From: Giardia intestinalis
Taxonomy: Eukaryota
Reading direction: 5' to 3' (one strand)
Length of the DNA stretch: 64,000 nt
Assembly (NCBI GenBank): GCA_000002435.2
Contig: CM018792.1
Below are positions 1 to 64,000 of the stretch, piece after piece. The notes beneath the pieces are model-generated. The model saw nothing but the letters and a program-made list of their open reading frames with translations, did not search any database and was not told the origin of the DNA. Position numbers and translations under genes: made by a program. Positions within the stretch are counted from its first letter, which is position 1, and every line of letters starts with the position of its first letter.

Positions 1-56
1 GATACAATAACCCGGGATATAGACAGGTCGAGCTTTCGCCGAAGACCGGCAACGTT

Positions 57-443
57 ATGGACTATGTACAATACTACCTAGACTTAGGGCTGGCCAACAT
101 CAAAACGCGTACAGAAAACGTCTACACAAGGCATCGTACCGGACATAATGTTCCAACGGCCACTTATAATCTCGAGTACCGCTTCAGTGACGAGTACGGC
201 TCTTCCATTGCGAAACACCTAAACGATCAGGAACTTATAGTGGCCTCCATGAAAACTGAGGGATGGGGGACATACACCCCCATGCGCGCTCTGTACCTGG
301 CCCTACAGAATGACCCAGATGTTTGGAGCGTCTTCCACTCTCATATGAGCTCACTGTGTTACGACAAGAAGATTTCCTTTATCTGTGCGGCTAGAGCCAT
401 TACGATAGAGTCATACAAGTCATGTTTAGCCAAGTTGCAGTGA
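57..443 (+). CDS. hypothetical protein (128 aa)
   Basis: ATG-initiated ORF. No recognisable motifs. Upstream context is cut by the window edge. Confidence 0.3.
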   Translation: MDYVQYYLDLGLANIKTRTENVYTRHRTGHNVPTATYNLEYRFSDEYGSSIAKHLNDQELIVASMKTEGWGTYTPMRALYLALQNDPDVWSVFHSHMSSLCYDKKISFICAARAITIESYKSCLAKLQ

Positions 444-507
444 TCAGTAAATCTCTGCTCTTAAAAGGGAATAAAGCCTGTAGAGTGCGCAGGCTAGCTC
501 TTTCCGG

Positions 508-1104
508 TTACTTGCTGTCTTCAGTCTCTGAAGAACAGTCAGATATGTTAGCAGATTGACATGCAGAAGCGAATCTAGAATTCATGATGGTTCCGGCGAC
601 ACGGGCTACTGAGTCCGTCGTTGGGTTCCGCACTTTTGCAAGACTGTTCATAAGATGTTCTACTGCGAAGGCAAAGGTTGCCCGCTCTATCAAGAGATTC
701 CAGGAAATAATTGAAAGAAAAGCCTGCTGTAAAAGAATAACTTGTTGGAGATTGAACTTATTCTTCGATATGATGACCCACGACTCCAGGGTTGGGGATT
801 CTCGACAAACAAGGTCGTATGATATCATAATAGCACTGAATAAATATCGCCTAATATTGCGGGAATTGAGGGATCCTCGGACTTGATAGTTGATTCGGTT
901 AACTAGGCCACATGCGTAGACAACCACCTCTGCTGGAGCCTGAGACCGTCGGATGATCATAATCGCGAACTCCTTTAACCTGTGCTGAATCGAAGAATCT
1001 CTGAGAAGCTGGGCCATGGCAGTTGCAACGCTCGCACCAACCTCCACTGTTTCAGCCTCAAAGAACTCGCGAAATTCAAGCTCCTCCCCGTCCCAATGTC
1101 TCAT
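508..1104 (-). CDS. hypothetical protein (198 aa)
   Basis: ATG at 1102-1104. An AT-rich block (1105-1160) lies immediately upstream. It is divergent from the 1206 gene across a ~100 bp AT-rich spacer. Confidence 0.35.
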   Translation of the reverse strand: MRHWDGEELEFREFFEAETVEVGASVATAMAQLLRDSSIQHRLKEFAIMIIRRSQAPAEVVVYACGLVNRINYQVRGSLNSRNIRRYLFSAIMISYDLVCRESPTLESWVIISKNKFNLQQVILLQQAFLSIISWNLLIERATFAFAVEHLMNSLAKVRNPTTDSVARVAGTIMNSRFASACQSANISDCSSETEDSK

Positions 1105-1205
1105 GCAGTCTATTTACGTTTTAATTGCATTTGTCCATTCCGTGTAATTCCTATGCAATTCAACTGTAGACTCCGGCGGTTTCCGGTCGCACCTTTGTCT
1201 CAAGG

Positions 1206-2600
1206 ATGAAGTACATTTTTGATCGGATATTTCTGGAAACTCATGAAGCTGGCACTGAGGAATGTCCGGCCTCGGATATTATCTCTTCTACACGTATTTC
1301 AGCAGACACTGGTCCAGAGCCTGAGCAGAGGTGCTGTGTTGCGAGGCCTGTAACAGTATTACAAGCAGCTAAATCGGATTCCTATGCGTCTAGACGAGAA
1401 CGAGAACTGCATAGCGAGATTCAAGGGGCTGAAGTGCAGTGCAAAATTCTGTCTACAACGATACACAAAACAGGACCTGTAAAGGTATTTAGTACGGCAA
1501 CAGATGAAACTGTGAGGGTGTCGACGCACCAAGTTCCTATTCAGCAGATCCGACGCGCAGAGCCGTCCCCAAAGCGTCTAGTGCCAATCCACAACGTTAT
1601 ATCAAATAAGGACTTTGAGGTGACGCGGATTCCTCGGCCTAGTCACAAAGAATCTTCAAGGGATGAAATACCCGAAGTAGACTTAGTTTCCACCTTGACC
1701 AGAAAAACCCCAATACTTACTTCCAAATGCATGGAGAAGTCCACTCTGCACGGTTCACATACAAACGAAGAAGAATCTTCATTTCTTGAGAGTAGCATAT
1801 CAGATTGCAAGCGCGTGTTGTCATCTGCTGGTTGTAGCAGCAGAAGCTGTGGTAAACCGTTTCCACATGAATCTAAAGTGCCTGCCAGTAACGATTCCGA
1901 TAACGACTACCTTTACACCGTTACATCCACAATTAAACACCCCAGCCTAGCTATTGACGATGTCCGCATATTCGAAGTTAAGAGCGCCGTTGACGAGCGT
2001 AGAAAGAAAAAGGACTACACCGATGGGTCATGGAGTACTATCAAGATTGATATGCCTCCGAGGGGTGCTGTTCGGGATGCATCGACACCCTTCATGGCAA
2101 ATACATCTCCGATGGAAACTAATAGGTACGCCCAGGGCAATAATAACGTTAATATGACATTCAATAGAGCAACTGCTGTACGAGTAACACCTACCAAATC
2201 GAACTCCATCGAGATACCGGCGAGCTATGCCAGTCACAGGGTTGAGGAAAGTACGCGTGCAATTCATGACGTGAATACTCCAGTAGAGCACCCTGTAATG
2301 CACTCAGGAATGTATGACATGGTGGAGAATGTTAGCGAAGACGAGATCGACACAGACTACCGAGTGGTGGATGCAAGTGTGTCCGGTAGTGCTCACTCCG
2401 ATTACTCTGATGAAAACTACTGCGTACAATCTCGCATGGAACGAATACACAGACCACCCATAAAGGAAAACACATATTCTGTTATCAAAGGTACGGCAGC
2501 GCGAGTTCCTGCTCCTATTCCCACCACCCTCCAAGACGGGGACAACCTCCGATGTTTTGTGCTTACGTTTGTGGACACAGAGCCCAAGAAGTTCAACTAG
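1206..2600 (+). CDS. hypothetical Ser/Thr-rich low-complexity protein (464 aa)
   Basis: Long ATG ORF with no domain recognised. Convergent with the 2640..3866 gene, leaving a 39 bp gap. Confidence 0.4.
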   Translation: MKYIFDRIFLETHEAGTEECPASDIISSTRISADTGPEPEQRCCVARPVTVLQAAKSDSYASRRERELHSEIQGAEVQCKILSTTIHKTGPVKVFSTATDETVRVSTHQVPIQQIRRAEPSPKRLVPIHNVISNKDFEVTRIPRPSHKESSRDEIPEVDLVSTLTRKTPILTSKCMEKSTLHGSHTNEEESSFLESSISDCKRVLSSAGCSSRSCGKPFPHESKVPASNDSDNDYLYTVTSTIKHPSLAIDDVRIFEVKSAVDERRKKKDYTDGSWSTIKIDMPPRGAVRDASTPFMANTSPMETNRYAQGNNNVNMTFNRATAVRVTPTKSNSIEIPASYASHRVEESTRAIHDVNTPVEHPVMHSGMYDMVENVSEDEIDTDYRVVDASVSGSAHSDYSDENYCVQSRMERIHRPPIKENTYSVIKGTAARVPAPIPTTLQDGDNLRCFVLTFVDTEPKKFN

Positions 2601-2639
2601 AACTCTGTTTGTCCCCATCCATATATAGGATGGATAAGC

Positions 2640-3866
2640 TCACCGTACATCAAGTAAATTACTAAAGAGTACGTCTGCATCATTCTGAGAATCGGCATCA
2701 AATTCCGTGATAACCACATTTCTGCCTGTAATGTCAGTCCTTTTAATGGAGTGTGGTCTCAGTGGCTTCTGAGGCACTCCATTGCTGTGATAGGCGCCAG
2801 TGACGAAACCTGCACCAGTTGAAGGTGGGCGATGTACTCGAAACTCTAATCGATCAAATCTTAATAGATTGGAAGCTCCCTTTGTAGCCAAATCATACTG
2901 CGTAACTCTGGGTCTGTTTCGTGTGCAAGACGCAGTCATTACCATTGGCTTGACTTCCGGTGGCGGGCCTAGCGCCATTATCTCCTGTCTGAATTGCTTT
3001 GCGGTTCGTCTGGGATTAAACGGAAGCAATGCCTGTGGCCGTGCCAAGGGACTCTTCGCCGTTAGCGGCACATGTTGACTAACTCTGGAGCAGTGCCCTA
3101 TCCCAGTTGCCTTGGTTGTGCACATAGTAATAGGAGATTTAGGGTCACATTTTGCCAGTGACGCTTCTTCATAAGTAGCTGGCCCCGGTACTTGACCCTT
3201 TCTTCCCGGTATTTGCTTAGACTCTGAGACAGTTGTGTCCATTGGCTGTGCAGGATCGAGAGGACTGCATCCAGCGCGTGTAGAAGGGTTATGTGGGAGA
3301 GAGTGTCTTGTGGAGATAGAGTACACTCGTGGGGGGCGGGGCACACTGGCAGGCTTTGTAACCTGGTGACTGGTGTTATTCACGCATACGCTTTGACGCA
3401 GCGGGGTACTGACAACAAGGCTCTCACAAGGAGATCCTTTCCACTCAACTGTAGAGTTTGTTGGCGGAGTAAGTGCGTGCAAAGGCACAAGAGGACTAGA
3501 GACACTACTGTTCTGTAAGCCATTGGTGCATCCAATGACAACCATGGAATCACGTTGCAACGGAGGATCTGCGAGGGTATATTGACGGAAGTATAGAGGA
3601 GACTCAAGGACACTTCGGGCAGATGAAATGGATTTCCTCGAACAGCTAATTGGTAGTTGAGCCTCAGTCGCTTGTGGTGAGGCACACATAAGAGATGGTC
3701 TATCAGATGCAGATCCGTTAGAAATAGGCCGTCTCACCGGACGATGCTCTATCTTTGTCAAAAACGTTTCTGCCTTCCTTTCTTTCCAGGCCTTTTCCAG
3801 ACGGTTACCAACTTCAAGTACCTCCCTATATGGTATAGAGGCAGGCGAGCCTCCATACAGAGACAT
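2640..3866 (-). CDS. hypothetical Ser/Pro-rich low-complexity protein (408 aa)
   Basis: ATG at 3864-3866. An AT-rich initiator-like sequence (TTTTTAAATCAGAATTTATTAG) lies just upstream on the coding strand. Confidence 0.4.
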   Translation of the reverse strand: MSLYGGSPASIPYREVLEVGNRLEKAWKERKAETFLTKIEHRPVRRPISNGSASDRPSLMCASPQATEAQLPISCSRKSISSARSVLESPLYFRQYTLADPPLQRDSMVVIGCTNGLQNSSVSSPLVPLHALTPPTNSTVEWKGSPCESLVVSTPLRQSVCVNNTSHQVTKPASVPRPPRVYSISTRHSLPHNPSTRAGCSPLDPAQPMDTTVSESKQIPGRKGQVPGPATYEEASLAKCDPKSPITMCTTKATGIGHCSRVSQHVPLTAKSPLARPQALLPFNPRRTAKQFRQEIMALGPPPEVKPMVMTASCTRNRPRVTQYDLATKGASNLLRFDRLEFRVHRPPSTGAGFVTGAYHSNGVPQKPLRPHSIKRTDITGRNVVITEFDADSQNDADVLFSNLLDVR

Positions 3867-3946
3867 TTTACAGTAACCGACAACGCTGCACCTAACAATT
3901 TTTAAATCAGAATTTATTAGTAACAGTTCTATTGCTCTATTGACAT

Positions 3947-6900
3947 CTAGATTGCAAAATTTGCCAGCTTCGGATTATTGAGGAGATTAAACGCTTGCGT
4001 GAACTCTGCCTTCATATGCTCAATATCCTCGTTCGCCTCCTGTTCCATCTTTGCCGATTCAGCCAAATACCCTGAAGCTAAAGAGTTCAGCCGCCTAGAG
4101 TTTTTAAGAGATTTGAGCAGCATCTTTACAGCGTCGTAAGAGCATCCAATGAGTAGTTGTACCTGCTCTGGCAAATGTGTAAGGACACCATCCTTGACGC
4201 CATTACCCATCGAATCTATCAATGGAAGTGTTACGTGGCCTAATTTATAATAAATCACAGGAGGAGACACAGCTCCGTCAACCTCAGTAGTAGCGCCGGA
4301 AGGCTTTTTAGGGTCTGCTGGCTGCTTCTTCTTGTCCTTATCCCTCAATGGAGAGGCTTGCTGAGTCTGGTCTCCAGACAAGCCTGCTTTGTACTTCAAC
4401 AAGTGCTGTAGAACATCGTCTAGATTTCGACATGTGAGAGTAGAAAGGATCTGAGGCTCCTCCAAAAGAATACTCTTCCCAGAAAAGGTATTGAAGAAAA
4501 TTTCGAGCTGAGTAGCTTCTGCAGTAATAAAATCAAGGCCGCTCGACGGCAAAATGGCGCTCTGGAGACAGCCGGTTTGTGCTGCCTCCTTTACTTTTCC
4601 ACTAGGAGGTTGGTTCTGGTGTGCAGTGGAAAAAGCTGCAGTAGGCTCTGTCTCAAACACGGCCTTTCCGGAGTTAATTGATGCTTCAATGTGCTGCATC
4701 ACTTGTACAAATGTGGCCGAACAGGACTTTATTTCTGACTCTGAAGAGACGCACGAATCTATCAGTATCTTGGTTGACTGTTCATCACCCAACAACTTCA
4801 CCGCCATAGAAGAGGATGGTACAGTGGTATTAGCGACACTCGCCGCAGATGATGCTCCGCTAGTTGGTCGCTTTTTGCCAGCTGCCTGTGCCCTGGCAGA
4901 CCCATCTATTGTGCTTCCAACAGGTGATAAGAAAGATAACAACTCTGAGATTTGCAAGGATGCACAATATGATACTCGGTTGTCGCCGGCCCACGATGGA
5001 TATAGAGATAGCAGAGTGGCTGGAACAGTCACAAGAAGGCAATTAGATATAGAGAGAAGTGTGAGTAGATCCTTATTAAGAGAGTTCAGAAGGCCCTGGC
5101 TGGTGCTAGTATACTCTGATAATGACGTTTTGATTTCCTGCTGCATGCCTAAGGCTTTTTCAGGAAACTTAATCAGAGCCGGCCTGAAACTATCATAAAT
5201 CTTAGCAAACCTCTGGGAAAAAGCGTCACAATTGTTTTTATATCCTTCCTTGTACACTTTCCACGCTCTCTCAATGGACCGATATGTGATCTCAAAGGAG
5301 CACGCACTAAATTGTTTGATTAATGTATCAAAAAGCTTGTCGCGTTGGACCATCAAGTCATGAAGCTGAGTGCGCGCTTCAGTAACTAGCTGGTTTATGC
5401 TGTCATAGGCTTCGCGGTAATAGTGCTGTAGCAACGAAAGCTCATCTTGAAAGGAGGAGTCTTTGAGGCGCTTAATCTTCATGGCAGGCAGAACCATCTG
5501 CTGCGTTGGCGAGGCAACGCATTCCTCCACAGGTGTGGCAGGCCGTAGATCCTTTTTTGAGGACTCTGCTGTCGAGACAATCTCCATTCCATCCAATTCG
5601 CGCGGCTCTATTACTGGTAGTTGCACAGTAGCCAGCTCGTCATCACGAGGCACATAGATGGGCTGAAAGAGGGTGTACGTGGAAAACATCTGCTCCAGTT
5701 CTGCCTGCAGCTGAGTGCAGATGTCACATTCGATAGAGGTATTGTAGAATGCTTTCATCCCAGGTTTGTAGTTAGTCGCTCGAGAGAAAAACTGTTGGAC
5801 CTTAGAGAAAATGGTGCTGGGGAGCTCTGAAATGTCTGCAGCATGTAGGTCGATAGTTCTGGACACTAGATTGGGTTGTTGTGTTACTAGTCGTTTTGGA
5901 GAAGAGCCTCTGGTGGGTGAAATGCGATAGCCAGGTGGAGAGCAAAATCGCTCTCGCACTTCTTCCTGATAGGTAAACGGTGTCTGCAAAACTGTGGCCG
6001 AGCACAGAATGTTCAGAACAGCTACGATCGCACCAATAAGTGCCCCTGCAAAAGAGTTAAATGCCTTCGACCTTTGCTTAAACAAGTCATAGGAAGTAAG
6101 AAACGTGTGATGCCTGTTAATAAGTGAGAGTTCAAATGGGTAGAATACGAATTGCAAAACAACCGTATAAGACAAGTAATAGGCTATTTGTTCAAGCTCG
6201 AAGCTAGCTTCTATTGCAGAAAGAGTATTAGAGAACACAGAATTTAGCGATGTCTTGTTTGGGCACTTGGCTGTCTGCATGAATATCTCTCGTATCGCAC
6301 TCATCCGTTCCTTGAATAAGAACAATCTATTTAGGGCCATTGTTTTAATGGAGATACACTTCTTCTTCATCGCTTCTACTGTTGACACCTTGGCAGAGTA
6401 TTCCGAATTAGCCAGCTTGACAGCCTGAGAAACGTTTTGCATAAGGTATTTGAAAAATAAGAGATCAGTGTGAAGACGACTGTAAGCCTCTTCTCGAAGC
6501 ATGCCTATCGTTGCAAGGAGCGACTGTGAGGCTGCTATAGCAGGATGGATCTTAACGGTGCTAGCAGCAGTATCAACTAAAGGCTGAACTTCTCCGTAAT
6601 TGTTCCGTAGCAAACTTACCGCTAAGTCTGCCACGGCAAAGTCAAAGGGGCCTGCACTATCAAGCCCAGACCATCCTATTGCTTGCTTTGTAAATGATTG
6701 CGTAATGCGCTCGGCAGAGTTTATGTCATTGTGAATGAGTGTTGAGAAGTTCTTTTTAAGGAGAACTTTGCATTCAGCAATAAACGCGTCACAGGCATAT
6801 ATGATGGTACGATCAGCTTGTTCTGGGAAAAGGAGTATGTTTTCATTAACGACTGCATCAAACTTTGTTTTGTATGCGCTTTCTGTGTGCTTAAAGAGTG

Positions 6901-9900
6901 GGTGGGATGCAGAAAGCTGTTTTCTTAGACGCAATGACGTTACTATTCCTCTGGATGAATCAAACGTTAATTCAACAAAGCGGTCCAACCGCTTGGCTGA
7001 TAAAAGGGCGAGAGACTCCTGGAACAGACGCGCCTCTCCTGTGGAGGATACTGTTTGCTTTCCTCTCGATGGGGCTCGAGCTCCAGATCCACTGGCAGAC
7101 CGAGACCCCGAAGGCGCTGCAGCACCTACAGGTACCTCTGGGGTGACGGTGGCATCCAGAATACGCTTCCGCAAAGACAGTATCGTAGACATTGCTCGGT
7201 TCAAAGTTCTGTACTCTACCCCAACATACTTGCTGCATCGCGATTCTATCTGTGCGACTTCTGAATGTAAAAGCTTCACAGTGTAGGGTACTAACGACGT
7301 GCGCAAGTCGTCAGAGATGGTGAGTATTCTGCGGATGTTGCCCATACTACGGGAAAGGATACTGGAGTACGTTTCTGCAAGACGAGACATTATAAGTGCA
7401 ATAACGTGAGTTGATATGTTTCCAAGGACAAGCTTTATTGCTAGACTATCAGAAGACGTATAGGAACGGCAGTCCATGATGATATCAGAGGTTGCATTTG
7501 CCATTGCATCTGCTTGCTGACTTTCTAAGCTGTGAGCTGCAGAGGTGGAGCCTAAAATATTGGGAGGACCCACCATTCTTTGTGACTTGGAGCTCCCTGG
7601 AGATATAATGGACCGATATCCAATCGAACATGCCAAGTCATTCTGCGACTCTTCAGCAGAGCTACATGGCCTTGCAAGGGTTAGAAGCTCGTCAATCCTA
7701 TCCTTATTGCGTGCTGCAAGAGAATTTTCTATTATCTGAGAACCCATGTTGGGAGATTGTCGATTGCCCACAGTGTTCTTACTAGAGAGACGCTTCTCAC
7801 TGTTGGCAGAAGCAGTCAGTCTCTTTCCTTGACAGCTCAATGCTACCACGGTCTGCTTCAGCTTTGTGAGAGTATCTCTAGCTCTGTCGTAGACGCAATC
7901 ACTAAACATCAAGTCGTCCACACTGACAGAGTACTTAGGTTGTGAAACTATTTTTTCAAAGTTTAGCAATGTTGGAGATTTAGTAAAGGCTTTCAACAAT
8001 GAAGACTTTGGCGGGGGTTGAGAGACGGCCTTTTTGGCATCTTTTGTGGAGGAAGGAGGTGCGGCTGCTGGGGGAGAAAGAAGTGGATTTGTTGAAACAG
8101 GCATATCTTGGCCAACCGTAAGGGGGACAATTTTTAGGTGCTCGAAGTCTAGGACTGTGTAGACGAGCTTTAGATATACGTCGAGTTCATCAAGGGGGCG
8201 TTCGTCTGGAACCTTGATTCCTGCAATGACCGCTTCTACATAGTCTGGAAGTTGTGTAGCCAACACGGGCTCGACAGGCCTTTCATCTTCATCATTTCCA
8301 TCCGGCCTTGATTCTGGCCTTGATGTACTGGTCTTTGATTTTGGTGCAGCCTTGGCCTTTTTAGCTGTCTCCTTTTCCCATTCTGCCAGTGCAGAAGCAT
8401 ACGCCTCTGTTGCTACAGAGTTGAGCTTCTGGAGGTAGGCGCTTCTGTAAGAAAGAATCGAGTCTTTGAAATCGGAAACGGCCCTATTGTATGCAATTCG
8501 TTCTCCGTCCTTGTAGAGTAGACGAAGAAGGGAGTGGTACAAAATCAATCGGAGGTCGGCAGGTAAGTTTATGAAGACGCACACACACGTCTTATCATAG
8601 GGGACCTCCTTGGAGAAGAGAACCTGCTGATATCTAGGAGCAATAAGACTAAAAATAAGAGGCTTTTGTTCAGGGACTTGTGCGGCTTGCTTCCCTTTAT
8701 CTTTCTCCTTATTGCCAGGCTCTGGTGATAAGAGCTGCGTAAACTCTGCCAGGACTTGAGCTGGGGTAGCTGCATCTTGAAAGTAGCTAAATCCGTATGC
8801 GCTAATATACGCCTTCATATCCACATCTTTATCAAAGTCAGGTGGCTCTAAAAGTAAATGGTGAGCTGAACTAGAATCTGACTCAGCGGCCTGGTCACTT
8901 GACAGTGGGCGGCCCTTAGAGGATGCCCGCTTCTTGTCCTGATTTGGTGTGGATGCTCGATTATTTGCTTTACTATCTGGCCTGACATTGGAAGGTGGAT
9001 GCTGCTCAATTTTGTTGGGAACCGTTTTGGAATCGTCCTGTATGTGCTCGTGATTTTGTAGATCACTAGCTGTTGCCAATCGATTGATAACACCAATGTC
9101 TGCACTGCGTTCGCTGATGAGATCAGTCAGTTCTGTTATTTGATACTCTGCGCAAGACCAGGGCTCGGCCAGGGAGCCCGTTGGAAAGGGAACATCTCGT
9201 AAAACAACTGCAGCGCAATCTACCAAATCATCAACAGTGACATCCTGAACAGGATTCTTCACTAGTGTATCATTGAACAAAGTAACAGCAGACAGTAAGG
9301 TCTCATCCCTGTCCGCTATTGTGCCAAATAAGGTTAGAAATGCAGACTCCTTCAGTTCTAGACTAAATATATCCAGTAGCGTGTGTAAAACTTTATTCCC
9401 AGTAGGCGATTGATTGGTCATGTTAACAACTGCCTCTTCGCGTTGAACGATGGCGTGTTCCAGCGCATCAAGTAGCTTCTTGGAAATTTGCTTGATCTTT
9501 TGGGCTTCGGAGATATCCCACACGTTCTTCACACGCGTGCTGATGTATTCCAAGCATTTGGTGGATCTACTCCAATCACGAGTAAACCGCTCCTCGATAG
9601 CTTTCAGTGCGTCATCACAGAGCCTGCACCAGTTGTCCTCTAACAGAGTTGTGTGTTTGACTGCCGTGTCGGCCGCTGCACAGAGAGATATAATACACGC
9701 GATAAAAAACGAGTTAGCGTGTACTGTTCTAATCAGGGTTTCCTCGATAAGAGATAAGCGAAGGTCCCACCTTTTCTTCCAGTGAGAGAGGGTTTCCGTT
9801 ATGAGAGCCCTAAGGTCATCACTCAGGATATCAAGCTGCTGCAATGATTCGAGTACATCCTTTGTGCTTTCGGCAAGTGACGTATAGACATCGTCGACTG

Positions 9901-11038
9901 TAAGCTTGAGTTCCTCTAGCCGGTACTGCACATCCTGTTTTCGCGGCAAGAAGACTGTCTTGACCAAGCGTACAGCCATATCCCTAGGATGCTCTGTTCT
10001 AATAGATAAGTCAGTAATGAAATTAAAAAGCGTTGATGAAAACTGTTGCAGTGCCGTATTAACGTCTTGGATGGCTGAAACCATCACCGGAGAAAACTCG
10101 TGCTCATGGTGAATGAAGAGTATATACTGTTCCACAAAGTCGTGAACAAGTTCCATTTTCCGTTGATGTATTATTCTACGGCACAATCCTCTACCATCCT
10201 CCATACACAACAGCGCTCTGTTATGACTGGATGTAATGAACATCAGCATTGAAGTACAGATCCGAGTGATTCGTTCCTCAACCTGGTGGACGATATCTCC
10301 AATGTATGCAAGGATTTCTCCCTCTGTGCAGCATGCATTACCAAGGCCCACCGAGAGCGTCTTAACAGCATCTGTAACGACCTCTCGAAGCATAGATGCT
10401 AGGCCATCGAAGCTTGAGCGAAGCTTTGTAAATACCATGATGACCTCGGCCTCTATTGTCTGCAGCGACGAATTCATTGCATAAGGCCGTACTCCTGGCT
10501 CTTTCACAAGTCGCAAAAACCGTGCGTCAACGCCTGACAAGTAATCCTGAAAAGTCATTCGCGCACGATCGAAATCGACATATAGGGACGAGAAGATTTT
10601 GTCAATATACTGAAGAAAGCTGTCAATCAGCGCTCGCCGTCGCTGCTCCAAAGAATCGGTATACCGTTGCATACGTGTGAGCTGCTGGCCTGCACTGTTA
10701 TCGTATTGTTCAGAAGGATTGGCTGGATCCTGAGTAGCTAAAAGCTCAAATTTCAGGAGAGACCTACCGCTTAGGATGGTGGGGGGCTTGCCTGCCATCG
10801 AATACGATAACCGCGGGGGCTCTGGAAGCGAGCTGTTGGGCTTGGACGGGTCAGGTCGGACAATTTTGAGGGTTGTTGATGAGTTGGCCCATTCCTTGAG
10901 AGCTTCGAAGCTCCGGGGAAACTGCTTAATCGCGAACGGTTGGCTCTGGGTGCGCACTCCATCCTTTCTGGGTTTGGAGAAGACCTTTTCACAGTGGAAG
11001 CTCCTGTGCAGGTTTGCCCCATCTGCAAAAAGATCCAT
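3947..11038 (-). CDS. very large hypothetical protein (2363 aa) with helical/coiled-coil and Ser/Pro-rich low-complexity segments
   Basis: Uninterrupted 7.1 kb ORF with ATG at 11036-11038. It shares a 20-bp AT-rich divergent spacer with the kinase gene. No catalytic motif recognised. Confidence 0.75.
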   Translation of the reverse strand: MDLFADGANLHRSFHCEKVFSKPRKDGVRTQSQPFAIKQFPRSFEALKEWANSSTTLKIVRPDPSKPNSSLPEPPRLSYSMAGKPPTILSGRSLLKFELLATQDPANPSEQYDNSAGQQLTRMQRYTDSLEQRRRALIDSFLQYIDKIFSSLYVDFDRARMTFQDYLSGVDARFLRLVKEPGVRPYAMNSSLQTIEAEVIMVFTKLRSSFDGLASMLREVVTDAVKTLSVGLGNACCTEGEILAYIGDIVHQVEERITRICTSMLMFITSSHNRALLCMEDGRGLCRRIIHQRKMELVHDFVEQYILFIHHEHEFSPVMVSAIQDVNTALQQFSSTLFNFITDLSIRTEHPRDMAVRLVKTVFLPRKQDVQYRLEELKLTVDDVYTSLAESTKDVLESLQQLDILSDDLRALITETLSHWKKRWDLRLSLIEETLIRTVHANSFFIACIISLCAAADTAVKHTTLLEDNWCRLCDDALKAIEERFTRDWSRSTKCLEYISTRVKNVWDISEAQKIKQISKKLLDALEHAIVQREEAVVNMTNQSPTGNKVLHTLLDIFSLELKESAFLTLFGTIADRDETLLSAVTLFNDTLVKNPVQDVTVDDLVDCAAVVLRDVPFPTGSLAEPWSCAEYQITELTDLISERSADIGVINRLATASDLQNHEHIQDDSKTVPNKIEQHPPSNVRPDSKANNRASTPNQDKKRASSKGRPLSSDQAAESDSSSAHHLLLEPPDFDKDVDMKAYISAYGFSYFQDAATPAQVLAEFTQLLSPEPGNKEKDKGKQAAQVPEQKPLIFSLIAPRYQQVLFSKEVPYDKTCVCVFINLPADLRLILYHSLLRLLYKDGERIAYNRAVSDFKDSILSYRSAYLQKLNSVATEAYASALAEWEKETAKKAKAAPKSKTSTSRPESRPDGNDEDERPVEPVLATQLPDYVEAVIAGIKVPDERPLDELDVYLKLVYTVLDFEHLKIVPLTVGQDMPVSTNPLLSPPAAAPPSSTKDAKKAVSQPPPKSSLLKAFTKSPTLLNFEKIVSQPKYSVSVDDLMFSDCVYDRARDTLTKLKQTVVALSCQGKRLTASANSEKRLSSKNTVGNRQSPNMGSQIIENSLAARNKDRIDELLTLARPCSSAEESQNDLACSIGYRSIISPGSSKSQRMVGPPNILGSTSAAHSLESQQADAMANATSDIIMDCRSYTSSDSLAIKLVLGNISTHVIALIMSRLAETYSSILSRSMGNIRRILTISDDLRTSLVPYTVKLLHSEVAQIESRCSKYVGVEYRTLNRAMSTILSLRKRILDATVTPEVPVGAAAPSGSRSASGSGARAPSRGKQTVSSTGEARLFQESLALLSAKRLDRFVELTFDSSRGIVTSLRLRKQLSASHPLFKHTESAYKTKFDAVVNENILLFPEQADRTIIYACDAFIAECKVLLKKNFSTLIHNDINSAERITQSFTKQAIGWSGLDSAGPFDFAVADLAVSLLRNNYGEVQPLVDTAASTVKIHPAIAASQSLLATIGMLREEAYSRLHTDLLFFKYLMQNVSQAVKLANSEYSAKVSTVEAMKKKCISIKTMALNRLFLFKERMSAIREIFMQTAKCPNKTSLNSVFSNTLSAIEASFELEQIAYYLSYTVVLQFVFYPFELSLINRHHTFLTSYDLFKQRSKAFNSFAGALIGAIVAVLNILCSATVLQTPFTYQEEVRERFCSPPGYRISPTRGSSPKRLVTQQPNLVSRTIDLHAADISELPSTIFSKVQQFFSRATNYKPGMKAFYNTSIECDICTQLQAELEQMFSTYTLFQPIYVPRDDELATVQLPVIEPRELDGMEIVSTAESSKKDLRPATPVEECVASPTQQMVLPAMKIKRLKDSSFQDELSLLQHYYREAYDSINQLVTEARTQLHDLMVQRDKLFDTLIKQFSACSFEITYRSIERAWKVYKEGYKNNCDAFSQRFAKIYDSFRPALIKFPEKALGMQQEIKTSLSEYTSTSQGLLNSLNKDLLTLLSISNCLLVTVPATLLSLYPSWAGDNRVSYCASLQISELLSFLSPVGSTIDGSARAQAAGKKRPTSGASSAASVANTTVPSSSMAVKLLGDEQSTKILIDSCVSSESEIKSCSATFVQVMQHIEASINSGKAVFETEPTAAFSTAHQNQPPSGKVKEAAQTGCLQSAILPSSGLDFITAEATQLEIFFNTFSGKSILLEEPQILSTLTCRNLDDVLQHLLKYKAGLSGDQTQQASPLRDKDKKKQPADPKKPSGATTEVDGAVSPPVIYYKLGHVTLPLIDSMGNGVKDGVLTHLPEQVQLLIGCSYDAVKMLLKSLKNSRRLNSLASGYLAESAKMEQEANEDIEHMKAEFTQAFNLLNNPKLANFAI

Positions 11039-11058
11039 TCTTATTTTTAAAATACTTA
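11039..11058. promoter_or_regulatory. 20-bp AT-rich bidirectional initiator (TCTTATTTTTAAAATACTTA) between divergent ATGs
   Basis: This is the entire spacer between ATG 11038 (-) and ATG 11059 (+). It contains an ATTTTAAAAT-like core of the Giardia AT-rich initiator type. Confidence 0.5.
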
Positions 11059-12219
11059 ATGAGCCTTACCACGGGGACAGAGTTAGACAGGGACTATAGG
11101 ATCCTTCAGATGGCCGGACAAGGCGCCTTCGGGACAGTTTACAAAGCAGAGGCCGTGACCACGAGGGAGCTGGTGGCCATCAAGCAGTTAGATTACTCTG
11201 ACTTCAGTGACTCCGAACGCGACGCCATGCGCCAAGAACTTGATGTAATGCCTCTTCTGTCCCATCCACACATCGTCAACTACAAGGCCGTAGTCATGGA
11301 CACCAGAAACCAAAGAGCATATATCGTTATGGAGTTCTGCGAGGGCGGTGAGCTCTCCGAGTTTATTAGAATGCACAAGAACAAGAGGACGAAAATCCAT
11401 GAAGAGATCATTTGGAAATTCATTGCTCAATTGGCGTCTGCTCTCAACTACATGCACAGTCCCTTCAAAAAGAACTCCACGGTCTCGGGGAAGATCATGC
11501 ATAGAGACCTGAAACCGCAGAACATAATGCTGACGAAGACAGGGGACTGCAAGATCTGCGACTTTAATATGTGCCGCTCTGTGCAAACAGCCCGCGCCAA
11601 GACTCTGGCCGGGACTTTAGCGTACCTTGCCCCCGATGTCTGCTCGAATGTCGGCTATACCGAGAAAGCTGACATGTGGTCTCTCGGATGTATCATTTAT
11701 CAGATGTGCGAGTACTCTCTTCCCTTTTATTGGAACGGCATTGAAGATATCCATAAAGATCTGAAGGACATACAGTATAAACCCATAAGCTCAGACTATA
11801 GCAATGACATGAAGGGGGTTGTTAGCTCTCTTCTGGTCCTGGATCCTGCTCTTAGATACTCTGCCAGCGACCTTTTGAGCCATCCCCGAGTCTCCAGGTA
11901 CTTACCTGATCAGACAGCCCCCAGTCAGCAGCATGCACACCGCTCCCCACCTATTATCGCTGCACCACCGCCAATCTCGGATATAATGGCTCCGTGCCCA
12001 ATTTATGAATCTGATAGCCCTGCTCCTGCGCCGGTGCTTAACATACACCCCCCACCGCCCAATCCCAGTGCCTTCTGTGGTCCCGGAAGCGTGGGACACC
12101 AGCATCCCAGCTACAAGCCGCCCACCAAGCAGCAAGCTCCTGTTGTCACGGGGCCCAGAAGCCTACAGAATGCAGGGGTGATCAAAACTCCTGCATATAA
12201 ACCACCGAAACGCCTCTAA
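11059..12219 (+). CDS. Ser/Thr protein kinase, probably NEK family, with Pro-rich C-terminal tail
   Basis: GQGAFGTVYKA glycine loop. VAIK lysine. HRDLKPQNIML catalytic loop. DFN in place of DFG, and APD in place of APE. The track start 11014 is a TTG. The first ATG directly behind the AT initiator is 11059. Confidence 0.8.
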   Translation: MSLTTGTELDRDYRILQMAGQGAFGTVYKAEAVTTRELVAIKQLDYSDFSDSERDAMRQELDVMPLLSHPHIVNYKAVVMDTRNQRAYIVMEFCEGGELSEFIRMHKNKRTKIHEEIIWKFIAQLASALNYMHSPFKKNSTVSGKIMHRDLKPQNIMLTKTGDCKICDFNMCRSVQTARAKTLAGTLAYLAPDVCSNVGYTEKADMWSLGCIIYQMCEYSLPFYWNGIEDIHKDLKDIQYKPISSDYSNDMKGVVSSLLVLDPALRYSASDLLSHPRVSRYLPDQTAPSQQHAHRSPPIIAAPPPISDIMAPCPIYESDSPAPAPVLNIHPPPPNPSAFCGPGSVGHQHPSYKPPTKQQAPVVTGPRSLQNAGVIKTPAYKPPKRL

Positions 12220-12317
12220 GCCCCTTAACTCAATGCTGTTACCTAATAAACAATGCATTTACCTTGGCAACAAATATTTGGAGGCGCGGTGGTCATAGAG
12301 GAGTGCGTAGATATGCA

Positions 12318-15300
12318 TTACGCTGCCATGAGAGATATGTTGTCAGCAGACGCGTTACCAAAGTGTGAGGTGGATCTGGAAAGGGACATGTTGCTTGTAG
12401 ACTTGCCGAGTGAGGACGATTTCATGCGTCCCGTGCCAGACTTACAGACGTAGATACGAAGAAGGAAGAAGATCAGTGCTGCAACTGCACCGACTAGAAG
12501 AATAGCAAAAATAGAGGTGAATGCAATGTTGACTGGTGCTGCGCGACGAGATTCGATTCTATTAACAACAAGAACACCATCCTTCGGCTCCGCGGACAGG
12601 GCTGCGGGGGAACGAATACAAATGCCGTCAAACTTTGTAAATCCGTTGTTACACATGCAGGTGTACTGGTCACCAGAGATACTGAGACACGTGTTAAGGG
12701 GCCCGCCACACATGCCCGCATCGTTCATCCTGCAATACTGGACGCTGCAGTCGGATCCTCCGAGCCCATTTTGGCAGGAGCACAACCCTCTCTTGCACTG
12801 TCCGCCATGTTTGCAGAACGAATCTTTAGTGCAGACGTTGCAAAATTGGCCTGTCGCATTGTCCTTACAGGAGAATGAATCCGGTGTGCTTTTTCGACTG
12901 GAGCACAGCGACCAAGAAGTGCAGGCCTCCATTAATATGTCGAAGACCGGCCGGTTGCGGAATGCAGAGTCAACCTTCCAGGTGCCCTTGACAACGCTGG
13001 CTGCGTCGCTGCTCCAACAGAACTCCAGGTTGCAGTCGTTGAAGAGCTGGATTGACACGTCTGCACCCTGGACATTACTGAGCCTGGCAGCACGGTAAGG
13101 CATCGGCGAAAGGAACGGGAGCCTTCCCTCGTCCATATACCAGTTGCTGCTGGGAGAGAACTTGAAGTATCCACTAGACCCTAGAGACTCCTGTCCATAT
13201 GTGTCCACTTTGCATAATTCAGACAGTGTGAAGTTCTGCACAATGCCTTGAGCCGCAAAAGCTTTATCAAAGACATTACTAAGAGAAGGATCAGCGAGGG
13301 ACATGACACCTGCAAAATCGGTAGCATAGAGGCAGCCTGTGCACGGCGTAGGCCTGGTCTTGCTAGTACTGAGGCCCCCGTACCAAGTGATTGTAGATCC
13401 AGACTTAGCAGTGCCACTGAAGGATAGAGTAGCCATAGAGTGCTTGGCAATGCTTGAGCTCTGGGCCCCAACAAACAGACCGACACCACACGTGGCATCT
13501 GAACTTGCCAGCGTTCCCTCAGCATAGCTATAGCGAATATCCATTAAGTTTGATATCCTTCCTGCATATCCTCCAACATTACAGGATTCTTCTGCTAAAC
13601 ATGTGACACCGTCCTGACACTTAACGTGTATATTCGCATACGACCAGGTCTTATCGCTATCGAAGGTGCCCACGCCTACTGTTGTAAAGCCAATGAATCC
13701 GCCAACGTTGTATGACCCTAGATTCCGAGAGACAGAAATCTTATTTGCAATCGAATAAGAAAGGTAGTGGCGTGACGTGTTTGAAAACCCGGTAAACCCG
13801 CCAATAGATGCATATCTACAATTGGTAATAGTTGCTCCAATGCTACTTGTGTCAGAATATGTATGGCGAACGGTGGAAAACTTGGTGTATCCAGATCCGC
13901 CGCCGATGTAAACATCGCCAACCTTATCGCTACTGCCTTCAACGGCTTTGCTGTAGACGATGTTTTCTCCTACCGCAAAGACAGTTCCCAAACGAGAGTT
14001 GATACTTATGCCTTGTATGCCACCGATGCCCGCCGTTATTCCGTGAGTCTTCACAGCGATCGTCTTATATGTGACGTAAGTGTTACGCATGCTTACATAA
14101 ACCAGGGACCCCGCAACGCCCCCAACAGCCACCACGTGCTCCAGCTCGGTATTCAGGGCTTTATCAGACATTACGTCGACGTTGTTTAACACAGCGCAGC
14201 AGTCGTGTATCTCACCACCCATCTCGTTAACAGTATTTGAAACTGTTCTATGCGCGCCGACAATGCCGCCAACCTTTGCCGAGTTCTTGGTATAGACCTT
14301 AAGAGTATGGATTCGTACGTACGAGTTGCCTATAGACACGAAGCTATCGGATCCTCCACGCATCGCATCTCCAACAAGGCCACCAAGATGGATCTCAGTT
14401 GTATCCGATGTATCTGCAATGGCTATTGTGTCGAGGTACACACGGCCCCCGATAATCCGCCCAGCCGAGAGGGTCCCCACAAGTCCTCCCGCAGCAACGT
14501 GGCCTTTTCCGACCACCGTAGGAGACGCATAGGAAACACAGTCGTTGATGGTCATCCTGTTCACGATGCCGGCGACGCCTCCCGTGTGACAAGCGGAGGT
14601 GGCGTCAGACGAACAATATACCACTGAAGACGATGACAATGAGCGCAGCCTGACGCTCTCAGTGGGAGTGTTGTCATGATTGACAATCCCTCCAACTACG
14701 CCTCCAACGTAGCACTTGGAAGTCTCAGTAGCCGAGCAAGAGACATTCGAGGTTGTGCTGTCTATGTGCTGGATCGCCTGACAAAGACCCACAGCACCTC
14801 CCACAAAAGCACTTCCGCTGATTACTTTGCCCTTAACTAGTGCTGCGGAGGCCACAGAATACCGGAAAACCGCATTCTGGTAGACAACACCAACAAGCCC
14901 ACCCACAGTCAAGTTAGTGACTGCCTGAGTGACCGTGGCGTCGACTATGCTCTGGCTACCAACGGCCAAGTCAGTGAAAGTGCACCCTCCTTGGACTCTC
15001 CCAATCGTTCCACCAACAGCAAAGTACTTCACAAAGATCGTGGTTGTCGTCAAGTTGACGTTGCTATAGAGGCCCGCACCAGCAACAGTATTGCACTTGT
15101 AGTCACCTACAGCACCCCCAATAAACAACCTCGCGTCTTTGTTGTTCCCCAATGAGGTTACGCTGAAGCTCCCCTCGACCCTAACAAGGTAGAAAACAGT
15201 GTCAATAACGCTACCTGCCACAATTCCGGCTCCCGTATCACTCTTTCCGCTAGGGTTAGCCATGGTTATACTTGCGTTGGCGACAAAAGTCACATCATAA

Positions 15301-15581
15301 ATTTGGGCCATATTCAGTTGAGCAAAAAAGCCAACGTTGCCCGTCAGCTCTGCGCTGTCAAACGTGATATTGCGGATGCTTTTTCCCTGACCGTCAAGAA
15401 CGCCTGTGAAGGAGCTCACCGGGGTCCAGGGCTGCGTGAGGACTATGTCATTTTTTAGACGGTAAAACCCGTTGAGATTCGTAGACATGGTACGCAGGTC
15501 CTCCTCTGTCATGACATCGACCACCTCCACCTCTACGGCACAGAGCATGAAAGCCAGAAGCCAGCAGAGGAGAAGTAACAT
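12318..15581 (-). CDS. secreted/membrane protein with GG[LIV]VG (GLUG-like) beta-solenoid repeats, C-terminal EGF-like Cys-rich module and TM anchor (1087 aa)
   Basis: N-terminal signal-like hydrophobic segment. Dozens of GGxVG/VGGxxG repeats. C-terminal CxxC/EGF-like cysteine spacing. A single hydrophobic helix (IFAILLVGAVAALIFFLL) followed by a Ser-rich tail. ATG at 15579-15581 with AT-rich upstream. Confidence 0.7.
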   Translation of the reverse strand: MLLLLCWLLAFMLCAVEVEVVDVMTEEDLRTMSTNLNGFYRLKNDIVLTQPWTPVSSFTGVLDGQGKSIRNITFDSAELTGNVGFFAQLNMAQIYDVTFVANASITMANPSGKSDTGAGIVAGSVIDTVFYLVRVEGSFSVTSLGNNKDARLFIGGAVGDYKCNTVAGAGLYSNVNLTTTTIFVKYFAVGGTIGRVQGGCTFTDLAVGSQSIVDATVTQAVTNLTVGGLVGVVYQNAVFRYSVASAALVKGKVISGSAFVGGAVGLCQAIQHIDSTTSNVSCSATETSKCYVGGVVGGIVNHDNTPTESVRLRSLSSSSVVYCSSDATSACHTGGVAGIVNRMTINDCVSYASPTVVGKGHVAAGGLVGTLSAGRIIGGRVYLDTIAIADTSDTTEIHLGGLVGDAMRGGSDSFVSIGNSYVRIHTLKVYTKNSAKVGGIVGAHRTVSNTVNEMGGEIHDCCAVLNNVDVMSDKALNTELEHVVAVGGVAGSLVYVSMRNTYVTYKTIAVKTHGITAGIGGIQGISINSRLGTVFAVGENIVYSKAVEGSSDKVGDVYIGGGSGYTKFSTVRHTYSDTSSIGATITNCRYASIGGFTGFSNTSRHYLSYSIANKISVSRNLGSYNVGGFIGFTTVGVGTFDSDKTWSYANIHVKCQDGVTCLAEESCNVGGYAGRISNLMDIRYSYAEGTLASSDATCGVGLFVGAQSSSIAKHSMATLSFSGTAKSGSTITWYGGLSTSKTRPTPCTGCLYATDFAGVMSLADPSLSNVFDKAFAAQGIVQNFTLSELCKVDTYGQESLGSSGYFKFSPSSNWYMDEGRLPFLSPMPYRAARLSNVQGADVSIQLFNDCNLEFCWSSDAASVVKGTWKVDSAFRNRPVFDILMEACTSWSLCSSRKSTPDSFSCKDNATGQFCNVCTKDSFCKHGGQCKRGLCSCQNGLGGSDCSVQYCRMNDAGMCGGPLNTCLSISGDQYTCMCNNGFTKFDGICIRSPAALSAEPKDGVLVVNRIESRRAAPVNIAFTSIFAILLVGAVAALIFFLLRIYVCKSGTGRMKSSSLGKSTSNMSLSRSTSHFGNASADNISLMAA

Positions 15582-15720
15582 TTTTTACTCTCGAATTAAA
15601 TGAAGTTGAAAAATGTACACCGAAAATGTGTAAACTTATTAATATAATATTGCGCGTTTGATGCCTGTATGGCCCTGTGCCTTTTCTGGCGCTGCCTGTT
15701 GTCAAAATGGCATAGGGTTG

Positions 15721-18700
15721 CTAACTAAAGTTCTCTTTGTAGCCGCTCATCAGACGCTTCAGACGCTCTTCAATCCCCTTCTCTACAGATTGTACTGCTT
15801 GTAATGTGTCTGTCAACGATGTTCTTATTTGTGCCCCGATGGGCTGATTCGAATGGATCGGGGTCGCAATTTTGGGTTCGTGATCAAGCGCAGCTGCTTT
15901 GACAGCCTCCTGCGCAGAAACTATTCCCAGCTCTGCTACTCGCGCTACATCAGGTGCCATCACCCGAAGCCGCTCTAGGCCAGCCATTGTGTATCCTGTT
16001 TGATATCCCTGCATAGTATCGTCCTTGTCTTCAGTATTAGTTGCTTTAATTGCACCGCTAATCATTCGTGAAGCAGTGTCCACAATGCTGCTCACTGGGA
16101 CCTCCTGTGCAGCAGGAGCGGGAGGAAGCTCGGCCGCAGTTTGAGGTAGGGTCACAGTGTACTTGTTATAGTCTGTAATATAGTTGTCAGCACTTGGTCC
16201 AGTAGTACGCGCACGAATTGCCTTAGTGAGGCACGCCTGAATGTCGTCCATGCAGTCTTTGACTCTTCTCTCGTCCGTCGTCAAGCCGGCTACAGTCCCC
16301 TTCTTACGGATTGCTTCCAGGACATCTTCTACTAAACCCAGCACGTGGTCTAATAGAGCAAGCGACTCCTCTCGTGTCCCCGGTTGTTCAGTAGGCTTTT
16401 GCATTTCGTGGATGGCATGAATGGCGAATGCACTGCCTGATTCTGCGCTTCTACGCATAAAATCTGCTGTTGCTTGCTCAAGGGGAACACTAGTTACATT
16501 TGTTTGATATGCGGGAAATACAACTGTTTCGGAGCCATGATCTGCAACCGCACGCTCCAGGTTCTGGAATGCAACCCGAAGAGAGCTAACGTCCAATTTT
16601 ATTTCCTGCAAAGTAGCGGTAGCAGAGGCCAGCTGCTTTTTTAAACTGTCCAGCTCTGCTTGGGATGTAAGATTCTGATGCTGCAGCTTTTTGTGCGACT
16701 CCTTTATCTGTCTCACCTCGCTGACCTTTCCTGAACGCTCCTGTTTGAGTACCGTGTGCTTCTTTTCGATCTCTTTGAATAATAGCATCTTGGCCGATAG
16801 TTCTCTTTCCTGGCGCTGAAGCTGGCGAAGCTTTATTTCGTTCTTGAGCCTTGCGTCCACTGCTTTACGGAGTTCATTCACGAGAGACTTCACCTGTGCG
16901 TCTTCCAAAGAGCGGGACGCCGCTTGCTTGTTGTAATTCAACGCCGACGCTATGGCTTCTTCGGCTTGCCCCTTTATTTCGGCGTAAAGTTTCTTTTCTA
17001 ACTGGCTGATATCCTCCTCGTGAGAGTTCAAAAGCCTCTTTATGTCAGCCACGGGGATTGCACTCTTGGCTAGAGATCCCGGTGCTGTGGTTGTTGTCCC
17101 AAGCGAAGCCGAGATTATCTTCCTTATGTCAGTAGCACGCTTCTGTGCGGCCATCATGTGTAATTCAGACACCAGAAGGGCCTCCTGTCCTTGACACTCT
17201 AGGTCTGTAATGCGCGCTAGAAGCTCGTCTTTGTAGAGAGTGGCGCGCTCTAGTGCTTGTGTCGCTGTTGTTAGCTTGTCTTTTAGAGCCTGAAGGTCCG
17301 ACTGGGAGGATGGCTGAGGTAGATCAAGCGCAAGAGAGTCAATGGTGCTTACCACATCGTCCTGCTCCGACGTCTTATCCGTCATCTTTGCTTTTGGGGC
17401 GTCTAACCTTGCATTGGCCCTGAGGGTCTCGAGAAACCTATTTGCTAGCATAGCTGCTGTTTCTTGCTGACGGCTAGCATCAGAAAGCTGAGTTTTTGGG
17501 GAGATAACGACATTACCAACAGTCTGTAACGAAACTTGATCTTCCGAAAGGCCTGTGTTAGAGGTTGCAAGAGCAGACTCTGCATGTAAAGAATTGAATA
17601 CGCTGGGGCTTATATTTGTTTCAACAACAGGATCTAGGGACACTATGTTGTGCTTTACCGATATTATATGCGCAGTATTGTCGACACCGCTGGAAGCCAG
17701 AGCAGCAGGGAACGCATCGGTGCTCATTGTGTAAACAGGACTATGTGCATCATGAACATACGCCTGGCCTGTGAGCTCATTCACCTCTTGGACGCCATAC
17801 ATAGCGGGGTCTACAACGTGCGTGATACTCGGCGGTTGGTCAAACAGCTCCACCTCTGGTCTCAAGGAAGTGGATGCTGGGGATACAAAACCTGCTGGTC
17901 TGGGCTGGGGCACTTGGGGAGGTGTCTTTTGCTCATGCATGGTGCTGTTAAATGAAGGATATGACCCGTCATAATGGGGCTCAGACGTCTTTGTGTACTT
18001 GTTTGAGTGCTTATCTTCATAGAGCATGCCCATGTCTGGTTTCATATCATCATCTTTAGTCCCTAAGTCTTGAGCGACAGGTAAAAGGGGAGAAGAGATC
18101 GAGGGGCGAGAGCGGATAGTAGCATCCAGCGCCTTTTGCAGTTCAGAGTCTATGAGATCTGTTACTTCTATAGGGGGGTTGACTGGCGGATGCATGCGAT
18201 TCCTAGCTACCTTGGTTGTCTCAAGAGAAGTCTTGCAAATATGCAACATTGCTAAGAGTGTTTCAGCGTATTGACCAGACTCGCTGGAGCCATTAAACAT
18301 TCCAATGAGGACGGGCCTAGCGCGAGCCAGAATGGGGAGTACAAGCTGAGTTATTGGGGCTGTAGGAATAGGGTTCGCGCTGATGAAGAACTCAACTGTC
18401 TGCCCACTTGATGCTATATCCAGCAGCCCAGTTGTTAGCGCATGAAGAACTGGCCCAGGTGTAGAGTCAATAAGGGTGACAGTAGAAATTGCCCCATTGG
18501 CTTGATTGTAAAGCTGTATTTTGAAGCACATGGTAGAGCTGCTAGGGGCTGGCTCCGCTACACCAGTTGTTTCTCTCTCAGTATAGTTCTTGCTAAGATT
18601 GCGGACATATTCCAAAAGCGTTAAGCTTTGGGCCTTGTCGGCCAGCTGGACCTTTGTAATCTTCATGTTGTCTATTGTCGACTCAAAATCATCTTCTGGT

Positions 18701-19077
18701 GCAAAGTGATCGATAATGACATCATCAAAAAGCTCAAACGCTGAAAAGGTGACCGAGTGGGATGAGTCAACTAACCCAGTTACCTCTGTGAGCAAGGCCT
18801 CAAGTATACCGGCCTGATAAGAAGAAAGCCTGGTCTTGCCCGTCCCCTGGGTCCCCATTACCAGGATTGTGGACGACTCCCCACTGGACAGTGTTCCCAC
18901 GGTGGTCCGAGCAAGATTGTCCACAAATGCCTTGCTTTCATATGCTTCCACGATTGTGCTCATAGAGAATTGCTTCCGCCGTCCATCCTTGCCGCAGAGA
19001 AAAAGAGACGTGCCATCTACCTCTAGATATCTGGGTCGCGGGTCGGAAAGAACAGCGATTGCTTTAGTGGCGTACAT
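15721..19077 (-). CDS. kinesin-like P-loop protein with degenerate switch motifs plus long coiled-coil tail
   Basis: The N-terminus follows the kinesin motor layout: IAVLSDPRPRY; Walker A GTQGTGKT; VTFSAFELFDDVI (cf. VSFLEIYNE); SSSTMCF (cf. SSRSH); LIDSTPGP (cf. DLAGSE). A ~600 aa heptad-rich coiled coil follows. The first ATG is at 19075-19077, directly behind TTTTAAAA. The track start 19098 is a GTG. Confidence 0.6.
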   Translation of the reverse strand: MYATKAIAVLSDPRPRYLEVDGTSLFLCGKDGRRKQFSMSTIVEAYESKAFVDNLARTTVGTLSSGESSTILVMGTQGTGKTRLSSYQAGILEALLTEVTGLVDSSHSVTFSAFELFDDVIIDHFAPEDDFESTIDNMKITKVQLADKAQSLTLLEYVRNLSKNYTERETTGVAEPAPSSSTMCFKIQLYNQANGAISTVTLIDSTPGPVLHALTTGLLDIASSGQTVEFFISANPIPTAPITQLVLPILARARPVLIGMFNGSSESGQYAETLLAMLHICKTSLETTKVARNRMHPPVNPPIEVTDLIDSELQKALDATIRSRPSISSPLLPVAQDLGTKDDDMKPDMGMLYEDKHSNKYTKTSEPHYDGSYPSFNSTMHEQKTPPQVPQPRPAGFVSPASTSLRPEVELFDQPPSITHVVDPAMYGVQEVNELTGQAYVHDAHSPVYTMSTDAFPAALASSGVDNTAHIISVKHNIVSLDPVVETNISPSVFNSLHAESALATSNTGLSEDQVSLQTVGNVVISPKTQLSDASRQQETAAMLANRFLETLRANARLDAPKAKMTDKTSEQDDVVSTIDSLALDLPQPSSQSDLQALKDKLTTATQALERATLYKDELLARITDLECQGQEALLVSELHMMAAQKRATDIRKIISASLGTTTTAPGSLAKSAIPVADIKRLLNSHEEDISQLEKKLYAEIKGQAEEAIASALNYNKQAASRSLEDAQVKSLVNELRKAVDARLKNEIKLRQLQRQERELSAKMLLFKEIEKKHTVLKQERSGKVSEVRQIKESHKKLQHQNLTSQAELDSLKKQLASATATLQEIKLDVSSLRVAFQNLERAVADHGSETVVFPAYQTNVTSVPLEQATADFMRRSAESGSAFAIHAIHEMQKPTEQPGTREESLALLDHVLGLVEDVLEAIRKKGTVAGLTTDERRVKDCMDDIQACLTKAIRARTTGPSADNYITDYNKYTVTLPQTAAELPPAPAAQEVPVSSIVDTASRMISGAIKATNTEDKDDTMQGYQTGYTMAGLERLRVMAPDVARVAELGIVSAQEAVKAAALDHEPKIATPIHSNQPIGAQIRTSLTDTLQAVQSVEKGIEERLKRLMSGYKENFS

Positions 19078-19261
19078 TTTTAAAACATCGCCTGCCACGC
19101 TTACTGCATAATGGATCTTCCTCTTCCGTGTGAGGTAGCACCCTTTCCCCAGGCTCAGACTGAGTCCATGCGCTTCTGCCCCCCAAAGCTTCTGCCAATA
19201 ATATCATCGCAGGTACTCAAAACAGAGGCTGCAAGCCGAGACGAGTAAGTGTAAATGTTTT

Positions 19262-19855
19262 CTATAGTTCACTCTTTGTAGCGTGCTTGTCTGCAGATGC
19301 AAACCGGCGTAGGGCAATCTTCCGTCTGTACTCATCCAGCTCTTTTGCAAATTGGCGGGTCTTCTCTATTTCCATCCGGAGCTCCTCCTCAACAGCAGCA
19401 TTTTCCTTTCTTAGCTCTTCCAGGTCAATGCTTGGGGCAGTGAAGTAGCTGATTGGTAGGGCGTCAACGCTCTTTCGGATCTCTGTAAGGTGCTCTACGA
19501 TGCTTTGCCCCGCCATTGTGCTGATTTCGATTGGTGTGGAAAGGGTCGTGACGTCTGCACCGCCTTTCACAGGAAGTTCGAGGCTTCTATAATACTCTGT
19601 CGGGAATCGCATGCCTAAACGGACAACCCCAACTGCACTTCCAGCCAGCTCCTTATCGTCATCTGTACCGTTCTGAGGTTGCTGCATGGGGGCCGGCTGC
19701 TGCGATGTCTCCAAGTGCCGAAAAGTCATAGATTGCATTCTATCGTCAAGTTCGTAGTTGAGTTCGTAGATGAGCTTCCACTCAATATTGGTGAGTGGGT
19801 CAAACGAAAGGGTGGGAGCCTGGCGAAGAGGGGAATCGTGCTCCTGGGATGCCAT
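19262..19855 (-). CDS. hypothetical coiled-coil protein
   Basis: ORF with charged heptad-like C-terminus. The track start is a GTG at 19924. The ATG at 19853-19855 has an AT-rich leader (GATAAAAAAC). Confidence 0.45.
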   Translation of the reverse strand: MASQEHDSPLRQAPTLSFDPLTNIEWKLIYELNYELDDRMQSMTFRHLETSQQPAPMQQPQNGTDDDKELAGSAVGVVRLGMRFPTEYYRSLELPVKGGADVTTLSTPIEISTMAGQSIVEHLTEIRKSVDALPISYFTAPSIDLEELRKENAAVEEELRMEIEKTRQFAKELDEYRRKIALRRFASADKHATKSEL

Positions 19856-19920
19856 GTTTTTTATCCTTCGGTAAACCTGGAGCCTAGGCTTCATGGACAG
19901 AATAGAGCGCAGGAGCCTTA

Positions 19921-20235
19921 TCACTCCTCGACAAGAAAGCGGGCTCCGTTGACCCCGTACGTATTCAAGAGATGAGTAACGTGCTTTGGCGTAATGATGT
20001 ACGGTGGCTGGCTTTTGTTCATAGTACCTTGATGAATCGCTAATTCCAGAAGCTCCGTATAGAGGCTCTCGGTTATCGCATTAAGTATGAAGTAGGGGTC
20101 TGCCCGATCCAGCATACCCTCAGTTGCTCCTGTGTGCTCTGAAGTAAGGCGGGCCTCTCTATCGCAAAGGGCTACCAGCGCGTCTAGTGCTTCTCTGTCT
20201 AAGTACTCTCGCTTGGTAAAATCAGCCACCTGCAT
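19921..20235 (-). CDS. small hypothetical protein (~105 aa)
   Basis: ORF divergent from IleRS. The internal ATG at 20233-20235 is preferred because the track start at 20316 would place the gene over the IleRS 5-prime coding region. An AT-rich element lies upstream. Confidence 0.4.
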   Translation of the reverse strand: MQVADFTKREYLDREALDALVALCDREARLTSEHTGATEGMLDRADPYFILNAITESLYTELLELAIHQGTMNKSQPPYIITPKHVTHLLNTYGVNGARFLVEE

Positions 20236-20254
20236 TGGTGTTTCGGCCTGATAA

Positions 20255-20275
20255 AAAGAATGGAGTAATTTTAAA
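20255..20275. promoter_or_regulatory. AT-rich initiator (AAAAGAATGGAGTAATTTTAAA) abutting IleRS ATG; palindromic AATTTTAAAAT core may serve the divergent gene as well
   Basis: Sits immediately 5-prime of ATG 20276. Its reverse complement lies 20-40 nt upstream of the minus-strand ATG at 20235. Confidence 0.45.
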
Positions 20276-23200
20276 ATGGCCTTCACCCCGTATGTGCCAC
20301 CGAGCGTGCTCCACATACCTCAGGGCCTACTGGACTTTCCTGCGATGGAGGAGGAGATGCTTAACTACTGGGACCAGATCCAGGCATTTGAGACGCAGCT
20401 CCGCCTCACCAGAAGCTACCCACCTTTCAACTTCTACGACGGTCCGCCGTTCGCCACTGGGCTTCCTCACTACGGTCATCTTTTAGCCGGTACCATAAAG
20501 GATGTTGTCTGTAGATATTATTCGATGAATCGTCGTTATGTGAATCGTCGTTTTGGCTGGGATTGCCACGGACTTCCTGTCGAGTATGAAGTTGACAAGA
20601 TGCTTGACGTCAAGAGCCCTAGCGATGTCATCAATAAAATAGGCATCAGAAAGTACAATCAAACGTGCAGGTCAATCGTCATGAGATATTCGCAGGAGTG
20701 GGAGGCCATCGTCAAGCGATCTGGTCGCTGGATAGACTTTAAGCGTGACTACAAGACTATGAATCTTCTCTTTATGGAGTCTGTGTGGTGGGTGTTTAAA
20801 GAGCTATACGACAAAGGTCTTGTTTATGAGGGGACCAAGGTGATGCCATACAGCACGGCCTGTGCTACGCCTCTATCTAACTTCGAAGCCAACTTAAATT
20901 ACAAAGAGGTCCAAGACATGACGTGTATCGTTAGCTTCCCAGTGATAGTACCAGACACAAACCGCGAGGTGGGTGGGACCGTTGATAAGAACGTGAATGA
21001 GGAGAAGATCTCCCTTTGGAAGAAGGTGTTTTCTCCTTTTCCCGAGGTACACCTAGTGGCTTGGACCACGACACCGTGGACTCTACCCTCCAATCTTGCT
21101 CTTTGCGTCAATCCTTCTCTAGCTTATCTTCTTTGCCGACGAGTGTTGGATTCTGATGGCGGAAAAGCTGAGAACTCACCGTGCTATCTCGTTGCTGAAT
21201 CTCTTGTAAAGACCCTGTTTCCTCCTCTGGTGGACAAAAAGACGAAGAAGGAGACCCCTACGCATGAAGTTCTCCACCGGCTTGTTGGCCAGGACTTGGC
21301 AGGTCTGCGTTACAACCCCCTTTTCCCGTACTTTAAGTCCTCATATGGAGCGAAGCATGCTTGCTGGAAGGTTGTCGCAGATGACTATGTAACGTCAGAC
21401 TCTGGAGTGGGCATAGTCCATATTGCTCCTTTCTTTGGCGAGGACGACTACAGAGTTGGTTTGGAAAACAACATTATCGTGAAGGATGGAGATATCGTTT
21501 GTCCTCTGGACGACTCTGGCAACTTCCTCCCCGACGTTGTTGACTTTGCAGGCCTCTATGTTAAGGACGCCAACAAGCCCATATTAAAGTATCTCAAGGA
21601 GGCCGGCAGGCTTGTCTCCCAGTCTACATGTACCCACAGCTATCCCTATTGTTGGCGCTCAGACACTCCTCTAATCTATCGGGCGATTCCCTCCTGGTTT
21701 GTCCGGGTCGAGCAGATAAAGGATTCCTTGATAAGGAACAACCTGAAGGCCTCTTGGGTTCCAAAGGCAATTCAAGAGAAGAGGTTCCACAACTGGCTGG
21801 AGAATGCCCGTGACTGGTCTATAAGTCGCAACCGCTTTTGGGGCTGCCCGATTCCCATTTGGATGTCAGCCGACAAGACCCAGCTGAAAGTTATTGGAAG
21901 TATCTCGGAGTTGAGTGAGCTGACTGGGGTTCCTCTGACCCGAATCAGGGATATCCACCGGGACTATCTCGATAACATGACAATACCCGATCCGCGAGGG
22001 CCGGACTATCCCCCAATGAGACGCATTTCTCCTGTCTTTGACTGCTGGTTTGAGTCTGGGTCTATGCCCTATGCGCAAAAGCACTACCCATTCCATCCTG
22101 ATTACAAGAAGGCACAGGGCGTAGACGCGTTTCTCAAGGAGTTTCCAGGAGACTTTATCGCTGAAGGCCTTGATCAGACACGAGGCTGGTTCTACACACT
22201 TCTCATTCTCTCAACAGCTCTCTTCGACAGCCCACCGTCCATGAACTGCATCGTCAACGGTCTTGTCCTGGCGAGCGACGGCCAGAAGATGTCCAAGCGT
22301 ATCCGTAACTATCCGGACGTTAACCACATTATCAATACCTATGGGTCCGATGCACTTCGCCTCTATCTGGTAAACTCCCCTGCGGTCCGTGCTCAAGAGC
22401 TGCGGTTCCGTGAGGAAGGTGTAAAGGGCGTGACGAAGGACCTGTTTGTTCCTTGGTACAATAGCTTCCGCTTCTTCACACAACAGGCCACCAGGTATCA
22501 CGAGGTCACAGGGAAAGATTTCCTTTCACTGCTTATTCACTCAGAAAAGCCGCTATTTGAGGAAGCGCTGAAACGAATGGTAACTAGCGTCCTCGATATG
22601 TGGATTTTAGCTTCCTTTGAGCAGTTGGTCGCGACTGTTAGACGCGAAATGGCCTCCTACCAACTATATAACGTGCTTCCTGAGCTTCTACGGTTCATCG
22701 ACGATCTGACAAAATGGTATATCCGCTTCAACAGAGACACGCTCAAGGGAGAGGATGGGGTCAGCGCCACGTACGTCAGTCTAAATGTTTTGTTCTATGT
22801 CCTGTTCATGCTCTGTCGCTTAATGGCACCCTACACTCCTTTTGTGTGCGACTGGATGTACCTTCAACTCAGGCCAGTTATGAATCTCCCCGGTGTGTTC
22901 GATAAAGTGGCATACCGCTCGATCCACTTTTGGGCAGTTCCTAGCCTTGCGCCCAACACCTTCAAGTTTCAAGCACAGCCCAACGTTATCCAGAAGATGA
23001 CTGCGCTCAAAGACGTCATCATGCTCGGGCGGATGGTACGCAAGGACAAGTGTGGGGTCACGTCGTTCAAGATGCCACTGGGGAGTGTTACCATAGCACA
23101 CGACAGGAAGGAAATTCTGGATGAGCTCAAAACTCTGGTGTCGTTCATTCAAAGCGAACTGAATGTCCTCGAGGTCAACTTCCATGTAGGCGAGGAGGGG

Positions 23201-23773
23201 CTGGCAACGTTTGCTGTTATTCCAGACTTTATAGCCATCAAAGAAGTGTATGCTGGGGATAAGAAGGTGCTTGGAAACGTAATCAACAAGGTGAAAGGGC
23301 TCTGTGACATCTCAAAGCCTGAAAACCTAGCCTTTGTAAAGGAGCTCAGAAAGACTGGGCGCTGCCAGCTGGACGGCATAACTGTGACAAGCGATCTATG
23401 CAAAGTAATGCTGGAGCCCATCCCCGTCCCGAATTACGCCAGTGCAGCGGACGAGAACGGATTCCTCTGCTCCTTCGATACACGCATCACTCAAGAGATA
23501 AAGCAGAAGGCTGTCGTGCGTATTCTATTCAGTAAGATTCAACAACTGCGCAGGCGGGTTGGCATGGACTTTCGCGACAAGGCAGATGTCTATGTATACT
23601 CCGTTCAAGAGGGGGACGAGTTGGTCCAGTACGCCGTCGACTCTATTGCAGATCGCTTGAACGGAACAATCCGTAACTCAGAGCCGGGGAACATCGAGAG
23701 CAAATCAGCTACAGAGATGGCCTCGATAGAGAACGACATCTTCAAGTGCACAGTCCAGATTGTCAAATATTAG
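20276..23773 (+). CDS. IARS: isoleucyl-tRNA synthetase, cytoplasmic type (1165 aa)
   Basis: Class I HIGH motif as PHYGHLLAG. KMSKS motif as QKMSKR. tRNA-synthetase class I editing and catalytic core similarity throughout. The length is typical of eukaryotic IleRS. Confidence 0.95.
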   Translation: MAFTPYVPPSVLHIPQGLLDFPAMEEEMLNYWDQIQAFETQLRLTRSYPPFNFYDGPPFATGLPHYGHLLAGTIKDVVCRYYSMNRRYVNRRFGWDCHGLPVEYEVDKMLDVKSPSDVINKIGIRKYNQTCRSIVMRYSQEWEAIVKRSGRWIDFKRDYKTMNLLFMESVWWVFKELYDKGLVYEGTKVMPYSTACATPLSNFEANLNYKEVQDMTCIVSFPVIVPDTNREVGGTVDKNVNEEKISLWKKVFSPFPEVHLVAWTTTPWTLPSNLALCVNPSLAYLLCRRVLDSDGGKAENSPCYLVAESLVKTLFPPLVDKKTKKETPTHEVLHRLVGQDLAGLRYNPLFPYFKSSYGAKHACWKVVADDYVTSDSGVGIVHIAPFFGEDDYRVGLENNIIVKDGDIVCPLDDSGNFLPDVVDFAGLYVKDANKPILKYLKEAGRLVSQSTCTHSYPYCWRSDTPLIYRAIPSWFVRVEQIKDSLIRNNLKASWVPKAIQEKRFHNWLENARDWSISRNRFWGCPIPIWMSADKTQLKVIGSISELSELTGVPLTRIRDIHRDYLDNMTIPDPRGPDYPPMRRISPVFDCWFESGSMPYAQKHYPFHPDYKKAQGVDAFLKEFPGDFIAEGLDQTRGWFYTLLILSTALFDSPPSMNCIVNGLVLASDGQKMSKRIRNYPDVNHIINTYGSDALRLYLVNSPAVRAQELRFREEGVKGVTKDLFVPWYNSFRFFTQQATRYHEVTGKDFLSLLIHSEKPLFEEALKRMVTSVLDMWILASFEQLVATVRREMASYQLYNVLPELLRFIDDLTKWYIRFNRDTLKGEDGVSATYVSLNVLFYVLFMLCRLMAPYTPFVCDWMYLQLRPVMNLPGVFDKVAYRSIHFWAVPSLAPNTFKFQAQPNVIQKMTALKDVIMLGRMVRKDKCGVTSFKMPLGSVTIAHDRKEILDELKTLVSFIQSELNVLEVNFHVGEEGLATFAVIPDFIAIKEVYAGDKKVLGNVINKVKGLCDISKPENLAFVKELRKTGRCQLDGITVTSDLCKVMLEPIPVPNYASAADENGFLCSFDTRITQEIKQKAVVRILFSKIQQLRRRVGMDFRDKADVYVYSVQEGDELVQYAVDSIADRLNGTIRNSEPGNIESKSATEMASIENDIFKCTVQIVKY

Positions 23774-23873
23774 TGGACCATCAATAAATTGCCCTTTTGT
23801 GGTTGATTGAACAATTTCTAAAAAATGTTGCAATTAAATTCTGCCCACGTCAGCCACAAGTTAGCCTCCGGGG

Positions 23874-24995
23874 ATGATATACTTCGTCTTCTGTTCAGCA
23901 GACTGTAACTTAGCTTGCTCGTATTGTGGCAACTCGCCCGAGGATCTCTGCATGCCTGCCAAGCCAACCTATGAGTTCGAGAAGCTCGCGGAGTTTATTG
24001 CCGGAGACGATGATCCTGTCTTCGTGTTTTACGGTGGAGAGCCCTTGCTGAACCGTCCCTATGTATGCCGCGTCATGGATCGCTTTCCAGACGCCACTTT
24101 TGTGCTGCAATCCAACTGCACGTTGCTCTATGATTTGCCCACCCCCTACCTTAAGAGATTCGCCTGCATACTGCTTTCCATTGATGGCCGCCCGGAAACG
24201 GTTGATGCTTATCGGGGAGAGGGCGTCTACGAAAGGATTGAGAAGAACATCAACGACGCCCGCTCTCGAGGATATACTGGACCGATCGTGGCTCGTATGG
24301 CGTGCTCGTTGAAGACAGACATATATAAGGATGTCCACTACCTCATGTATGAATCTCCGCTGAAGTTTGACGCTGTTTATTGGCAGCTAGATGTCGAGTG
24401 GGACTCTCCCATGAATGCCCGTTGGGGGAACTTCGAGGTCTGGATGCGTCAAACATATATGCCAGGGGTTGACAGGCTCTTCAAGGAATGGCGCGAGGGT
24501 CTGGAGCGTGGAGATGTGAAGGTCATTGTCCCGTTCAACACAATTACAGAGGCATACTTGGATTGCAATGCCATCGATGGTGCAGATCCTTCTGTCCCCA
24601 GACGCGGATACTTGCGCTGCTCAGCTGGGCACAAGGCGGTTAGCATCACAACTGATGGCCGAGTGCTGGCGTGTCCTGTTGCAAGCGGGGAATGCTGGAA
24701 CAACCTCGGAAAGCTAAGTGACTCTCGGACCTCTCTCTTGGGTCAGAAGTCTGTTGGAGGAATGTGTGACGTCTGTGAGGTCCGAGAGGTTTGCGGGGGT
24801 CGCTGCTTATACGCAAACCAAACCCTCTGGTGGGGTGATGATGGACATGCCTTAGTGTGTGAGCTCAACAAGCACCTTATCGCCCTTTGTGAATCGCACT
24901 CTGACAGGGTCCAAACGATGCTTGCAACTGGAAAGATCTCATGGGCTCAGTTCCACTTTCCGAGCGAGCGCTACAGTCTGGAGATCATCCCCTGA
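23874..24995 (+). CDS. radical SAM enzyme with C-terminal SPASM-like auxiliary Fe-S cluster domain (anaerobic sulfatase-maturase / peptide-modifying family, 373 aa)
   Basis: CNLACSYC is the CX3CX2C radical SAM cluster motif. FYGGEPLL is the GGEP SAM-binding motif. C-terminal CSAGHKAVSITTDGRVLACP and CDVCEVREVCGGRC give the SPASM cysteine pattern. The stop overlaps the AGTAAAT poly(A) signal. Confidence 0.8.
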   Translation: MIYFVFCSADCNLACSYCGNSPEDLCMPAKPTYEFEKLAEFIAGDDDPVFVFYGGEPLLNRPYVCRVMDRFPDATFVLQSNCTLLYDLPTPYLKRFACILLSIDGRPETVDAYRGEGVYERIEKNINDARSRGYTGPIVARMACSLKTDIYKDVHYLMYESPLKFDAVYWQLDVEWDSPMNARWGNFEVWMRQTYMPGVDRLFKEWREGLERGDVKVIVPFNTITEAYLDCNAIDGADPSVPRRGYLRCSAGHKAVSITTDGRVLACPVASGECWNNLGKLSDSRTSLLGQKSVGGMCDVCEVREVCGGRCLYANQTLWWGDDGHALVCELNKHLIALCESHSDRVQTMLATGKISWAQFHFPSERYSLEIIP

Positions 24996-25001
24996 GTAAA
25001 T
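24995..25001 (+). promoter_or_regulatory. Giardia-type polyadenylation signal AGTAAAT overlapping the TGA stop of the radical SAM gene
   Basis: The string ccTGAGTAAAttcc contains the consensus AGTRAAY. Confidence 0.5.
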
Positions 25002-25055
25002 TCCCGAAAGATTTTAAAATGAATTTGCGGCCTTAGAGAAAAGCGATCCCGAACT

Positions 25056-25460
25056 ATGGTCCACATTCCGAAGGCAGTCTACAAGGCCGTTTACGCGCAT
25101 CTGTACGAGAATGCGTCTCTGGCTCTGAAGGAATACTGGCGCGTAGGGAACGTGCCAGGGATCACGTATGTCGATGAGAATGGCAAGCTCTGCAATCCCA
25201 CCTATCTTCACGTCAATTGTATAATGCAGTCTCTTGAGTCCCGTGGCGTTGTGAAGGATACATTCGCCTGGAGACACCACTACTATCTTCTCACTGAGAA
25301 GGGCGAGCAGTTCATCCGCAAGGAGTTGGATCTCACCGACGATGTTCTCCCGACGCCGTATTCGAAGCCTAGTATTAAGCCTCCTCAATATGCACAGTGC
25401 TTCTCGTCGAAGGGCAAGCCCGATAGAGCCCCCCAGCCTAAGCCCGATGAAGCAAAGTAA
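25056..25460 (+). CDS. RPS10: 40S ribosomal protein S10e
   Basis: MVHIPKAVYKAVYAHLYENASLALKEYW...VKDTFAWRHHYYLLTEKGEQFIRKEL matches the plectin/S10 N-terminal domain. The ortholog consensus is IYELLFKEGV...[26 protein letters not shown]. Strong GC3 bias. Confidence 0.88.
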   Translation: MVHIPKAVYKAVYAHLYENASLALKEYWRVGNVPGITYVDENGKLCNPTYLHVNCIMQSLESRGVVKDTFAWRHHYYLLTEKGEQFIRKELDLTDDVLPTPYSKPSIKPPQYAQCFSSKGKPDRAPQPKPDEAK

Positions 25461-25560
25461 AATCTGAGCCCATAGCTTCCACGCACAGATGATCCCCAGC
25501 GGAATGTTGGAGTAAATCAAGTCCTGGCCCGTGTGGTCTTATCCCTTGAGCCAGATAAAA

Positions 25561-28500
25561 ATGAGTGCTGGGGTGCAGGCTCCCACGCCTGTTAAACGCT
25601 ACTCGTCTCTCTTCCCGACTGGCCAGCACAACATTAGCGATGGCGATGGCGTTGGGCCTGCGTCTGGATCATTCTTGGAGATTTTCCGCTATGTTCACAA
25701 GAAGAGGCCTTCAATGGCAGTTCTGTCCTGCTCGCTGAACACCATTCCTCGGTCAGAGGGTATACTGCGTAAGCTCGGGGTTCCGATAGCTCTGAGCGTG
25801 TCTCCTCTCGCTCCGCTAGACAATCTGCGTGTTGTGGGTCTCCAGTCAAGCAGTATACCCCTAATAACGGCCCCGCCCATTCGTTGCCAGCGGTGTCGGG
25901 GATACATGAATCCATACAACATATTGCTTAACGAAAGCTGGACGTGCGTCCTCTGCTCCCGCGTGAACCCATATCCCCCTAACCGTGTTCCAGCCCTAGT
26001 CTTTAGCGCACAAGCCAACGCCTTTGTTCCCTCTATTCCACCCGAGTGTAGTCCAGGTAACACATGCTCCTTCCCCTACGCGGAGTTCCTCTGTGCTACG
26101 GTGGAGTATGACGTATCGGCTAACCTGGCGTTTCTACCCGCTACCACCGATGCAGCTGCTGCACGGTTTAGCGAGCTGAATCCTGGAGAGGTGTCCCATG
26201 TGCAAGCATCGGTCCTGTCTGCAGATGCCATTATGGAGGCCAATGCCATTACCGTAGCAGCAGAACAGCCTTTTTCAAGTCTAGAATTAGCACAGAATCG
26301 CTTTGAAGGGAACAACATCTCAATACCAAGTACTGAGTGCCTATATGCAAGGAAGCTCCCCGTGCTAAATGCAGATGAGCTTATTGCGAACGCCGTACCT
26401 GTATCGGAGAAAGACTCTGTACATCTTCTGCACAAGGCACAGCCCGTTTGTCTTCCATTTAGTATAATAGTTCTTATTCCAATTACTGTTAATAGCATTA
26501 ATTCAGGGGTTCTCGCCAGCTCATGCACATCCATTTTGTCCTCGCTGCAGCTAATGAACCAGCACATATCCTTTGTACCACTGTTCTATAATCAAAAGAT
26601 CATCTGTTACAGACGGATCAACCACGATCCAGAGCGCATAGAAGAGATAGAAATAACTCCAGATCCTCTAGTGTCGGAGCCAGTTATCCCATATCCGCTT
26701 GAAGAATTGGCCATAACCAGAGACTTCGCAAAGGAACAATCCTTCTTTCAAAAGCTGCTTTCCCGGTTCTACAATCAGGCTGCCGCCTCTGTGGCCGCGG
26801 GTGCAGAGCATTACACCGTGTCCTCAATGATCTCTGCCATTTCTGGGTGCATCTCCACACTACAGAGGATGAGCGGTAAGATAGTAGTTGTTCAAACAGA
26901 TCCTTGCACGCGCGGCATTGGGTGCAATCCCCTTTCCACTATCAACCCAGTTGAGTATTCGAATCCTAGCGTTGAGAAGCTTTACTTATCGAGAAGCATG
27001 TTGATAAATAGACTTGCCTATGCTGCAGCTAGTCATAATATTGGTATTGACATTATAGCTCTGCCCATGGACAAAAACGTGAATTTGGGCCTCGTGCCCC
27101 TATCCTCTCTTTGCGTCATGACAGGTGGCGCGCTTCTCTACAACGAGGCGTCCGCCTATGCCGAAAAGCATTCTGCTAGCGCTATGGGTCTCGGAAATGC
27201 CGATTTTGCCACCAATGCACTATTACGGCTCTTGACTGCAACACAGGGCGTCTCAGCAACTTTGTCAATCCGGACGAGCGAGGGCCTAACAGTTAGCATG
27301 CAAGAAGTCACTGGGAAGCCTGCATCGTCCTCTCTCAGCTCGGCTTTCACTGCTACAGGGGCATCCGCCCTCTGGGCTAATACACGAGACTTCATTGCGA
27401 CTACCATGAGTAGACGCTCCGGGGATGGGTCTGGTAATGAGGATTCCGCCCTCAATAAGGGCATGCTTTCCGCCAGTGGCCAGGCATCTGAAGTCTCAAA
27501 GGGGCGGCCATCCATTGAGAATATTGCACAGCTAATTCAAACAGAAAACAAACCACGCTACAAGGTGTCTTCTGCGGATAACTTCTTTGCAAATTACCTT
27601 AAGGTCTCCGATGTGGAGTACAGTTTTGCCAGCATCTCCGAGTACACTTCCTACGTTATGGAGTTGAAGTATAACGCAAAATTGCCCGCTGAGTGTAGCA
27701 ACAGTTATGTCCAGACAGCGCTTCTTTACACAAGTACAGACGGTTCTCGAAGACTCCGCGTGTCGACACTGCAACTAGCGGTGAGTGACAACCTCACGGA
27801 TATATACTCAAATATAGACCAGAGCATCTATATGAGCTGGTTGGCAAAGAAGCTAGCGTTTCTCACTTTGAATAGCGCCGCACTCGTGATGGGTGACATC
27901 GGCGCGCTTGGAGGACGCATCTTGCTGGAAAAGCCTATCTCAGATAGTGGTGTGGATGTTGAAATCGAGGCTGGTCTTGTGAAGTATGGCAGTATTGTCA
28001 TAGGGTCGGCTGTGCCTGCAAGCGGTGATTATTTATCCATGCCGCTTCATGGGGGAGGCATGGCTGATAACAATCTACTCAACGCATCCCAAGCCAGTCA
28101 GAATATACAGACGTCTGTAGTACAGTCCATTTCCAATTCCCTTGGCCTGCAAGGAAAACGCAAGACCATAGACGAGGGTGTCCGCACAGGGCATATGTCA
28201 GCCAATGGAGCAGCCTACTTGCTTTCTAAATACGGTGGACTACTAACAACGAAACAGCTGCCACTCAACATCGCATCGTCCTCTCTACTCTTCGATGGAG
28301 AATATTCCTATGGGGCCGTTCTTAGAGGGAGAAAAACATTAGAGCAAATGGTGTATCCTCTTATCAGGCAATTTAGAGACCTCTCAACAAGCATTGCAAA
28401 CGACAGACTTACAGTTCCAACTAATATGGACCTAGTTCCGTTCTACCTTATGGGGCTGACACGAACTGCACTCTGTCATGCTCACCGCTCTGAAAGCGAG

Positions 28501-29094
28501 GGTGGTCCCTTTACCGCGGACATGCGATGTAGCACTGCATTCCTAGTTGTCTCTGCGTCGGTCAGCTCCATCGCATCGATGCTTTATCCGGTGATATACA
28601 ACATCACTACTTACTTGACATCCTTTGTCCCAGAAATTGGGACCTACAAGACTGCGCACCCAGAGGCGGTGCTCACCATGCCCGTCTCCATTCCTACACC
28701 AATACGTGCATGCAGCAGATATATAGAAAATCTGACCGGAAGCATCTTATATATCGTATCTGGGAATCTGTCATTCTTTTGGGTAGGATCTCTGGTACCT
28801 GAAGAACTCAGAAGGGGGCTCTTCGGTGCACAGTCGCATGGCGAGTTAAGGGTTGCCCCGTTTAGTCTTTATGCTTCTGCTTCTCAGGACAAAGGCATTT
28901 GCTCCACGCTGCTAAACTTTATTACAATCGTTAAGAGGCTTACGGACTGTTGCGGAGGTGACATTGTAGTTCCCGAGGGAGTTGGTGGCGTGGAGGGCCT
29001 TGTACGCTGGATGCTCGTTGAAGACTCGACCAGTCAAGACAAGAGCTATGCAGACTTTCTAAATGGGTTTGCAACGGCAATTGGTGCTGCGTGA
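25561..29094 (+). CDS. SEC24: COPII coat protein Sec24-like (Sec23/24 family)
   Basis: Sec23/24 zinc finger IRCQRCRGYMNPYNILLNESWTCVLCSRVNPYP. The overall length fits Sec24. The first ATG behind the AT leader (GCCAGATAAAAATG) is 25561. The track start is a GTG. Confidence 0.8.
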   Translation: MSAGVQAPTPVKRYSSLFPTGQHNISDGDGVGPASGSFLEIFRYVHKKRPSMAVLSCSLNTIPRSEGILRKLGVPIALSVSPLAPLDNLRVVGLQSSSIPLITAPPIRCQRCRGYMNPYNILLNESWTCVLCSRVNPYPPNRVPALVFSAQANAFVPSIPPECSPGNTCSFPYAEFLCATVEYDVSANLAFLPATTDAAAARFSELNPGEVSHVQASVLSADAIMEANAITVAAEQPFSSLELAQNRFEGNNISIPSTECLYARKLPVLNADELIANAVPVSEKDSVHLLHKAQPVCLPFSIIVLIPITVNSINSGVLASSCTSILSSLQLMNQHISFVPLFYNQKIICYRRINHDPERIEEIEITPDPLVSEPVIPYPLEELAITRDFAKEQSFFQKLLSRFYNQAAASVAAGAEHYTVSSMISAISGCISTLQRMSGKIVVVQTDPCTRGIGCNPLSTINPVEYSNPSVEKLYLSRSMLINRLAYAAASHNIGIDIIALPMDKNVNLGLVPLSSLCVMTGGALLYNEASAYAEKHSASAMGLGNADFATNALLRLLTATQGVSATLSIRTSEGLTVSMQEVTGKPASSSLSSAFTATGASALWANTRDFIATTMSRRSGDGSGNEDSALNKGMLSASGQASEVSKGRPSIENIAQLIQTENKPRYKVSSADNFFANYLKVSDVEYSFASISEYTSYVMELKYNAKLPAECSNSYVQTALLYTSTDGSRRLRVSTLQLAVSDNLTDIYSNIDQSIYMSWLAKKLAFLTLNSAALVMGDIGALGGRILLEKPISDSGVDVEIEAGLVKYGSIVIGSAVPASGDYLSMPLHGGGMADNNLLNASQASQNIQTSVVQSISNSLGLQGKRKTIDEGVRTGHMSANGAAYLLSKYGGLLTTKQLPLNIASSSLLFDGEYSYGAVLRGRKTLEQMVYPLIRQFRDLSTSIANDRLTVPTNMDLVPFYLMGLTRTALCHAHRSESEGGPFTADMRCSTAFLVVSASVSSIASMLYPVIYNITTYLTSFVPEIGTYKTAHPEAVLTMPVSIPTPIRACSRYIENLTGSILYIVSGNLSFFWVGSLVPEELRRGLFGAQSHGELRVAPFSLYASASQDKGICSTLLNFITIVKRLTDCCGGDIVVPEGVGGVEGLVRWMLVEDSTSQDKSYADFLNGFATAIGAA

Positions 29095-29161
29095 CAGAAT
29101 TAGCCTGAGTTGTTTGTGAGTGACGCCTATAACAAAGCAGTCGCAAGCACTTCAGCAATTT

Positions 29162-30157
29162 CTATAATAAACCGTCCTCTTTCCCCTTTTCCACCAGAGC
29201 CTCCATGTCACCGACAATTTCCGAGATGATTTGCAACTTATCCAAGATAGACAGCTTGCTCTCATACTCTCTGCCTATCTTCGAGGTGGCAAGACAGCGG
29301 AGATACAGGTTGTCTATTCCAAGTATGATGACCCCTATGTTGGCCATTGTCCGGTCAATCGTCAGCTTGTGCTTCGCGATCATAGCACTGAGGCCTGTCG
29401 TGTCCCGCTCCTTTATTTCGAGTTCCTTGATAACATTAGAAGTCTCGCTGTTGATTGCATAGACCTTGGCTGCCTGCATCTTTTCAATAGCCCGTGCTTT
29501 TTCGCGTAGCTGCTCGGCATTAAGCTGCTCGGCGCTTACCTGCTCCATTAGCTTTGCATGGGTGGTTTTCAAGTTGGCATATCTGTGAAGGATCTGGTCA
29601 GCGTAGATGAACTCCTCGGAGGCCTGGGTCACGTTCTGGAGAAAGTCCTCATAGACACTCATGTTACTCAGCTCACGCTTCAGACAGCGAAAGCGGGCAG
29701 CCATTCCCTCCTGTGTATGTAGCAGTTCTGCTTGCAGCATGCGAAGCTGCTCCTCATTGCTATACTCCTCGTGCATCCGGAGTAGCGCAGTCTCCTTCTT
29801 TTCATTGTTCTCCTGGATAAACTTTGTGAACCGCTGCTTGGCCACTTCTAGCTCCTTACGTTGGCTGGCCAGAATGGCCTCGCGGTCCTCGAGCGCCTTT
29901 ATCTCCTCGGTGTAGAGAATCCGGCGCTCGTCCAGCCTCGTCTGATAGTCAGCGAGCTGCTTGCGTTTCTGAAGGAGGACAGTCTCGTCGGAGATATGCT
30001 CGAGGGGATGCTGTGTTCCCGTCGATTCTGAGAAGGCGCCCCTAATGTTGTAGATCTTGTCCAAGGAGTCCGATATCATCTTGTCGACGGAGACCTCCTG
30101 CTTTGATGCATCCAACCGCCGCAAAAACTCAAGGTCGTTGACGTTGTCCTCGTTCAT
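29162..30157 (-). CDS. coiled-coil protein (331 aa), possibly cilia/flagella-associated type
   Basis: Continuous heptad-rich K/E/Q/L sequence. ATG at 30155-30157 with AT-rich leader. No enzymatic motif. Confidence 0.5.
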   Translation of the reverse strand: MNEDNVNDLEFLRRLDASKQEVSVDKMISDSLDKIYNIRGAFSESTGTQHPLEHISDETVLLQKRKQLADYQTRLDERRILYTEEIKALEDREAILASQRKELEVAKQRFTKFIQENNEKKETALLRMHEEYSNEEQLRMLQAELLHTQEGMAARFRCLKRELSNMSVYEDFLQNVTQASEEFIYADQILHRYANLKTTHAKLMEQVSAEQLNAEQLREKARAIEKMQAAKVYAINSETSNVIKELEIKERDTTGLSAMIAKHKLTIDRTMANIGVIILGIDNLYLRCLATSKIGREYESKLSILDKLQIISEIVGDMEALVEKGKEDGLL

Positions 30158-30182
30158 CCCGCACAGAATTTTGAATCAGTAT

Positions 30183-31061
30183 TTACAACAACTCGCCGAT
30201 AGCGTTGCAACCCAGCTTGGTGCCGAGAAGTTCAAGGGTTCTGCGCTTAAACACGTTAGTTGTCAATGTGATGCCCATGCGATTGCGTAGCTTTGTAACG
30301 GCGGCTTCATACGCAGCTGAGTCAGAATTCTTCAAGGCCAAGAGGCACTCATAGATAAACTCTCCTTCGGGGGACCCCACAAGCGTCGGGTCTTGCTTCT
30401 CAAACCTAGAAAGAGCGTCCCTAAGCTGGGCCTCTTCCTGGAAGAAGGTCATGCAGATAAACGATGAAAAGAAGAAATGCTTGGCCGAGTCTCGAAGAGC
30501 AGGGGTCTGAATGCACTCTATGGCAACGTCTTCAAAGATAGATGCGCTTATCTCGTAGTTACTACCAAGACAGGCGCCAAGCTCTGCAAGGCGGATTCTG
30601 CAATTCCGATGTTCGTTAGCCGAGGCGCAGTCATGCTTGAAGGCAACCTCAGCCTTAGCGTAGAGGGCGTATGCTTCTTCGTAATCTTCATGGTCTTCTG
30701 AAAGAACGGCCAGATCCTGGAGGACCTTCCCGGCCTGGGAGTAGCTTCCAATCTGCATGGCAACTGTGGCCAATTGCTTAGCGGTAATGATGGCTAACTG
30801 GAGGTGGTCTTCCTTGTACACTGAAATGGCCGAGCTGTAAAAGTCCAGGGATAGATGCGGCTTCTCATGGGAAAGGCACAGAGAGGCGCACTTCTCGTAA
30901 AGCTCGCCGGCCTTGAGATTGTTTTTTGCAAGCTTATACATGTTTCCCGCCTTCTCGTAATTGTCCACCGCCGCATCCACTGCTCCTTCCTCCTCAGATT
31001 CTTTTGCCAGCATCTCTTCGGCGATCTGGATGTACGCCTCCGCCTGCTTTGCATAACTCAT
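30183..31061 (-). CDS. alpha-SNAP-like TPR protein (soluble NSF attachment protein, 292 aa)
   Basis: Its length and helical TPR-like repeats resemble alpha-SNAP, including the N-terminal A(E/D)xxxKA..YxxAG(N)xY segments and repeated YEEA/ASLCL hairpins. ATG at 31059-31061 behind an AT-rich leader. Confidence 0.6.
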   Translation of the reverse strand: MSYAKQAEAYIQIAEEMLAKESEEEGAVDAAVDNYEKAGNMYKLAKNNLKAGELYEKCASLCLSHEKPHLSLDFYSSAISVYKEDHLQLAIITAKQLATVAMQIGSYSQAGKVLQDLAVLSEDHEDYEEAYALYAKAEVAFKHDCASANEHRNCRIRLAELGACLGSNYEISASIFEDVAIECIQTPALRDSAKHFFFSSFICMTFFQEEAQLRDALSRFEKQDPTLVGSPEGEFIYECLLALKNSDSAAYEAAVTKLRNRMGITLTTNVFKRRTLELLGTKLGCNAIGELL

Positions 31062-31089
31062 GTTTTAATAAAAGAATGGTATTCACTCC

Positions 31090-34000
31090 TTAAAGCATGG
31101 AAGACCCGTAATCCTGGCTCAGAAGGGAGGTCGATGTTTCGTCTGGATGGAACCTCCTGCGAGGGCTCTTCTTCATGGGCCCCTTCCGATTTCTGAAAAG
31201 GAAGAACCAGACCAGAACCCCAGCAACGGAGCCTCCGACAACCACCAGGACGGCTATGGTTATCCCCGCTATGGCTCCAGTGGACATCATCTTACCGGCG
31301 CTCTCTGTGGTCAGGCAGATTACCGAGACGGGATTCTCGTTTGTTCCATTCGTCAGCGGAAGAGTGCAATACTTGCATCCGGGAACACCGACGATTCCAT
31401 CCATGGGTGTGGTGTCGGAACAAGGGCGGCAAGGGCCACTGGCATCGCCAGAGAAGGAAAACGACGCGAAGTACTCATCTTTGCAGCTTTTGCACGTACT
31501 TGGTGATCCCTGCGTGCAGCTTTCGCACTCTGCAGCACAGCTTACACACTCACCATTGACCAGGGACCAACCGGGCTTGCACTCATCGCAAGTTGTCACA
31601 ATGTTGCAGCTGGCGCAGTTTTCGTTTTTACATGCAGTACACGTCCCAGCAAGGTTGCTATATCCTATCTTGCAATAGCTGCAGCTCCCACTAGAGGCCA
31701 TGGAGCAAACGTCCCTACCGGGTAACTTCGATGTCTCGTAGCAGCCGCCTTCGTAGAGGAAATACCCATCGGCACACGCTAAGCACGCACCCTTGGAGTA
31801 GCGAGAACACTCACTAGCCCTCGTAGCTTGGGACTTACATTCTCCGTTGACCGGAACAGAGGTCTGGCTTTGGCACTGGGAGCAGTATTTTGTCTTGGAT
31901 ATCATAGCCCCACAGGACTTGCATCCATCCACGTTGATTCTGCACTCCTCCTTACAGCCAGACGCACCCATTCCGTTGAGGCTATGAACCTTCCCCTCTA
32001 CGCATGAAAGACACTGGGTGCTTTGGGGACCCTGACATGTTTTACAGTCCGCATGACACGGCAGACACTGCGTCTGGTCACCACTCAAGTATGTTCCATC
32101 CTGGCAGAGGCTACAAGCGCGACCTAGCTGCGACACGTCACAGGTTTCACAGTTGTCTATTGCACATGGAACGCAGCGCCCGTCAAGAGGAGTGTGGTGA
32201 TCTGCGCATTCGCAGACCATCTGATTATAGAGGAGCGAGGGCACGCACATCCCTGTACCTCCACACGTACTGTCTGCACAGGTGGTCTTCATGCAGTGCT
32301 TGAAGATATACTCCTCCGGAGGACGGATGTAGCCATCAGCACAGTCAGCGCACGTATCGCCTGCGTGACCCTCATTACACACGCATCTTCCACTTGTAGG
32401 ATCGCACATGCCTCCGCCGTTGCAGACCGTCTGCCCAGCCTCTGAGGTGGTTGTGCATCCGGAGGTAACACAGAAGTATGTAATAGAGTAGCCCGCGCTA
32501 GTATCGTCGATATTCTTATAGCCGCTTTCACAGGTGCAAGAGAACTCCTCCTGTTCCTCGGAGTACGTACACTTCCCGTGGCCACCGCACTCGTAACCCT
32601 TGTCACCGATGGTAGATAAGCACATAACACTGAAACACCTATTAGGCTCCGTCCCAGGCGAATACCCAAGGTTACAGACACACTTGTACGAAGAATCCAC
32701 GGCAGTGCACTTCCCAAAGCCACTACATTCGATCTGCTCACCATCGTAAGTGTCTATACAATTCGAATGAACACACCTCCCATCAACGTTAGAAAATCCA
32801 TTGGCACATGCACACGAGTGAACATCATTTGTCGCAATGCACTCGCCGCCGCCACAGATAGAGGTCACTCCGTTTCCGTCCGTCTGCACACACTCAGAGA
32901 CTATGCACTGCGACTTGCCAACAAGCGAGTACCCGTTGTTGCAGACACAGAACCCACCAGTCGTAGTCTCCTTGCAGCTACCTTGATCGCTGCAAACCAC
33001 CATATCCTCCCCGACTTGGCCGCAGCAATCTGGATGAGGGCACGTATAGGAATCTCCGGAGGGCACTGCCGGGGTGTTGTTGTCACATGCACACATGTAG
33101 CCGGTCCACATCTGAATGCACTGACCCCTTCCGCCGCAGACAACATTATTTCCATTGACATCCCGAGTGACGCATTTCTTGGGAACGCATGTTCCATTAA
33201 CGTTCACGTGCTGTGCAGTGCAAACACAAGAGAAGCCGGTGCCATCGCCCTTGTCCACACAGGCCGCGTGATGATCGCCGCCACAGTAAACGTTGTTTTC
33301 ATCGATACATCCGGCACGAACACACATTGAAAGAGACGCGGTTTTGACGTACCCACTGTTGCAAGTGCACCCATCGGAGGTGCAGGTCCCGGCACCAGCG
33401 AAGCCGCACTCGAGGTACAGATTACCGATTAAGCCAGGGATGGCTTCCCCGGCATCGATCACAACAATGCACTGCGCCAGCGTGCAGTATGGGCCGGTTG
33501 CATAGTATCCCTCTCCACAGTGACACTCATAGCTCCCAGTGACAGGGTTGTAGAAGCAGTCACCGATACCGCTGCAGACATAAGAGAGACTAGGCTCCAC
33601 TCCTTCCCTATCGGCTCCATAGGCCGTGCACGCACTTGGAGCGCAGTAGTTTGAATTAATCAGGGTGAACCCTCGGTTGCACGCACAGGTGGCGAGTTCA
33701 GGGTGCGTCTCATTGGCCACACACGTCCCTCTGCCCTCCCCTCCACAAAGCACAGTCGTGCGGTCCAGAGGGTCATGGTATCCGCAACCGATAGGATAGC
33801 AGCTAGAGCCGCTACCAAAGTATGGATATTCGCAAACGCAACCCCAGTATCCGTAAGTGTCAAGGGCACAAATCCCCAGGCCACCACACATCACGGTGGC
33901 ATCTGTCTCTGGGTCCTGCGTCAGACATGCGTTGGACACACAAGTACCTTTGAAGTACGTGGACCCCGGCCCGCAGAAGCATGTGTAGTCTCCGTGGTCG

Positions 34001-35937
34001 TCTTGGAGGCAGTCACCGAGACCGTTGCAATAAGAATCAGGATTCTGCAGAACCGTCTCGTCTGTTGTTCCCTTAAGGTCCGGATTTAAACAGGCCTTGT
34101 GGATGCATGATGTACGGTATTGCACGTCTCCGAGTTCGCTCTTGATAGCATCCTCCACAGTCACAAAGTTGAATGGGTCCTCACAGCTACAGGTAGATGT
34201 GAGCGCAGACAAACACTGTGGGGCCCCCGGATCGTCTATATACATAGTGTGCCCATCAAGAAGCCCGCAATATAGGTTCAGGGGATATTCCGTCTTTGAA
34301 GGATACGTGCAGCCCCTGTGGACAACCAGGGAGCTGTTATAAGCTACCAAATACTGGCTCTTATCTGGAGTCTTACAGTAAAACACGGAGTCAGCGTCAA
34401 CGCCGTATTGCGAACAAGTAGCTCCTTGTACCCCGTTGCAAATCGTGGGAGGAGATGTGGTGGAATCAGAGACGCACGCGGCCGCGGTGCAAGCATCATT
34501 GATCATATAAGCCGCAGGAGGCCGCCGTTCAGTGTTGCACTCGTTGCAGAGCGTCCCCTTCGTGACGCCATCACATTGACAGATCCAGTTTTCTGGCTTA
34601 GATGCGTCTGCGCTGGACGATGAGATAGTGGCTGTGCCGTTGCCACTGCAAACCCAACTGCCACTGATGAGCTTGGTGGGAATGCACCGCATGCTACGCA
34701 ACGTGAAGCCAGAATTACATTGGCAGCCGTTGGATGTGCATTGCCCCGCTCCGCTGCAAGTCTTATTGACGATGGAATCCCAGCACCCGGGCTTGGCGCA
34801 GACGTTTGTGCCGTGAGCCTCATACCCCTCGTGGCACTTACAGCGGTATGCAAAAAGCCCTTCCAGCACACAGTCTCCGTTGTTGCTGCAGACAGTGTTA
34901 TCGGCAACGCAGCTCTTGGCAACGCACTTTCCATTAATCGTAGTACCCCGCTGATTGTCACACACTTCACAATAGTCGCCGCTGGAATAGCTCATCGGGC
35001 ACTGACAGTAGTACGTATTTGGATTCGTAGGGTCTTCGCCGCCAGACACGCATGCTCCAATATCACTGCATGCTAAAGCCCCATCATTCTGTCGACAAGC
35101 GGGTGCGGTACAATGACCATCGGTAAGTTGAACAAAGCCGCTGAGACATCTGCAACTAAACTGGCTCCCGCTGCTCTCACAGACGCCACCAGTTCCACAC
35201 TCAGTTGCTACGCCCGCTTGGGTGGAGACGCAATTCAGCGGGAGACACTTTGCCGTGCCAACAAGCTGGTACGGATAGCCGCAACGACAGATGTAGCCCG
35301 TGGTGAGCTCCCCAGTAAATGGGTGTTGCTGGATATTCTCAACGCACTCTCCACGGCCCTGGCAAGGCTCTGTGTCCTCCCCATCATAGCAGGACATCGC
35401 GACGCAGGCGCGAAGAAGAGGATCAATCTTCCCAAATCTTGGGTCACAGTTCTGGCACTGGGACCCCGTGTGGATCAGATTGCAGGAGCAGATGTACACA
35501 TCAGGTCTGACCCGGTCTGCCTCCGAGGCGCCGTTGAAGATGCAGATCCCCTGACCACTGCAGGGACGCTCCGTGGTCACCCCGCCGGCCTCCTCGTCAC
35601 CATAGCAATACGAAGAGACACAGCGGCCGGAATACTGGTAGAAGCCGACCGGACAGCTTCCGCACTCCCAGGCGTTCTTGCTTTTCAAGTAGAGACACGT
35701 GCCCCTGCCGCCGCACTCCAAGCCATCCTCAATGCAGCTCGGCGGGATGCAGTTCTCCACAAGGTTAACAAATCCGCGGGAGCAACTGCTGCAATCGTAG
35801 CCCGTCCATCCGGGGGCGCAGACGCAGCGGTAGACCTCTCCGATAAGCGTGCAGGTCCCGTGGTCCCCGCACTCATAGCCCGTATCACCGCACGGCGCGG
35901 CCAGGCCGACCGCCAACATAAGAGACACCTTCAGCAT
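31090..35937 (-). CDS. high cysteine membrane protein (HCMP family, 1615 aa)
   Basis: About 12% Cys, with CxxC and CxC repeats and EGF-like spacing throughout. N-terminal signal peptide. Single C-terminal TM (IAGITIAVLVVVGGSVAGVLVWFFLF). Basic cytoplasmic tail, not CRGKA. Confidence 0.85.
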   Translation of the reverse strand: MLKVSLMLAVGLAAPCGDTGYECGDHGTCTLIGEVYRCVCAPGWTGYDCSSCSRGFVNLVENCIPPSCIEDGLECGGRGTCLYLKSKNAWECGSCPVGFYQYSGRCVSSYCYGDEEAGGVTTERPCSGQGICIFNGASEADRVRPDVYICSCNLIHTGSQCQNCDPRFGKIDPLLRACVAMSCYDGEDTEPCQGRGECVENIQQHPFTGELTTGYICRCGYPYQLVGTAKCLPLNCVSTQAGVATECGTGGVCESSGSQFSCRCLSGFVQLTDGHCTAPACRQNDGALACSDIGACVSGGEDPTNPNTYYCQCPMSYSSGDYCEVCDNQRGTTINGKCVAKSCVADNTVCSNNGDCVLEGLFAYRCKCHEGYEAHGTNVCAKPGCWDSIVNKTCSGAGQCTSNGCQCNSGFTLRSMRCIPTKLISGSWVCSGNGTATISSSSADASKPENWICQCDGVTKGTLCNECNTERRPPAAYMINDACTAAACVSDSTTSPPTICNGVQGATCSQYGVDADSVFYCKTPDKSQYLVAYNSSLVVHRGCTYPSKTEYPLNLYCGLLDGHTMYIDDPGAPQCLSALTSTCSCEDPFNFVTVEDAIKSELGDVQYRTSCIHKACLNPDLKGTTDETVLQNPDSYCNGLGDCLQDDHGDYTCFCGPGSTYFKGTCVSNACLTQDPETDATVMCGGLGICALDTYGYWGCVCEYPYFGSGSSCYPIGCGYHDPLDRTTVLCGGEGRGTCVANETHPELATCACNRGFTLINSNYCAPSACTAYGADREGVEPSLSYVCSGIGDCFYNPVTGSYECHCGEGYYATGPYCTLAQCIVVIDAGEAIPGLIGNLYLECGFAGAGTCTSDGCTCNSGYVKTASLSMCVRAGCIDENNVYCGGDHHAACVDKGDGTGFSCVCTAQHVNVNGTCVPKKCVTRDVNGNNVVCGGRGQCIQMWTGYMCACDNNTPAVPSGDSYTCPHPDCCGQVGEDMVVCSDQGSCKETTTGGFCVCNNGYSLVGKSQCIVSECVQTDGNGVTSICGGGECIATNDVHSCACANGFSNVDGRCVHSNCIDTYDGEQIECSGFGKCTAVDSSYKCVCNLGYSPGTEPNRCFSVMCLSTIGDKGYECGGHGKCTYSEEQEEFSCTCESGYKNIDDTSAGYSITYFCVTSGCTTTSEAGQTVCNGGGMCDPTSGRCVCNEGHAGDTCADCADGYIRPPEEYIFKHCMKTTCADSTCGGTGMCVPSLLYNQMVCECADHHTPLDGRCVPCAIDNCETCDVSQLGRACSLCQDGTYLSGDQTQCLPCHADCKTCQGPQSTQCLSCVEGKVHSLNGMGASGCKEECRINVDGCKSCGAMISKTKYCSQCQSQTSVPVNGECKSQATRASECSRYSKGACLACADGYFLYEGGCYETSKLPGRDVCSMASSGSCSYCKIGYSNLAGTCTACKNENCASCNIVTTCDECKPGWSLVNGECVSCAAECESCTQGSPSTCKSCKDEYFASFSFSGDASGPCRPCSDTTPMDGIVGVPGCKYCTLPLTNGTNENPVSVICLTTESAGKMMSTGAIAGITIAVLVVVGGSVAGVLVWFFLFRNRKGPMKKSPRRRFHPDETSTSLLSQDYGSSML

Positions 35938-36131
35938 TATTTATTGGTGGTTAAATTTGCTGATTTATAGGCTTTTAGTGTGAACTTAAAATCGGTCGTG
36001 GGTGTCTGCAGTTGACCCACAGAGTTCCCTCTACACGCACGCAGTGACCGATTTTTCAACCCTGCCATCTGCGGCCAACTATCTTCAAAGCGACACGCCA
36101 AAGAAGAGCATCAAACCACGGGGTTTACTCT

Positions 36132-36443
36132 CTATCTGTAATAGTCTATCCACTGGACACGGACATCCTGGTTGGCCGGCACGTCGAGCTCGAAGATTGC
36201 CTCTTGTGGCCCCTGGCGCACGTCAAAGTCTCCCCGTTCCTTGGTAATTTCGCCGATCGTCACGTCGAGGCCCTCGCAGTTAGAGATTGCAATGGCCACG
36301 GTCAGGCGCGTGGCGCTGCGGAGCCGAAACTGCACATGCCCGATCCCTCCCGGACATGCTAGGCGAAGCACACTCCCGCTGAGCTCTGCCGTTGCCCCCT
36401 CTCGCGCGTTAACGACCTCGATCTCCCCCGGATTCCCGTCCAT
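36132..36443 (-). CDS. small hypothetical protein (~104 aa), strongly GC3-biased; weak roadblock/LC7-like resemblance
   Basis: ATG-initiated, with MDGNPGEIEVVNAREGATAELSG... sequence. Codon third positions are almost all G/C, like the neighbouring ribosomal protein genes. It shares an 88-bp AT-rich divergent spacer with RPL7. Confidence 0.4.
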   Translation of the reverse strand: MDGNPGEIEVVNAREGATAELSGSVLRLACPGGIGHVQFRLRSATRLTVAIAISNCEGLDVTIGEITKERGDFDVRQGPQEAIFELDVPANQDVRVQWIDYYR

Positions 36444-36531
36444 CTCGACTATTCTGGGAAGCCTGCCCAATAATATTGTAAACCATTTGAATTTGATTTC
36501 TAGGTGATTATTAGTTGAGCCCCCGAACGAG

Positions 36532-37239
36532 ATGCCTATCCCCGAGCTCGTCCTCAAGCACCGCAGGAAGGTCCAGCGTGACATCCGCTCAGCGGCCGAG
36601 CGCGCGACTGAGAAGGAGAAGCGGGCCGCGCTGGTCAAGGATCACGCGGTCAAGTCTGCCCAGGTCTACGCCCGATACTACATTGATCTCGTGGAGTCGG
36701 AGAAGAAGGCGCGCGAGAACGCTCTCAAGAACAACCAGCTCTACGTCCCCGACGAGCCGAAGGTGTACCTCGTCGTGCGCATACGCGGTATCGTCGGAGT
36801 CGCCCCCAAGGTTCGCACGATCCTGAGTCTCCTTCGCCTCCGCCAGATCAACAACGCAGTCTTCATGCGCTGCAACAAGGCGACGCTCAACGCCCTCCGC
36901 ATAGTCGACCATTACGTCACGTATGGCGAGCCCACCGTGGAGACCATCCGCAACCTTATCTACAAAAGAGGGTTCGCGAAGGTCAACGGCCAGCGCATCC
37001 CTATTGTCGACAACAATCTCATCGACGAGCAGCTCAGCAAGCACAACATCCTCTGCGCAGAAGACCTTGTCCACGAGATCTTCACCTGCGGCTCGAGCTT
37101 CAAAGAGGCAAACAACTTCCTGTGGCCGTTCCAGCTGAACTCCGCGGCTCTCAAGGACAAGCGCAACAACTTTGCAGAGGGCGGTGACTTTGGGTACCGC
37201 GGGAAGTACATCAATGAGTTTGTTGCCCGAATGATCTAA
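36532..37239 (+). CDS. RPL7: 60S ribosomal protein L7 (uL30)
   Basis: VYLVVRIRGIVGVAPKVRTILSLLRLRQINNAVFMRCNKATLNALRIVDHYVTYGEPTVETIRNLIYKRGF...EANNFLWPFQLNS is near-identical in pattern to eukaryotic L7. An AGTAAAC poly(A) signal lies 4 nt past the stop. Confidence 0.92.
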   Translation: MPIPELVLKHRRKVQRDIRSAAERATEKEKRAALVKDHAVKSAQVYARYYIDLVESEKKARENALKNNQLYVPDEPKVYLVVRIRGIVGVAPKVRTILSLLRLRQINNAVFMRCNKATLNALRIVDHYVTYGEPTVETIRNLIYKRGFAKVNGQRIPIVDNNLIDEQLSKHNILCAEDLVHEIFTCGSSFKEANNFLWPFQLNSAALKDKRNNFAEGGDFGYRGKYINEFVARMI

Positions 37240-37264
37240 GACAGTAAACGGTGACCGATTTTGG

Positions 37265-39517
37265 ATGGGGGACGGAGAGGCCCGGTACATCACCCGCGTG
37301 AGCCACACCTCTCAGCGGGCAGCAAAGCTCTACTCCGGGGTCCAGCGAGTCGAGTGCAAGACCCGAAGGCGGAAGGGACGCGCCTTAAAGGAGAAGCTGC
37401 AGCAGGCTCGGTGTGCCGCCTCGTCTGCAGATCTAGACCCCTGGCTCACTGAGATTGTTCCTGTGGCTGAGGTAGACATCGTAGAACCAGAGATTCTTGT
37501 ACAGGTCGAGGGGACATGCCCTGAATCAGCCGAAGGGCAGGTGCCGGCGAGTATCCTCCCACTGCTACAGACAAAGTTCCCCTGTGCAACCGAACAAGAT
37601 GCAAAGCTAGTAGCGCCCCTCCTTGATTCTGTCAAGCCCGTAATAATCCTCTCCAGCGAAGCTCCCCTCAAGTACATTACGCTGCCGTTACTTTTGGGAT
37701 CCCCCAAAGTGATGCTGTTTGTGTCCTCGAGCATCACGCGGCGGGAGTCTTTTCTCTACAGTGTTAATACACGAAAGCAGACAGGCGGGCCACAGAAATC
37801 TTATGGGGTTCACTGGGGATATGGATTCAAAAGTCTGGCAGAGTATATTCCATTTGCCGATATATCCTACTATTGCTCAATGGAGCAGATTGAAGCCTAC
37901 AGGCGTGCGCTATGGAAGAATACCCCCAGGGCCGTGGCTGACATGCTTGACACCAGATTTGTCTTAGCCGTTGCAATCTCGTGCCAGGACTTCCTCTCGT
38001 GCCCATTTCAGCATTTCCTCTCCCTTGTGAAGACCCCAGTTCACCACCTAGTCTTAGACTGGGACTCTCGACTCAGAGATATAGCCTTAAATCGGGCCGC
38101 TGCTTTATGTAAGCCTGCCCGACAGATTGTCGTTATAGAAAGGGCGCCACCAATTAGCCATGAAGTAGGTACACACTTGCAACTTAGACAGGTTTATGTG
38201 AAGACCTTTTCAGAGGGCATGCAGGTGCTTGCTGATAGTGGAAGGTTAACCGAACCGTCATCCATGCTTTGCATAGTAGACTCAACGAACATACTACACC
38301 CTAACAAGAGTGCTAGTGTCACAGACAGTGGAGCACTTTGTGTACACCTTAGCACACTTCTGGAATCTTGGACTATTGAGTACCTGGTGCTGTCAGCAAA
38401 GTATGAGCCCTTTGCCTTAAGCCAGATTGACACGCTGGTTTTGGATTGCATAGCTGTACCTACTCAGCTTGTCATTGATAGCATATGTCTTCGCAGTGGC
38501 CTTTCCACAATGAGAGGATTGACTTTTGTTGCTCAGATTGTTTCTCCTAATGCAGTTTTTCAACACATCCAAAGACTGCTGATCAAAAGTCTCACGTCCA
38601 TTCTTTATGGATTTCTGATTGGAAGCCTGCTTTCATCCCAGATCCGATCCACGACTGATGAGCATGTTGTTCTTAGCTTTCAGCGTCTGAGCTTCCAGTT
38701 GAGATTCTTGACAGGGCTAGTGGCTCCTCCTCTCGACGCAGATCTCTGGTGGAATGCTATGTCCGATGTAGCCGCATCCATGGGTCTGTCTCTGCATAGC
38801 TTCGGTCACGAAGTTTATACGTACAAGCTGCTAGGATCAATGAAGCAAGCGACCATTGAACGCAAATATCCTGTCTGCCAATTGATCAAGCAGGCATGCG
38901 AACTAGAAAGCACGCCAGAGCGTTTTACCATGCGAACCCTGCTCTGTCTTATGTCAACCTCTCCACCGAACGGAGTCCCCCTAGATCATGCAGATTTAGA
39001 GAGCCACCTAGCGGCTATCCACGACGCTGAATCGCAGATGGTATGCTGTCCACGCTACACTGAGCTTCCACCCTGCATATTGTTTTCCCGAACGTCGGTT
39101 GAAAATTCAGACCTCACATCTGTTAGCAACCGGTATGCTACCAAAGTTCTTGAGGATCTGAGAATGGGCCTGGACTCCCTGTTGGTTCAATTGATAGAAA
39201 ACTACAGCAAAGAGCTTAGAGATAGTGTACAGTCAGAGTACTCAGATCTCAGTAAGCATGCAGAAGCCGTGCCTTCTGTCAAGCTTTGGAAGGAAAGACT
39301 AGTTAGCCTGCAACGTGCAACCGGGAAGGAGTATAATCCAATTGCCGCATGCATTTCTCTGCTCGCTGAGGACTCCATGGACACTTACCAACTGCACACC
39401 ATCACCGCACTGAAACTATCTTTGGATCACGTTGCTGACCAATGCAGCTTATTCGCTGGAGTCGCTAAGCATATGCTTAAGGCGACTGACGATTTCTTCA
39501 ATCGTCTGAATGTCTAG
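37265..39517 (+). CDS. hypothetical protein (750 aa)
   Basis: Long ATG ORF starting 26 nt after the RPL7 stop. No recognised domain. Confidence 0.55.
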   Translation: MGDGEARYITRVSHTSQRAAKLYSGVQRVECKTRRRKGRALKEKLQQARCAASSADLDPWLTEIVPVAEVDIVEPEILVQVEGTCPESAEGQVPASILPLLQTKFPCATEQDAKLVAPLLDSVKPVIILSSEAPLKYITLPLLLGSPKVMLFVSSSITRRESFLYSVNTRKQTGGPQKSYGVHWGYGFKSLAEYIPFADISYYCSMEQIEAYRRALWKNTPRAVADMLDTRFVLAVAISCQDFLSCPFQHFLSLVKTPVHHLVLDWDSRLRDIALNRAAALCKPARQIVVIERAPPISHEVGTHLQLRQVYVKTFSEGMQVLADSGRLTEPSSMLCIVDSTNILHPNKSASVTDSGALCVHLSTLLESWTIEYLVLSAKYEPFALSQIDTLVLDCIAVPTQLVIDSICLRSGLSTMRGLTFVAQIVSPNAVFQHIQRLLIKSLTSILYGFLIGSLLSSQIRSTTDEHVVLSFQRLSFQLRFLTGLVAPPLDADLWWNAMSDVAASMGLSLHSFGHEVYTYKLLGSMKQATIERKYPVCQLIKQACELESTPERFTMRTLLCLMSTSPPNGVPLDHADLESHLAAIHDAESQMVCCPRYTELPPCILFSRTSVENSDLTSVSNRYATKVLEDLRMGLDSLLVQLIENYSKELRDSVQSEYSDLSKHAEAVPSVKLWKERLVSLQRATGKEYNPIAACISLLAEDSMDTYQLHTITALKLSLDHVADQCSLFAGVAKHMLKATDDFFNRLNV

Positions 39518-39567
39518 TCTCCTCCAATGAAAAGGCCTGACTGCCCACAATCACTTTACAACAAAAA

Positions 39568-40140
39568 ATGGGCAAAGTGGATCTGGGAGACCAGGCTATG
39601 GAGCTGAAGTTTGCTGGTAAACAGCTCGAGAACCAGGCCAGGGGACTGGAGAAAGACGTAACCAAGCTGCGAGATGAGGTTGCGCGACTTATCAACCAGA
39701 ACAATCGCGAACTCGCCAACACAAAGGCAAACCTCCTGGTCGCGAAGCAGAACCAGATAAACCAGCTTTATAAGCTCGCCGGTCAGATGGAGATCATGGC
39801 CACCCAAATGGAGATAGGAGGACTGATGATGGAGAACGCGAAGGAAATCAAAAAGGTGAACAAGAATGTGCAGAAAGCGCTGGCCACGATGGACACGAGT
39901 GCCCTTGCGAAGATTATGCACGACTTCGCAAAGACCGACAAGAACCTCTCCATGAACACTGCCTTCATGGGCCAGATGATGGGTGAGCAGACGAGCGCCA
40001 CCATGGACTCCCAGGTCGCCGCCAAGCTGATCAGGGAGATCGCGATGGAGCAGAGCATCGCGCTCCCGTCGTCGTTTGCGGACCTGACCGTCCAGCAGGA
40101 GGCCGCGGCGGAGCCCGAAAGAGCGGCGGAGATGGTGTAA
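39568..40140 (+). CDS. VPS46: ESCRT-III Snf7-family protein, CHMP1/Vps46 (Did2)-like
   Basis: MELKFAGKQLENQARGLEKDVTKLRDEVARLI aligns with CHMP1 FNLKFAAKELSRSAKKCDKEEKAEKAKIKKAI. The C-terminal TSALAKIMHDFAKT...MGQMM block resembles the CHMP1 C-terminal region. Size is 190 aa. ATG behind ACAACAAAAA. Confidence 0.75.
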   Translation: MGKVDLGDQAMELKFAGKQLENQARGLEKDVTKLRDEVARLINQNNRELANTKANLLVAKQNQINQLYKLAGQMEIMATQMEIGGLMMENAKEIKKVNKNVQKALATMDTSALAKIMHDFAKTDKNLSMNTAFMGQMMGEQTSATMDSQVAAKLIREIAMEQSIALPSSFADLTVQQEAAAEPERAAEMV

Positions 40141-40141
40141 A

Positions 40142-40224
40142 TGCACGCTGTGGGGTTCGAACCCACGCGGGGTCGCCCCCATGAGAGCCTAAATCTCACG
40201 CCTTAACCACTCGGCCAAACGTGC
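40142..40224 (-). tRNA. tRNA-Leu(UAG): tRNA-Leu (anticodon UAG), class II with long variable arm
   Basis: Minus-strand sequence is GCACGTT-TG-GCC-GAGTGGTTAA-GGC-G-TGAGA-TTTAGGC-TCTCA-TGGGGGCGACCCCGC-GTGGG-TTCGAAC-CCCAC-AGCGTGC-A. It has a 7-bp acceptor stem with one G-U pair. The D-loop is GAGTGGTTAA. The anticodon stem is 5 bp and the loop is TT-TAG-GC. The T-arm has GTTCGAA. The variable arm is long. The discriminator is A. Confidence 0.85.
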
Positions 40225-40312
40225 GCGCTCGCGCGTGGAGCCGGGAGGCAGGCGTGTCCGTATGCCTAACCAATTTGAATTCATTTCCGGGTCTGAAAAG
40301 ACAAGGCCCGCG

Positions 40313-41452
40313 ATGTCCCACCGCAAGTTCTCGTGCTGCCGCAAGGGCAACCTCGGCTACCTCCCCCGCAAGCGCTGCACGCGCGGCCGCGGGCGCTGCA
40401 AGACCTTCCCACCAGACGTCCAGGGCGCGCCCATCCACCTCACGGCCTTCCTCGGCTACAAGGCCGGCTGCACGCACGTCATGCGCTTCATCGACCACCG
40501 CGGCTCGAACCTCCACAACCGCCAGGCCATCGACCAGGCGACAATCATCGACGCCCCGCCAATGATCTGCACGGCCATCATCGGGTACGCCAAGACCCCG
40601 AAGGGCCTCCGCGCCGTGACGACCGTCTGGGCCGCCCACATCGCCGAGCCCGCCATGCGTCGCTTCTACCGCAACTACTTCCACGCGGAGAAGACGGCCT
40701 TCTCGACCTACATGAAGAAGGCCGCCGACGGCACATACATCAAGGAGCAGCTTGGGCGCCTTAAGCAGCACGCTGACGTCATCCGCATTGTCGCCCACAC
40801 CCAGCCTGCCCTGACGCCCCTGAAGCAAAAGAAGGCCGACATCATGGAAATCCAGGTCAACGGCGGAGCGAACGTGGCCGAGAAGGTCGACTATGCGTAC
40901 GCCCTCATGGAGAAGCCGATCTCGATCAAGGACGTCTTCAGCGTGGGAGCACAGATCGACACCATCTCCATCACGCGCGGCCGTGGGTTCGAAGGCGTCG
41001 TCACCCGCTGGGGCGTCACCCGTCTTCCGCGTAAGACCCGCCGCGGAAACCGCAAAGTTGCCTGCATCGGTGCCTGGCACCCGGCCAACGTCCAGTATAC
41101 TGTCGCCCGCGCCGGTCAGATGGGTTACTTCCACCGCACGGACACCAATAAGCAGGTCTTTATGATTGACACAGCGGAGAACCCCAGGTGCTGCACAACG
41201 GAGTTCGATCTGACAGACAAGAGCATCAACCCGGTCGGCGGCTTTGTCAACTACGGCCGCGTCCAGGGAGACTTCATCATGATCAAGGGCACGTGCCCAG
41301 GACCCAAGCGCCGCCCGGTTGTCATGCGCAATGCCCTCCTCCCTCACCGCAACTGTCCTCCGGTCCAGCTTCAGTGGATCAGCACGGCCTCCAAGTTCGG
41401 TCACGGTATCTTCGAGACCGTTGAGGAGCGCAGGCAGTTCTACGCCAAGTAG
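40313..41452 (+). CDS. RPL3: 60S ribosomal protein L3 (uL3)
   Basis: MSHRKFSCCRKGNLGYLPRKRC...HLTAFLGYKAGCTHV...VACIGAWHPANVQYTVARAGQMGYFHRTDTNK...SKFGHGIFETVEERRQFY matches eukaryotic L3 end to end. The true ATG is 40313. The track start 40235 is a GTG. Confidence 0.93.
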   Translation: MSHRKFSCCRKGNLGYLPRKRCTRGRGRCKTFPPDVQGAPIHLTAFLGYKAGCTHVMRFIDHRGSNLHNRQAIDQATIIDAPPMICTAIIGYAKTPKGLRAVTTVWAAHIAEPAMRRFYRNYFHAEKTAFSTYMKKAADGTYIKEQLGRLKQHADVIRIVAHTQPALTPLKQKKADIMEIQVNGGANVAEKVDYAYALMEKPISIKDVFSVGAQIDTISITRGRGFEGVVTRWGVTRLPRKTRRGNRKVACIGAWHPANVQYTVARAGQMGYFHRTDTNKQVFMIDTAENPRCCTTEFDLTDKSINPVGGFVNYGRVQGDFIMIKGTCPGPKRRPVVMRNALLPHRNCPPVQLQWISTASKFGHGIFETVEERRQFYAK

Positions 41453-41503
41453 GCCGACCGTGTGCCAAGTGAACCAGGCGCTCCTCCGTTTACTTTGCAA
41501 TGT

Positions 41504-42661
41504 CTACGCCAGCGCGACCAGGTACGATTGTTCCATGCTGACCGGAGAAGCGTGGCCTCCGATGAGTAGGAACGAGTTGCTAGTGACTTGGATACAAGAT
41601 CCCCCTGATCTTCCCGAAAATGGGTCGCCGGAAAGCTTCAAGCGGCGAGGCTCGAAGGTTCTTAGGTCGATAATCCATATGTCGTTGAATATGTCCCAAT
41701 CGTTGCGGCCTCCAATAACGAGCAAGTTGCTCCCAAATGCAAGAAGGCTTGCACCTCGTCGCGGGGATATCTCCTTTAAAGTGCGCTCGCCCCACTGCCC
41801 GTTGACCAGGTCATAGTAGAAGAGCGTGTTATAGTGCCTCCTCTGGTCCAGCCCCCCAAAGAAGTAAACCGTCTCCTCAACCAGGGCCGAGCTGACGCTC
41901 CCCACGGCAATCGGTGGCTTGAGAACGCGAGTCACGGTTTGATCATCAAAGTCCACGATAAAAGCGTCTCCACACGGCACCTTCCGCTTACCGATCCCTC
42001 CATAGAGCAGAGCTTTGCAGCTAGAGATCTTGCAGAAATTGTGGGAATAGCGTGGAGAGATGTGGTCGCCGGCCAGCTTTATCTCAGACGTCTTATATGT
42101 GAAGGGATCAATAGCGTCGACCTTCATGGGGTCAACCTTGCTGCAGGCGTTCCAATACGAAGTTAGGCCCCCGTGGATCAAGTAAAGCTTTTTATACTCG
42201 CAGGCAGCAAAGAGCATGCGAGGCTCGATAGACGGGATCTCCTGGGTCTCAACCAGAATCTCTCCGTAAGATTGGGGAACAAACATATAAAACCTAGACT
42301 TAGGCGGGCTTCCTCCACTGAAATAGTAACACATACTTCGAATGCGAATGATCGGCGCGGTGATCGTTCTTTTAGGAACGCCTAGACGAGTAACTGTCCC
42401 TGTGCCAAAGGAGGCTTGGGAAGGAGAAAACTCCAGCACCTCTCCCAAAAAGGCCGTCTGCGATTCTTCGCTAGTCTTATGCTTGGCCAAATCCACAGGT
42501 GATGCGTGCTTTTCCTGTGGTGAGATCAGACCACATTTCATGTTAATTTGTCCTTTCTCACCAGAAAAAGTAATATTGCTCAAAGGAGGTATCACCGTCA
42601 ACCTTTTGGTATAGGCGCGTTTTCTACCCTTGGCTAGTAGGTGGCTGTGCCTGTACACCAT
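41504..42661 (-). CDS. Kelch-repeat protein (385 aa)
   Basis: Repeated ...Y.FGG / LLVIGG / LIHGG / LLYGG beta-propeller blade signatures with W/Y spacing. ATG at 42659-42661. Confidence 0.7.
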   Translation of the reverse strand: MVYRHSHLLAKGRKRAYTKRLTVIPPLSNITFSGEKGQINMKCGLISPQEKHASPVDLAKHKTSEESQTAFLGEVLEFSPSQASFGTGTVTRLGVPKRTITAPIIRIRSMCYYFSGGSPPKSRFYMFVPQSYGEILVETQEIPSIEPRMLFAACEYKKLYLIHGGLTSYWNACSKVDPMKVDAIDPFTYKTSEIKLAGDHISPRYSHNFCKISSCKALLYGGIGKRKVPCGDAFIVDFDDQTVTRVLKPPIAVGSVSSALVEETVYFFGGLDQRRHYNTLFYYDLVNGQWGERTLKEISPRRGASLLAFGSNLLVIGGRNDWDIFNDIWIIDLRTFEPRRLKLSGDPFSGRSGGSCIQVTSNSFLLIGGHASPVSMEQSYLVALA

Positions 42662-42976
42662 CCAGGACGTAGATATTTAAATTGGGGGATAGGACGGATA
42701 TCACCCTACGACTCTTATCGTCCCATGCCTGCCGGGAATTGTAGTAAGGGATAATTAGTGCAGATCCAGTAATAGGATAGGAGGAGGATATACCACTAAA
42801 TCCTGGACATTAGGCTCATTTTGTAAAACATGCAGGCCTGCGTTTTTCACTCTTTAGCCAATGCACATAAAATTATCAGACACGATTAATTACGAAGAAC
42901 TTTTGCGGGGGTAAGTGTAGAATGACCAGCTAGCTGTAGCTACTTACTGCTACCGCAGAAAAAGCCATGGCGAAGG

Positions 42977-45508
42977 ATGAGCACTGCCGACGTTTATGGG
43001 TTGGCCTTCGGGTCTATACTTTTAATTAGCGTATCCATATCGTGCGGTGCTCTTGTCATTTTTGGTGGATTGAGGCATGCATTCCCGGAGATTTTTCAGC
43101 CACAGCGGCACAGACAGCACACCCTTAGCAGATTTCCTTGGTTCATCGACGTCTTTATTCGTCCTCTGGAGGAGTTTGCGAGGAGGGGAGATCTAGTGCT
43201 TCTTTATATCCTGCATCAGACTGCAGTTATCATCATGCTCTTCATTCTCTCGTCATTCAGTGTGCTGGTCTTGATTCCCGTATACTGGCGTGGCACCATG
43301 CAGGGGAGCCTGGGCTCCGGGTGGTCATCCATAACTATCTCTCATCTGGAAGGAAATTGCTTGGCGTATCTCTTCCCGTTAGTAGCAACGTTCATCTATA
43401 TGTTTATAATTCTGTTCTATTATACCCAACTCAGAAGCTTCTGCGTGCGCATTCAGCAGAGCCTACCACCTCCACGCTACGTACTTCTTCTTCACCTTCC
43501 CAAAGAGCTTCGCTACATACAACCGCTTCAGACAGCGTGCCAGCTAATGTACGGAGAAACATTGCGCTGGATAATACCCGTAACGCAGCGTTTTCATACT
43601 GCTGTTAGATGCATCAAAAAGCAAGACCGCCTAGTACACCGAGCAAGCGTAAAGCTCTGCGAATGCGAATGGTACAGTTGCGCCTTGCAAAAGGAAATGC
43701 AGATGATGACAACGCGCGGGCCGCTGCTTAACAAGCTACTTAATATGAAGCGGATACGAGCCGCTAAAAGATTTGGACGGAGCAAATATTCCTTTAGCCA
43801 GCTTCTCCATAAGTTGGATGGAGCGCAAGAAGAGCTGGACCTCATACTTTTGGGGCAGCCAATTAGCTCCGCGCAATATCAACTGCGCATGGAGCAGATA
43901 GAGTACCCTGACTTTTCTGACTACCAGTGCCTACGTGCACTAGGCAGTGATGCGTGTGAGAGGAATGATTGGCATGAGCACCCTTCAGAGGATTCTACCA
44001 ATTTAACTCAGTGGTTCCGAGGGCTTAAGGTCATGTCTGCAGTGCTTGAATTTCAAGATCCAGCTGCTGCGCACAAGGCGGCACAGATGTCTTTCTCTTC
44101 TAACGCATTTAAGCCTAGGGTCCTCGCTGTCTCTCCTCAGCATGTTGTGTGGAGTAACCTTCAAGTACCCGAAACGCTTCGTGCAGCCTTTCAGGTCCTA
44201 TATGTTCTGCTAGTGTTAATATACCTAACCATATACTTCTTTCCGTCCACAACTCTCGTCAATCTTGTTAACAAACATTCAGCCACATGGTTTCAACAGA
44301 TTTACGGAGGCATGTGCTCACCCCAAAGAAACAGGTGCAAGGCCCAGCCATCCATCAGTGGCGAGACAAGGAGCTCGATTGGCAGCACGACTTGCTATGC
44401 GTGTTACAAAATTACAAGCTACATGATAGTCTTTTTGCCGACGGTGATAACGACTAGCCTCAATTCGTTGCTTCCTGTAGTAATTGGTAGCCTTGCACAG
44501 CTCTGCAGGCCAATGTTTATAACCTCATTACGGATAGTTGAATACCAGACGATATTTTTGTTTCTCATCATCATTCAAGGAGCTCTTCAGATTGTGCTAC
44601 CGTCACTGCTGTCCAATGCTGGCGTTCTCGACTACTCCATCCTCTTGACTTATTCTCTTAATCAGATCCTCAGCCAGATTGGACGCAACATGCCCAATCA
44701 AGTGTTTTCTTTTCTTACATACGTGTGTACTAAGTACTTTGTATTCAGCATACTTTCTCTTTTCCGGCCAGTGGACATTTTGACAACGATATTTAACAAA
44801 ATTGTATATCAGCGCTCGTATTGGCCCATCCGTTCTTATAGGGCAGCCGCACGCTTTAACCTAGCAAAGCTCTGCGCATATAGCTCACACATGTTATGCA
44901 TAGGCTTTCTTTTTGGCATAATAGCTCCGATATCTCTTCCAGTGGTAACTATGGCATACACACTGATGGCAGCAGTTGATAGGCACAATATTCTGTATGT
45001 ACATCCAGTCGATGATGAAAGCTGGTTATCACCAGCTCCAAACATTCTCTTTTTCCTCCAAAACACTATCTTTGTCGGGTTCACCTTCATGCTTGTTGCA
45101 ACTGGTGCATACTATCTCCTTCTGACGGGATGGGTGCGAATAGTATGCTTCTCAGCTAATGTGCTCTTCCTCGCTATCTCGATATTTGTCAAAAAGACCC
45201 ACGACAGGAAGTACAAGCCAAATCCCAGGTATACGGGAGCGTGGAAGGAGACTGGAGTGGATAGAAAGAGCATATTTCAGGTTGATGAGAGCGTTTGGAA
45301 AGTGGACAGCTACCGCGGAAGATTGGAGTGGGGTAGAGTGGACAAGTTTAATGCGATAGGGGAAGAACGGCGTAGATTGGATATAGCAACCAGCGCTAAT
45401 GAAGTAGGGACACTGAGAGTTGGCGAGCACTCACTCAGTACCTTTGAGCGACTAGCTTGTTACACCAGAGTGCACACCATGGCAAGGGAGAGTGCTGACA
45501 ATCAGTGA
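42977..45508 (+). CDS. multi-pass membrane protein of the OSCA/TMEM63/CSC1 (DUF221) channel family
   Basis: Topology runs N-terminal TM, then TM cluster, then a ~250 aa cytosolic insert, then a C-terminal 7-8 TM block. The hallmark motif VSPQHVVWSNLQVPETLRAAFQ is of the AP.P.DV.W.NL.IP type and precedes the C-terminal TM block. Confidence 0.55.
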   Translation: MSTADVYGLAFGSILLISVSISCGALVIFGGLRHAFPEIFQPQRHRQHTLSRFPWFIDVFIRPLEEFARRGDLVLLYILHQTAVIIMLFILSSFSVLVLIPVYWRGTMQGSLGSGWSSITISHLEGNCLAYLFPLVATFIYMFIILFYYTQLRSFCVRIQQSLPPPRYVLLLHLPKELRYIQPLQTACQLMYGETLRWIIPVTQRFHTAVRCIKKQDRLVHRASVKLCECEWYSCALQKEMQMMTTRGPLLNKLLNMKRIRAAKRFGRSKYSFSQLLHKLDGAQEELDLILLGQPISSAQYQLRMEQIEYPDFSDYQCLRALGSDACERNDWHEHPSEDSTNLTQWFRGLKVMSAVLEFQDPAAAHKAAQMSFSSNAFKPRVLAVSPQHVVWSNLQVPETLRAAFQVLYVLLVLIYLTIYFFPSTTLVNLVNKHSATWFQQIYGGMCSPQRNRCKAQPSISGETRSSIGSTTCYACYKITSYMIVFLPTVITTSLNSLLPVVIGSLAQLCRPMFITSLRIVEYQTIFLFLIIIQGALQIVLPSLLSNAGVLDYSILLTYSLNQILSQIGRNMPNQVFSFLTYVCTKYFVFSILSLFRPVDILTTIFNKIVYQRSYWPIRSYRAAARFNLAKLCAYSSHMLCIGFLFGIIAPISLPVVTMAYTLMAAVDRHNILYVHPVDDESWLSPAPNILFFLQNTIFVGFTFMLVATGAYYLLLTGWVRIVCFSANVLFLAISIFVKKTHDRKYKPNPRYTGAWKETGVDRKSIFQVDESVWKVDSYRGRLEWGRVDKFNAIGEERRRLDIATSANEVGTLRVGEHSLSTFERLACYTRVHTMARESADNQ

Positions 45509-46038
45509 ATGAAATCGGTAATAGACAATCCAAACTGATTCATGGTTGCAGATCCCAGTGAGGCGCATTGGGAAGAAGGATTGCGAGATTTTTTGGTGAG
45601 GATGGAGCTTAATTTGTTAGCAGGTCTGCTAGCCCCACTGGAGGCGGCGAATAAAGCTGCTGCGCCGTTTGCGAGATTGCATACTGACTTCTCCTTTTCT
45701 TGAACTAACCGCACAGACCTACCGCAGGCTGTGCAGTGAAGTAAAGCGTAATCTGGTCTAGGATGTTTGTGTGTAATTCTGCGTCCTAGGGAAATCCTAG
45801 TGGAGACTCGCGGCCCAGGAGAGACTATCTCTATACTGTCTAAGTCAATGCTATGGCCACAAAGCGTGCATACCAGTGGAAGGGTGGAATCAACGTTTCC
45901 ACCTACAGCATTCTCTGCAGCACGCATTAGCTCTGCTGAATAGGTGGTTGACGTCTTTAGAACATGCAGCGATAGCGTGGCAAGATGCTGGGCCTTCGCT
46001 TCTTCAAGGGCAGGGTTTGATAAGTCTTCTTCGGTCAT
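45502..46038 (-). CDS. zinc-ribbon protein (CxxC...CxxC), possibly RNase P/MRP subunit Rpr2/Rpp21-like
   Basis: CTLCGH ... (27 aa) ... CTACGR paired CxxC. N-terminal helical segment. ATG at 46036-46038 behind an AT-rich leader. The track start is a GTG. It overlaps the OSCA stop by 7 nt, in convergent orientation. Confidence 0.4.
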   Translation of the reverse strand: MTEEDLSNPALEEAKAQHLATLSLHVLKTSTTYSAELMRAAENAVGGNVDSTLPLVCTLCGHSIDLDSIEIVSPGPRVSTRISLGRRITHKHPRPDYALLHCTACGRSVRLVQEKEKSVCNLANGAAALFAASSGASRPANKLSSILTKKSRNPSSQCASLGSATMNQFGLSITDFIH

Positions 46039-46445
46039 AACTAACTTGCAAAAACAAGTTTTTGACTGCTGTACCACGAATATAAAGTCCGATCAGTATT
46101 CACTGAAGACAATCCTGCTATGCTTGACATTCTGCACTTCCTGCAGAGTAAGGTGCAGACTCCTTTTAAACTCTACAAATTGGTTAGATTGCCGTTAAAG
46201 TTGGCGTGGGTATATGCAATAAGAAGACTCCGCTGCTAGCCTGCCACTTCATAAGCGTGTCTGTCCACCGTGTACCTGCACGGCACAGTGGTCACTACCT
46301 ACAAGCTTTTCAGAAATAGCTGATAGCAAGCTCCTCCTAGATCGAGACAGCTTTGCTTTCGAGGGCAGCTGCGTTCAGAGCCTACGCATGGCATCTTTAT
46401 TCCTGATAGAACCTGCCGCAAACTAACCATTTAAATAATTACTAG

Positions 46446-47723
46446 ATGAACGCGCCAAAAAAGACCCGAAAGCCGTCTATCACCAAAGCTGAAAGCACTC
46501 CTCCTTCTCTCCCTCAGCAGGGGCTTCTTTATACAAACTATCCAGATCTAGGAAAGAATACAAAGGTATACTACTCGACACAGCTAGTGGAATCTCCCGA
46601 ACGTCATAGTTTAGTAGAGCTGAACAAACGGCGAGCAGCTAAGGAATCTCACGCGCTCACTTTGCGGAAGCGGTCTATGACTCACTTGTTTGGAATAACC
46701 GCATCTAGAAGGAACACCCTCCAGGCCTTTGATGAGGTCAATTCCTACACACATTTGAAGCAGATCAACCAGGCCCAGGCAATACGGCTGTCCTTAGCGG
46801 GCAAAAATCGAACAGCCGATAGCGAATATGCGGCCTTGTCGGCAGTCTCACAAACGAGGCTGCTGTATACGCATCCCAAGGCAGAGGCTATTCTCGGCAT
46901 GTCGCAGGTGGAACATGAGCGCTATAATGCACTTCGAGCAGGTGCAGCAATCCCACAAGGGGCACATGGAGAAACTGTTACCGGAGCCACTCTCATGACT
47001 GAGCTGCCACCCGAGACATGGGGAGGCACAGAAGATGTCAGTGGTGAGGCTGATTGTAAGCAGGATCTTCTTAGCGAGCAAGAGCAGCAGCTTCTTAGCA
47101 CTAGGGCAACGGTCTGCGATACTGATGTGACAATGAATGCAGAACTGAGCGTCAAAGAAGCTTATTCTGATTACCTTACTATCGAGGACCTTGCCTTTAG
47201 TCATGCTGGGAATGAGGCTAGGAAAAGGCCCAGAGCCGAACAATTGGCTAACCTGGAGAGGCAACGGCTGATAGCAAAGATAGAGTCTGCGTGTATCCCA
47301 CCAAATGTCAAAATAACATCATCCATAGGAGTCCGTGAGATGGCACTTAAGCCTATACAATCCATACCCTCTACGCTTGTCACATCAAGTCAGGTTCTAG
47401 ACCGGTCAACCCGATCGTTGAAAAACGTTCAGTCAACAACGGCATATGTTAACAAGCTGGTAAGGTCTTGTACAGAGACAACCTACCTGCCTGCGTCAGG
47501 GGGTAGGGAGGACAGGATTCGGCATTCTATCCCATCTTCCCATAGGTTTGTTACGACAGAGGCCTCGACAATGAAAGACCTCATTCACTTTATTCCAGAT
47601 AATTCTCAAGACATGCGAAAACGGAGCAGAGAATCGATTATAGAGCTTTCAGGATCGGGAGGTCCTCGTGTTGCAGATGTGCTTGATGTTCTAGTTTGGT
47701 CTAGGAGATCAACTGCCACATAG
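46446..47723 (+). CDS. hypothetical protein (425 aa)
   Basis: ATG at 46446 directly behind CCATTTAAATAATTACTAG, a strong AT initiator. No domain recognised. Confidence 0.45.
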   Translation: MNAPKKTRKPSITKAESTPPSLPQQGLLYTNYPDLGKNTKVYYSTQLVESPERHSLVELNKRRAAKESHALTLRKRSMTHLFGITASRRNTLQAFDEVNSYTHLKQINQAQAIRLSLAGKNRTADSEYAALSAVSQTRLLYTHPKAEAILGMSQVEHERYNALRAGAAIPQGAHGETVTGATLMTELPPETWGGTEDVSGEADCKQDLLSEQEQQLLSTRATVCDTDVTMNAELSVKEAYSDYLTIEDLAFSHAGNEARKRPRAEQLANLERQRLIAKIESACIPPNVKITSSIGVREMALKPIQSIPSTLVTSSQVLDRSTRSLKNVQSTTAYVNKLVRSCTETTYLPASGGREDRIRHSIPSSHRFVTTEASTMKDLIHFIPDNSQDMRKRSRESIIELSGSGGPRVADVLDVLVWSRRSTAT

Positions 47724-47765
47724 ATCCGTGGACCAATTAGCTAAGTAGCTAGAGAATATCGATAT

Positions 47766-48959
47766 TCACTCACCGGGGGGAAGAAGCATGGTCCTTAGGC
47801 GTGAGTCCTGCACTTCTTGTATCTGTGCACGCTTATCCTCCAGCTCAGAATCACTAAGGCTCATATCGCTTGGCTCTTCATTCAGTCCGTCACTCTCTCT
47901 ATACGCAATGCGCCTTATAAAATGATCCCAACTGGCAAACACGACCATATCCAACTCCTTGTCTCCAGACGCTTGTGTTACCACCTGTGGAACCAGGTTG
48001 ACTGCACATATTCCGTCGAAGAACCGTCTAGATGACCTTGCTTCCTGTAGTTTGCCATGGCAAGTCAAAAAGACCAATCTTTTGCTTCGTAAGCCGATAA
48101 CTATGTGCCCAGTCTTCGAAACAATCTCTTCGTCGCTTGGAAATGCCCAGTCCAAGGCCCAATCCTCTAGCTCGATGCTATACAAATGTGTTTCTTGCTG
48201 ATTCTTCAAGGACCCAGCTAGTTCTGTCTTTTCGCCTGTTTCAGAGTAAAGCTTCTCTAAGAACATGGCCAGTGGAAGCTCAACGCCTCGGATGTGCTTG
48301 TCTGCGCAGGCTGTCCACAGGATTTCTCCTGCAAACTTCACTAGCAGTACGTTGGTAGGATGCGGTTGGAGGCGGTAGATGACTTCCATTGTGTTTCCAT
48401 CAATCACAACAGTTGCGCCATCAGAGCAGGCAGCTGCAAGAAGGATGTGACCATCTCCTGATAGAGGAAGAAGACACAGAGAGTTGACAGCCCTCTGAGA
48501 GATAGATATTGTCGCTGACGTGATATACGGACTTTCCTGAATGGGTGTATTAGGCTCGAATGCCTGCTTATTCCTAGAGATGTCCCACCTGGAGACATAA
48601 CCGTCGGCAGATCCGCTGAAGATATAGTGCTCGTCGTGTGAAAAGATCATGCATTTGACAAAGTCGTTGTGTGAGGTCAATCCGGGACCAGGAGCAAAGA
48701 TCGCGTTGTCAACGATGGTTCTGTCCACTATGGAAAAGCACAGGATCCGTTTGTCCCAGCTTCCCGTGTACATGTGCCGTTTATTTTGCGAAAGAAGAAT
48801 GCAGACTACAGGCCCGGTATGGCCCTCGTAAGAGCGTACCAGTCTGCCTGTTTTCCAGTTAAAGCAGCGCACCTGATGTGTTGCCAGACCGATAAATGTA
48901 TATGGGCCATTAGTGACCGCCGAAACGATCTTGCTCTTGCAGTCTATTTGGTGAAGCAT
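47766..48959 (-). CDS. WD40-repeat protein (397 aa)
   Basis: GHTGPVVCI, TGSWDKRILCF and SGSADGYVSRWD are WD repeat signatures. ATG at 48957-48959. It shares an AT-rich spacer (GGATTTTAAAACTTCTTTAAATAAGAG) with the divergent 49034 gene. Confidence 0.7.
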   Translation of the reverse strand: MLHQIDCKSKIVSAVTNGPYTFIGLATHQVRCFNWKTGRLVRSYEGHTGPVVCILLSQNKRHMYTGSWDKRILCFSIVDRTIVDNAIFAPGPGLTSHNDFVKCMIFSHDEHYIFSGSADGYVSRWDISRNKQAFEPNTPIQESPYITSATISISQRAVNSLCLLPLSGDGHILLAAACSDGATVVIDGNTMEVIYRLQPHPTNVLLVKFAGEILWTACADKHIRGVELPLAMFLEKLYSETGEKTELAGSLKNQQETHLYSIELEDWALDWAFPSDEEIVSKTGHIVIGLRSKRLVFLTCHGKLQEARSSRRFFDGICAVNLVPQVVTQASGDKELDMVVFASWDHFIRRIAYRESDGLNEEPSDMSLSDSELEDKRAQIQEVQDSRLRTMLLPPGE

Positions 48960-49033
48960 GGATCCAGCGCTAGGTGGGACGGATTTTAAAACTTCTTTAA
49001 ATAAGAGACTCTTTTAGACCATCTCAAGAGGAG

Positions 49034-50524
49034 ATGCATACGGGGCCTATTAGTGCCAATGCAGCAACCCGCAATAGCCATAGAAGGCTGCTCATACCGC
49101 TTCCTTCTAACTCTTTTTTACCTCCGCTGCTCTCTCAAAATTGTCTCCAAGCTTTTGTTGCTATGCGCCACGTCAATATAACACCTATTTATAGCGTTTC
49201 TCCCTGCAGTGATAAGGTGCTTCAGGTTTGTACTGAGCCGTGCGTTTCATGCACACTACGTCACGTAATCGACGAGCTTTCGTTTTTGGAGAGTGAATGT
49301 GGCATTAGGCTGGCAGCATCCATTTTTGTCGGGGCCTTGGAAGCATTGGCTTATTTAGCTTGTCTCAGTAGAGTGTGGGGACTAGAGTTAGACATTCAGA
49401 ATATAAATTGGCTGGATATGTTATGCGTAGATGACAGAGGGCAGTGGAAAATAATTGCCCATAAGATGAGTTCTTATCGGGGTGGTCACAAGCCATGCAA
49501 TAGCATATCAGGCACACATACGCCTTCTAATAACTTTCGTACTTGTGATGAAATAGCCCACATGTGTTTACCCGGTATGCAGTCACTGGGACTTATTATA
49601 TTGAATTTACTAGTTGCTGGGTCTCGCATTGACCTAGAGGAAAGTATAACGCTACGAAGTTGGAATAAACTTCAAACGGATATTGCATGCTCCCGAAACA
49701 AACACGAGATTCCTGACCTAAGGCTTTTCATTGATACGCTCAGTATCATATGGGACGAAAACTTCAACCAGCCTGTACATCCATATCACATACTCACGCG
49801 CCTTCTGCCCATTCTTCAGACATACATGAAAGACGAATCTACTAAAAGCGGAGCAGTGGACCCTGAACACAGAAGAAAATCAAAATACTCTCCGCTTATG
49901 CTCGGTGTCTTATCCAAAGACTATGAGCTCGTGCAAAGACACATTTCGTATGCAGGTTGTAGAACAGCATCAGGAATGACAGCCCTTATGATGGCGGCAA
50001 GAGACAATTTTGTAGAAGCCGTACAGATTCTACTTCCCCATGAAGCACACTATAAAACGTTTTTAGGGACTAGATTTGAGAGTAGAACAGCACTGATGTT
50101 CGCAACCCACAACCGCAACTACGACTCCATGCATATACTCTATGAGCAAGAAGCTGGAATCGCTAATGTCTATGGGGCCACATCCTTAATGCGTGCAGCT
50201 CAAAATGGAGATTGTGTAGCAGTTGAGATACTCATGAAGCGCGAAGCAGGAATGGCTAACTACACAGGGTTTACGGCACTGATGAATGGAGCCACAAAAG
50301 GCTTCACCAAAATTGTAAGTTTGCTGCTCCCATTTGAAGCAGGAGGAGTTACAAATGATAAGCACGAATGGGGAAAGGGCCATTCTGCCCTTTCGCTGGC
50401 GGCAATGAATGCTAACAAAGAGGTAGTTTTGTTGTTATATGAAGTTGAGCGACAGTTACTTAAGTCTCGGTGCATATTAACATCCGGAAAAACAGTGATA
50501 GAGGAGCTTATTGAAGGAAAGTAG
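49034..50524 (+). CDS. ankyrin-repeat protein, Giardia Protein 21.1 type (496 aa)
   Basis: At least five tandem ANK repeats in the C-terminal half: G(M/A/F)TALM.AA..N....V..LL. The ~280 aa N-terminal domain lacks kinase catalytic motifs. Confidence 0.75.
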   Translation: MHTGPISANAATRNSHRRLLIPLPSNSFLPPLLSQNCLQAFVAMRHVNITPIYSVSPCSDKVLQVCTEPCVSCTLRHVIDELSFLESECGIRLAASIFVGALEALAYLACLSRVWGLELDIQNINWLDMLCVDDRGQWKIIAHKMSSYRGGHKPCNSISGTHTPSNNFRTCDEIAHMCLPGMQSLGLIILNLLVAGSRIDLEESITLRSWNKLQTDIACSRNKHEIPDLRLFIDTLSIIWDENFNQPVHPYHILTRLLPILQTYMKDESTKSGAVDPEHRRKSKYSPLMLGVLSKDYELVQRHISYAGCRTASGMTALMMAARDNFVEAVQILLPHEAHYKTFLGTRFESRTALMFATHNRNYDSMHILYEQEAGIANVYGATSLMRAAQNGDCVAVEILMKREAGMANYTGFTALMNGATKGFTKIVSLLLPFEAGGVTNDKHEWGKGHSALSLAAMNANKEVVLLLYEVERQLLKSRCILTSGKTVIEELIEGK

Positions 50525-53500
50525 TATAGTTATCTAGTTATGCCAGTTGATTACATGTGTCATACATAACGTGGTAGCCAATAGCTTAATATAATGCTAT
50601 CAATACATATGGTTATCATATTAAGACGCAGGACCTAAATGCTACAGGCGGCCTCAGAAAAAGCTCTCTGAGGGAACAAGAAGTGAGGCGACTAATGCAC
50701 CGAGGATGCTGCAGGCCTCTGTCCACGGAATGCAAACCCATTACTATGCAATTCGCTACCACAGGCTTCTGTTTGCGGTGACACAACTGCTGGGTGTCGC
50801 CACGCTCTGGAAGCTAGTGTACGGGCTCACGTTGTAAGGCCGGCGGACCGGAGGATGCAGGGGCCACAGGGTAGCGACTGACCATCATGGTTCTATAGGC
50901 TCTGCGGCTAGTAGCACAGGGGCAGGGATGCTGCATCCCGGTGATTGGCTCAGGGCCGCACTATCCAATGGGCCGACGACCCTCATGTTGTTTCAATCTG
51001 ACGTGGCCTCCACTGCTGCTCCCGTACGAGTTGGAGAAGGGGCTGGCCCCATCGAATGCGGCAGAGAACAACAGGCGCCCGGCCTTCGGGCGAGGAAGCT
51101 GGGTGATCTCGTCCAGGCGAAGCCGACTCCTCACCGTCCTCTGGGTCCTGCCTCTTCTACCGCCCTGGCACAACATAGCTCGGTAGGGGGCGGCGTGTCT
51201 GCGCTACAGGACGCGTCGTCAAGAAAGAGTGGGCCTGGAGAGACCCGACGGCCACCGCTGGGATAGGCCTCAGAAGCCCTTGGCTGCAGGATACGCTACT
51301 GCCAGGGTCAGTGCAGGCTATGGCTTTGAGGAAGCGCAGGACTGATGGGTGCTATCAGGAAACACCTGGCACGTTCTCGTGTAGAGGGGGACTCAGGCTT
51401 GCGGGCTCGGATGTCTGCCATTTCCGTGTCAAGTTGATGTGACCAGATCAGGGGCAGTGGTCGAGGGATCGATCCACAGGCTCCAGAACAATATGTCGAA
51501 GAACAAGCAATCAGACTGGCGGTGGCTTCGGCAGTGTCGTGGCCCGGGCCTCTTCAGCCGCGCTTGATGGAACCCGACGTTGCGCCAGGCGACGGGACAG
51601 GGCACCGGTCGTCCTTAGAGCATGCAGGAGGCGAGGCTTGTGAGCCCATGGGCGTCTGGCCTGCCAGCTGAGGCCACATCGGTGACGAGGCCCAGGGTGA
51701 TGCAGCGTGGATGACCCTGTGCGCGTGTGCTCTGTGATGACGGGCCTGACGGTGAGTGCAGCAAGGTTATAGGCACGGGCTCTGTCTGGGCCAGGGCCCC
51801 AGAGCTCTTTCTGTCGCAGGGAAGAATAGGGCAGCGCGGTGCAAGGAAGGCATCTAGCAGGATGCTGGGAAACTGACCCGATGTGGCAAATCACGGGCGC
51901 TGCCAAACACGGCGTCTCTTCTCTTAGACAGAAGACAGGCAGAGTGGATGATTGCGGAGGCTGCAGTGTCCGTGGTAGATCGCGGCATCGCAAGGTGGCT
52001 GAGTCTGTGCCGGTGTGTCTGTCCGGGCTCTAAGTGCGCTCTGAGGATCACCTGCTGATGGGCTGGAAGGCCCGAGAAGTGATGCGCTGCCCTTGTCATC
52101 GCGGGCAGCGCCCTGTGGCACGCACTCGAGCCAGCGCCTCCTGGTGGCCAGAAGCAGAGCAGAGGCAGACGGCCGGTCGTGCATCCGTCCAGGCGGCTCA
52201 CTGCGTGTAGAGCGAAGAAGACCACCTGCGCCGCTCGGGTTATTGCTCAGCATCAAGTGCGGATGGAAGGCTGGGCCCGGCAACCAGGGCGCCGACCTGC
52301 ACGCTCCCGTCAGCCATCCCAGGCCGGTCAGAAGCCAGGCTCGACAGGCAGTGCAAATGCCAGGGAAGCCAGCGTGACCATCGGGCCCGCGTTTGAATGC
52401 TAAAAAACTTGGGCAGCGATGGCGACTGTCGTCTTCCTGGGAGGGCGCCTCTTCGCACAGGGTCAGCCGTCCTGGCCCTGCATACTGGGTGCGCGGCTCG
52501 AAGGCGCGCTGTGCTAGTTGTGGACCTGTCAGGCGCTGCAGCCTACGAATAGCACGGACGGATGCAACGGAGTGTCCGCGCAGTGCACTGTCATTGTCCC
52601 AGAGAGCTGTTGTTCTAACCATGCGCCCTACACCGGCTCGGCATACCCCTGCTGCTTCCGCTGCTGGTCTGTCTGCCACTTGTTTATTATAGCGGGGGGC
52701 GCATACGCTTATAGTGTCGTCTAGGCACTGTAGTGGTCTTCTCGGACGGTGCATGTATATTCACATGATGGCCGATGGGTGGAGCGGCTGCCTGATCTTA
52801 GAGCTCTCATTGCAACAAGGCGGGGCGTCGGCTGTCTACACGCCTCTAAGCGAGCCCGCGACCTCTGTGCAGATGCCTGCTCGCCGCGCTCCATAGTGAC
52901 GGCTGTACACCCAGAAGGGGTCGCAGAATCCTCCGCTGTCCTTCGAGGTGGACCACGGCTTGTGCACAGGCTAGCGACGGGGCCTGCGCACCAGTTGCTA
53001 TGGGTCCAGTCTGCCGGGCACCTGGATTACAGTGCACGTCAAGACTGCACACTCGTTTGCATGCTCGCTGCTCGTGTTGGACAGAACTGCGAGGGGTCTG
53101 TCTCTGGCCATCCTCGCCTTAGTGCTTGGCCCTTGATGACACGCCTCAGCAGAGGATGGTGTCTTCTAAGTACTCGGAAGACTATCCGTGCCTGGCGGTT
53201 CCTAGAGAGTCGGTTCGCACAGAAAGCGTAGATGTGCCCGGCGGGCTGGCGGGGTAGGGCTGGGGCTACAGAGACTAGCCATTAGCCCGGATTACAGCAG
53301 GGACACCTGTAGTGCCTCCTCGGCTCCTAAGCGTGGAAAGGCCGTAGAACTTGCAGATGAGTTGGAGGCTGGTTTTTGATTTTATGCATTTGCAGCAGAG
53401 CAGAGTTTACTGAAGGTCCACTTATTCTAAATTCGAGGAGCCTCATCTCCTCCTCACACACGGTGAGATGATCGATTGTAGAGGTGTATTGTGCAAACCG

Positions 53501-55204
53501 GTGGCAGTCAGCGTATATCCAGACGGATACTGCCTGCGTCCTCTTGTGGCAGACCACCACCAGGGCTCCAATCTGCACATCTGTTCTGGCATCTGTCGGG
53601 CAATCATCACCTTTGGTCGAATGATTGCTGTACGTCACACAGCTTGAGCCATCCGTCGACCAGGTGGTGCCATAAGCTCTTGTCCCCTACTTGTCCACCC
53701 GATGCAGACTCTGAGCGCCGCCAGTTGCACTCACGTCTGCACTACTCATCTGGATGCCCCCACTCTTCAAGAGCACATGCCCGCAGCCGATGCTCCGTAT
53801 TACAAGAGGAGCCAGCCGGGCCACTGCGCTGTGCATAGCTCTCCTGGGCGTATTGTTATGCGCGCCCAGCCTTTCCATCTATAAGTCACCACGCAGCTCT
53901 TTCCCACCGTCTCGCGTCCACATGTGCGCCAGCGCCGCCGAGCTTTCGTGGTCTCGAGGGGCCCCTGATGCATGGAGCGCTTGCGCAAAGTCCTTCCACC
54001 ACTGACCCAAGCCGACCCCTCGCAAGATCCTTAGCGGAGTTGCGTCCGAGATGTGTGCCTGCGTTGCTGTCCAGGTGCATGTGCCGGCCCTGGTGCTTCC
54101 CACAAGCTTGCGAGCATCGAGCTGGCCGCTACCGAACCGTATCAGAAGTCAGCACCAGGATGTAGTCCCATCAGTCAGGCTCTGCAGGCTCCCAGAGCTA
54201 CGCATCAAAAGGCCGTTCTTCTTTGGTTGTGCAGCGTGGGGAGATGCACCGAACTACCACACCCTCTCCGTGTGGCGTGGTTTACGACGGGGGACGGGGT
54301 CCCTGTGCTCATGTCTATCTGCCCAGGACGAGTCGCAGCCCGGGTTGACAATGACAAGCGAGCATCGCCCGGCTCCTTGTCAGCGGGTGGGAGATCCCGC
54401 CACCCTAGTACCCACAGCAACGGGTGCCGATCACTGGCAGAGGGACACGACACCCAGGCTCCCGTTCCTTCCACTGATGGTAGCCCACTATGAAGAGCCC
54501 TTTGTCGCCTGCACCAACAACCTCAGGCACTGTGGGTCAGAGCGCCTCCATAGTGGACAGCGGTAGCACTATGATGATCTGGGGTGACAGGAGTCCCGGT
54601 CTATCAACTCAGGAGACAGCACGCTTTGGGCAATGCTTCCCTCCTGTCCAGATCTGGGAGGACTGGCTGCCTTCTGAGCCCACCTGGCACCTTGTCAGGT
54701 GATGGAGTGTCTTAAAGTATTCATTACAAAAGATCAGAAATAGCGCCATGCATTCCCAATAGACCAGAACGTCTCCTAGGCTACTCTATGCTGATTCGCA
54801 CCTTTCATGGACCCTAGCGATCACTGTAATCTTCTCTCGGGATCCCGCAAGGGACTGTCCTTGAGTGCGATTCCCCCACGACAGCCGGGAGTCGCAGACA
54901 TAATCCAAAGGGATGAGAGTACTACAGAGGCTGAGAGGAGAGCGCCGATGCACAGGGGTCCGCAGAGACCCGGTTCGTACAGGGAAGGCGTGGAGGCTGG
55001 CTCTCCAGGGATGTAGAGCCACCAGGAAAGGAGCTGGCAGTGGGGCTTAGGCGCAGCAGAGGCACCCGATCCGTCCTCTGATTGGCCGCGAGGCAGTAGG
55101 CGCATGGGGCGGCATCACCGCTTGTTTTTGGATTTTCTGCTTCCCTGCGCGTTGTGCAGGGGTCCGCAGTGGGCTGAGTATCACAGGCTACACATAGTAG
55201 ATGC
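50525..55204. other. 4.7-kb ORF-poor, moderately GC-rich block without recognisable coding potential
   Basis: The longest ORF is 276 aa with random-looking composition. Both strands are littered with stops. No rRNA 5-prime signature and no TAGGG telomere repeats were found. Confidence 0.5.
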
Positions 55205-55219
55205 GTTTACTACCTAAGT
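55205..55219 (-). promoter_or_regulatory. VSP extended polyadenylation element ACTTAGGTAGTAAAC
   Basis: It lies on the coding strand 2 nt after the VSP TAG stop. It matches the conserved VSP 3-prime element ACTYAGRTAGTRAAY exactly. Confidence 0.8.
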
Positions 55220-55221
55220 AC

Positions 55222-57465
55222 CTACGCCTTCCCTCTGCAGATGAACCACCAGCAGAGGAAGCCGACGAGGCCGGCCACAATGACAACCGCCGCGACAGAG
55301 ATCCCTGCTATGGCACCGGTAGAAAGGCCGCTCTTATTCGTGCTTCCCCCGGTACTTTCACCGTTCATGAGGTAGCAGAGAACGGAGCCACTACCAGCCG
55401 ATGGAGGGGCGCAGCTAGCGCAGTTGGCGACGCCGGTGATGGATCCCCCGTCGCTCTTGTCGCATGCTATACACTTTTCTTTGGACGGGTAGTACCCTGC
55501 AGCGCACACCGTGCACTTGGTGGCGTCGTTCGCATTGCACTCGGAGCACTCAGTGGCGCAGGGAACACACTTCTTAGTGTTACCGCCAGTCTTAGCATAT
55601 CCAGCCTTACACGTGTCGCACTGGTCCTGGCTGGTGCACGTCTTACATCCGGCCGAGCAAGTGATGAGCGCGCCGTTATTCAGCTTGTACCCGTCGGCCG
55701 GAGTCTGACAGGCATCGCTCGCTTCTGCTGCGGCTAAGCAGACGCTCTTTCCGGGGAACTTGGTCGTCTCATAGCAGCCCCCGTTCATACGAAGAAGCCC
55801 GTTGGCGCATTTGTCACAGACACCAGTCCCTTTGGTAGTGCACGTAATAGCCTTTCCGGCCGCCGCCGAGCAGACTCCGTTCTGTGGAAACTGGCCGGCT
55901 TCCTTGCACTTGGAGCAGTAGGCCGTGCCATCGACCGTCAGCTCGCACTTCTCGCAGTTGTTAGCATTTGGCTCGCATCCTGGTTTGCACGTCCCCGTGT
56001 TGCCCTCTCCTTCGTAGCTGAGGGCCTTCTTAGGCTCACAGCTCGTACACCCGTTGGAGTTCCCGTTCGCGCACGTCTTGCACGAGGTATCGCACTTGGC
56101 ACAGGCGGTTTCTTTCTTGTAGTATCCGTCCTTGCAGGTCTCGCACTGTCCTTGCCCGTTGCACAGGAGGCAGTTCTCGACCTCGCACTTCTTGCAGGCC
56201 TTCTTGCCCCCCTCGTTGGTGCCCGCGTAGTAGCCTCCCAGATCTCCGCACGCATCGATGCACTGGCCCGTGGGCGTGAGGGCCTTAGTGCCCTCGCACT
56301 CTGTGCACACCTCCTTGCTTGTCTTCGGCTCACTGCACGTCTTGCAGCCGGGGGTGTTGCACGGCGCCGCAGGGGGGTCGGACTTCTTCATGCACCCGGT
56401 GCCGGCCTCCTCGGGAACGTAGCCCTCAACGCACTCACAAACGCCAGAGGTCTTTTCCTCGTTGGAGTTCAAGGGGCAGCTTTCAACGCACCCCTTCTTG
56501 TTTGGCTGGACCTTCTTCTGGTTTTCGCACGTCTTGCAGGCGACTGCTCCATCGGCGCCCTTCTCGCACGTCGCGCATCCATTGGAGGTCCCCTCGGCGC
56601 ACGCCTTGCACGTCTTCGGCTCAGTGTCGTCGGCGTAGTGGGTGCTTTGATTCTTGCACTCAGTTTCGGTGACGCACGTGCCAGTGTCGCTGCCATTATC
56701 CTTCTTCAGGTACGGCTTGTCGTCCTTACAGGAGGTGCACTTCGCAGCCTCGGTCTTACAGGTCTTGCAACCAGGATCACACGCCTCACAGGTTTTGGTG
56801 CCGCCATTTTTCACGAAGAACCCTTCGGTGCCGGTGCACTCTTCTTCTGTCACGCAGGAGGTGGCTGAATCTGTAGCCGTCTTCAGATACTTACCTTCTT
56901 GGCACGCAGTGCATGTGGCAGCCTTAGTGCCACTAGCTGATAGTTGCTCTGGTTTCTCACAGGTAGCGCACCCAGCCACCCCCGTGTATATCTTATCGCC
57001 AGTAAGTGTTACGCCCGTCGCGTCTCCGCACGAAACAACAGAGTCGTGGGCGTCGTCTGTATCTGCCGGCGGGACAAAGTACTTATTTCCAGCGACAGCC
57101 TCTGTGCACTTACCAGCATCTGCCGCTTGACACATGGCATTGCCAGGGGGTTTTGCTCGTTCATAGCACCCGCCCTTGTACATGAAGGAGTTGCCGTTAC
57201 ATCCTGTACATTTTCCGCCTGCGTGTGTCTTACATACTGCTGTATCAGACGACACATCTGTGCATACCCCGTTGACAGGAGCGCGATCAGCGGGATCTGC
57301 CTTGCATTGAGAGCAATACAATTTACCATCAATCAGAACGTTGCATGCCTCATCGGCACAATTGGTAGTTTGATCTGCACAGGTAGCCGTTCCAGCTTTT
57401 TCTGCTATCTGTGCCGTCCATACAAACTGAAGGATTACCCCCGCGAGAACAAATCTACAGAACAT
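55222..57465 (-). CDS. vsp: variant-specific surface protein (VSP), complete, 747 aa
   Basis: Signal peptide MFCRFVLAGVILQFVWTA. About 11% Cys with many CxxC motifs, and a GGCY motif. C-terminal TM plus invariant CRGKA tail, followed by the VSP poly(A) element. Confidence 0.93.
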   Translation of the reverse strand: MFCRFVLAGVILQFVWTAQIAEKAGTATCADQTTNCADEACNVLIDGKLYCSQCKADPADRAPVNGVCTDVSSDTAVCKTHAGGKCTGCNGNSFMYKGGCYERAKPPGNAMCQAADAGKCTEAVAGNKYFVPPADTDDAHDSVVSCGDATGVTLTGDKIYTGVAGCATCEKPEQLSASGTKAATCTACQEGKYLKTATDSATSCVTEEECTGTEGFFVKNGGTKTCEACDPGCKTCKTEAAKCTSCKDDKPYLKKDNGSDTGTCVTETECKNQSTHYADDTEPKTCKACAEGTSNGCATCEKGADGAVACKTCENQKKVQPNKKGCVESCPLNSNEEKTSGVCECVEGYVPEEAGTGCMKKSDPPAAPCNTPGCKTCSEPKTSKEVCTECEGTKALTPTGQCIDACGDLGGYYAGTNEGGKKACKKCEVENCLLCNGQGQCETCKDGYYKKETACAKCDTSCKTCANGNSNGCTSCEPKKALSYEGEGNTGTCKPGCEPNANNCEKCELTVDGTAYCSKCKEAGQFPQNGVCSAAAGKAITCTTKGTGVCDKCANGLLRMNGGCYETTKFPGKSVCLAAAEASDACQTPADGYKLNNGALITCSAGCKTCTSQDQCDTCKAGYAKTGGNTKKCVPCATECSECNANDATKCTVCAAGYYPSKEKCIACDKSDGGSITGVANCASCAPPSAGSGSVLCYLMNGESTGGSTNKSGLSTGAIAGISVAAVVIVAGLVGFLCWWFICRGKA

Positions 57466-59240
57466 TGGGGTCAGCCGGTTACTAGGAGACGGACAGAACT
57501 ATTAATACATTATTATCAATCTGTGTGATACACAGTAGAGTGTAATACTGGGCACACTTCTGAACGACGTCACGTGAGTGATGAGAACGCCATCCTGTCA
57601 TTCGCGGAGGGCCTCTCATTCTCCCTCGTTATAGACCGTGGCAACAGAGACACAACAGGCAGCTCGTCCGTCTCCGTAAGCATTCCAGGGAGTCCTGCCT
57701 GTCTGTACGAGGAGGTTTACTCTTCCACCAAGGACGGTTTCCGGCTGCTTCCGGTACATCAGTCGTGCCTGGACCGCTAGTCTGTTGACCGCTCGGGATT
57801 TCAGATATGAAGGCTTGGATGTGTCCAGGTTCTGGTGGCGGTGATGGAGTATTCCACGTGGGTTTTTGCAGGGGCGGGTCTTTCTGAAGCATACCGCAGG
57901 CAGATCTGCGATACACTGACCCACTACCATTGACGGGTGCTCTTGCGCTAGTCTTGTATCTGGTTCGCTGATGATCCCCCCTAGACGACATCTTCCGCCA
58001 TCTCTCGGAGAAGCGCGGTCTCAGACCAACCTCCAGTGGAACAACTCATCAGTTCCGCCTGTGTGGCGGGCTTCAGGCTTACCTGCAGGCGTAATCCAGA
58101 AATTTCACGAGTGGGTCTCGTCATTCCTGGCCAGTTCAGAGACGAGGGTTGGTCGTTAATGATATAATAGGGATCTCCCTTCACTTGTATACCAGGAGTC
58201 TTTTGCGTCTCTCAGTCGCTCCGCAGGGGTGTGCTCAGGCTGAGTATGCACGCCGGTCCTTTCGGGGTTCAGGCCTTCTCGTGGACTCTCTGCTCTATCA
58301 GTGGCGCCTCTCCTTGGTCTGCCGCCTTGGTGGGTGTAACTCTGGTCACTGTCCTTTTTTAGATGCTCCCGTCTGTCAGGGGCCGTCATCGGGCTCTCCG
58401 CTGGCTGGGCCTCTCAGTGTCCGGGCAGCTGTGGCTCGAGTCAGGGCTCCCACGGTCGCGGTCACTTGGGTCTCAGTGGGTCAGCTGGTGGGTGAGGCGG
58501 GGTTGGTGGGTGAGGCTGGAGGGCTCTGGTGGGGGCTGAGGCGGGGGGTGTTGTATGTGCCTCTGGATCCGGTGGGCCAGTGGGGTGGTGGGTGATCCCC
58601 TCTCTGTTTGCCAAGGTGGTTGCGTCTGATCCCCAGCCTTCGTTGCACTCCTGAGACAGAGGCACCGACGATCGTGTCGTGTCCCCTGACTGAGCGCCTC
58701 CCTTGGCCCCTGCATGTCTCGGGCAGTACTGCTTCTCTGTTTGACTAGTACGTGAGTGTTGAGGCAGGCCATCGCAGCCTCTCCTGTTGCTCGCTGGTGC
58801 TCTGTGCGGGTCTGCTGAGCCCCTGGCATGCCCTGTCCAGTGCCTCGACGGTAGTTCACCTCGGGCCAGCAGGGGTGTGGATGAGCCTGTGGATGGGATG
58901 GGGTGCTCTCAGGCCTCTAGTGTGATGGCCCTCGAAGACTGGCATGGTGGGGACCGGGTGGGCGGTGTTGTATGTGTCCCTGGTCCGGTGGGCCATGTCG
59001 GGTGATCGCAGCTGTGGTGACTGGAGGCTGTCTATCTGTGACCCATCCCTCTGTGGACTCGGGAGTGCCCTCCGCCCAGGCAACAGTGGTGCTGCTGGGG
59101 CCCTCGCCTGCGGGCGCTGTCCAAAATCTCGCGAGTAAATTCCCGCTCAATTTTTGGCGATGTCCGGAGACGAGGGTTGGTCACGGGCCGTAACGATAAT
59201 CACAGCGGTTGTAAGGAGGAGCTATCTGCGTTCCTCGGCT
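57195..59240. repeat. left arm of perfect inverted duplication (mirror coordinate = 121195 - x); contains VSP 5-prime 270 bp + 1.77 kb upstream
   Basis: Every ORF of 60 aa or more in this arm has a letter-identical twin on the opposite strand of 61955-64000. Examples are 58149..58595(+) with 62600..63046(-), and 58972..59193(+) with 62002..62223(-). Direct base check: 57466-57640 equals the reverse complement of 63555-63729. Identity ends at 59240/61955. The outer limit is set by the window end. Confidence 0.9.
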
Positions 59241-59930
59241 GTTCCGTGGGCGTGCGCACAGCTGGACCTGAAGCGTCGAAGAGCCCGCGAGGACCCGATC
59301 CGCATTATGAATGCAAGATCGTACCTCCGGGGCCCCCAGAGAGCAATCGTGAGTCTCTACTCGGGGGACCACTCCGAAGACGTTTACTCTCTCAGCAGGA
59401 CACACGTGCTGGCTCTGTGGCCAACCGTGTGAGAGCGCCAAGCAACTAACCGAGCACCTGAGAGAAGCAAACGATGACAGACACAGAGTGCTGGGCGACG
59501 ACAAGTTGATCATTCCGGCCCAGTACCGAACCGGACAGCTGCCATGCTCATCCACCAAGGTGCACGCATGATCGCGAGCATCGAGCAGGCTGGGACTGGG
59601 GTCGCGCTCCCCGCTATCAAGGGCCTGAACGCCCTGGTGGGAAGCCCCAGAAGACTCAAGCAACACAGTAGAGCAGGCCCAGAGTAAGGCAGACCCAGAC
59701 CCCGAGAAGGCGAGACGCCGGATAGCAAACAGGGTGAACAACGCGCTGAGCTTCGGGGCAGTTGCTAAGGCTCTCCGCGCCCTTGATGAGACACCCATGG
59801 TAGACATCAAGTCGGAGAAGGCCGACCGCCCTCAGCGCGCTACACCTGTGCGTCCTCCCGAAGGCTACGTTGGCCTTGACTACCCTCCATCGATGAACTC
59901 GACGGGCTGGAGCCGGCAACCGAGGAGGAA

Positions 59931-60676
59931 ATGAGGAAGGCCCTGTTGGGACTCTCAACAAGAAGGCCTCGGGCCGGTCCAGCTCAAGGCGATGAAGCAG
60001 AGCGACAGCTTCGTGAAGTACCTCACGCAGGCATACAACGAGCTGACCACCCACCCCGAGGCGATGCCAGAGGTGATGGCCATGCTCGAGTTCCGGGCGA
60101 TCCTCATCCCGAAGGAGTCCGACGGATACCGCCCGATCGCGATAGGCGAGACGGTGACAAACATCTTCCACCGCGTCCTGCTGAAGGGCTGATCAGGCAT
60201 GCCAACTACCTCTTGTGCGAACAGATCGCCTTCATGCAGAACGCATACGCGGTAGGTGTGAGGAGGGCCCACGAGCTCATCAGCAGGCGGGGATGCACGC
60301 CGTCTCCCTCGACATAACGAACGCCCTCAACTCGCTCCCGAGGGCAGAGGTCGCCAGAGCCCTGAACGAGGCGGGCGTCCCGAAGGTCATGGTCGACCAC
60401 ATCGGGGACTTCCTCGACCTGAGGCACAGCCGGGACGTGAAGTGCGAGGTCTGCGGCGTCCCCCAGGGCGACCCGCTCAGCATGCTCCTCTTCTGCATGG
60501 CCATCGAGCGCCTCCTGAGACGCCTCAAGGAGAGAGGCATCCCCTTCCTTGCCTATGCGGACGACATCGTGGCGTTCCACGACGAGGCCTACCCGGCAGG
60601 TGTGATAACACAGCTGGCCATGGGCCTGACGATCAGGAGCGACAATGCAAGTCCACCATGGCGGGCGAGGAGGTGA
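59931..60676 (+). pseudogene. reverse transcriptase domain remnant (frameshifted)
   Basis: RT motifs 0, 1, 2, 3, A, B-prime/C (YADD) are spread over three reading frames (ORFs 59931.., 59992..60192, 60215..60676). Confidence 0.8.
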
Positions 60677-61219
60677 CCTTCCTCAACCACCCGGTGTCCC
60701 CCACTCCAGCAAGCCTTACCCCAAAGGCCATCGCAGGTGCTGAGACTGCCCTGAGGAAGATCGAGAACGCCCCAATAACCACCCACCAGAAGCTCATCCT
60801 GCTGTCACTCTGTGTGATCCCGATGGTGAACTACGCCCCCCTGGTCGAGATAACATCGGACAAGGCGGACTACGAGGAGCTGACAGACGTCGCACAAGGC
60901 TTCAGCAAGCTAGCCAACAGAAGCTGCGATCGCCTGGTCGACTTCCTGGCGTACCCGAAGGAGAAGGGCGGCCCGGGCCTGCTCATGCTGGGACTCTACC
61001 ACGACGAGCTGCGGAGGGCATGGACTCCCTGGACGTCAACAAGGGGGCCAGAGACCCGGTGGAGCTGTCGGTGGAAGGCCAGGCACTGCAAGGGAAGGGG
61101 GCCTACTTCAACCGCCTCCTCACGCGCACACACCAGCTTTCGGACAGAGCGGCGGCGTGCTGACCGAGGAGGAAAGGGCCCTGAAGCAGAGAGATGGCTC
61201 GATCATGGGGCAGACAAGA

Positions 61220-61689
61220 GGCACCTGCCCGGGCTGCCACACGGCAAGGACCCTCGACCGCGACATGATCGTCACGTGCCTGTACCTCCGCGTCTCGGGG
61301 AAGCTCAACCGGAGCTGGAAGTCAAGACCCACAGCCACCTCAGCGACCAGAACCAGAAGCCCGACATCTGGCTCGTCGACAAGTGCAAGGCAGTGGACGT
61401 GCGTGTCATCCAGCCCCGCCAGATGGATGCCTACTACAACGAGAAGGCCAAGAAGTACAGGGACGGGACGCTCCCGATCATCTACGGGACAGATGGATCC
61501 CTCCACCCCAAGTCCAAGGGGCACCTCGAGGAGCTCCACGTGGACCTCTGTCCGGGCTGCCTTCGCCATCGCCTACATGGCTGCAGAGGCGAACGAGCAC
61601 CTGACGGAGCTGATCAGACGCGACCGGGCCGAAAGCCTGGTCACCCAGAGCGACCGTCTCCTGTCATCCTACTTCTGACAACCGAATGA
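61220..61689 (+). pseudogene. Cys-His motif + restriction-enzyme-like (PD-D/ExK) endonuclease remnant
   Basis: CPGCH...C is in one frame. KPDIWLVDKCKAVDVRVIQ...EKAKKY is in another. The ORF ends at 61689 and is followed by a ~265 bp tail with no poly(A) tract. Confidence 0.6.
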
Positions 61690-61954
61690 ATCCATCCCCG
61701 GGACCCGACGACAACGACCGAGAAGGGGCAAAGACTGGACACACAGCCGAGTTGAATCCCAACCAGAAGAGAAAGCCCGCTAGCTGCTGCTGATCTGTAT
61801 GGACAGTATTGAGAATGACAACAAAGACCAGAGCTTCACTCACCGTGAAGGGAGAACAAGGAGAGGCGCTCTAACAGGCCAGCGAACCTGCAGGACGGCT
61901 TGATCTCTGAAAGAACCGATGTGCACATCCAGTCTGAGTGTACTCCTGTAGAAT

Positions 61955-64000
61955 AGCCGAGGAACGCAGATAGCTCCTCCTTACAACCGCTGTGATTATC
62001 GTTACGGCCCGTGACCAACCCTCGTCTCCGGACATCGCCAAAAATTGAGCGGGAATTTACTCGCGAGATTTTGGACAGCGCCCGCAGGCGAGGGCCCCAG
62101 CAGCACCACTGTTGCCTGGGCGGAGGGCACTCCCGAGTCCACAGAGGGATGGGTCACAGATAGACAGCCTCCAGTCACCACAGCTGCGATCACCCGACAT
62201 GGCCCACCGGACCAGGGACACATACAACACCGCCCACCCGGTCCCCACCATGCCAGTCTTCGAGGGCCATCACACTAGAGGCCTGAGAGCACCCCATCCC
62301 ATCCACAGGCTCATCCACACCCCTGCTGGCCCGAGGTGAACTACCGTCGAGGCACTGGACAGGGCATGCCAGGGGCTCAGCAGACCCGCACAGAGCACCA
62401 GCGAGCAACAGGAGAGGCTGCGATGGCCTGCCTCAACACTCACGTACTAGTCAAACAGAGAAGCAGTACTGCCCGAGACATGCAGGGGCCAAGGGAGGCG
62501 CTCAGTCAGGGGACACGACACGATCGTCGGTGCCTCTGTCTCAGGAGTGCAACGAAGGCTGGGGATCAGACGCAACCACCTTGGCAAACAGAGAGGGGAT
62601 CACCCACCACCCCACTGGCCCACCGGATCCAGAGGCACATACAACACCCCCCGCCTCAGCCCCCACCAGAGCCCTCCAGCCTCACCCACCAACCCCGCCT
62701 CACCCACCAGCTGACCCACTGAGACCCAAGTGACCGCGACCGTGGGAGCCCTGACTCGAGCCACAGCTGCCCGGACACTGAGAGGCCCAGCCAGCGGAGA
62801 GCCCGATGACGGCCCCTGACAGACGGGAGCATCTAAAAAAGGACAGTGACCAGAGTTACACCCACCAAGGCGGCAGACCAAGGAGAGGCGCCACTGATAG
62901 AGCAGAGAGTCCACGAGAAGGCCTGAACCCCGAAAGGACCGGCGTGCATACTCAGCCTGAGCACACCCCTGCGGAGCGACTGAGAGACGCAAAAGACTCC
63001 TGGTATACAAGTGAAGGGAGATCCCTATTATATCATTAACGACCAACCCTCGTCTCTGAACTGGCCAGGAATGACGAGACCCACTCGTGAAATTTCTGGA
63101 TTACGCCTGCAGGTAAGCCTGAAGCCCGCCACACAGGCGGAACTGATGAGTTGTTCCACTGGAGGTTGGTCTGAGACCGCGCTTCTCCGAGAGATGGCGG
63201 AAGATGTCGTCTAGGGGGGATCATCAGCGAACCAGATACAAGACTAGCGCAAGAGCACCCGTCAATGGTAGTGGGTCAGTGTATCGCAGATCTGCCTGCG
63301 GTATGCTTCAGAAAGACCCGCCCCTGCAAAAACCCACGTGGAATACTCCATCACCGCCACCAGAACCTGGACACATCCAAGCCTTCATATCTGAAATCCC
63401 GAGCGGTCAACAGACTAGCGGTCCAGGCACGACTGATGTACCGGAAGCAGCCGGAAACCGTCCTTGGTGGAAGAGTAAACCTCCTCGTACAGACAGGCAG
63501 GACTCCCTGGAATGCTTACGGAGACGGACGAGCTGCCTGTTGTGTCTCTGTTGCCACGGTCTATAACGAGGGAGAATGAGAGGCCCTCCGCGAATGACAG
63601 GATGGCGTTCTCATCACTCACGTGACGTCGTTCAGAAGTGTGCCCAGTATTACACTCTACTGTGTATCACACAGATTGATAATAATGTATTAATAGTTCT
63701 GTCCGTCTCCTAGTAACCGGCTGACCCCAATGTTCTGTAGATTTGTTCTCGCGGGGGTAATCCTTCAGTTTGTATGGACGGCACAGATAGCAGAAAAAGC
63801 TGGAACGGCTACCTGTGCAGATCAAACTACCAATTGTGCCGATGAGGCATGCAACGTTCTGATTGATGGTAAATTGTATTGCTCTCAATGCAAGGCAGAT
63901 CCCGCTGATCGCGCTCCTGTCAACGGGGTATGCACAGATGTGTCGTCTGATACAGCAGTATGTAAGACACACGCAGGCGGAAAATGTACAGGATGTAACG
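61955..64000. repeat. right arm of perfect inverted duplication (reverse complement of 57195-59240)
   Basis: See the left arm entry. It includes the second VSP start. Confidence 0.9.
63730..64000 (+). CDS. vsp: second VSP copy, 5-prime partial (first 90 codons identical to VSP at 55222..57465)
   Basis: ATG at 63730. Translation MFCRFVLAGVILQFVWTAQIAEKAGTATCADQTTNCADEACNVLIDGKLYCSQCK... is identical to the first VSP. It runs off the window. Confidence 0.85.
   Translation, partial: MFCRFVLAGVILQFVWTAQIAEKAGTATCADQTTNCADEACNVLIDGKLYCSQCKADPADRAPVNGVCTDVSSDTAVCKTHAGGKCTGCN

What the first reader, a model, noticed from the sequence alone, without database searches (positions are those of the whole stretch)
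23874..24995. Bacterial-type radical SAM/SPASM enzyme embedded among eukaryotic housekeeping genes
The protein carries the canonical CX3CX2C radical SAM motif (CNLACSYC) and the GGEP SAM-binding motif. It also has a C-terminal twitch/SPASM-like cysteine array (C...C, then CxxCxxxxCxxxC). That combination is typical of prokaryotic anaerobic sulfatase-maturating enzymes and peptide (RiPP) maturases, and is rare in eukaryotes. It sits between IleRS and RPS10 with a Giardia poly(A) signal overlapping its stop. It is therefore a bona fide nuclear gene and not contamination, and a strong candidate for an anciently laterally acquired anaerobe gene. No small Cys-rich precursor peptide ORF is evident next to it. 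Its substrate is therefore open: a formylglycine-type modification of a sulfatase-like protein, or modification of cysteine-rich surface proteins, are both speculative.
Basis: partly seen in the sequence, partly recalled or inferred. Interest (0 to 1): 0.6.

Follow-up and report, generated by a model that had tools for sequence, protein, structure and literature searches.

The report
Archaeal-type radical SAM/SPASM enzyme in Giardia
The gene is real and already annotated in Giardia. It encodes an iron-sulfur "radical SAM" enzyme of an uncharacterised family that is otherwise almost entirely archaeal, not bacterial, and that is shared by many oxygen-avoiding protists; what it modifies is unknown.

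Summary
ORF 23874-24995 (+) encodes a 373-aa radical SAM protein with CNLACSYC, GGEP and a complete seven-Cys SPASM array, between IleRS and eS10, with AGTAAAT overlapping the stop.

The interpretation needs correcting:
- **Already known.** The protein is identical to XP_001705220.1 ("AstB/chuR-related protein", G. intestinalis WB; GL50803_16519 by a published orthologue table).
- **Family.** It is a full-length member of NCBIfam TIGR04084 (rSAM_AF0577; 332 bits, cutoff 225). It fails the anSME model (36 vs 349) and every RiPP-maturase model.
- **Archaeal, not bacterial.** The 80 best loci from species-representative prokaryotic genomes are all archaeal. The one bacterial copy found nests inside the eukaryotic clade.
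- **Old in Giardia's lineage.** Orthologues occur across metamonads, in Archamoebae and in one fungus. Giardia's copy lies in a metamonad clade (ML bootstrap 94-95) that largely tracks the species tree. Synteny with G. muris is conserved, composition matches the host, and dN/dS is 0.018.
- **Source.** The nearest relative is an uncultured archaeal lineage (75%). Deeper nodes are unresolved.
- **No partner.** 80 archaeal loci show no conserved neighbour or precursor ORF, and the protein has no RRE.

It is most likely a trans-acting, CteB/anSME-like protein modifier. The substrate is unknown.

The parts
23874..24995 (+). Complete intron-less CDS (373 aa plus TGA stop) for a TIGR04084-family radical SAM/SPASM protein. 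Identical to XP_001705220.1 / A8BRX1 (G. intestinalis WB 'AstB/chuR-related protein').
23904..23927 (+). Codons for C11-N-L-A-C15-S-Y-C18, the CX3CX2C motif that binds the SAM-cleaving [4Fe-4S] cluster.
   Evidence: Read directly from the sequence. Conserved in 104-106 of 114 family members; the rest are N-terminally truncated entries.
24033..24044 (+). Codons for G54-G-E-P57, the SAM-binding 'GGE' motif.
   Evidence: Invariant in alignment A1.
24618..24860 (+). SPASM domain, residues 249-329, with seven Cys (C249, C267, C298, C301, C307, C311, C329) for two auxiliary [4Fe-4S] clusters.
   Evidence: TIGR04085 at residues 249-316, 27.8 bits vs cutoff 27. Six Cys invariant in 114 sequences. The seven Cys align with the corresponding Cys of CteB 5wgg.
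24981..24992 (+). C-terminal tail E370-I-I-P373. E, I372 and P are invariant across the aligned archaeal, bacterial and eukaryotic members; the role of this tail is unknown.
24995..25001 (+). AGTAAAT, matching the Giardia polyadenylation consensus AGTRAAY and overlapping the stop codon.
   Evidence: Its role as a poly(A) signal rests on established knowledge of Giardia mRNAs and was not tested here.
23813..23841 (+). AT-rich stretch (aatttctaaaaaatgttgcaattaaattc) 33-61 nt upstream of the ATG; a candidate Giardia-type short promoter.
   Evidence: Read from the sequence. Inference only.

Best explanation
The ORF is a functional, expressed nuclear Giardia gene. By a published orthologue table it is GL50803_16519. 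It encodes a cytosolic enzyme with three [4Fe-4S] clusters that belongs to the uncharacterised family TIGR04084 (rSAM_AF0577).

Origin. The family is essentially archaeal. Giardia's copy descends from a gene that was already present in the common ancestor of Fornicata, Preaxostyla and barthelonids, and it has been inherited vertically since then. The closest relatives sampled are in an uncultured archaeal lineage ('archX': L002, L083, L085). A second eukaryotic clade (Parabasalia, Anaeramoeba, Archamoebae, one fungus) probably has a separate archaeal source, or arose by transfer between eukaryotes.

Mechanism, inferred by homology with CteB and anSME. The N-terminal cluster reductively cleaves SAM to a 5'-deoxyadenosyl radical. 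That radical abstracts a hydrogen atom from a residue of a protein or peptide substrate. The two SPASM clusters take up the electron and/or bind the substrate. The seven-Cys arrangement matches CteB, where one auxiliary cluster has an open site that binds a substrate cysteine. The product would be a thioether cross-link or an oxidised side chain.

The enzyme has no RRE domain, and in 80 archaeal loci it has no conserved neighbour. The substrate is therefore encoded elsewhere and is recognised directly, as anSME recognises sulfatases. It is probably something present in both archaea and anaerobic eukaryotes.

Shown: identity, family, architecture, distribution, age and selection. Inferred: the chemistry. 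Unknown: the substrate.
For: Family and architecture: TIGR04084 332 bits vs cutoff 225, over the full length. The seven-Cys SPASM array is conserved. The AF2 model has pLDDT 90. Best folds are CteB 5wgg and anSMEcpe 4k36-39, TM 0.69-0.70. Profile against PDB: CteB E 7e-30, anSME E 1e-24, with the alignment starting at CteB residue 101, after the ~100 N-terminal residues that hold its RRE (by published structure).

Archaeal family: the 80 best GTDB-genome loci are all archaeal, and named hits are archaeal apart from one Leptospiraceae MAG.

Eukaryotic distribution.

Phylogeny (own ML code): Giardia clade 94-95%, Fornicata 90-92%, diplomonads 94-97%, Giardia clade + archX 75% (RELL 0.83), second eukaryotic clade 99-100%.

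Long residence and function: synteny with G. muris; GC3 0.603 vs 0.577 +/- 0.11 and codon-usage rank 13 of 30; dN/dS 0.018; the Spironucleus orthologue EST47432.1 is transcribed and induced by oxygen, log2FC 2.3 (PMC6397501).

No cis partner: no neighbour family occurs in more than 5 of 80 loci; the most frequent Pfam family among 145 immediate neighbours occurs 4 times; there is no conserved small ORF.

Cytosolic: the CX3CX2C motif is at residue 11 in most eukaryotic copies.
Against: No member of TIGR04084 has a published function in the library searched, so the chemistry and the protein-substrate claim rest only on resemblance to CteB and anSME at 16-21% identity. Some SPASM enzymes act on small molecules, such as AhbD and NirJ. 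The backbone of the family tree is unresolved, and NNI searches ended in many local optima. The archX sister relationship has only moderate support (75%). The direction of transfer between archX and eukaryotes is inferred from parsimony. The Blattamonas and Leptospiraceae positions conflict mildly with the species tree. The substitution model was derived from BLOSUM62 and is site-homogeneous.
Confidence: 0.6

Rival explanations
1. One reading: a bacterial anaerobe's anSME-type or RiPP-maturase gene was transferred laterally into Giardia. It makes formylglycine on a sulfatase-like protein or cross-links Cys-rich surface proteins.
For: anSMEcpe is among the best structural matches, TM 0.70. The old annotation 'AstB/chuR-related' reflects this resemblance. 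A VSP-like high-cysteine protein gene lies about 6 kb downstream.
Against: TIGR03942 (anSME) scores 35.9 vs cutoff 349, and PapB, QhpD and the other maturase models all fall far below their cutoffs. The family is archaeal, and the single bacterial member nests within eukaryotes. There is no sulfatase in the window. There is no RRE, precursor or conserved neighbour. VSPs are restricted to Giardia (general knowledge), whereas the enzyme is conserved in archaea and in distant protists.
Confidence: 0.05
2. Vertical archaeal heritage: the gene was inherited from the Asgard-related ancestor of eukaryotes, was present in LECA, and has been lost from nearly all aerobic lineages.
For: Asgard proteins (Njord, Heimdall, Hod, Atabey) rank at the top by similarity. 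The best trees of the first dataset unite all eukaryotes. Monophyly is not rejected: dlnL 14-15 +/- 34, RELL 0.30-0.49. Inside the eukaryotic clades the branching partly mirrors organismal groups, for example fungus + Archamoebae at 82-92%.
Against: Bootstrap support for all eukaryotes together is only 16-38%. The best tree of the larger dataset separates the two eukaryotic clades. The second eukaryotic clade shares a site-specific acidic insertion with a Bathyarchaeia/methanogen subgroup, which the Giardia clade and archX lack. archX carries TiaS and so is a true archaeon, and it branches next to the Giardia clade only. The distribution is confined to anaerobes known for sharing transferred genes. 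Similarity to Asgard proteins exceeds that to DHVE2 or Bathyarchaeia by only 1-3%.
Confidence: 0.1
3. It acts on a small molecule or cofactor rather than a protein, as the SPASM/twitch enzymes AhbD, NirJ, BtrN and BlsE do. That would be some anaerobic metabolic step common to archaea and anaerobic protists.
For: The absence of any cis-encoded peptide or RRE fits a non-peptide substrate equally well. AhbD, NirJ and BlsE appear among the weaker hits.
Against: The best sequence and fold matches are all protein or peptide modifiers (CteB, anSME, PapB, QhpD, TigE, SkfB, SuiB). No conserved metabolic neighbour was found.
Confidence: 0.2
4. It is the missing oxygen-independent deoxyhypusine hydroxylase acting on aIF5A/eIF5A.
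For: Archaea lack DOHH, yet hypusine is reported in Crenarchaea such as Thermoproteus tenax and Pyrodictium occultum (PMC5178350), both strict anaerobes by general knowledge. The family is common in Thermoproteota. One archaeal contig has DHS 7 kb from the rSAM gene, beside an arginine-decarboxylase-like gene and TiaS.
Against: DHS occurs within 6 kb of the rSAM gene in 0 of 80 archaeal loci. The family is also abundant in Thermoplasmata MAGs, although Thermoplasmales were reported to contain mostly deoxyhypusine. Entamoeba lacks DOHH (PMC7909649) and did not appear among the homologues found here. No precedent for such a reaction was examined. The idea is speculation of my own.
Confidence: 0.03

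Closest known systems
NCBIfam TIGR04084 (rSAM_AF0577), 'TIGR04084 family radical SAM/SPASM domain-containing protein'
   Same: Full-length match above the curated cutoff. Same length, motifs, seven-Cys SPASM array and C-terminal E-x-I-P tail. 34-43% identity to archaeal members.
   Different: Nothing structural. The Giardia protein is a eukaryotic member of a family that is otherwise almost wholly archaeal. No experimentally described function for the family was found.
CteB (PDB 5wgg/5why), sactipeptide thioether synthase of Clostridium thermocellum
   Same: Best sequence-profile hit (E 7e-30) and best fold hit (TM 0.69). The same seven-Cys SPASM pattern aligns residue for residue.
   Different: CteB has a roughly 100-residue N-terminal RRE that binds a leader peptide, and it is encoded next to its precursor CteA. 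The Giardia protein starts 10 residues before the cluster motif and has no precursor nearby. Identity is only about 21%.
anSMEcpe (PDB 4k36-4k39), anaerobic sulfatase-maturating enzyme
   Same: Similar size (370 aa), no RRE, acts on a separately encoded protein. TM 0.70. Three [4Fe-4S] clusters.
   Different: The protein fails the anSME equivalog model (36 vs 349 bits) at 16-18% identity. By my recollection of the anSME structure paper, its auxiliary clusters are fully ligated by eight Cys, whereas only seven C-terminal Cys are conserved here. No sulfatase is present in the window.
PapB / QhpD-type thioether-forming radical SAM/SPASM maturases
   Same: These are the next-best NCBIfam hits (55 and 48 bits), and QhpD modifies a protein subunit rather than a small RiPP.
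   Different: Scores are far below the cutoffs (340 and 453), and their partner genes are absent.

Membership tests
Radical SAM superfamily (PF04055) | CX3CX2C cluster motif and a Pfam score above the gathering threshold | tested here: met
   C11/C15/C18; 36.4 bits vs 29.5
Radical SAM superfamily (PF04055) | SAM-binding GGE motif and partial TIM-barrel fold | tested here: met
   G54-G-E-P is invariant. The AF2 model matches radical SAM cores.
Radical SAM superfamily (PF04055) | Reductive cleavage of SAM to the 5'-deoxyadenosyl radical | not testable with these tools
   Needs anaerobically reconstituted protein.
SPASM domain (TIGR04085 / PF13186) | Seven-Cys motif CX9-15GX4C ... CX2CX5CX3C ... 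C | tested here: met
   C249-X12-G-X4-C267, C298-X2-C301-X5-C307-X3-C311, C329
SPASM domain (TIGR04085 / PF13186) | Profile score above the cutoff | tested here: met
   TIGR04085 27.8 vs 27, a marginal pass. PF13186 gave no hit for this protein but is recorded for some family members.
SPASM domain (TIGR04085 / PF13186) | Two auxiliary [4Fe-4S] clusters are actually bound | not testable with these tools
   Needs Fe/S quantification, EPR or a structure.
TIGR04084 (rSAM_AF0577) | Whole-protein score above the curated cutoff, end-to-end match | tested here: met
   332.1 vs 225; protein residues 5-373 on profile positions 1-347 of 347
Anaerobic sulfatase-maturating enzyme (TIGR03942) | Equivalog score above the cutoff | tested here: not met
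   35.9 vs 349.45
Anaerobic sulfatase-maturating enzyme (TIGR03942) | A Cys/Ser-type sulfatase substrate in the genome or neighbourhood | tested here: inconclusive
   None among the annotated window genes and none recurrent in 80 archaeal loci. The whole Giardia genome could not be searched.
RiPP maturases of the sacti-/ranthipeptide type (CteB, PapB, SCIFF, etc.) | Family model score above the cutoff | tested here: not met
   PapB 55 vs 340; SCIFF maturase 22 vs 425; the others are similar
RiPP maturases of the sacti-/ranthipeptide type (CteB, PapB, SCIFF, etc.) | N-terminal RRE (leader-peptide recognition) domain | tested here: not met
   The cluster motif starts at residue 11, and the alignment to CteB begins at CteB residue 101
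RiPP maturases of the sacti-/ranthipeptide type (CteB, PapB, SCIFF, etc.) | Adjacent precursor-peptide gene | tested here: not met
   Giardia intergenic gaps are 100 and 60 bp. No conserved 15-90 aa ORF lies within 700 bp in 80 archaeal loci.
Vertically inherited eukaryotic radical SAM families (viperin, Elp3, LipA, TYW1) | Best profile or fold match to one of these | tested here: not met
   Viperin and LipA match the core only (TM 0.33-0.36; E 1e-5 to 1e-3) and have no SPASM domain

The most novel reading that the evidence does not exclude
The enzyme is a relic of the archaeal ancestry of eukaryotes. On this reading it was present in LECA and survives only in anaerobic lineages, where it installs, without oxygen, a modification on a protein shared by archaea and eukaryotes. 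An oxygen-independent counterpart of an oxygenase-made modification, such as hypusine hydroxylation on a/eIF5A, would be one example. Eukaryote monophyly near Asgard sequences appears in some of the best ML trees and is not statistically rejected.
Probability: 0.08. Interest if true: 0.8.

Novelty: already known. Interest (0 to 1): 0.35.

Why it matters
The gene is ordinary as a discovery because it is already in the databases, but three things give it some value.

1. TIGR04084 is widespread in archaea: at least 383 loci in species-representative genomes encode a relative. No function for it was found in the literature searched, so Giardia and Spironucleus offer eukaryotic systems in which to find its substrate.
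2. The enzyme is conserved under strong purifying selection in several parasites (Giardia, Spironucleus, Tritrichomonas), and no animal homologue appeared in any search, so it is a conceivable drug target.
3. It corrects a label. It is an archaeal-type gene, not a bacterial one, and it is ancient in metamonads. That adds a case of archaeon-to-eukaryote transfer or retention among anaerobic protists, along with apparent onward transfers to a spirochaete and a fungus.

Tried and rejected
- **Literature.** Searches for TIGR04084, AF0577, AstB/ChuR + Giardia and GL50803_16519 found nothing on function. The only relevant paper was the Spironucleus oxygen-response study.
- **Operon context.** I clustered 954 ORFs from 80 archaeal loci, ran Pfam on 145 immediate neighbours, and searched for small ORFs. 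No conserved partner emerged.
- **Hypusine-hydroxylase idea.** It was prompted by archaea lacking DOHH and by a DHS gene near the rSAM gene in L083. I tested it by scanning all 80 loci with DHS, TiaS and ADC seeds: 0, 1 and 1 hits. I rejected it as a supported explanation and kept it only as a low-probability speculation.
- **L002 as a mis-binned eukaryotic contig.** Rejected. Its relatives L083-L085 carry the archaea-specific TiaS and keep the same gene order.
- **Recent transfer or contamination.** Rejected by synteny, composition and selection.
- **Phylogeny methods.** NJ trees gave unstable deep nodes, so I wrote an ML/NNI program. The deep nodes remained unresolved.
- **Technical failures.** The AFDB fold library was unavailable, and one bootstrap batch timed out.
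Full report
**1. Observation**

The window has an ATG-initiated ORF at 23874-24995 (+) of 373 codons.
- It carries C11-N-L-A-C15-S-Y-C18 and G54-G-E-P57.
- The C-terminal cysteines are C249, C267, C298, C301, C307, C311 and C329. Their spacing is C-X12-G-X4-C ... C-X2-C-X5-C-X3-C ... C. This is the complete seven-Cys SPASM signature, not a shorter 'twitch'.
- In an alignment of 114 relatives, six of these Cys are invariant and C329 is present in 95.
- Upstream lies isoleucyl-tRNA synthetase; downstream lie ribosomal protein eS10 and a Sec23/24-like gene.
- AGTAAAT starts on the last base of the stop codon. The heptamer is not enriched in the window overall (31 found, 26.7 expected), so only its position counts.
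- The intergenic gaps are 100 and 60 bp, too short for a precursor ORF.

**2. Identity**

The protein sequence is identical to XP_001705220.1 / UniProt A8BRX1, the 'AstB/chuR-related protein' of Giardia intestinalis WB. Another Giardia record already calls a cluster member a 'Putative peptide-modifying radical SAM enzyme, AF0577 family protein'.

The Spironucleus salmonicida orthologue is EST47432.1. In PMC6397501 (Table 3) that protein is listed with Giardia orthologues GL50803_16519 and GL50581_358, and it is induced by oxygen exposure (log2FC 2.3). The gene is therefore known and transcribed. No paper in the searchable library discusses its function.

**3. Family**

| Model | Score (bits) | Cutoff | Result |
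|---|---|---|---|
| Pfam Radical_SAM | 36.4 | 29.5 | pass |
| TIGR04084, rSAM_AF0577 | 332.1 (E 3e-99) | 225 | pass, end to end |
| TIGR04085, SPASM domain | 27.8 | 27 | marginal pass |
| TIGR03942, anSME | 35.9 | 349 | fail |
| PapB | 55 | 340 | fail |
| QhpD | 48 | 453 | fail |
| SCIFF maturase | 22 | 425 | fail |

- An AlphaFold2 model built from a 22-sequence alignment is confident (pLDDT 90.1, pTM 0.90).
- Its best solved-structure matches are CteB (5wgg, TM 0.69) and anSMEcpe (4k36-39, TM 0.70). TigE, SkfB and SuiB follow.
- A family profile finds CteB at E 7e-30 and anSME at E 1e-24. The seven SPASM cysteines align with the corresponding cysteines of CteB. The alignment begins at CteB residue 101, after the ~100 N-terminal residues that hold its RRE.
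- The Giardia protein has only 10 residues before its cluster motif, so it has no RRE.

**4. Who else has it**

The 80 best loci from one-genome-per-species prokaryotic collections are all archaeal. They include Njord-, Heimdall-, Hod-, Atabey- and Promethearchaeota, Bathyarchaeia, Thermoplasmatota, DHVE2, Archaeoglobi, Thermoproteota, Korarchaeia, non-ammonia-oxidising Nitrososphaeria and some Methanosarcinales/Methanocellales.

The one bacterial member found is in a Leptospiraceae MAG. Its contig is genuinely bacterial, with Lepto_8Cys, DUF1574 and MBOAT neighbours.

Eukaryotic members:
- **Fornicata:** Giardia muris (75% identity), Hexamita, Spironucleus, Trepomonas, Kipferlia, Ergobibamus, Carpediemonas (two copies).
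- **Preaxostyla:** Blattamonas.
- **Barthelonids:** Barthelona and 'Eukaryota sp. TZLM1-RC'. I recall the latter as Skoliomonas, a barthelonid relative; the tools did not verify this.
- **Parabasalia:** Tritrichomonas foetus and T. musculus.
- **Anaeramoeba ignava.**
- **Archamoebae:** Mastigamoeba and Pelomyxa.
- **Fungi:** an intron-containing gene on a 763-kb contig of a fungal MAG.

'Bacterial-type' is therefore wrong. The family is archaeal, with a set of mostly anaerobic eukaryotic members.

**5. Phylogeny**

No tree software was installed. I wrote a maximum-likelihood program with a rate matrix derived from BLOSUM62, four gamma categories (alpha 0.77), NNI search and many starting trees.

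| Grouping | Dataset 1: 78 taxa, 356 columns, 100 bootstraps | Dataset 2: adds two archX sequences, 88 bootstraps |
|---|---|---|
| Giardia | 100 | not computed |
| Diplomonads | 94 | 97 |
| Fornicata | 90 | 92 |
| Fornicata + Leptospiraceae + Blattamonas | 97 | 97 |
| Giardia-containing clade B (adds barthelonids) | 95 | 94 |
| Clade A (Anaeramoeba, Tritrichomonas group, Archamoebae, fungus) | 100 | 99 |
| Archamoebae + fungus | 82 | 92 |
| archX | not in dataset | 100 |
| Clade B + archX | not in dataset | 75 (RELL 0.83) |
| All eukaryotes together | 16, or about 33 if the archaeal contigs L002/L047 are allowed inside | 31 with archX inside, 7 without |

- The best tree of dataset 1 unites all eukaryotes. 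The best tree of dataset 2 does not.
- The two hypotheses differ by 14-15 +/- 34 log-likelihood units, which is not significant.
- archX is a real archaeal lineage. Its contigs carry TiaS, which is archaea-specific, and keep the gene order rSAM, arginine-decarboxylase-like gene, TiaS.
- Clade A shares a 7-residue acidic insertion (ENFDIEDLS) just after the cluster motif. A Bathyarchaeia/Methanocellales/Methanosarcinales subgroup has a 14-residue acidic insertion at the same site. Clade B and archX lack it and share G-(G/N)-T-P-E-D..M-P. This favours two archaeal sources.
- Similarity to Asgard proteins is the highest (42-51%), but it exceeds that to DHVE2 or Bathyarchaeia by only 1-3 points.

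Firm conclusion: Giardia's gene goes back at least to the common ancestor of Fornicata, Preaxostyla and barthelonids, and the family it came from is archaeal. The exact donor, and whether there were one or two acquisitions, remain open.

**6. Residence and constraint in Giardia**

- G. muris has the same order: IleRS, rSAM, eS10, Sec24.
- GC is 0.528 and GC3 is 0.603, against a window mean GC3 of 0.577 +/- 0.11. The codon-usage distance ranks 13th of 30 genes.
- Against an assemblage-B-like allele, dN is 0.024 and dS 1.31, giving dN/dS 0.018.
- Most eukaryotic copies start 10 residues before the cluster motif, so there is no organelle presequence. All of them end in E-x-I-P, as the archaeal copies do.

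**7. Function**

In 80 archaeal loci no neighbouring family occurs in more than 5 loci. The commonest Pfam family among 145 immediate neighbours occurs 4 times. No small ORF is conserved beside the gene. The enzyme therefore works on something encoded elsewhere.

Three things point to a protein-modifying enzyme that recognises its target directly, as anSME does: its closest sequence and fold relatives are protein or peptide modifiers, it has no RRE, and it has CteB's seven-Cys pattern. Thioether formation or side-chain oxidation is the likeliest chemistry. This is inference from homology at about 20% identity, and a small-molecule substrate is not excluded.

I considered that it could be the unknown oxygen-independent deoxyhypusine hydroxylase. 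Archaea lack DOHH, yet some (Thermoproteus tenax and Pyrodictium occultum, strict anaerobes by general knowledge) contain hypusine (PMC5178350). One archX contig has deoxyhypusine synthase 7 kb away. However, none of the 80 other loci has DHS within 6 kb, and the family's distribution fits only loosely, so this stays a speculation.

**8. Verdict**

The feature is real and the motif reading was accurate, but the gene is already annotated. It is archaeal-type rather than bacterial-type, and it is neither an anSME nor a RiPP maturase by the membership tests. It is an old, vertically inherited metamonad gene, not a Giardia peculiarity. What remains of interest is the unknown substrate of a widespread archaeal family, and the unresolved question of how anaerobic eukaryotes obtained the gene.

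Noticed in passing
L082:8001-9364: An intron-containing TIGR04084 homologue (386 aa from a 1,364-nt gene range) on a 763-kb contig of a MAG of the ascomycete Cirrosporium novae-zelandiae, near a NACHT-domain gene. It groups with Archamoebae (ML bootstrap 82-92). It is the one member found in a fungus, outside the anaerobic protist groups.
   Followed up: partly
L081:8001-9095: The only bacterial member found (a Leptospiraceae MAG, on a genuinely bacterial contig) nests inside the metamonad clade, next to Fornicata and Blattamonas (bootstrap 97). This suggests eukaryote-to-bacterium transfer. A hemerythrin gene lies immediately downstream.
   Followed up: partly
L083:8440-17723; also L084, L085, L002: An uncultured archaeal lineage keeps the gene order radical SAM, arginine-decarboxylase-like gene, TiaS (tRNA-Ile2 agmatidine synthetase). 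In L083 a deoxyhypusine synthase gene lies about 7 kb away. The association is not seen in 80 other archaeal loci.
   Followed up: yes
L019:7314-9746 and L028:7403-9835: In a Hodarchaeota and a Heimdallarchaeota genome the gene next to the radical SAM gene encodes elongation factor 2 (GTP_EFTU, EFG_IV and EFG_C domains). The two loci are closely related, so this counts as a single observation.
   Followed up: no
window:24981-24992: The last four residues, E-I-I-P, form a tail whose E, second I and P are invariant in the aligned archaeal, bacterial and eukaryotic members. This is unusual conservation for a C-terminus, and its role is unknown.
   Followed up: partly
alignment (Giardia residues 19-27 region): Anaeramoeba, Tritrichomonas, Archamoebae and the fungus share a 7-residue acidic insertion (ENFDIEDLS). 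Some Bathyarchaeia, Methanocellaceae and Methanosarcinales members have a 14-residue acidic insertion at the same site.
   Followed up: partly
window:31090-35937 (-): A 1,615-aa VSP-like high-cysteine protein (Pfam VSP and EGF) lies about 6 kb downstream of the radical SAM gene. No link between the two was found.
   Followed up: no
window:36532-37239 (+) and 40262-41452 (+): The ribosomal protein genes uL30 and uL3 have very high GC3 (0.83 and 0.85) against a window mean of 0.58. This probably reflects codon bias in highly expressed genes.
   Followed up: no
P0140 and P0367 (Carpediemonas membranifera): Two nearly identical copies of the gene sit on different large contigs (906 kb and 1,032 kb), which points to a recent duplication.
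   Followed up: no

Follow-up and report, generated by a model that had tools for sequence, protein, structure and literature searches.

The gene-less stretch between Ankyrin-repeat protein 1 (KAE8304497; below, ARP-1) and the head-to-head VSP pair d112801/112801 on chromosome 4 of Giardia intestinalis WB is probably the long GC-rich non-coding 3' flank of that VSP pair. It is not a gene, nor can a mobile element be recognised in it, and it would thus be an example of the gene-poor and GC-elevated surroundings of VSPs. Being collinear in sub-assemblage AII and at an unchanged place in assemblage E, the block is an old, stable and drifting spacer, not the product of a recent rearrangement. All positions below refer to the window, the stretch of 64,000 nucleotides of WB chromosome 4 that was analysed (Table 1).

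Table 1. Features of the block and of its surroundings in the window
Feature	Position	Strand	Remarks
ARP-1	49034-50524	+	Exact protein-collection match; Pfam Ank_2, E 1.4e-24
ARP-1 3' flank	50525-50616		AT-rich, unique, outside the repeated block; homology with L008 and L004 begins at 50617
Desert proper	50617-55204	none	GC-rich (59.6%) non-coding block, VSP 3' flank
Part also beside GL50803_135269/135270	50617-52710		Contigs L008, L023, L024 and L004
ORF112 (GL50803_95472)	50928-51266	+	Hypothetical protein of the old annotation; judged spurious
Part in a third context	51519-54303		L005/L006; meets an unrelated AT-rich flank at the counterpart of 51519
ORF276	51924-52754	-	Longest ORF; judged a chance ORF
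AT-rich island GTTTGAATGCTAAAAAACTTGG	52391-52412	+	Full 22-mer exact in WB and P15
Second AT-rich island TTTTTGATTTTATGCATTTG	53373-53392	none	Identical in WB, L005, L006 and P15
Extended VSP polyadenylation signal ACTTAGGTAGTAAAC	55205-55219	-	Right edge of the block; read from the sequence
VSP, 747 aa (KAE8304498/99)	55222-57465	-	Pair d112801/112801; exact protein-collection match
Palindrome	57195-64000		Context, outside the block; arms 57195-59261 and 61934-64000, 100% complementary; centre 2672 nt
RT relic	60215-60676		In the palindrome centre; Pfam RVT_1, E 1.8e-15

Results

Location and boundaries

The 2020 reference annotation runs from KAE8304496 (WD-repeat) through ARP-1 directly to the two VSPs, with nothing in between, and the older annotation places a single ORF, GL50803_95472, in the block. 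ARP-1 shares 98.0% of its nucleotides with DH and 84.7% with P15, at a pN/pS of 0.25. From the stop codon of ARP-1 to that of the VSP the distance is 4,697 nt. On its right side the block directly adjoins the VSP gene, its limit being the minus-strand poly(A) signal of the VSP (AGTAAAC, 55205-55211); the segment around this signal (55191-55326) is 81% identical with P15. Table 2 of Xu et al. 2020 (PMC7000408) gives the d112801/112801 pair as 747 aa, arranged <- ->, 6264 bp apart and with a pseudo-RT between the genes. The mirror distance that we computed from the palindrome is also 6264 bp, equal to the published value.

The largest intergenic gap within 1-50524 is 407 bp, and the gap of 4.68 kb is therefore more than ten times as long as any other in the window. 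GC content is 0.53-0.65 along the block vs 0.43-0.47 in the gene to the left, and the desert proper as a whole (0.596) stands against 42.7% at the 4-fold (neutral) sites of the flanking genes.

Absence of coding and RNA signals

The block is non-coding and has no RNA-structure signal. As the original prediction had stated, the longest ORF between 50524 and 55205 has 276 aa, and the ORFs are rich in Arg, Pro and Ala (R 10.5%, A 11.2% and P 9.4% in the block vs 5.2%, 7.7% and 4.9% in core genes), with Leu and Ser enriched as well. The coding density above 85% claimed for the preceding 50 kb is confirmed by ATG-initiated ORFs covering 95% of 1-50524. The longest stop-free run in the block comprises 278 codons, and each frame holds 36-55 stops, the level of random sequence of 60% GC. 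A run of at least 278 codons has P = 0.034 in a first-order Markov simulation; therefore, the ORF length is only marginally unusual. Period-3 power is 0.68 in the block and 0.73 in random sequence, vs 3.97 in core genes, 15 in the VSP and 2.7-5.5 in the neighbouring RT relic. Pfam finds no match in the six frames of the block, and phmmer and tblastn find none with VSP and RT relics. Rfam, run over the whole window with gathering and E-value thresholds, returns no rRNA, and in the block no family at all. RNA-fold z-scores over 114 windows in the block have a mean of 0.02 and a minimum of -2.33, and the 12-nt motif for 3' processing of Giardia ncRNAs, as described in PMC3510501, does not occur in it.

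The predicted desert lacking a conserved gene or an expressed-ncRNA-type structure thus stands by the null results of the six-frame Pfam, Rfam and RNA-fold scans, which also bear out the remark that no rRNA signature is present. The rDNA-spacer origin that was suggested along with it is not supported, as Rfam finds no rRNA match in the window. A subtelomeric identity is not supported either: the block is free of TAGGG telomeric repeats, as had been noted, the RT is present only as a fragmentary relic, and for the VSP pair only chromosome 4 is given as location. The sole (TAGGG)2-like site in the window, at 24144 and outside the block, has one mismatch and is due to chance.

Conservation of position and rate of divergence

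Contigs of AII (L019-L021) are collinear with window positions 39045-53336. In P15 (assemblage E), ARP-1 is followed by a gene-less block of 5.8 kb with a GC content of 59-69% and then by a VSP tail, with order and orientation as in WB. This arrangement shows that the block must have lain between ARP-1 and the VSP tail since before the split of assemblages A and E.

Between WB and AII, the block is 93.6% identical over 2720 nt, vs 97.0% at the 4-fold sites of neighbouring genes, which amounts to differences of 6.4% and 3.0%, respectively; the comparison within the A lineage reaches 54303, and 54.3-55.2 kb is represented by ORF variants only. Between WB and P15, identity in the block is ~65% (46-76% per 100-nt bin) with many indels, and the reference values are 70.5% at 4-fold sites and 86.9% in coding sequence. 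In these alignments the block diverges at the neutral rate or slightly faster and gains indels. Polarised changes in the block number 24 S>W vs 18 W>S and show no strong drift towards AT, 42 changes being too few to separate mechanisms.

The original prediction had placed a junction between core genome and a variable, rearrangement-prone compartment here. The junction holds insofar as the block is a seam between a dense syntenic core segment and a VSP/retroelement neighbourhood, at which short-read assemblies break. The proneness to rearrangement holds for the exchange of sequence with paralogous copies, but not for the block itself, which is constantly present, collinear in AII and at the same position in assemblage E.

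Copies elsewhere and gene conversion

The block is a low-copy repeat, of which WB has at least two to three copies, and at least two other loci carry parts of it. One paralogue begins exactly at 50617 beside the duplicated 172-aa gene GL50803_135269/135270, which was duplicated along with the block together with its spacer. Position 50617 is a sharp homology edge, beyond which the flank differs in L008, L004 and L023-L026. The extent to 52710 is a minimum because contigs end there, and L004 continues to 53267. Contig L008, whose flank places it with the WB type, is 98.3% identical with the window over 50617-51569 and 100% identical with the WB-type flank contigs L009-L013; L023 and L024 show 92.7-95.4% as far as 52710. 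The copy in the third context is 94.7% identical in 51543-52640, 96-100% per 150-nt bin over 52700-54050 and 91-95% from there to 54303. WB-type contigs from both flanks stop at one shared homologous base (50691), 30 nt past the last difference between the paralogues (50661), and the contigs L022 and L026 of one sample both terminate at 50890.

Paralogues are 98.0% identical within WB (window vs L008) and also 98.0% within the DH-like lineage (L021 vs L004, from two different samples), and the one pair from a single sample (L020 vs L024) is at 96.6%, vs 92.7-96.2% for orthologous copies between lineages. The tract 50745-50830 is identical inside each lineage pair and different between the pairs, and identity along the block forms a mosaic of 87-100% per 150 nt. 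Substitutions specific to a lineage are common to its paralogues, a sign of gene conversion. From the order of accessions and a remark in a preprint (bioRxiv 10.1101/2022.03.07.483299), our guess is that a further VSP pair lies beside the 135269/135270 copies.

Alternative explanations

The block might be a highly decayed mobile element, as the original prediction had offered, for example the long untranslated region from a non-LTR retrotransposon of the GilD/Genie type, with variably 5'-truncated copies. Copies with two different left ends (50617 and 51519) are seen in three or more sequence contexts, which fits 5' truncation if the right ends coincide, but one segmental duplication also yields a boundary common to two copies, and the 172-aa gene and its spacer were copied together with the block. 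There is a dead RT relic at a distance of 4 kb, and the preprint reports transposon relics around duplicated VSPs (bioRxiv 10.1101/2022.03.07.483299). However, RT, endonuclease and other domains are absent from the six frames in both WB and P15. Searching the block by tblastn with Giardia RT relics gave only E values above 0.5, where the neighbouring RT relic, as positive control, was found at E ~1e-109. The block also lacks the codon periodicity that this relic retains and has no nucleotide similarity to it. At 50617 and near 55204 we found neither terminal nor inverted repeats, no poly(A) or A-run and no direct repeat of the target-site type. With domains, terminal repeats, poly(A) and similarity to the adjacent relic all missing, the proposal is not upheld, and we regard this explanation as unlikely.

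Function without coding is distinctly unlikely, though it has the conserved position and length from assemblage A to E in its favour. The block could serve as a boundary between core and VSP, or as a source of ncRNA, e.g. from the plus-strand island 52391-52412 antisense into the VSP. The elements that serve as Giardia promoters are short and AT-rich, and the silencing of VSPs has been linked to antisense VSP RNA; these two points count for this explanation, as do the two AT-rich islands, invariant from WB to P15 against a background of ~65% identity, which could be functional. The 14-nt core GAATGCTAAAAAAC of island 52391-52412 does not vary among the copies covering it, and the island resembles a Giardia initiator. 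However, the ATG downstream of this island is unconserved, being lost in DH and L004, and exact runs of at least 16 nt number five vs ~3 expected (an estimate at ~68% identity), so the excess of runs of 16-22 nt is only marginal. Divergence at or above the neutral rate, plentiful indels and the absent Rfam and RNA-structure signals also speak against function.

Drift alone leaves unexplained why 4.6-5.8 kb of seemingly useless DNA persists where the mean intergenic length is below 0.5 kb. A bolder reading, to which we give little probability, is that the block is a maintained module for both recombination and regulation. A small family of GC-rich flanks would supply homology for VSP duplication, inversion and palindromes, and the AT-rich, initiator-like islands would launch antisense ncRNAs feeding VSP silencing.

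A decayed array of pseudogenes, of VSPs or other cysteine-rich genes, is very improbable. The GC content of the block is VSP-like, and Xu et al. 2020 (PMC7000408) mention 208 annotated pseudo-VSPs in WB, often in arrays. Against this, CXXC occurs 0.16 times per 100 aa in six-frame fragments of the block vs 3.75 in the VSP, E values from a phmmer search with the latter are 0.6 or worse, and BLASTN finds no similarity between the block and the adjacent VSP. The missing Pfam matches and period-3 signal add to these.

The longest ORF, ORF276, has a pN/pS of 0.87-1.16 and is broken in most copies by a 1-nt indel and seven in-frame stops (L019, L023, L004 and L007); in L021 it is free of indels and contains two in-frame stops. 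It has no Pfam match, and among 5.8 billion proteins only two near-identical clusters correspond to it. ORF112, as a candidate for a hidden gene, is intact in five A-lineage copies with a pN/pS of 0.33-0.57, but its antisense frame scores equally low, and its variable sites by codon position are 8/17/21, so that position 2 is about as variable as position 3, which counts against coding. Period-3 power across its region is 0.2-1.1, tblastn against P15 finds no homologue, with the P15 alignment there filled with gaps, and the KAE (2020) series gives it no accession and has no protein-coding annotation between ARP-1 and the VSP. A hidden protein-coding gene, whether GL50803_95472 or one containing introns, is hardly credible on these grounds.

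Discussion

Our preferred explanation, a non-coding 3' flank of the VSP pair, accommodates the copies as follows. They would have arisen through segmental duplication of VSP neighbourhoods, and ectopic gene conversion would partly homogenise them. Recombination, acting via GC-biased repair, may hold this unconstrained DNA near 60% GC against 43% at the neighbouring neutral sites. The role of the block would be passive, that of a spacer separating housekeeping genes from the VSP unit, and it may also provide a homology substrate for rearrangements that duplicate and invert VSP genes.

A hole of 4.7 kb in a very compact genome is, on this explanation, the usual non-coding surround of VSPs and of little importance alone. 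Since no hidden gene, RNA or transposon was found, the block should not be annotated as one. The block gives a neutral-rate yardstick for VSP flanks, an example of a flank position kept since before the A/E split, and dispersed copies at ~60% GC that exchange sequence within a lineage. These by-products may be of modest use in studies on the evolution of the VSP repertoire and on the breaks of short-read Giardia assemblies at such places.

This kind of VSP flank has already been described in general terms. Around VSPs, according to Xu et al. (2020, Sci Data, PMC7000408), genes are sparse and the sequence varies more. According to the preprint, intergenic lengths have a median of 1280 nt at VSPs vs 79 nt genome-wide and a mean of 2131 nt vs 392 nt, VSP intergenic GC is higher, hypothetical genes in duplicate are located close to VSP pairs, and some intergenic sequences are common to several VSP loci (bioRxiv 10.1101/2022.03.07.483299). 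The GC averages given in these sources are 46.3% for the genome and 45.2% for genes (PMC7000408 / bioRxiv 10.1101/2022.03.07.483299). Like these regions, the block adjoins a VSP, is over-long, has GC above average and elevated variation, holds only an untenable hypothetical ORF and is partly shared with loci bearing duplicated hypothetical genes. Its 4.7 kb exceed the reported mean of 2.1 kb. The published descriptions are genome-wide statistics; the orthology with assemblage E, the neutral-rate calibration and the gene conversion between paralogues do not appear in the texts available of Xu et al. 2020 and the preprint.

Adam et al. (2010, BMC Genomics, PMC2996952) described inverted VSP pairs with flanks identical for only 139-729 bp, followed by abrupt divergence. 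Here, too, the VSPs form an identical head-to-head pair, and the block borders on one of the two. Unlike there, the block lies outside the WB palindrome within the window, with the left arm beginning at 57195 and the block's mirror image due past the window end, and in P15 a single VSP sits in the loop of a palindrome with block-type arms. The P15 arrangement is a possible example of flank-driven palindrome formation.

The dead non-LTR retrotransposons GilD and Genie 2 are reportedly GC-rich, degenerate, interstitial and vsp-associated. The block shares all four properties, and 4 kb from it, between the two VSPs, is an RT relic of broadly this type. Unlike these elements, the block has no RT trace, codon periodicity or terminal structure, and it does not resemble the neighbouring relic.

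Low-copy repeats and segmental duplications that are homogenised by ectopic gene conversion occur around antigen-gene families of other parasites. Like such repeats, the block has few dispersed copies with abrupt homology edges and mosaic identity, its paralogues within a lineage are closer than orthologues between lineages, and its GC content is high compared with nearby neutral sites.

Coding potential and composition of the block

The stretch between the ankyrin-repeat gene ARP-1 (stop at 50524) and the VSP gene at 55222-57465 (-) had been predicted to hold no reading frame above 276 aa, and the longest ORF from the ARP-1 stop to the VSP poly(A) signal has exactly this length. Coding density above 85% in the preceding 50 kb was likewise borne out, with ORF coverage of 95% over 50.5 kb and no gap longer than 407 bp. 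The 2020 annotation places zero proteins from ARP-1 to the VSP. Over the same interval, the 36-55 stops per frame are at the level of random 60%-GC sequence, and a 278-codon open run is marginal (P = 0.034, Markov simulation). Measured in 900-nt windows, period-3 power never exceeds 1.56 in the block (median 0.68); simulated random sequence has its median at 0.73 and its 95th percentile at 1.67, core genes reach 3.97, the VSP 15, and the dead RT region still 2.7-5.5.

The individual ORFs were judged spurious. For ORF276, the longest, pN/pS is 0.87-1.16. Its frame is disturbed by a 1-nt indel together with seven in-frame stops in L019, L023, L004 and L007; L021, a sub-assemblage AII contig at the ARP-1 locus, has no indel but two in-frame stops. 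ORF112, identical to XP_001705250 ('hypothetical protein GL50803_95472', Giardia lamblia ATCC 50803), was considered as a gene for its pN/pS of 0.33-0.57, but was dropped because the antisense frame scores equally, variable sites are distributed 8/17/21 over codon positions 1/2/3, and tblastn found no counterpart in the assemblage E isolate P15. The P15 homologue of ORF103 contains in-frame stops, so the match merely mirrors ~70% nucleotide identity. ORFs of the right-hand part of the block occur as frame-shifted variants on other contigs.

The GC content of the block (50617-55204) is 59.6% versus 43-47% in the gene to its left. Neutral sites of the flanking genes have 42.7% GC, and the unconstrained block has ~60% in assemblage A and 59-69% in assemblage E. 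Polarised WB/AII changes comprise 24 S>W and 18 W>S, which argues against strong decay towards AT, with counts too small to prove a bias. We infer that GC-biased gene conversion may lie behind this composition.

Features of the locus and of compared contigs (window positions unless a contig is named)
Feature	Position	Strand	Description
ORF112	50928-51266	+	GL50803_95472
ORF276	51924-52754	-	longest ORF of the block
AT-rich island 1	52391-52412		GTTTGAATGCTAAAAAACTTGG; exact in WB and P15 (statistically marginal)
ORF103	53327-53638	-	tblastn to P15, 47% identity
AT-rich island 2	53373-53392		TTTTTGATTTTATGCATTTG; exact in WB and P15 (statistically marginal)
tRNA-Leu (anticodon TAG)	40142-40224	-	83 nt
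Palindrome	arms 57195-59261 and 61934-64000		arms 100% complementary over at least 2067 nt; right arm cut by the window's end
RVT_1 relic	60215-60676		in the 2672-nt palindrome centre; E 1.8e-15
172-aa gene	L004 3233-3751	-	
172-aa gene	L008 3-317	+	
172-aa gene	L009 9386-9904	+	
P15 palindrome	L027 1-3736; arms 1-1028 and 2710-3736		arms 94-100% complementary; loop 1681 nt

Searches for mobile-element and RNA signals

The six-frame Pfam search of the block was empty apart from a sub-threshold YmcF-like match (E 0.17), which was disregarded. Using VSP and Giardia RT relics as queries, phmmer and tblastn gave zero matches in the WB or P15 block, and a decayed VSP or RT was rejected on this basis; as a positive control, the same queries matched the neighbouring RT relic at ~1e-109. 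CXXC motifs number 0.16 per 100 aa in the block and 3.75 in the VSP. When the block was compared with the entire window by BLASTN, neither the RT relic nor the VSP nor the palindrome showed similarity, and the Rfam scan of the block gave a single HCV stem-loop match (E 0.56), taken as chance. Since these Pfam, RT-relic, in-window relic and Rfam searches came back empty, the original prediction of a decayed mobile element or rDNA spacer finds no support. Its placing of the block at a junction of the core genome with the VSP/retroelement neighbourhood is supported. Its statement that the block lacks telomeric TAGGG repeats agrees with our motif scan, which found none. Tandem, direct and inverted repeat searches within the block returned short chance matches only. 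The 12-nt Giardia ncRNA 3' processing motif (from PMC3510501) was not found in the block, and RNA-fold z-scores are flat (mean 0.02, minimum -2.33, 114 windows). The sole Rfam or ARAGORN match in the 64 kb is the tRNA-Leu, which sits in the overlap of ORFs on both strands, beside the ribosomal protein L3 gene.

The 14-nt core of AT-rich island 1 is unchanged in all copies covering it, and island 2 is identical in both other A-lineage contigs reaching it; the statistics of island conservation from WB to P15 are marginal. Island 1 resembles a Giardia initiator, aimed at the VSP and hence antisense to it. The ATG downstream of island 1 is lost in DH and L004.

The block as a low-copy repeat

Comparison of assembled contigs indicates that the block is a low-copy repeat. 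Logan contigs with ARP-1 end at 50691, and separate WB-type contigs with the 172-aa gene GL50803_135269/135270 all end at the homologous base, 780 nt past that gene. A longer contig of the latter kind, L008, runs on and matches 50617-51569 at 98.3% identity. Homology begins abruptly at 50617, and the last paralogue difference, at 50661, lies 30 nt before 50691. An assembly graph with k = 31, presumably the Logan value, would break at 50691. In an AII sample, contigs from both loci (L022, L026) both end at 50890. Contigs from two unique flanks ending at one homologous base are how a two-copy repeat shows up in an assembly, and this explains the fragmentation of short-read Giardia assemblies at VSP flanks. 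At the 172-aa locus, the AII-type copies (L023, L024) run to at least 52710, and the L004 copy reaches 53267. In a third context (L005/L006), the copy abuts an unrelated AT-rich flank at 51519 and continues to 54303 or beyond; the L005 flank has no counterpart among the loci retrieved for comparison.

Contig ends at 50691 or 50890 were seen in L001, L002, L009-L013, L015, L017, L018, L022 and L026. A first metagenome scan, with a 22-mer, gave no match. A second, with an AT-rich 20-mer, matched 66 contigs, none BLASTN-similar to the window, so these matches are chance.

The 172-aa gene is present in WB as two identical copies (KAE8304550 and KAE8304553), and its protein, which has no Pfam domain, is also found in P15. 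Between L008 and L004, 1 of 104 residues differs at 95.2% DNA identity over the whole 1975-nt overlap, suggesting that this is probably a real gene under constraint. Searching the literature for genes 95472, 135269 and 135270 gave nothing but noise.

Over 50617-51410, paralogue identity is 98.0% both in WB (window vs L008) and in DH-like contigs (L021 vs L004, from different samples), and 96.6% in the one single-sample pair, L020 and L024. For orthologous copies from different lineages, identity over this interval is 92.7-96.2%. At 50745-50830, the window equals L008, L021 equals L004 and L019 equals L023, and the pairs differ between lineages. Identity is patchy along the block. We read these patterns as ectopic gene conversion among the copies.

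Age and drift across lineages

The block is old, its position kept in AII and assemblage E. AII contigs (DH, GCA_000498715.1, and two metagenome scaffolds) match the window collinearly from 39045 into the block and end at 53336. In P15 (ACVC01000162, contig L027) the order is as in WB: ARP-1, then 5.8 kb with no annotated genes and a GC content of 59-69%, then a VSP, which is frameshifted, has the CRGKA end and is oriented as in WB.

The alignments also indicate that the block drifts. Over 2720 nt of the block, WB and AII share 93.6% identity, compared with 98.7% across the four flanking genes as a whole and 97.0% at their 4-fold degenerate sites. Between WB and P15, 100-nt bins of the block range from 46 to 76% identity, and gaps are numerous (65-68% in local BLAST); the flanking genes have 70.5% at 4-fold sites and 86.9% over the coding sequence.

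The segment 51410-51543 is replaced or strongly diverged in some copies; in L023 it differs in length and identity is down to 72%, and the P15 alignment has a 312-column gap nearby. This segment appears to be a local indel hotspot inside the block.

Discussion

On chromosome 4, the d112801/112801 pair consists of 747-aa VSPs in divergent orientation (<- ->), separated by 6264 bp that include a pseudo-RT (Xu et al. 2020, PMC7000408, Table 2). Computed via the palindrome, the mirror start codon lies 6264 bp from 57465, which identifies our locus as this pair. The palindrome arms extend 271 nt into the VSP gene from its start and cover 1.8 kb of upstream DNA. The protein-database relatives of the RVT_1 relic are all fragments of at most 267 aa.

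Unlike WB, with its head-to-head VSP pair, P15 has a VSP inside the palindrome loop. The P15 arms consist of GC-rich block-type DNA, and the loop carries the frameshifted VSP (L027 1398-2625). The P15 palindrome could let the VSP gene flip. Inverted VSP pairs, whose flanks diverge abruptly, have been described (Adam et al. 2010, PMC2996952).

Xu et al. 2020 (PMC7000408) describe the surroundings of VSPs as poor in genes and more variable. VSP intergenic regions have a median length of 1280 nt (mean 2131 nt), compared with 79 nt (mean 392 nt) genome-wide, and a higher GC content; their sequences are shared between loci, 'hypothetical' neighbours of VSPs are untranscribed, and duplicated VSPs have duplicated hypothetical genes nearby (bioRxiv 10.1101/2022.03.07.483299). 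The block is a long example of this known class, the gene-poor VSP flank.

Follow-up and report, generated by a model that had tools for sequence, protein, structure and literature searches.

Two VSP genes around a retrotransposon relic

The window, by which is meant the whole 64,000-nt stretch of Giardia intestinalis DNA analyzed here, ends in a large inverted repeat whose arms carry two VSP genes arranged head-to-head around the remains of a non-LTR retrotransposon (Table 1). Base-by-base comparison of each position x with position 121195-x showed 57195-59240 to be the exact reverse complement of 61955-64000 over 2046 nt, with 0 mismatches, and a repeat search of the window returned the same two arms. 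Chance cannot account for a perfect inverted repeat of this length. The first mismatch is located at 59241/61954, from which complementarity is lost inward; the visible arm length is set by the window end at 64000, and the outer arm boundary lies beyond the window. Four pairs of ORFs are letter-identical between the arms: 57616-57930(-) and 63265-63579(+), 57629-57991(-) and 63204-63566(+), 58149-58595(+) and 62600-63046(-), and 58473-58859(-) and 62336-62722(+). Within the 64-kb window, no third copy of the arms is present, and a tandem-repeat search of 50-64 kb found no tandem repeats. These data agree with the sequence-only reading of this DNA, which had claimed exact reverse complementarity for 57195-59240, arm ORFs mirrored on the opposite strand, VSP start codons at 57465(-) and 63730(+) and at least 270 bp of coding sequence per arm (271 nt are visible in each, and identical).

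Table 1. Features of the palindromic VSP locus (positions within the window)
Feature	Position	Strand	Basis
GC-rich (~60%) DNA with no genes, on the downstream side of the left VSP; may be outer arm	50662..55221		composition; colinear with P15
Complete VSP gene, 747 aa, CRGKA tail; left member of GL50803_00d112801/00112801	55222..57465	-	Pfam VSP, E=6.6e-141
Left palindrome arm, visible part	57195..59240		0 mismatches to reverse complement of 61955-64000
VSP-proximal upstream DNA, 615 bp (mirror 63115-63729), with CAATGTT initiator context at ATG	57466..58080		sequence
Repeat module X, left arm (mirror 62533-63114)	58081..58662		79% identical to both flanks of the element in DH L001
Left terminal inverted repeat, innermost left arm	59087..59240		alignment A1; inverted matches to right ends of DH copies
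Dead non-LTR retrotransposon (psiRT; presumably GilD/Genie-2-like), ~3.0 kb including terminal inverted repeats	59087..62108	+	86-89% DNA identity to five DH copies
Palindrome spacer: unique asymmetric core, 2714 bp	59241..61954	+	no inverted partner; single copy in window
Reverse transcriptase/endonuclease ORF remnants, all three + frames; YADD box ~60570	59710..61780	+	RVT_1, three-frame translation, tblastn
Right terminal inverted repeat, innermost right arm	61955..62108		alignment A1; inverted matches
Right palindrome arm, visible part	61955..64000		reverse complement of left arm
Right VSP copy, first 271 nt (90 codons), cut by window end	63730..64000	+	exact reverse complement of 57195-57465

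The two ATGs are 6264 bp apart, and each is separated from the inner edge of its arm by 1775 nt. The left gene matches PF03302, has the C-terminus ...FLCWWFICRGKA and displays the features of the VSP family, with cysteine-rich CXXC repeats, a transmembrane segment near the C-terminus and the CRGKA tail; its N-terminus is 100% identical to the product of 63730-64000 (tblastn). Among the 213 Giardia VSP homologues found, the best cluster representative is 88% identical, and the exact WB sequence belongs to that 90% cluster: P0141 (KAE8304498.1, KAE8304499.1 and XP_001704560.1), identical to the window VSP at 747/747 residues. One 747-aa WB sequence is thus borne by two consecutive GenBank accessions, KAE8304498.1 and KAE8304499.1. 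The identity, which the sequence-only reading had followed into the VSP bodies as far as the window end, goes on at the protein level, while at the DNA level it is followed to 64000.

The chromosome 4 pair d112801/112801 has been tabulated with divergent orientation ("<- ->"), a length of 747 aa, a distance of 6264 bp and a psiRT in between (Xu et al., 2020, Table 2; PMC7000408). Because the protein is identical to both consecutive accessions and the distance is the same in the window and in that table, the locus is the published head-to-head identical VSP pair GL50803_00d112801/00112801 of chromosome 4 of Giardia intestinalis WB. In the earlier catalogue, 112801 was entered as a single gene (vsp169, 747 aa, chr4), and the same Inr motif, CAATGTT, was given for it (Adam et al., 2010, supplement; PMC2996952). 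Exact-product look-ups in the sequence collection returned no record of the window VSP, P0141, the WB chr4 VSPs P0017 and P0087 or the WB RT protein P0124.

The spacer element and the inner edge of the palindrome

The sequence-only reading rightly placed two VSP genes with identical 5' ends and upstream DNA head-to-head around a common center; this center is a dead non-LTR retrotransposon. A Pfam search assigned RVT_1 to 60215-60676 (E=1.8e-15), and the best matches of the RT remnants are Giardia proteins (from DH, WB and P15) that bear the name "reverse transcriptase/endonuclease". According to three-frame translation and tblastn, the RT-homologous segments are spread over the three + frames with stops between them, and the homologous "proteins" of DH and WB likewise contain out-of-frame stretches. 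As candidates for the C-terminal CCHC motif and restriction-enzyme-like endonuclease of GilD/Genie 2 elements, the translation contains CPGCH...C and KPDIWLVDKCKAVDV, where no domain model matched, and the C-terminal region of a longer RT protein (P0136) gives a 37% tblastn match to the element. Its identity to the five copies from isolate DH (L001, L002, L003, L006 and L007) holds over the full length. These copies share the ends of the element (59084-59089 and 62106-62111), with the exception of L002, whose match starts at 59105. The flanks of L003, L006 and L007 contain neither VSP genes nor inverted duplicates; the right flank of L002 is not judgeable, as the contig ends there.

The element is presumably of the GilD/Genie-2 type, an assignment by features. 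GilD is reported to have been described by Arkhipova and Morrison in 2001 as a dead non-LTR retrotransposon of Giardia; Genie 2, reportedly described by Burke and coworkers in 2002, is another, reportedly with terminal inverted repeats (TIRs) of up to 172 bp. The likeness extends to a degenerate, frameshifted ORF with RT and a putative C-terminal endonuclease, dispersed non-telomeric copies and TIRs of ~150-180 bp. The window element differs from them in that its TIR arms are 100% identical and run outward into kilobases of duplicated host DNA.

Alignment A1, which comprises both ends of all element copies, links these TIRs to the inner edge of the palindrome. Every copy with both ends has TIRs, of 55-170 nt by inverted-repeat search and 157-184 nt by BLAST (152-154 nt in the window), with arm-to-arm identities of 86% in L001, 84% in L002, 98% in L003 and 87% in L006. 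The perfect identity of the window arms ends at the very column where left-type and right-type ends part in all copies, followed by ~20 nt of degenerate terminal-repeat similarity and then by the unique element core. Palindrome identity thus stops at the inner edge of the TIR because the left and right ends of the element diverge there in every copy. The break at 59240/61955 had been correctly placed; however, what had been taken for unrelated sequence is this degenerate similarity and the retroelement core, and the break is no arbitrary duplication junction, the inner 152 bp of each arm being the element's own terminal inverted repeat.

Three haplotypes (a, b and c) of a variable TIR patch can be told apart: a/a in the window, b/b in L003, a/c in L001 and b/c in L006. 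Since both ends carry the same haplotype in some copies and different ones in others, conversion between TIR arms appears to take place in some copies. In L001, in which the same element lies within a DH tail-to-tail VSP pair, arm identity is 99% next to the VSP and drops to 86% within the TIR. The outermost ~33 nt of some DH copies are missing from both ends of the window element.

The natural ends of the element also bear on whether the palindrome could be an assembly artefact, either a fold-back chimera of long reads or a real structure whose perfect identity was created by consensus polishing. Near-identical arms can indeed look fully identical after polishing of a long-read assembly, d112801 is found only in the 2020 PacBio assembly while 112801 stands as a single gene both in the 2007 assembly and in the list of Adam et al. 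(2010; PMC2996952), and identical pairs have been reported to end contigs prematurely (same study). In addition, the VSP and the 10 arm or spacer ORF products tried, among those of at least 100 aa, yielded no match in independent assemblies. A chimera would, however, be spacerless or joined arbitrarily, whereas here the arms meet a 2.7-kb core at the ends of a retroelement which is found with those same left and right ends at five other loci. Moreover, inverted VSP pairs have been demonstrated by cloning (vsp1267; Adam et al., 2010, PMC2996952) and are present in WB, DH, P15 and G. muris, and the assembly was built at 200x coverage and compared with optical maps (Xu et al., 2020; PMC7000408). 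An artefact is therefore very improbable: the pair is real, ordinary for Giardia and already known.

Upstream DNA, outer DNA and the assemblage E locus

Between the VSP and the element, the arm is composite. The VSP-proximal DNA (57466-58080) has no second match in the window and the sequences compared. Module X matches L001 flanks 295-880 and 4058-4641, with a weak match in the left flank of L002, and is unlikely to be VSP-promoter DNA since it borders the element in a tail-to-tail VSP pair of DH as well. The two genes had been proposed to have identical promoters and 1.77 kb of ORF-free upstream DNA. The upstream DNA is indeed identical and 1775 nt long, but ~580 bp of it (58081-58662) are an element-associated repeat, and ORFs of 104-148 aa are present; a Pfam search with two of the upstream-arm ORF products gave no match. 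A retroelement origin of the 1.6-kb upstream arm as a whole was considered and rejected, the only indications being 114 nt of similarity at 70% identity plus an internal repeat of 62 nt.

This composition is relevant to the proposal that the palindrome is a selected regulatory device, the shared center of which would coordinate or silence the two VSP copies, either by controlling them in both directions or through antisense or double-stranded RNA made from the dead retroelement. Identical 5' flanks are expected to confer the same regulation on both copies, the palindromic layout is kept at the corresponding P15 locus, and VSP expression is under epigenetic or post-transcriptional control (Adam et al., 2010; PMC2996952). 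Nevertheless, the promoters of Giardia are short, the 1.8-kb flank stems mostly from repeats or the retroelement, divergent transcription yields no hairpin RNA, and the spacers of other pairs vary: some contain a NEK gene, some a psiRT, and others have no annotation (Xu et al., 2020; PMC7000408). Such a device is thus highly unlikely. As both copies encode the same protein, one-VSP-at-a-time expression is unbroken, and there is no need to assume a regulatory role.

Downstream of the left VSP, the GC-rich DNA of 50.7-55.2 kb contains no RT or VSP remnants and no Pfam or Rfam matches (tblastn, Pfam and Rfam searches). The segment 50662-55221 is colinear at 60-70% with a region of P15 (assemblage E) which forms palindrome arms there: the syntenic P15 locus is itself palindromic, with arms (14628-17217 and 18899-21491) of at least 2.6 kb, 98% identical, enclosing a single VSP and no RT element. 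The Logan short-read contigs inspected at this locus (L004 and L005, standing for 23 contigs) end exactly at 50691, and exact-pattern scans of JGI metagenome contigs for the outer-boundary and invariant TIR sequences gave no match.

As the DNA that makes up the P15 arms is, in WB, the GC-rich gene-free stretch situated downstream of the left VSP, the WB arms may run from ~50662 to 59240. It is possible, though less likely than not, that the WB palindrome is an old structure under concerted evolution and not a fresh duplication, with arms of perhaps ~8.6 kb each (~20 kb in total) that have grown inward by double-strand-gap repair, thereby doubling the VSP. Such growth could be anchored on two inverted homologies, the old GC-rich arms outside and the TIRs inside. 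If so, the TIRs of a dead retrotransposon would have a say in the choice of antigen genes that become duplicated, and arm-to-arm conversion would shape a portion of the VSP repertoire.

Origin of the arms and comparison with known systems

The locus is, with good probability, best explained as the published VSP pair with a dead GilD/Genie-2-type element as its center and arms equalized by intrachromosomal recombination between inverted repeats. The order in each arm is VSP gene, 1.6 kb of upstream DNA and TIR of the dead element, the 2.7-kb core being the spacer. Judging from the sequence, gene conversion or gap repair between inverted repeats, bounded by the retroelement repeat, is the most likely mechanism: each arm would have served as the template for gene conversion or double-strand-gap repair of the other, by which the two were made or kept identical. 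Copying would stop inward at the TIR, because inverted homology ends there, and its outer limit would lie beyond the window. The outcome would be two copies of one antigen gene sharing their 5' flank. Comparable centers recur in WB: a psiRT lies within 4/7 head-to-head pairs (Xu et al., 2020, Table 2; PMC7000408), and the unique spacer of pair vsp162 (111933/111936) has 2725 bp (3847 - 2x561; figures from Adam et al., 2010, PMC2996952) vs. 2714 bp here. Perfect identity fits one very recent duplication and ongoing conversion equally well. The sequence-only reading had deduced recent duplication or homogenization from zero divergence, and this deduction is supported. Its remark that palindromes of this size are hotspots for fold-back recombination is general background; with a 2.7-kb asymmetric spacer, this structure is far less apt to form hairpins or cruciforms than a truly spacerless palindrome.

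In Tetrahymena, yeast, Leishmania and human DUP-TRP/INV-DUP rearrangements, palindromic duplications are known that started from short inverted repeats. In a comparable manner, the pair could have arisen by a single recent fold-back without ongoing conversion, in which a break by the element allows the TIRs to anneal within one strand and the 3' end to prime a copy of its own flank; the upstream DNA and the VSP would be copied in inverted orientation until a second template switch, and the arms would be identical because the event is young. The inner boundary at the TIR is consistent with this scenario, as is the absence of the same outer ~33 nt at both element ends, as if one junction had been copied across. 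It is also consistent with the element forming the center of one DH tail-to-tail pair and of 4/7 head-to-head WB pairs, where a psiRT lies between the genes (Xu et al., 2020, Table 2; PMC7000408). However, annealed TIR arms should keep their old divergence (84-87% identity in L001, L002 and L006); since those of the window are 100% identical, mismatch correction or conversion must be added. Furthermore, the orthologous P15 locus is palindromic without the element, and no RT is annotated in the 12 tail-to-tail WB pairs (Xu et al., 2020, Table 2; PMC7000408). A single fold-back is thus rather unlikely. For the last two reasons, a retroelement TIR is not required for VSP palindromes and may only mark the end of homology.

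Inverted identical VSP pairs are an established organization of Giardia antigen genes and a known cause of assembly breaks, and as this pair is already tabulated, the catalogue gains nothing by its confirmation. What is added is that the inner edge of the palindrome is an inverted repeat intrinsic to the dead central retroelement, and that the syntenic locus of another assemblage is likewise palindromic with a different center. Neither point is mentioned in the VSP-pair literature covered, which lacks two relevant original papers.

With its identical ORFs (in the visible DNA and the accessions), inverted orientation, unique spacer of a few kb and flanks identical up to an abrupt divergence, the pair is a member of the identical inverted VSP pairs of WB (PMC2996952; PMC7000408). 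Unlike the 14 pairs described in WB by Adam et al. (2010; PMC2996952), it was not recognized as a pair at that time, and its 5' flank identity of 1775 nt is longer than the 158-729 nt of those pairs. Its ORF-to-ORF distance is the second-largest in the table of Xu et al. (2020; PMC7000408), with 6264 bp vs. 2.5-3.8 kb for most. Similarly, Giardia muris has seven identical VSP pairs, head-to-head or tail-to-tail, with pseudogene-bearing spacers as in WB; these spacers differ in containing NEK, ankyrin and zinc-finger remnants, in a genome with very few retrotransposon sequences (Xu et al., 2020; PMC7641422).

What this locus touches on is whether VSP pairs of this kind are recent duplications or old structures homogenized by gene conversion, a question that bears on the evolution of the VSP repertoire. 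The ampliconic palindromes of the human Y chromosome undergo arm-to-arm gene conversion. Together with the duplications seeded by inverted repeats (Tetrahymena rDNA, yeast, Leishmania and human DUP-TRP/INV-DUP), they share with the Giardia pair long arms of near or full identity, a unique spacer and short pre-existing inverted repeats at the inner junction, a likeness that amounts only to an analogy in mechanism.

Geometry and anatomy of the palindrome

The symmetry described by the sequence-only reading was reproduced in full. Positions x and 121195-x are complementary at every base from 57195 to 59240, the first mismatch falls at 59241/61954 with complementarity lost after it, and the ORFs of each arm reappear unchanged on the opposite strand of the other. 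A repeat search returned the same two arms, about 2.7 kb apart, and no third copy was found within the window. In each arm, 1775 bp separate the VSP ATG from the inner edge; the unique sequence between the arms amounts to 2714 bp. The parts of the arm which follow one another inward from the ATG are listed in the table, the innermost being a terminal inverted repeat (TIR) of the element that occupies the centre. Derivation of the arm from this element was considered and rejected, a 114-nt patch being the sole exception.

Features of the palindromic VSP locus, in window coordinates
Feature	Position	Strand	Description
VSP ORF	55222-57465	-	747 aa; full Pfam VSP match, E=6.6e-141; CRGKA tail
VSP start codons	57465 (-), 63730 (+)		6264 bp between ATGs
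VSP-proximal DNA	57466-58080		615 bp; first part inward from ATG
Module X	58081-58662		582 bp; 79% identical to both element flanks in the DH contig L001
Segment between module X and TIR			about 425 bp; includes a short internal repeat
Element TIR in left arm	59087-59240		152-154 bp
RT-domain ORF	60215-60676	+	RVT_1 match, E=1.8e-15; includes YADD box

The central retroelement and its ends

The DNA past the symmetry break had been taken for unrelated sequence; it proved to be a dead retrotransposon, with an RVT_1 match and five related copies in isolate DH. Segments homologous to reverse transcriptase (RT) and endonuclease regions are spread over all three plus-strand frames from about 59710 to 61780, and their stitched translation matches Giardia proteins only (from DH, WB and P15), several of which are annotated 'reverse transcriptase/endonuclease, putative' and which are themselves partly out of frame. 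The DNA of the element shares 86-89% identity with the five DH copies (L001, L002, L003, L006 and L007) along about 3.0 kb, with sharp match edges at 59084-59089 and 62106-62111, except for L002, in which the left match starts at 59105. TIRs are present in every copy with both ends available, measuring 55-170 nt by repeat search and 157-184 nt by BLAST, with an arm-to-arm identity of 84-98%. Arkhipova and Morrison reportedly described, in 2001, a 'dead' GilD retrotransposon family of Giardia, and Burke et al. are said to have noted, in 2002, inverted repeats of up to 172 bp in Genie 2 copies. The element fits this GilD/Genie 2 family, a name assigned here by features; it agrees with the known family on the defining features compared, namely RT domain, degenerate reading frames and TIRs, and carries a possible endonuclease motif.

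The plus strand of the retroelement is markedly richer in A than in T (AT skew 0.25-0.47). This skew runs about 1.1 kb past the 3' boundary of the element into the right arm (62109-63250; mirror 57945-59086), where the DNA barely resembles the element in sequence.

When both ends of all element copies are aligned, the perfect identity of the window stops at the first column in which, for every copy, left-type ends differ from right-type ones. The inner palindrome edge is thus the point where inverted homology intrinsic to the element runs out, and no arbitrary breakpoint. This assignment is supported by the vsp162 pair (111933/111936), which also contains a dead retrotransposon (psiRT) and for which the published numbers give a unique spacer of 3847 - 2x561 = 2725 bp, compared to 2714 bp in the window. 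An assembly chimera is unlikely, since the arms join an element, present at five other loci, at its natural left and right termini; moreover, structures of this kind have been cloned and occur in four genomes, and the assembly was checked against optical maps. Polishing could nevertheless have erased a few real arm-to-arm differences.

Within the otherwise almost invariant TIR, the same alignment revealed a hypervariable patch of about 30 nt (columns 144-175; window 59178-59212 and its mirror). This patch exists as three discrete haplotypes which are shuffled between the left and right ends of different copies: a/a in the window, b/b in L003, a/c in L001 and b/c in L006. These pairs indicate that conversion between the TIR arms has taken place in some copies, among them L003, which has no adjoining VSP. 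In addition, an outer segment of about 33 nt (GTTTACTCCACCCACCGGTTGCTTCCGGTGG...) is found in L001 (881-914 and 4024-4056), L003 (8543-8576 and 11642-11674) and at one end of L006 (3489-3519), whereas both window ends, L006 on the left and L007 on the right lack it; the element thus has 'long' and 'short' termini. The lack of this segment at both window ends would be expected had one junction been copied to the opposite side.

The surroundings of the DH copies differ. The entire contig L001 (1-4773, AHGT01000170) consists of two tail-to-tail VSP genes around a copy of this dead retroelement, and its arm identity declines stepwise from the VSP ends toward the element (99%, 97%, 95% and 86%, the last in the TIR). 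In WB, psiRT is annotated in head-to-head pairs only (Xu et al., 2020; PMC7000408); besides the window pair, these are 50229, 111933/111936 and 119706/119707. The flanks of L003, L006 and L007 are ordinary, non-inverted and non-VSP, so a palindrome is not generated in every case; L002 runs into its contig end on the right.

From these comparisons and those with assemblage E below, we favour a mechanism in which recombination between inverted homologies, by gene conversion or gap repair, would both make the arms identical and keep them so, with homology limited on the inner side by the TIR. One recent fold-back duplication, seeded by the TIR, would account equally well for the inner boundary but needs an extra correction step to produce identical TIR arms, and we regard it as less likely.

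The orthologous assemblage E locus

The syntenic locus of the assemblage E isolate P15 (L008, contig ACVC01000162) was reached via a conserved ankyrin gene (window 49034-50524). It contains a large palindrome with arms at L008 14628-17217 and 18899-21491, at least 2.6 kb long and about 98% identical, the right arm extending up to the locus end, some 375 bp before the contig stops. Within the 1681-bp spacer lies one frameshifted VSP, oriented like the left WB copy, but no RT; TIR-seeded fold-back is not required at this locus. The P15 arms are colinear with a GC-rich, gene-free part of the window (50.7-55.3 kb) at 60-70% identity, compared to about 83% for the neighbouring genes. This stretch (50662-55221) covers 4.5 kb with a GC content of about 60%, in a genome with about 81% coding sequence, and neither a gene or RNA family nor any remnant of a VSP or RT could be recognised in it. 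The Logan short-read contigs of WB-like isolates inspected for this locus (L004 and L005, representing 23 contigs) stop exactly at 50691, which places a repeat boundary at about 50662. It is thus possible that the WB arms extend over about 8.6 kb and that the palindromic state is older than the assemblage A/E split. The locus may even be, although this is less likely than not, an old palindrome maintained by conversion and expanded up to the retroelement TIR. A regulatory or dsRNA role of the arrangement found no support in the evidence examined and is very improbable.

Relation to known VSP pairs

The window VSP is identical (747/747) to a protein from G. intestinalis WB C6 (KAE8304498.1 and KAE8304499.1, consecutive accessions of one sequence, XP_001704560.1 and XP_037902107.1). 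This protein is a member of the cluster represented by VSP AS10 (AAN52113.1), the best representative in a large protein search, at just 88% identity to the window VSP. AS10 is identical to the WB protein over residues 1-494 and about 66% identical over the last ~250, a mosaic pattern suggestive of recombination or conversion of segments among VSP genes. Outside the palindrome, a 1615-aa ORF (31090-35937, minus strand) gave tblastn matches with many VSP queries at 31147-32508 and is probably a high-cysteine membrane protein (VSP-like) gene.

For the WB reference genome, Table 2 of Xu et al. gives 19 pairs of duplicated VSPs, including, on chromosome 4, d112801 / 112801, oriented '<- ->', with 747 aa, 6264 bp and psiRT between (Xu et al., 2020; PMC7000408). 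Since gene size, orientation, distance and content all agree, the window is this published locus. GL50803_112801 had been entered as a single gene, vsp169 (747 aa, chromosome 4, initiator CAATGTT) (Adam et al., 2010; PMC2996952); the sequence at the window ATG is ccCAATGTTctg. The same study reported 14 identical inverted VSP pairs, 4 head-to-head and 10 tail-to-tail, whose flanks stay identical until they diverge abruptly, and cautioned that pairs of this kind interrupt assemblies and may in part have been overlooked (Adam et al., 2010; PMC2996952). In the other head-to-head pairs of that study, identity stops some 150-200 nt beyond the VSP stop codon. Seven identical inverted pairs are known in G. 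muris (PMC7641422). The locus is therefore an already known member of the set of identical inverted VSP pairs, with the same measurements in the literature. The TIR as inner boundary and the palindrome at the orthologous P15 locus go beyond the literature compared and represent an incremental addition to it.

Follow-up and report, generated by a model that had tools for sequence, protein, structure and literature searches.

A VSP palindrome arm in Giardia intestinalis WB, very probably built from a locus-specific outer segment and antisense 3' sequence of a dead GilD-type retrotransposon

The GilD family of non-LTR retrotransposons in Giardia is said to be 'dead', a description reportedly going back to Arkhipova and Morrison in 2001, and we take it to be the same as Genie 2 of Burke et al. 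2002. Copies of Genie 2 reportedly contain an inverted repeat reaching ~172 bp, a length that would fit a 173-bp segment of the locus described here (59089-59261). In R2 elements, the protein binds a structured 3' terminus to prime reverse transcription. GilD adjoins VSPs and undergoes microhomology deletions (PMC2861651), and the 3' UTRs of Gil elements are unusually long (PMC5537684). The other relevant system is the inverted VSP pair. Adam 2010 (PMC2996952) called such pairs 'cryptic' and put 2-4 kb of 'non-coding DNA' between their copies, and inverted WB pairs also appear in Xu 2020, to the extent that this study is cited in a later preprint (bioRxiv 10.1101/2022.03.07.483299). The S4 table of that preprint lists the pair GL50803_00112801/d112801 as head-to-head, gives the distance as 6,264 nt, and places a pseudogene and "two retrotransposon relics" between the 112801 copies. 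Thus, an inverted VSP pair with relics between its copies is already known for the exact locus considered here.

The window, a stretch of 64,000 nucleotides from contig CM018792.1, contains this pair, which lies on chromosome 4 of G. intestinalis WB. Its outer framework is as follows.

55222-57465, minus strand: left VSP gene, 747 aa (Pfam VSP, E=6.6e-141)
57195-59240, no strand: left arm of the perfect inverted repeat, 0 mismatches against 61955-64000
61955-64000, no strand: right arm of the perfect inverted repeat, 0 mismatches against 57195-59240
63730-64000, plus strand: start of the mirror VSP copy, whose ATG is at 63730; 271 nt (90 codons) are visible before it runs off the window

The left VSP protein is identical to P0091 at 747 of 747 positions and corresponds to KAE8304498.1/KAE8304499.1 of WB clone C6, which are two consecutive accessions, while the mirror copy is 100% identical to it over aa 1-90 (tblastn). 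The two head-to-head ORFs are separated by 6,264 bp, in agreement with the spacing given in bioRxiv 10.1101/2022.03.07.483299. The first-pass annotation had claimed that the same DNA stands upstream of each VSP, and this is borne out to the letter, as 57195-59240 and 61955-64000 are exact reverse complements of each other and the end coordinate it proposed, 59240, is the exact limit of perfect identity. Beyond 59240/61955 there is a degenerate continuation to 59261, which leaves a unique palindrome centre of ~2.7 kb (59262-61933). The visible extent of the inverted repeat is 2,046 nt, bounded on the right side by the window end. Read outward, the right arm comprises the end of a 3' UTR, a spacer, a second 3' UTR copy ending at 63114, a 615-bp unique segment, and the VSP start. 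Like the pairs of Adam 2010 (PMC2996952), this one consists of identical head-to-head VSP ORFs whose flanks are identical up to an abrupt divergence. However, it is absent from Table 5 of that study, and the upstream DNA common to both copies amounts to 1,775-1,796 nt, compared to a Table 5 maximum of 729 nt.

Zero mismatches over 2 kb could in principle indicate an assembly artefact in which one real arm was duplicated in silico, and duplicated VSP pairs were once questioned on exactly these grounds (bioRxiv 10.1101/2022.03.07.483299). Despite this, an independently assembled DHA2 contig (L003) exhibits the same architecture with arms that are 81-99% identical and hence not collapsible copies, and the same preprint confirmed the pairs in a chromosome-scale WB assembly, with a listed length that matches. 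True duplicates are expected to interrupt short-read contigs, and contigs of that type do break at such repeats; those matched via the neighbouring gene at 49034-50524 stop at 50691. We consider an artefact extremely unlikely.

As previously annotated, 57466-59240 encodes no sizeable ORF. The largest start-to-stop ORF is 148 aa (58149-58595, plus strand, TTG start), and the longest stop-to-stop frame spans 166 codons, a length attained by 30% of Markov shuffles (156 +/- 34). The presence of ORFs of 104-148 aa on both strands might be taken as a sign of a missed or spliced protein, but their lengths are those found in random sequence of the same composition, the concatenate of all 14 arm ORFs has no homologue among 5.8 billion proteins, and there is no Pfam match in 57466-59240. 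Furthermore, 7 indels not divisible by three break the frame of the 148-aa ORF in L003, and the arm substitutions relative to L003 are evenly spread over codon positions. With no conserved ORF and no coding signal, the probability of a missed protein is vanishingly small. Nor is the region a low-complexity satellite common genome-wide, which the first-pass annotation had also allowed for.

The key to the region is a reverse transcriptase encoded between the arms, which had been missed previously.

59256-61678, plus strand: dead non-LTR retrotransposon ORF (RVT_1, E=1.8e-15 at 60215-60676)
61679-62106, plus strand: the element's own 3' UTR, with module X' at 61826-61938 and terminal module A' at 62009-62106, ending ...CAGCAGCAC

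The ORF encodes a C2H2 finger at ~59410 and the YADD of the RT domain at ~60551-60562, and inspection by eye adds a candidate CX2C motif (CPGCH...) at ~61225 and a candidate PD..D..K endonuclease-like motif (KPDIWLVD...D..K) at ~61360. The C-terminal 121 aa have no Pfam match, and no profile exists for either motif. The ORF is interrupted by at least 4 frameshifts as well as in-frame stops, with successive HSPs against P0001 in frames 3/1/2/1/3, and is 64-67% identical to the homologues P0001-P0003. The family homologue P0001 itself has an RVT_1 match at E=1.2e-26, and its best PDB matches are R2 proteins. A homologous ORF from GS_B is 318 aa longer at its N-terminus, and homology begins at aa 319, equivalent to window position 59256. 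This start coincides exactly with the inverted-repeat junction, and the window copy is 5'-truncated. The 3' boundary of the UTR was set by comparison with the GS_B copies L001 and L010. The central element is an R2-like, 5'-truncated, frameshifted non-LTR retrotransposon. Its R2-like traits include the RT, N-terminal C2H2 fingers, the candidate C-terminal CX2C and PD..D..K region, the lack of poly(A), and a conserved 3' terminus of predicted structure; unlike R2, it has no rDNA target, and insertion sites differ between copies. It also appears GilD-like in its properties (dead, beside a VSP, R2-like), as distinct from an assignment by reference-sequence alignment. The element is Giardia-specific and has a single ORF with an RT and a candidate C-terminal restriction-like endonuclease, while the family as a whole exhibits a gene-poor location beside VSPs, a long 3' non-coding region, and degeneration of all copies seen through frameshifts and internal indels. 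For example, the DHA2 copies are annotated as 587-595-aa fragments, and the GS_B copy is frameshifted near the endonuclease. The locus departs from GilD in that its inverted repeat is extended to >2 kb, including the whole VSP, and in having a second 3'-UTR copy outside the core.

With this element in view, 57466-59240 can be read, very probably, as a non-coding arm of the VSP palindrome composed of a locus-specific outer 615 bp and inner antisense GilD-type 3' sequence. The inner 1.18 kb (58081-59261) is an antisense copy of the central element's 3' sequences and includes two diverged 3'-UTR copies, each ending in an ~80-95-nt terminal module containing GAGACGAGGGTTGGTC.

58081-58505, minus strand: second, diverged copy of a complete GilD-like 3' UTR, antisense on the plus strand, including module X (58234-58347)
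58081-58159, minus strand: outer terminal module A, holding the first GAGACGAGGGTTGGTC (nhmmer E=3.7e-17)
58478-58546, no strand: three copies of G-rich short reiterations (GGTGGGTGAGGC-like; family D5), also found in L003 at 700-750
58540-58587, no strand: first copy of a ~48-nt direct repeat (family D6), kept in both L003 arms
58663-59088, no strand: segment of ~425 bp present in the window and absent from the L003 and L002 copies (alignment, blastn)
58957-59004, no strand: second copy of the ~48-nt direct repeat, inside the ~425-bp segment
59089-59261, minus strand: family-level duplicate, inverted, of the terminal ~173-186 nt of the 3' UTR that belongs to the element, in the same place in L003 (915-1083) and L002 (9193-~9350)
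59105-59186, minus strand: inner module A', holding the second GAGACGAGGGTTGGTC, within 59089-59261
59255-59262, no strand: junction of the inverted 3' UTR with the 5'-truncated ORF, at a microhomology of 7-8 nt, TG(T/C)GCACA

The mirror of the outer UTR copy (62690-63114) is 58% identical to the core 3' UTR (61679-62106) over the whole UTR, and even with module A left out their local alignment scores 56, compared to 20 +/- 2.9 in shuffles. The junction is common to the window, L003, and L002. The ~425-bp segment is an indel between family members. For the arm middle (about 58506-59088), no homologue is detectable within the core element; however, its linkage and strand composition suggest that it is UTR-derived as well. 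The sense strand of the ORF is poor in T (0.146), and this bias continues through the right arm (0.132) and ends before the 615-bp segment. An origin of the arm middle from the C-terminus of the ORF was rejected, as the tblastn matches are at chance level only.

It is now evident that the direct repeats of the first-pass annotation are of two kinds: the 16-mer represents the two copies of the 3'-terminal module, and the others are internal reiterations of the UTR spacer. All three sets were located correctly in substance. The 16-mer GAGACGAGGGTTGGTC occupies 58139-58154 and, at a spacing of 1028, 59167-59182, both in direct orientation (family D16, 90% over 21 nt), and is longer than any exact direct repeat in 300 shuffles (mean 10.7, max 14). 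The block previously described as ~50 bp corresponds to the ~48-nt copies, which are 73% identical ungapped and 84% over 62 nt with gaps, and the G-rich reiterations are resolved into three copies, and TRF reports a 12-bp unit repeated x2.9 at 58511-58547. The likeness that had been drawn to the ORF-free block at 50.5-55.2 kb extends to G+C content, but the two regions have no sequence in common and the block, taken as 50.7-55.2 kb, lacks the T-poor strand asymmetry, so it was rejected as a relative of the arm. Over 50.5-64 kb, no Rfam family was matched at E<=1.

We compared five loci of this family, namely the window, L002 and L003 from DHA2, and L001 and L010 from GS_B. Four of the five abut a VSP (the window, L001, L003, and L010), and at all four loci outside the window the modules accompany the element, their neighbour being the tail of a VSP, a truncated VSP, or a NEK kinase gene. 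Window positions 59089-62106 are 87-89% identical to L003 and L002, arm positions 58081-58662 are 79% identical to both L003 arms, and 58162-58394 are 72% identical to the left flank of L002, while the neighbouring gene differs at each: a VSP head in the window, a VSP tail at L003, and a NEK kinase at L002. Two element 3' termini, in L003 and L010, are positioned 45-52 nt after the stop codon of a VSP. It is a long shot that the endonuclease of the element favours the conserved DNA immediately beyond such codons. Module A is found in 11 copies in the window and L001-L003, with a twelfth in L010, all at element or arm ends, and in the assemblage B copies it is 85-87% identical, compared to 72-73% for ORF DNA. 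Its predicted fold has a 22-pair consensus in which 93% of cells are paired, compared to 33-52% with slid partners, and includes 1 compensatory pair; covariation shows no excess over shuffles. The folding z-score is -4.3 for the GS_B copy, whereas the window copies (-1.35 and -0.96) fold no better than shuffles. Two further loci, L006 (P15) and L008 (an ENA metagenome contig), contain distant RT relatives without module A or similarity to arm DNA, and L009, the locus of a related VSP, has no GilD sequence. A metagenome scan with the module A motif yielded no match, as did a metagenome search for P0001 relatives.

The first-pass annotation had offered retroelement UTR debris as one explanation of the region. 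This holds for the inner two thirds (58081-59261), which recur with the element whatever the neighbouring gene, but does not cover the outer 615 bp.

57466-57560, minus strand: VSP core promoter zone, read from sequence; the ATG has a CAATGTT initiator, and a patch 30-60 nt upstream is AT-rich (GC 0.42)
57561-58080, no strand: locus-specific spacer, forming the 615-bp outer part together with the promoter zone

The sole match of the 615-bp segment is its own mirror copy at 63115-63729; it has no match in loci L001-L010, no Pfam match, and no protein homologues. Giardia promoters are short. The CAATGTT-type Inr is defined in Adam 2010 (PMC2996952), and the outer segment would supply the short AT-rich promoter and CAATGTT initiator needed by a Giardia VSP. 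A more ambitious interpretation, also put forward previously, is that the whole arm is a cis-regulatory or epigenetic control module of this VSP pair, such as an extended promoter, insulator, or silencing platform. Both VSP copies have the arm immediately upstream, maintained at 100% identity, and Adam 2010 (PMC2996952) raises, as speculation, a control of vsp expression by the intergenic DNA upstream. However, in L003 the same sequence adjoins the 3' end of a VSP and in L002 it adjoins a NEK gene, always joined to the RT element, which does not fit a module specific to this pair. A related VSP in L009 (77% identical) has nothing in common with it upstream of the ATG, the AT-rich patch and Inr already lie within 100 bp of the ATG, and the perfect arm identity is attributable to arm homogenisation, which spans the coding region too. 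A regulatory module is thus very unlikely, and most likely the arm DNA has no function in VSP expression.

Homogenisation is itself suggested by several sequence comparisons. Both window arms carry a 'left-type' A' flank (97% identical to L003-left and 87% to L003-right), whereas the L003-right flank groups with L002-right, and identity between the L003 arms declines from 99% on the outside to 81% towards the centre. Together these are evidence that the window arms have been homogenised. Based upon this anatomy, a history can be proposed for the arm of outer segment plus GilD-type 3' sequence. Moving inward, its 3' sequence consists of a second 3' UTR with module A, a G/T-rich spacer with the reiterations and the ~425-bp indel, and an inverted ~180 nt with A', the last fused by microhomology to the truncated ORF. 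By analogy with R2, module A/A' may be the structured 3' end at which an R2-type reverse transcriptase starts target-primed reverse transcription. The inverted piece at the element's 5' end might have arisen once, by twin priming or template switching, and been inherited by every assemblage-A copy. As in L1 twin priming, an inverted segment meets a 5'-truncated copy at microhomology, although this is an analogy only, as L1 inverts the element's 5' portion whereas here a duplicate of the 3' UTR is inverted. The built-in inverted repeat may then have seeded the arms and given them a surface for pairing as they extended outward and were homogenised, by fold-back synthesis or gene conversion. Such a process would have produced, and would now maintain, two identical VSP copies. 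By a similar analogy, palindromes seeded by short inverted repeats in yeast, Tetrahymena, and mammalian amplicons also have a short ancestral repeat central in a near-perfect larger palindrome. We infer both twin priming and the subsequent fold-back or gene conversion from the anatomy of the locus. Certainly, this element cannot explain all pairs, since most WB tail-to-tail VSP pairs have a 'VSP-like region' between them instead of retrotransposon relics (bioRxiv 10.1101/2022.03.07.483299).

It is also conceivable that the palindrome is transcribed across both arms, yielding a long hairpin RNA or lncRNA for small-RNA silencing of VSPs or retroelements; a long non-coding RNA gene had been among the options of the first-pass annotation. 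A plus-strand transcript over 57195-64000 would form a perfect stem of at least 2 kb, including the VSP 5' end. In its favor, antisense transcripts are abundant in Giardia, Gil retroposons are a reported source of small RNAs, and RNAi is one proposed mechanism of VSP control. However, the region has no Rfam match, the element is dead and 5'-truncated and so lacks an obvious promoter of its own, and retrotransposon relics are lacking in most duplicated WB VSP pairs (bioRxiv 10.1101/2022.03.07.483299). We regard this scenario as distinctly improbable. A broader idea, that the inverted 3' UTR is a device creating and maintaining VSP twins, through fold-back synthesis or gene conversion that spreads out from the element, and that palindrome read-through hairpins feed small-RNA VSP silencing, is a long shot; if true, read-through would generate kilobase-long perfect hairpins over VSP 5' ends and thus dsRNA for a VSP silencing pathway.

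As a discovery, the locus matters little, given that it is part of the WB reference genome and that the pair and its relics are listed in the 2022 preprint. Its anatomy is a modest addition: a 3'-terminal module that assemblages A and B both conserve, a common microhomology junction of an inverted 3' UTR with a 5'-truncated ORF, and evidence of arm homogenisation. For annotators, it serves as a warning that long 'empty' VSP upstream regions may be retroelement tails rather than regulatory DNA. For the biology of Giardia, it offers a concrete and testable route by which a dead retroelement could give rise to the duplicated VSP pairs that were 'cryptic' in Adam et al. (2010).

The interval 57466-59240 is part of one arm of a palindrome, in which 57195-59240 is the exact reverse complement of 61955-64000 (0 mismatches). 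Perfect identity between the arms stops at 59240, precisely where the first-pass annotation had ended the region, and a degenerate extension of the inverted repeat continues to 59261/61934. The interval runs from the ATG of the VSP gene at 55222-57465 (- strand; Pfam VSP E=6.6e-141) to a point 1.8 kb upstream, and its description as an ORF-free, repeat-bearing VSP upstream region is confirmed. Its largest ORF has 148 aa and a TTG start, and the longest stop-to-stop frame (166 codons, vs 156 +/- 34 in Markov shuffles) is reached by 30% of shuffles. The 16-mer direct repeat GAGACGAGGGTTGGTC was found at 58139 and 59167, the recurring block of about 50 bp as a block of ~48 nt at 58540 and 58957, and the G-rich reiterations at 58478-58546; an exact 16-nt direct repeat is longer than any in 300 shuffles (maximum 14). 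A missed protein was rejected: a search of 5.8 billion proteins with all 14 arm ORFs joined together found no homologue, no Pfam family matched the arm, and in the DHA2 locus L003 seven indels, none a multiple of three in length, disrupt the 148-aa ORF. Substitutions in that comparison number 33/27/30 over the three codon positions. A satellite was likewise rejected, the sole TRF result being a 12-bp unit x2.9, and an Rfam search of the region gave no match.

The VSP palindrome itself is already known. The mirror VSP starts at 63730, and the ATG-to-ATG distance of 6,264 nt exactly matches the spacing of the pair in a preprint that also finds retrotransposon remnants to be frequent between the copies in VSP pairs duplicated head-to-head (bioRxiv 10.1101/2022.03.07.483299). 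Fourteen identical inverted VSP pairs, termed cryptic and with a spacer of "non-coding DNA", were described previously, although the window's pair is absent from Table 5 of that study (Adam et al. 2010, PMC2996952). The window VSP is identical at 747/747 residues to a WB clone C6 protein, which carries two consecutive accession numbers on a chromosome of 2.76 Mb. A VSP on DHA2 contig L009 (AHGT01000144), sharing 77% identity with the window VSP, is bracketed by an inverted repeat of its own (1-380 / 3901-4280; 380 nt, 99%), and no RT remnant was detected on that contig.

The unique centre of the palindrome reads as follows:

59262-61933, + strand, 2.7 kb: non-LTR retrotransposon protein, its frame interrupted by at least four frameshifts and by several stops

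This core ORF encodes a C2H2 finger, a reverse transcriptase with YADD (RVT_1 E=1.8e-15) and, in its C-terminal part, a CX2C motif along with an endonuclease-like PD..D..K motif; it ends at 61678. Its homologues are slightly less decayed Giardia proteins, namely P0001 (GS_B, 1108 aa, 66% identity) together with P0002 and P0003 (DHA2). Among solved proteins, those of R2 retrotransposons are the nearest to P0001. The element is a dead retrotransposon of GilD type, a name that we infer. GilD elements adjoin VSPs and are disrupted through microhomology-mediated deletions (Gladyshev & Arkhipova 2010, PMC2861651), and the 3' UTRs of Gil elements are reported to be unusually long (PMC5537684). The GS_B copy in L001 (1-3462, AHHH01000232) has just one or two frameshifts, close to the endonuclease, and the activity of the family may be more recent in assemblage B than in assemblage A. 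In P15, locus L006 (ACVC01000108) holds at least four diverged RT copies inside 20 kb among NEK and ankyrin genes (356-1371, 3319-5536, 9089-10557 and 18675-19839; 32-45% aa identity to the window element).

The arm was compared with four further element loci, L001 and L010 of GS_B and L002 and L003 of DHA2. Identity to L003 and L002 is 87-89% over 59089-62106; 58081-58662 matches both L003 arms (79%), and 58162-58394 the L002 left flank (72%). The neighbours differ: VSP heads in the window, VSP tails on both sides in L003 (stop codon 45-56 nt from the arm end), an NEK kinase gene in L002, a truncated VSP in L001 and a VSP tail in L010. Upstream of its ATG, the L009 VSP has no sequence in common with the window. 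Such sharing among loci with differing neighbours, together with the unshared L009 upstream, argues that the inner 1.18 kb belongs to the retroelement and not to the VSP, and it contradicts the suggestion of a regulatory module specific to this pair. The alternative proposal of retroelement UTR debris holds for the inner 1.18 kb of element 3' sequence, two thirds of the region; for the outer 615 bp (57466-58080) the sole match is the mirror copy. In this outer part, CAATGTT forms the initiator at the ATG and a patch rich in A+T (GC 0.42) lies within 100 bp, with ~520 bp remaining beyond. In Giardia promoters, an initiator and an AT-rich patch near the ATG should suffice for a VSP. A segment of ~425 bp (58663-59088) is missing from L003 and L002, with ~35 nt of unrelated filler in L003; indels of this sort between family members have been reported for GilD.

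The arm carries a terminal module, A, of ~80-95 nt with the sense sequence GACCAACCCTCGTCTCCGGACATCGCCAAAAATTGAGCGGGAATTTACTCGCGAGATTT.GGACAGCGCCCGCAGGCG...CAGCAGCAC; its first stem strand, reverse-complemented, gives the 16-mer of the first-pass annotation. Eleven copies occur in the window and L001-L003 and a twelfth in L010, every one at the core 3' end (A') or at the outer end of an arm (A); none of the L006 RT copies carries it. Between assemblages A and B, module A retains 85-87% identity, compared with only 72-73% for ORF DNA. It forms a plausible nested stem-loop of 22 pairs (93% of cells paired vs 33-52% with slid partners); covariation did not rise above shuffles, and a fold significantly better than that of shuffles was seen for the GS_B copy alone (z = -4.3). 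Because similarity to the GS_B copies stops directly after ...CAGCAGCA, the element's 3' terminus is placed at 62106. Over their full length, the outermost ~430 nt of the arm (mirror 62690-63114) align with the core 3' UTR (61679-62106) at 58% identity, and without module A the score remains significant (56 vs 20 +/- 2.9 in shuffles). The arm therefore includes a second, older 3'-UTR copy, as well as a spacer and, in inverted form, the final ~180 nt of the core 3' UTR. In antisense the spacer is G/T-rich, and it holds short reiterations and the ~425-bp segment. The ORF sense strand is poor in T (0.146), a bias that continues in the right arm (0.132) and is continued neither in the outer 615 bp (0.205) nor in the 50.7-55.2 kb block.

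That block (50692-55200), ORF-poor, GC-rich (0.57-0.63) and without strand asymmetry, adjoins the VSP tail and has no sequence similarity either to the arms of the palindrome or to any other locus examined. All 23 of 23 short-read contigs with its neighbouring gene end at 50691, and of 1.84 billion representative proteins just one, P0079 (89% identity, Logan assembly), is related to its ORF at 51924-52754 (-). The window's most GC-rich kilobase (40196-41500, GC 0.64) has ORFs >400 aa on both strands (434 aa -, 405 aa +).

The GS_B ORF in L001 is 318 aa longer at its N-terminus, with extra C2H2 zinc fingers, and its homology to the window starts at aa 319 (59256), exactly at the inverted-repeat boundary. 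The junction lies on a TG(T/C)GCACA microhomology common to the window, L003 and L002, the inverted copy being ~15 nt longer in L002. The shared junction and 5' truncation point to a single ancestor of the assemblage-A copies, which was capped with part of its own 3' UTR in inverted orientation. Judging from the anatomy, twin priming or template switching is the likely origin of this cap. For Genie 2, Burke and colleagues reportedly described, in 2002, an inverted repeat measuring up to 172 bp; the interval 59089-59261 spans 173 bp. In L003, identity between the arms declines inward, from 99% on the outside to 81% at the centre. There are two variants of the A' flank, "left" and "right", L003-right clustering with L002-right, and both window arms are of the left variant (97% to L003-left vs 87% to L003-right). 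The parsimonious reading is that gene conversion or re-duplication homogenised the window arms later than the variants diverged, with the tract ending at 59240. Fold-back or gene conversion would have shaped the arms, and module A would presumably be recognised by the RT.

In L003 (238-300) and L010 (5281-5335), the element 3' terminus (...CAGCAC) lies 45-52 nt beyond a VSP stop, just past the AGTAAAC signal, a hint from two independent loci that insertion favours a site in the conserved VSP 3' flank. The region is real and is the non-coding tail of a dead, putatively GilD-type retrotransposon within a VSP palindrome. It is conceivable, if improbable, that the element's inverted repeat seeds the formation of VSP twins and that read-through hairpin transcripts feed VSP silencing.
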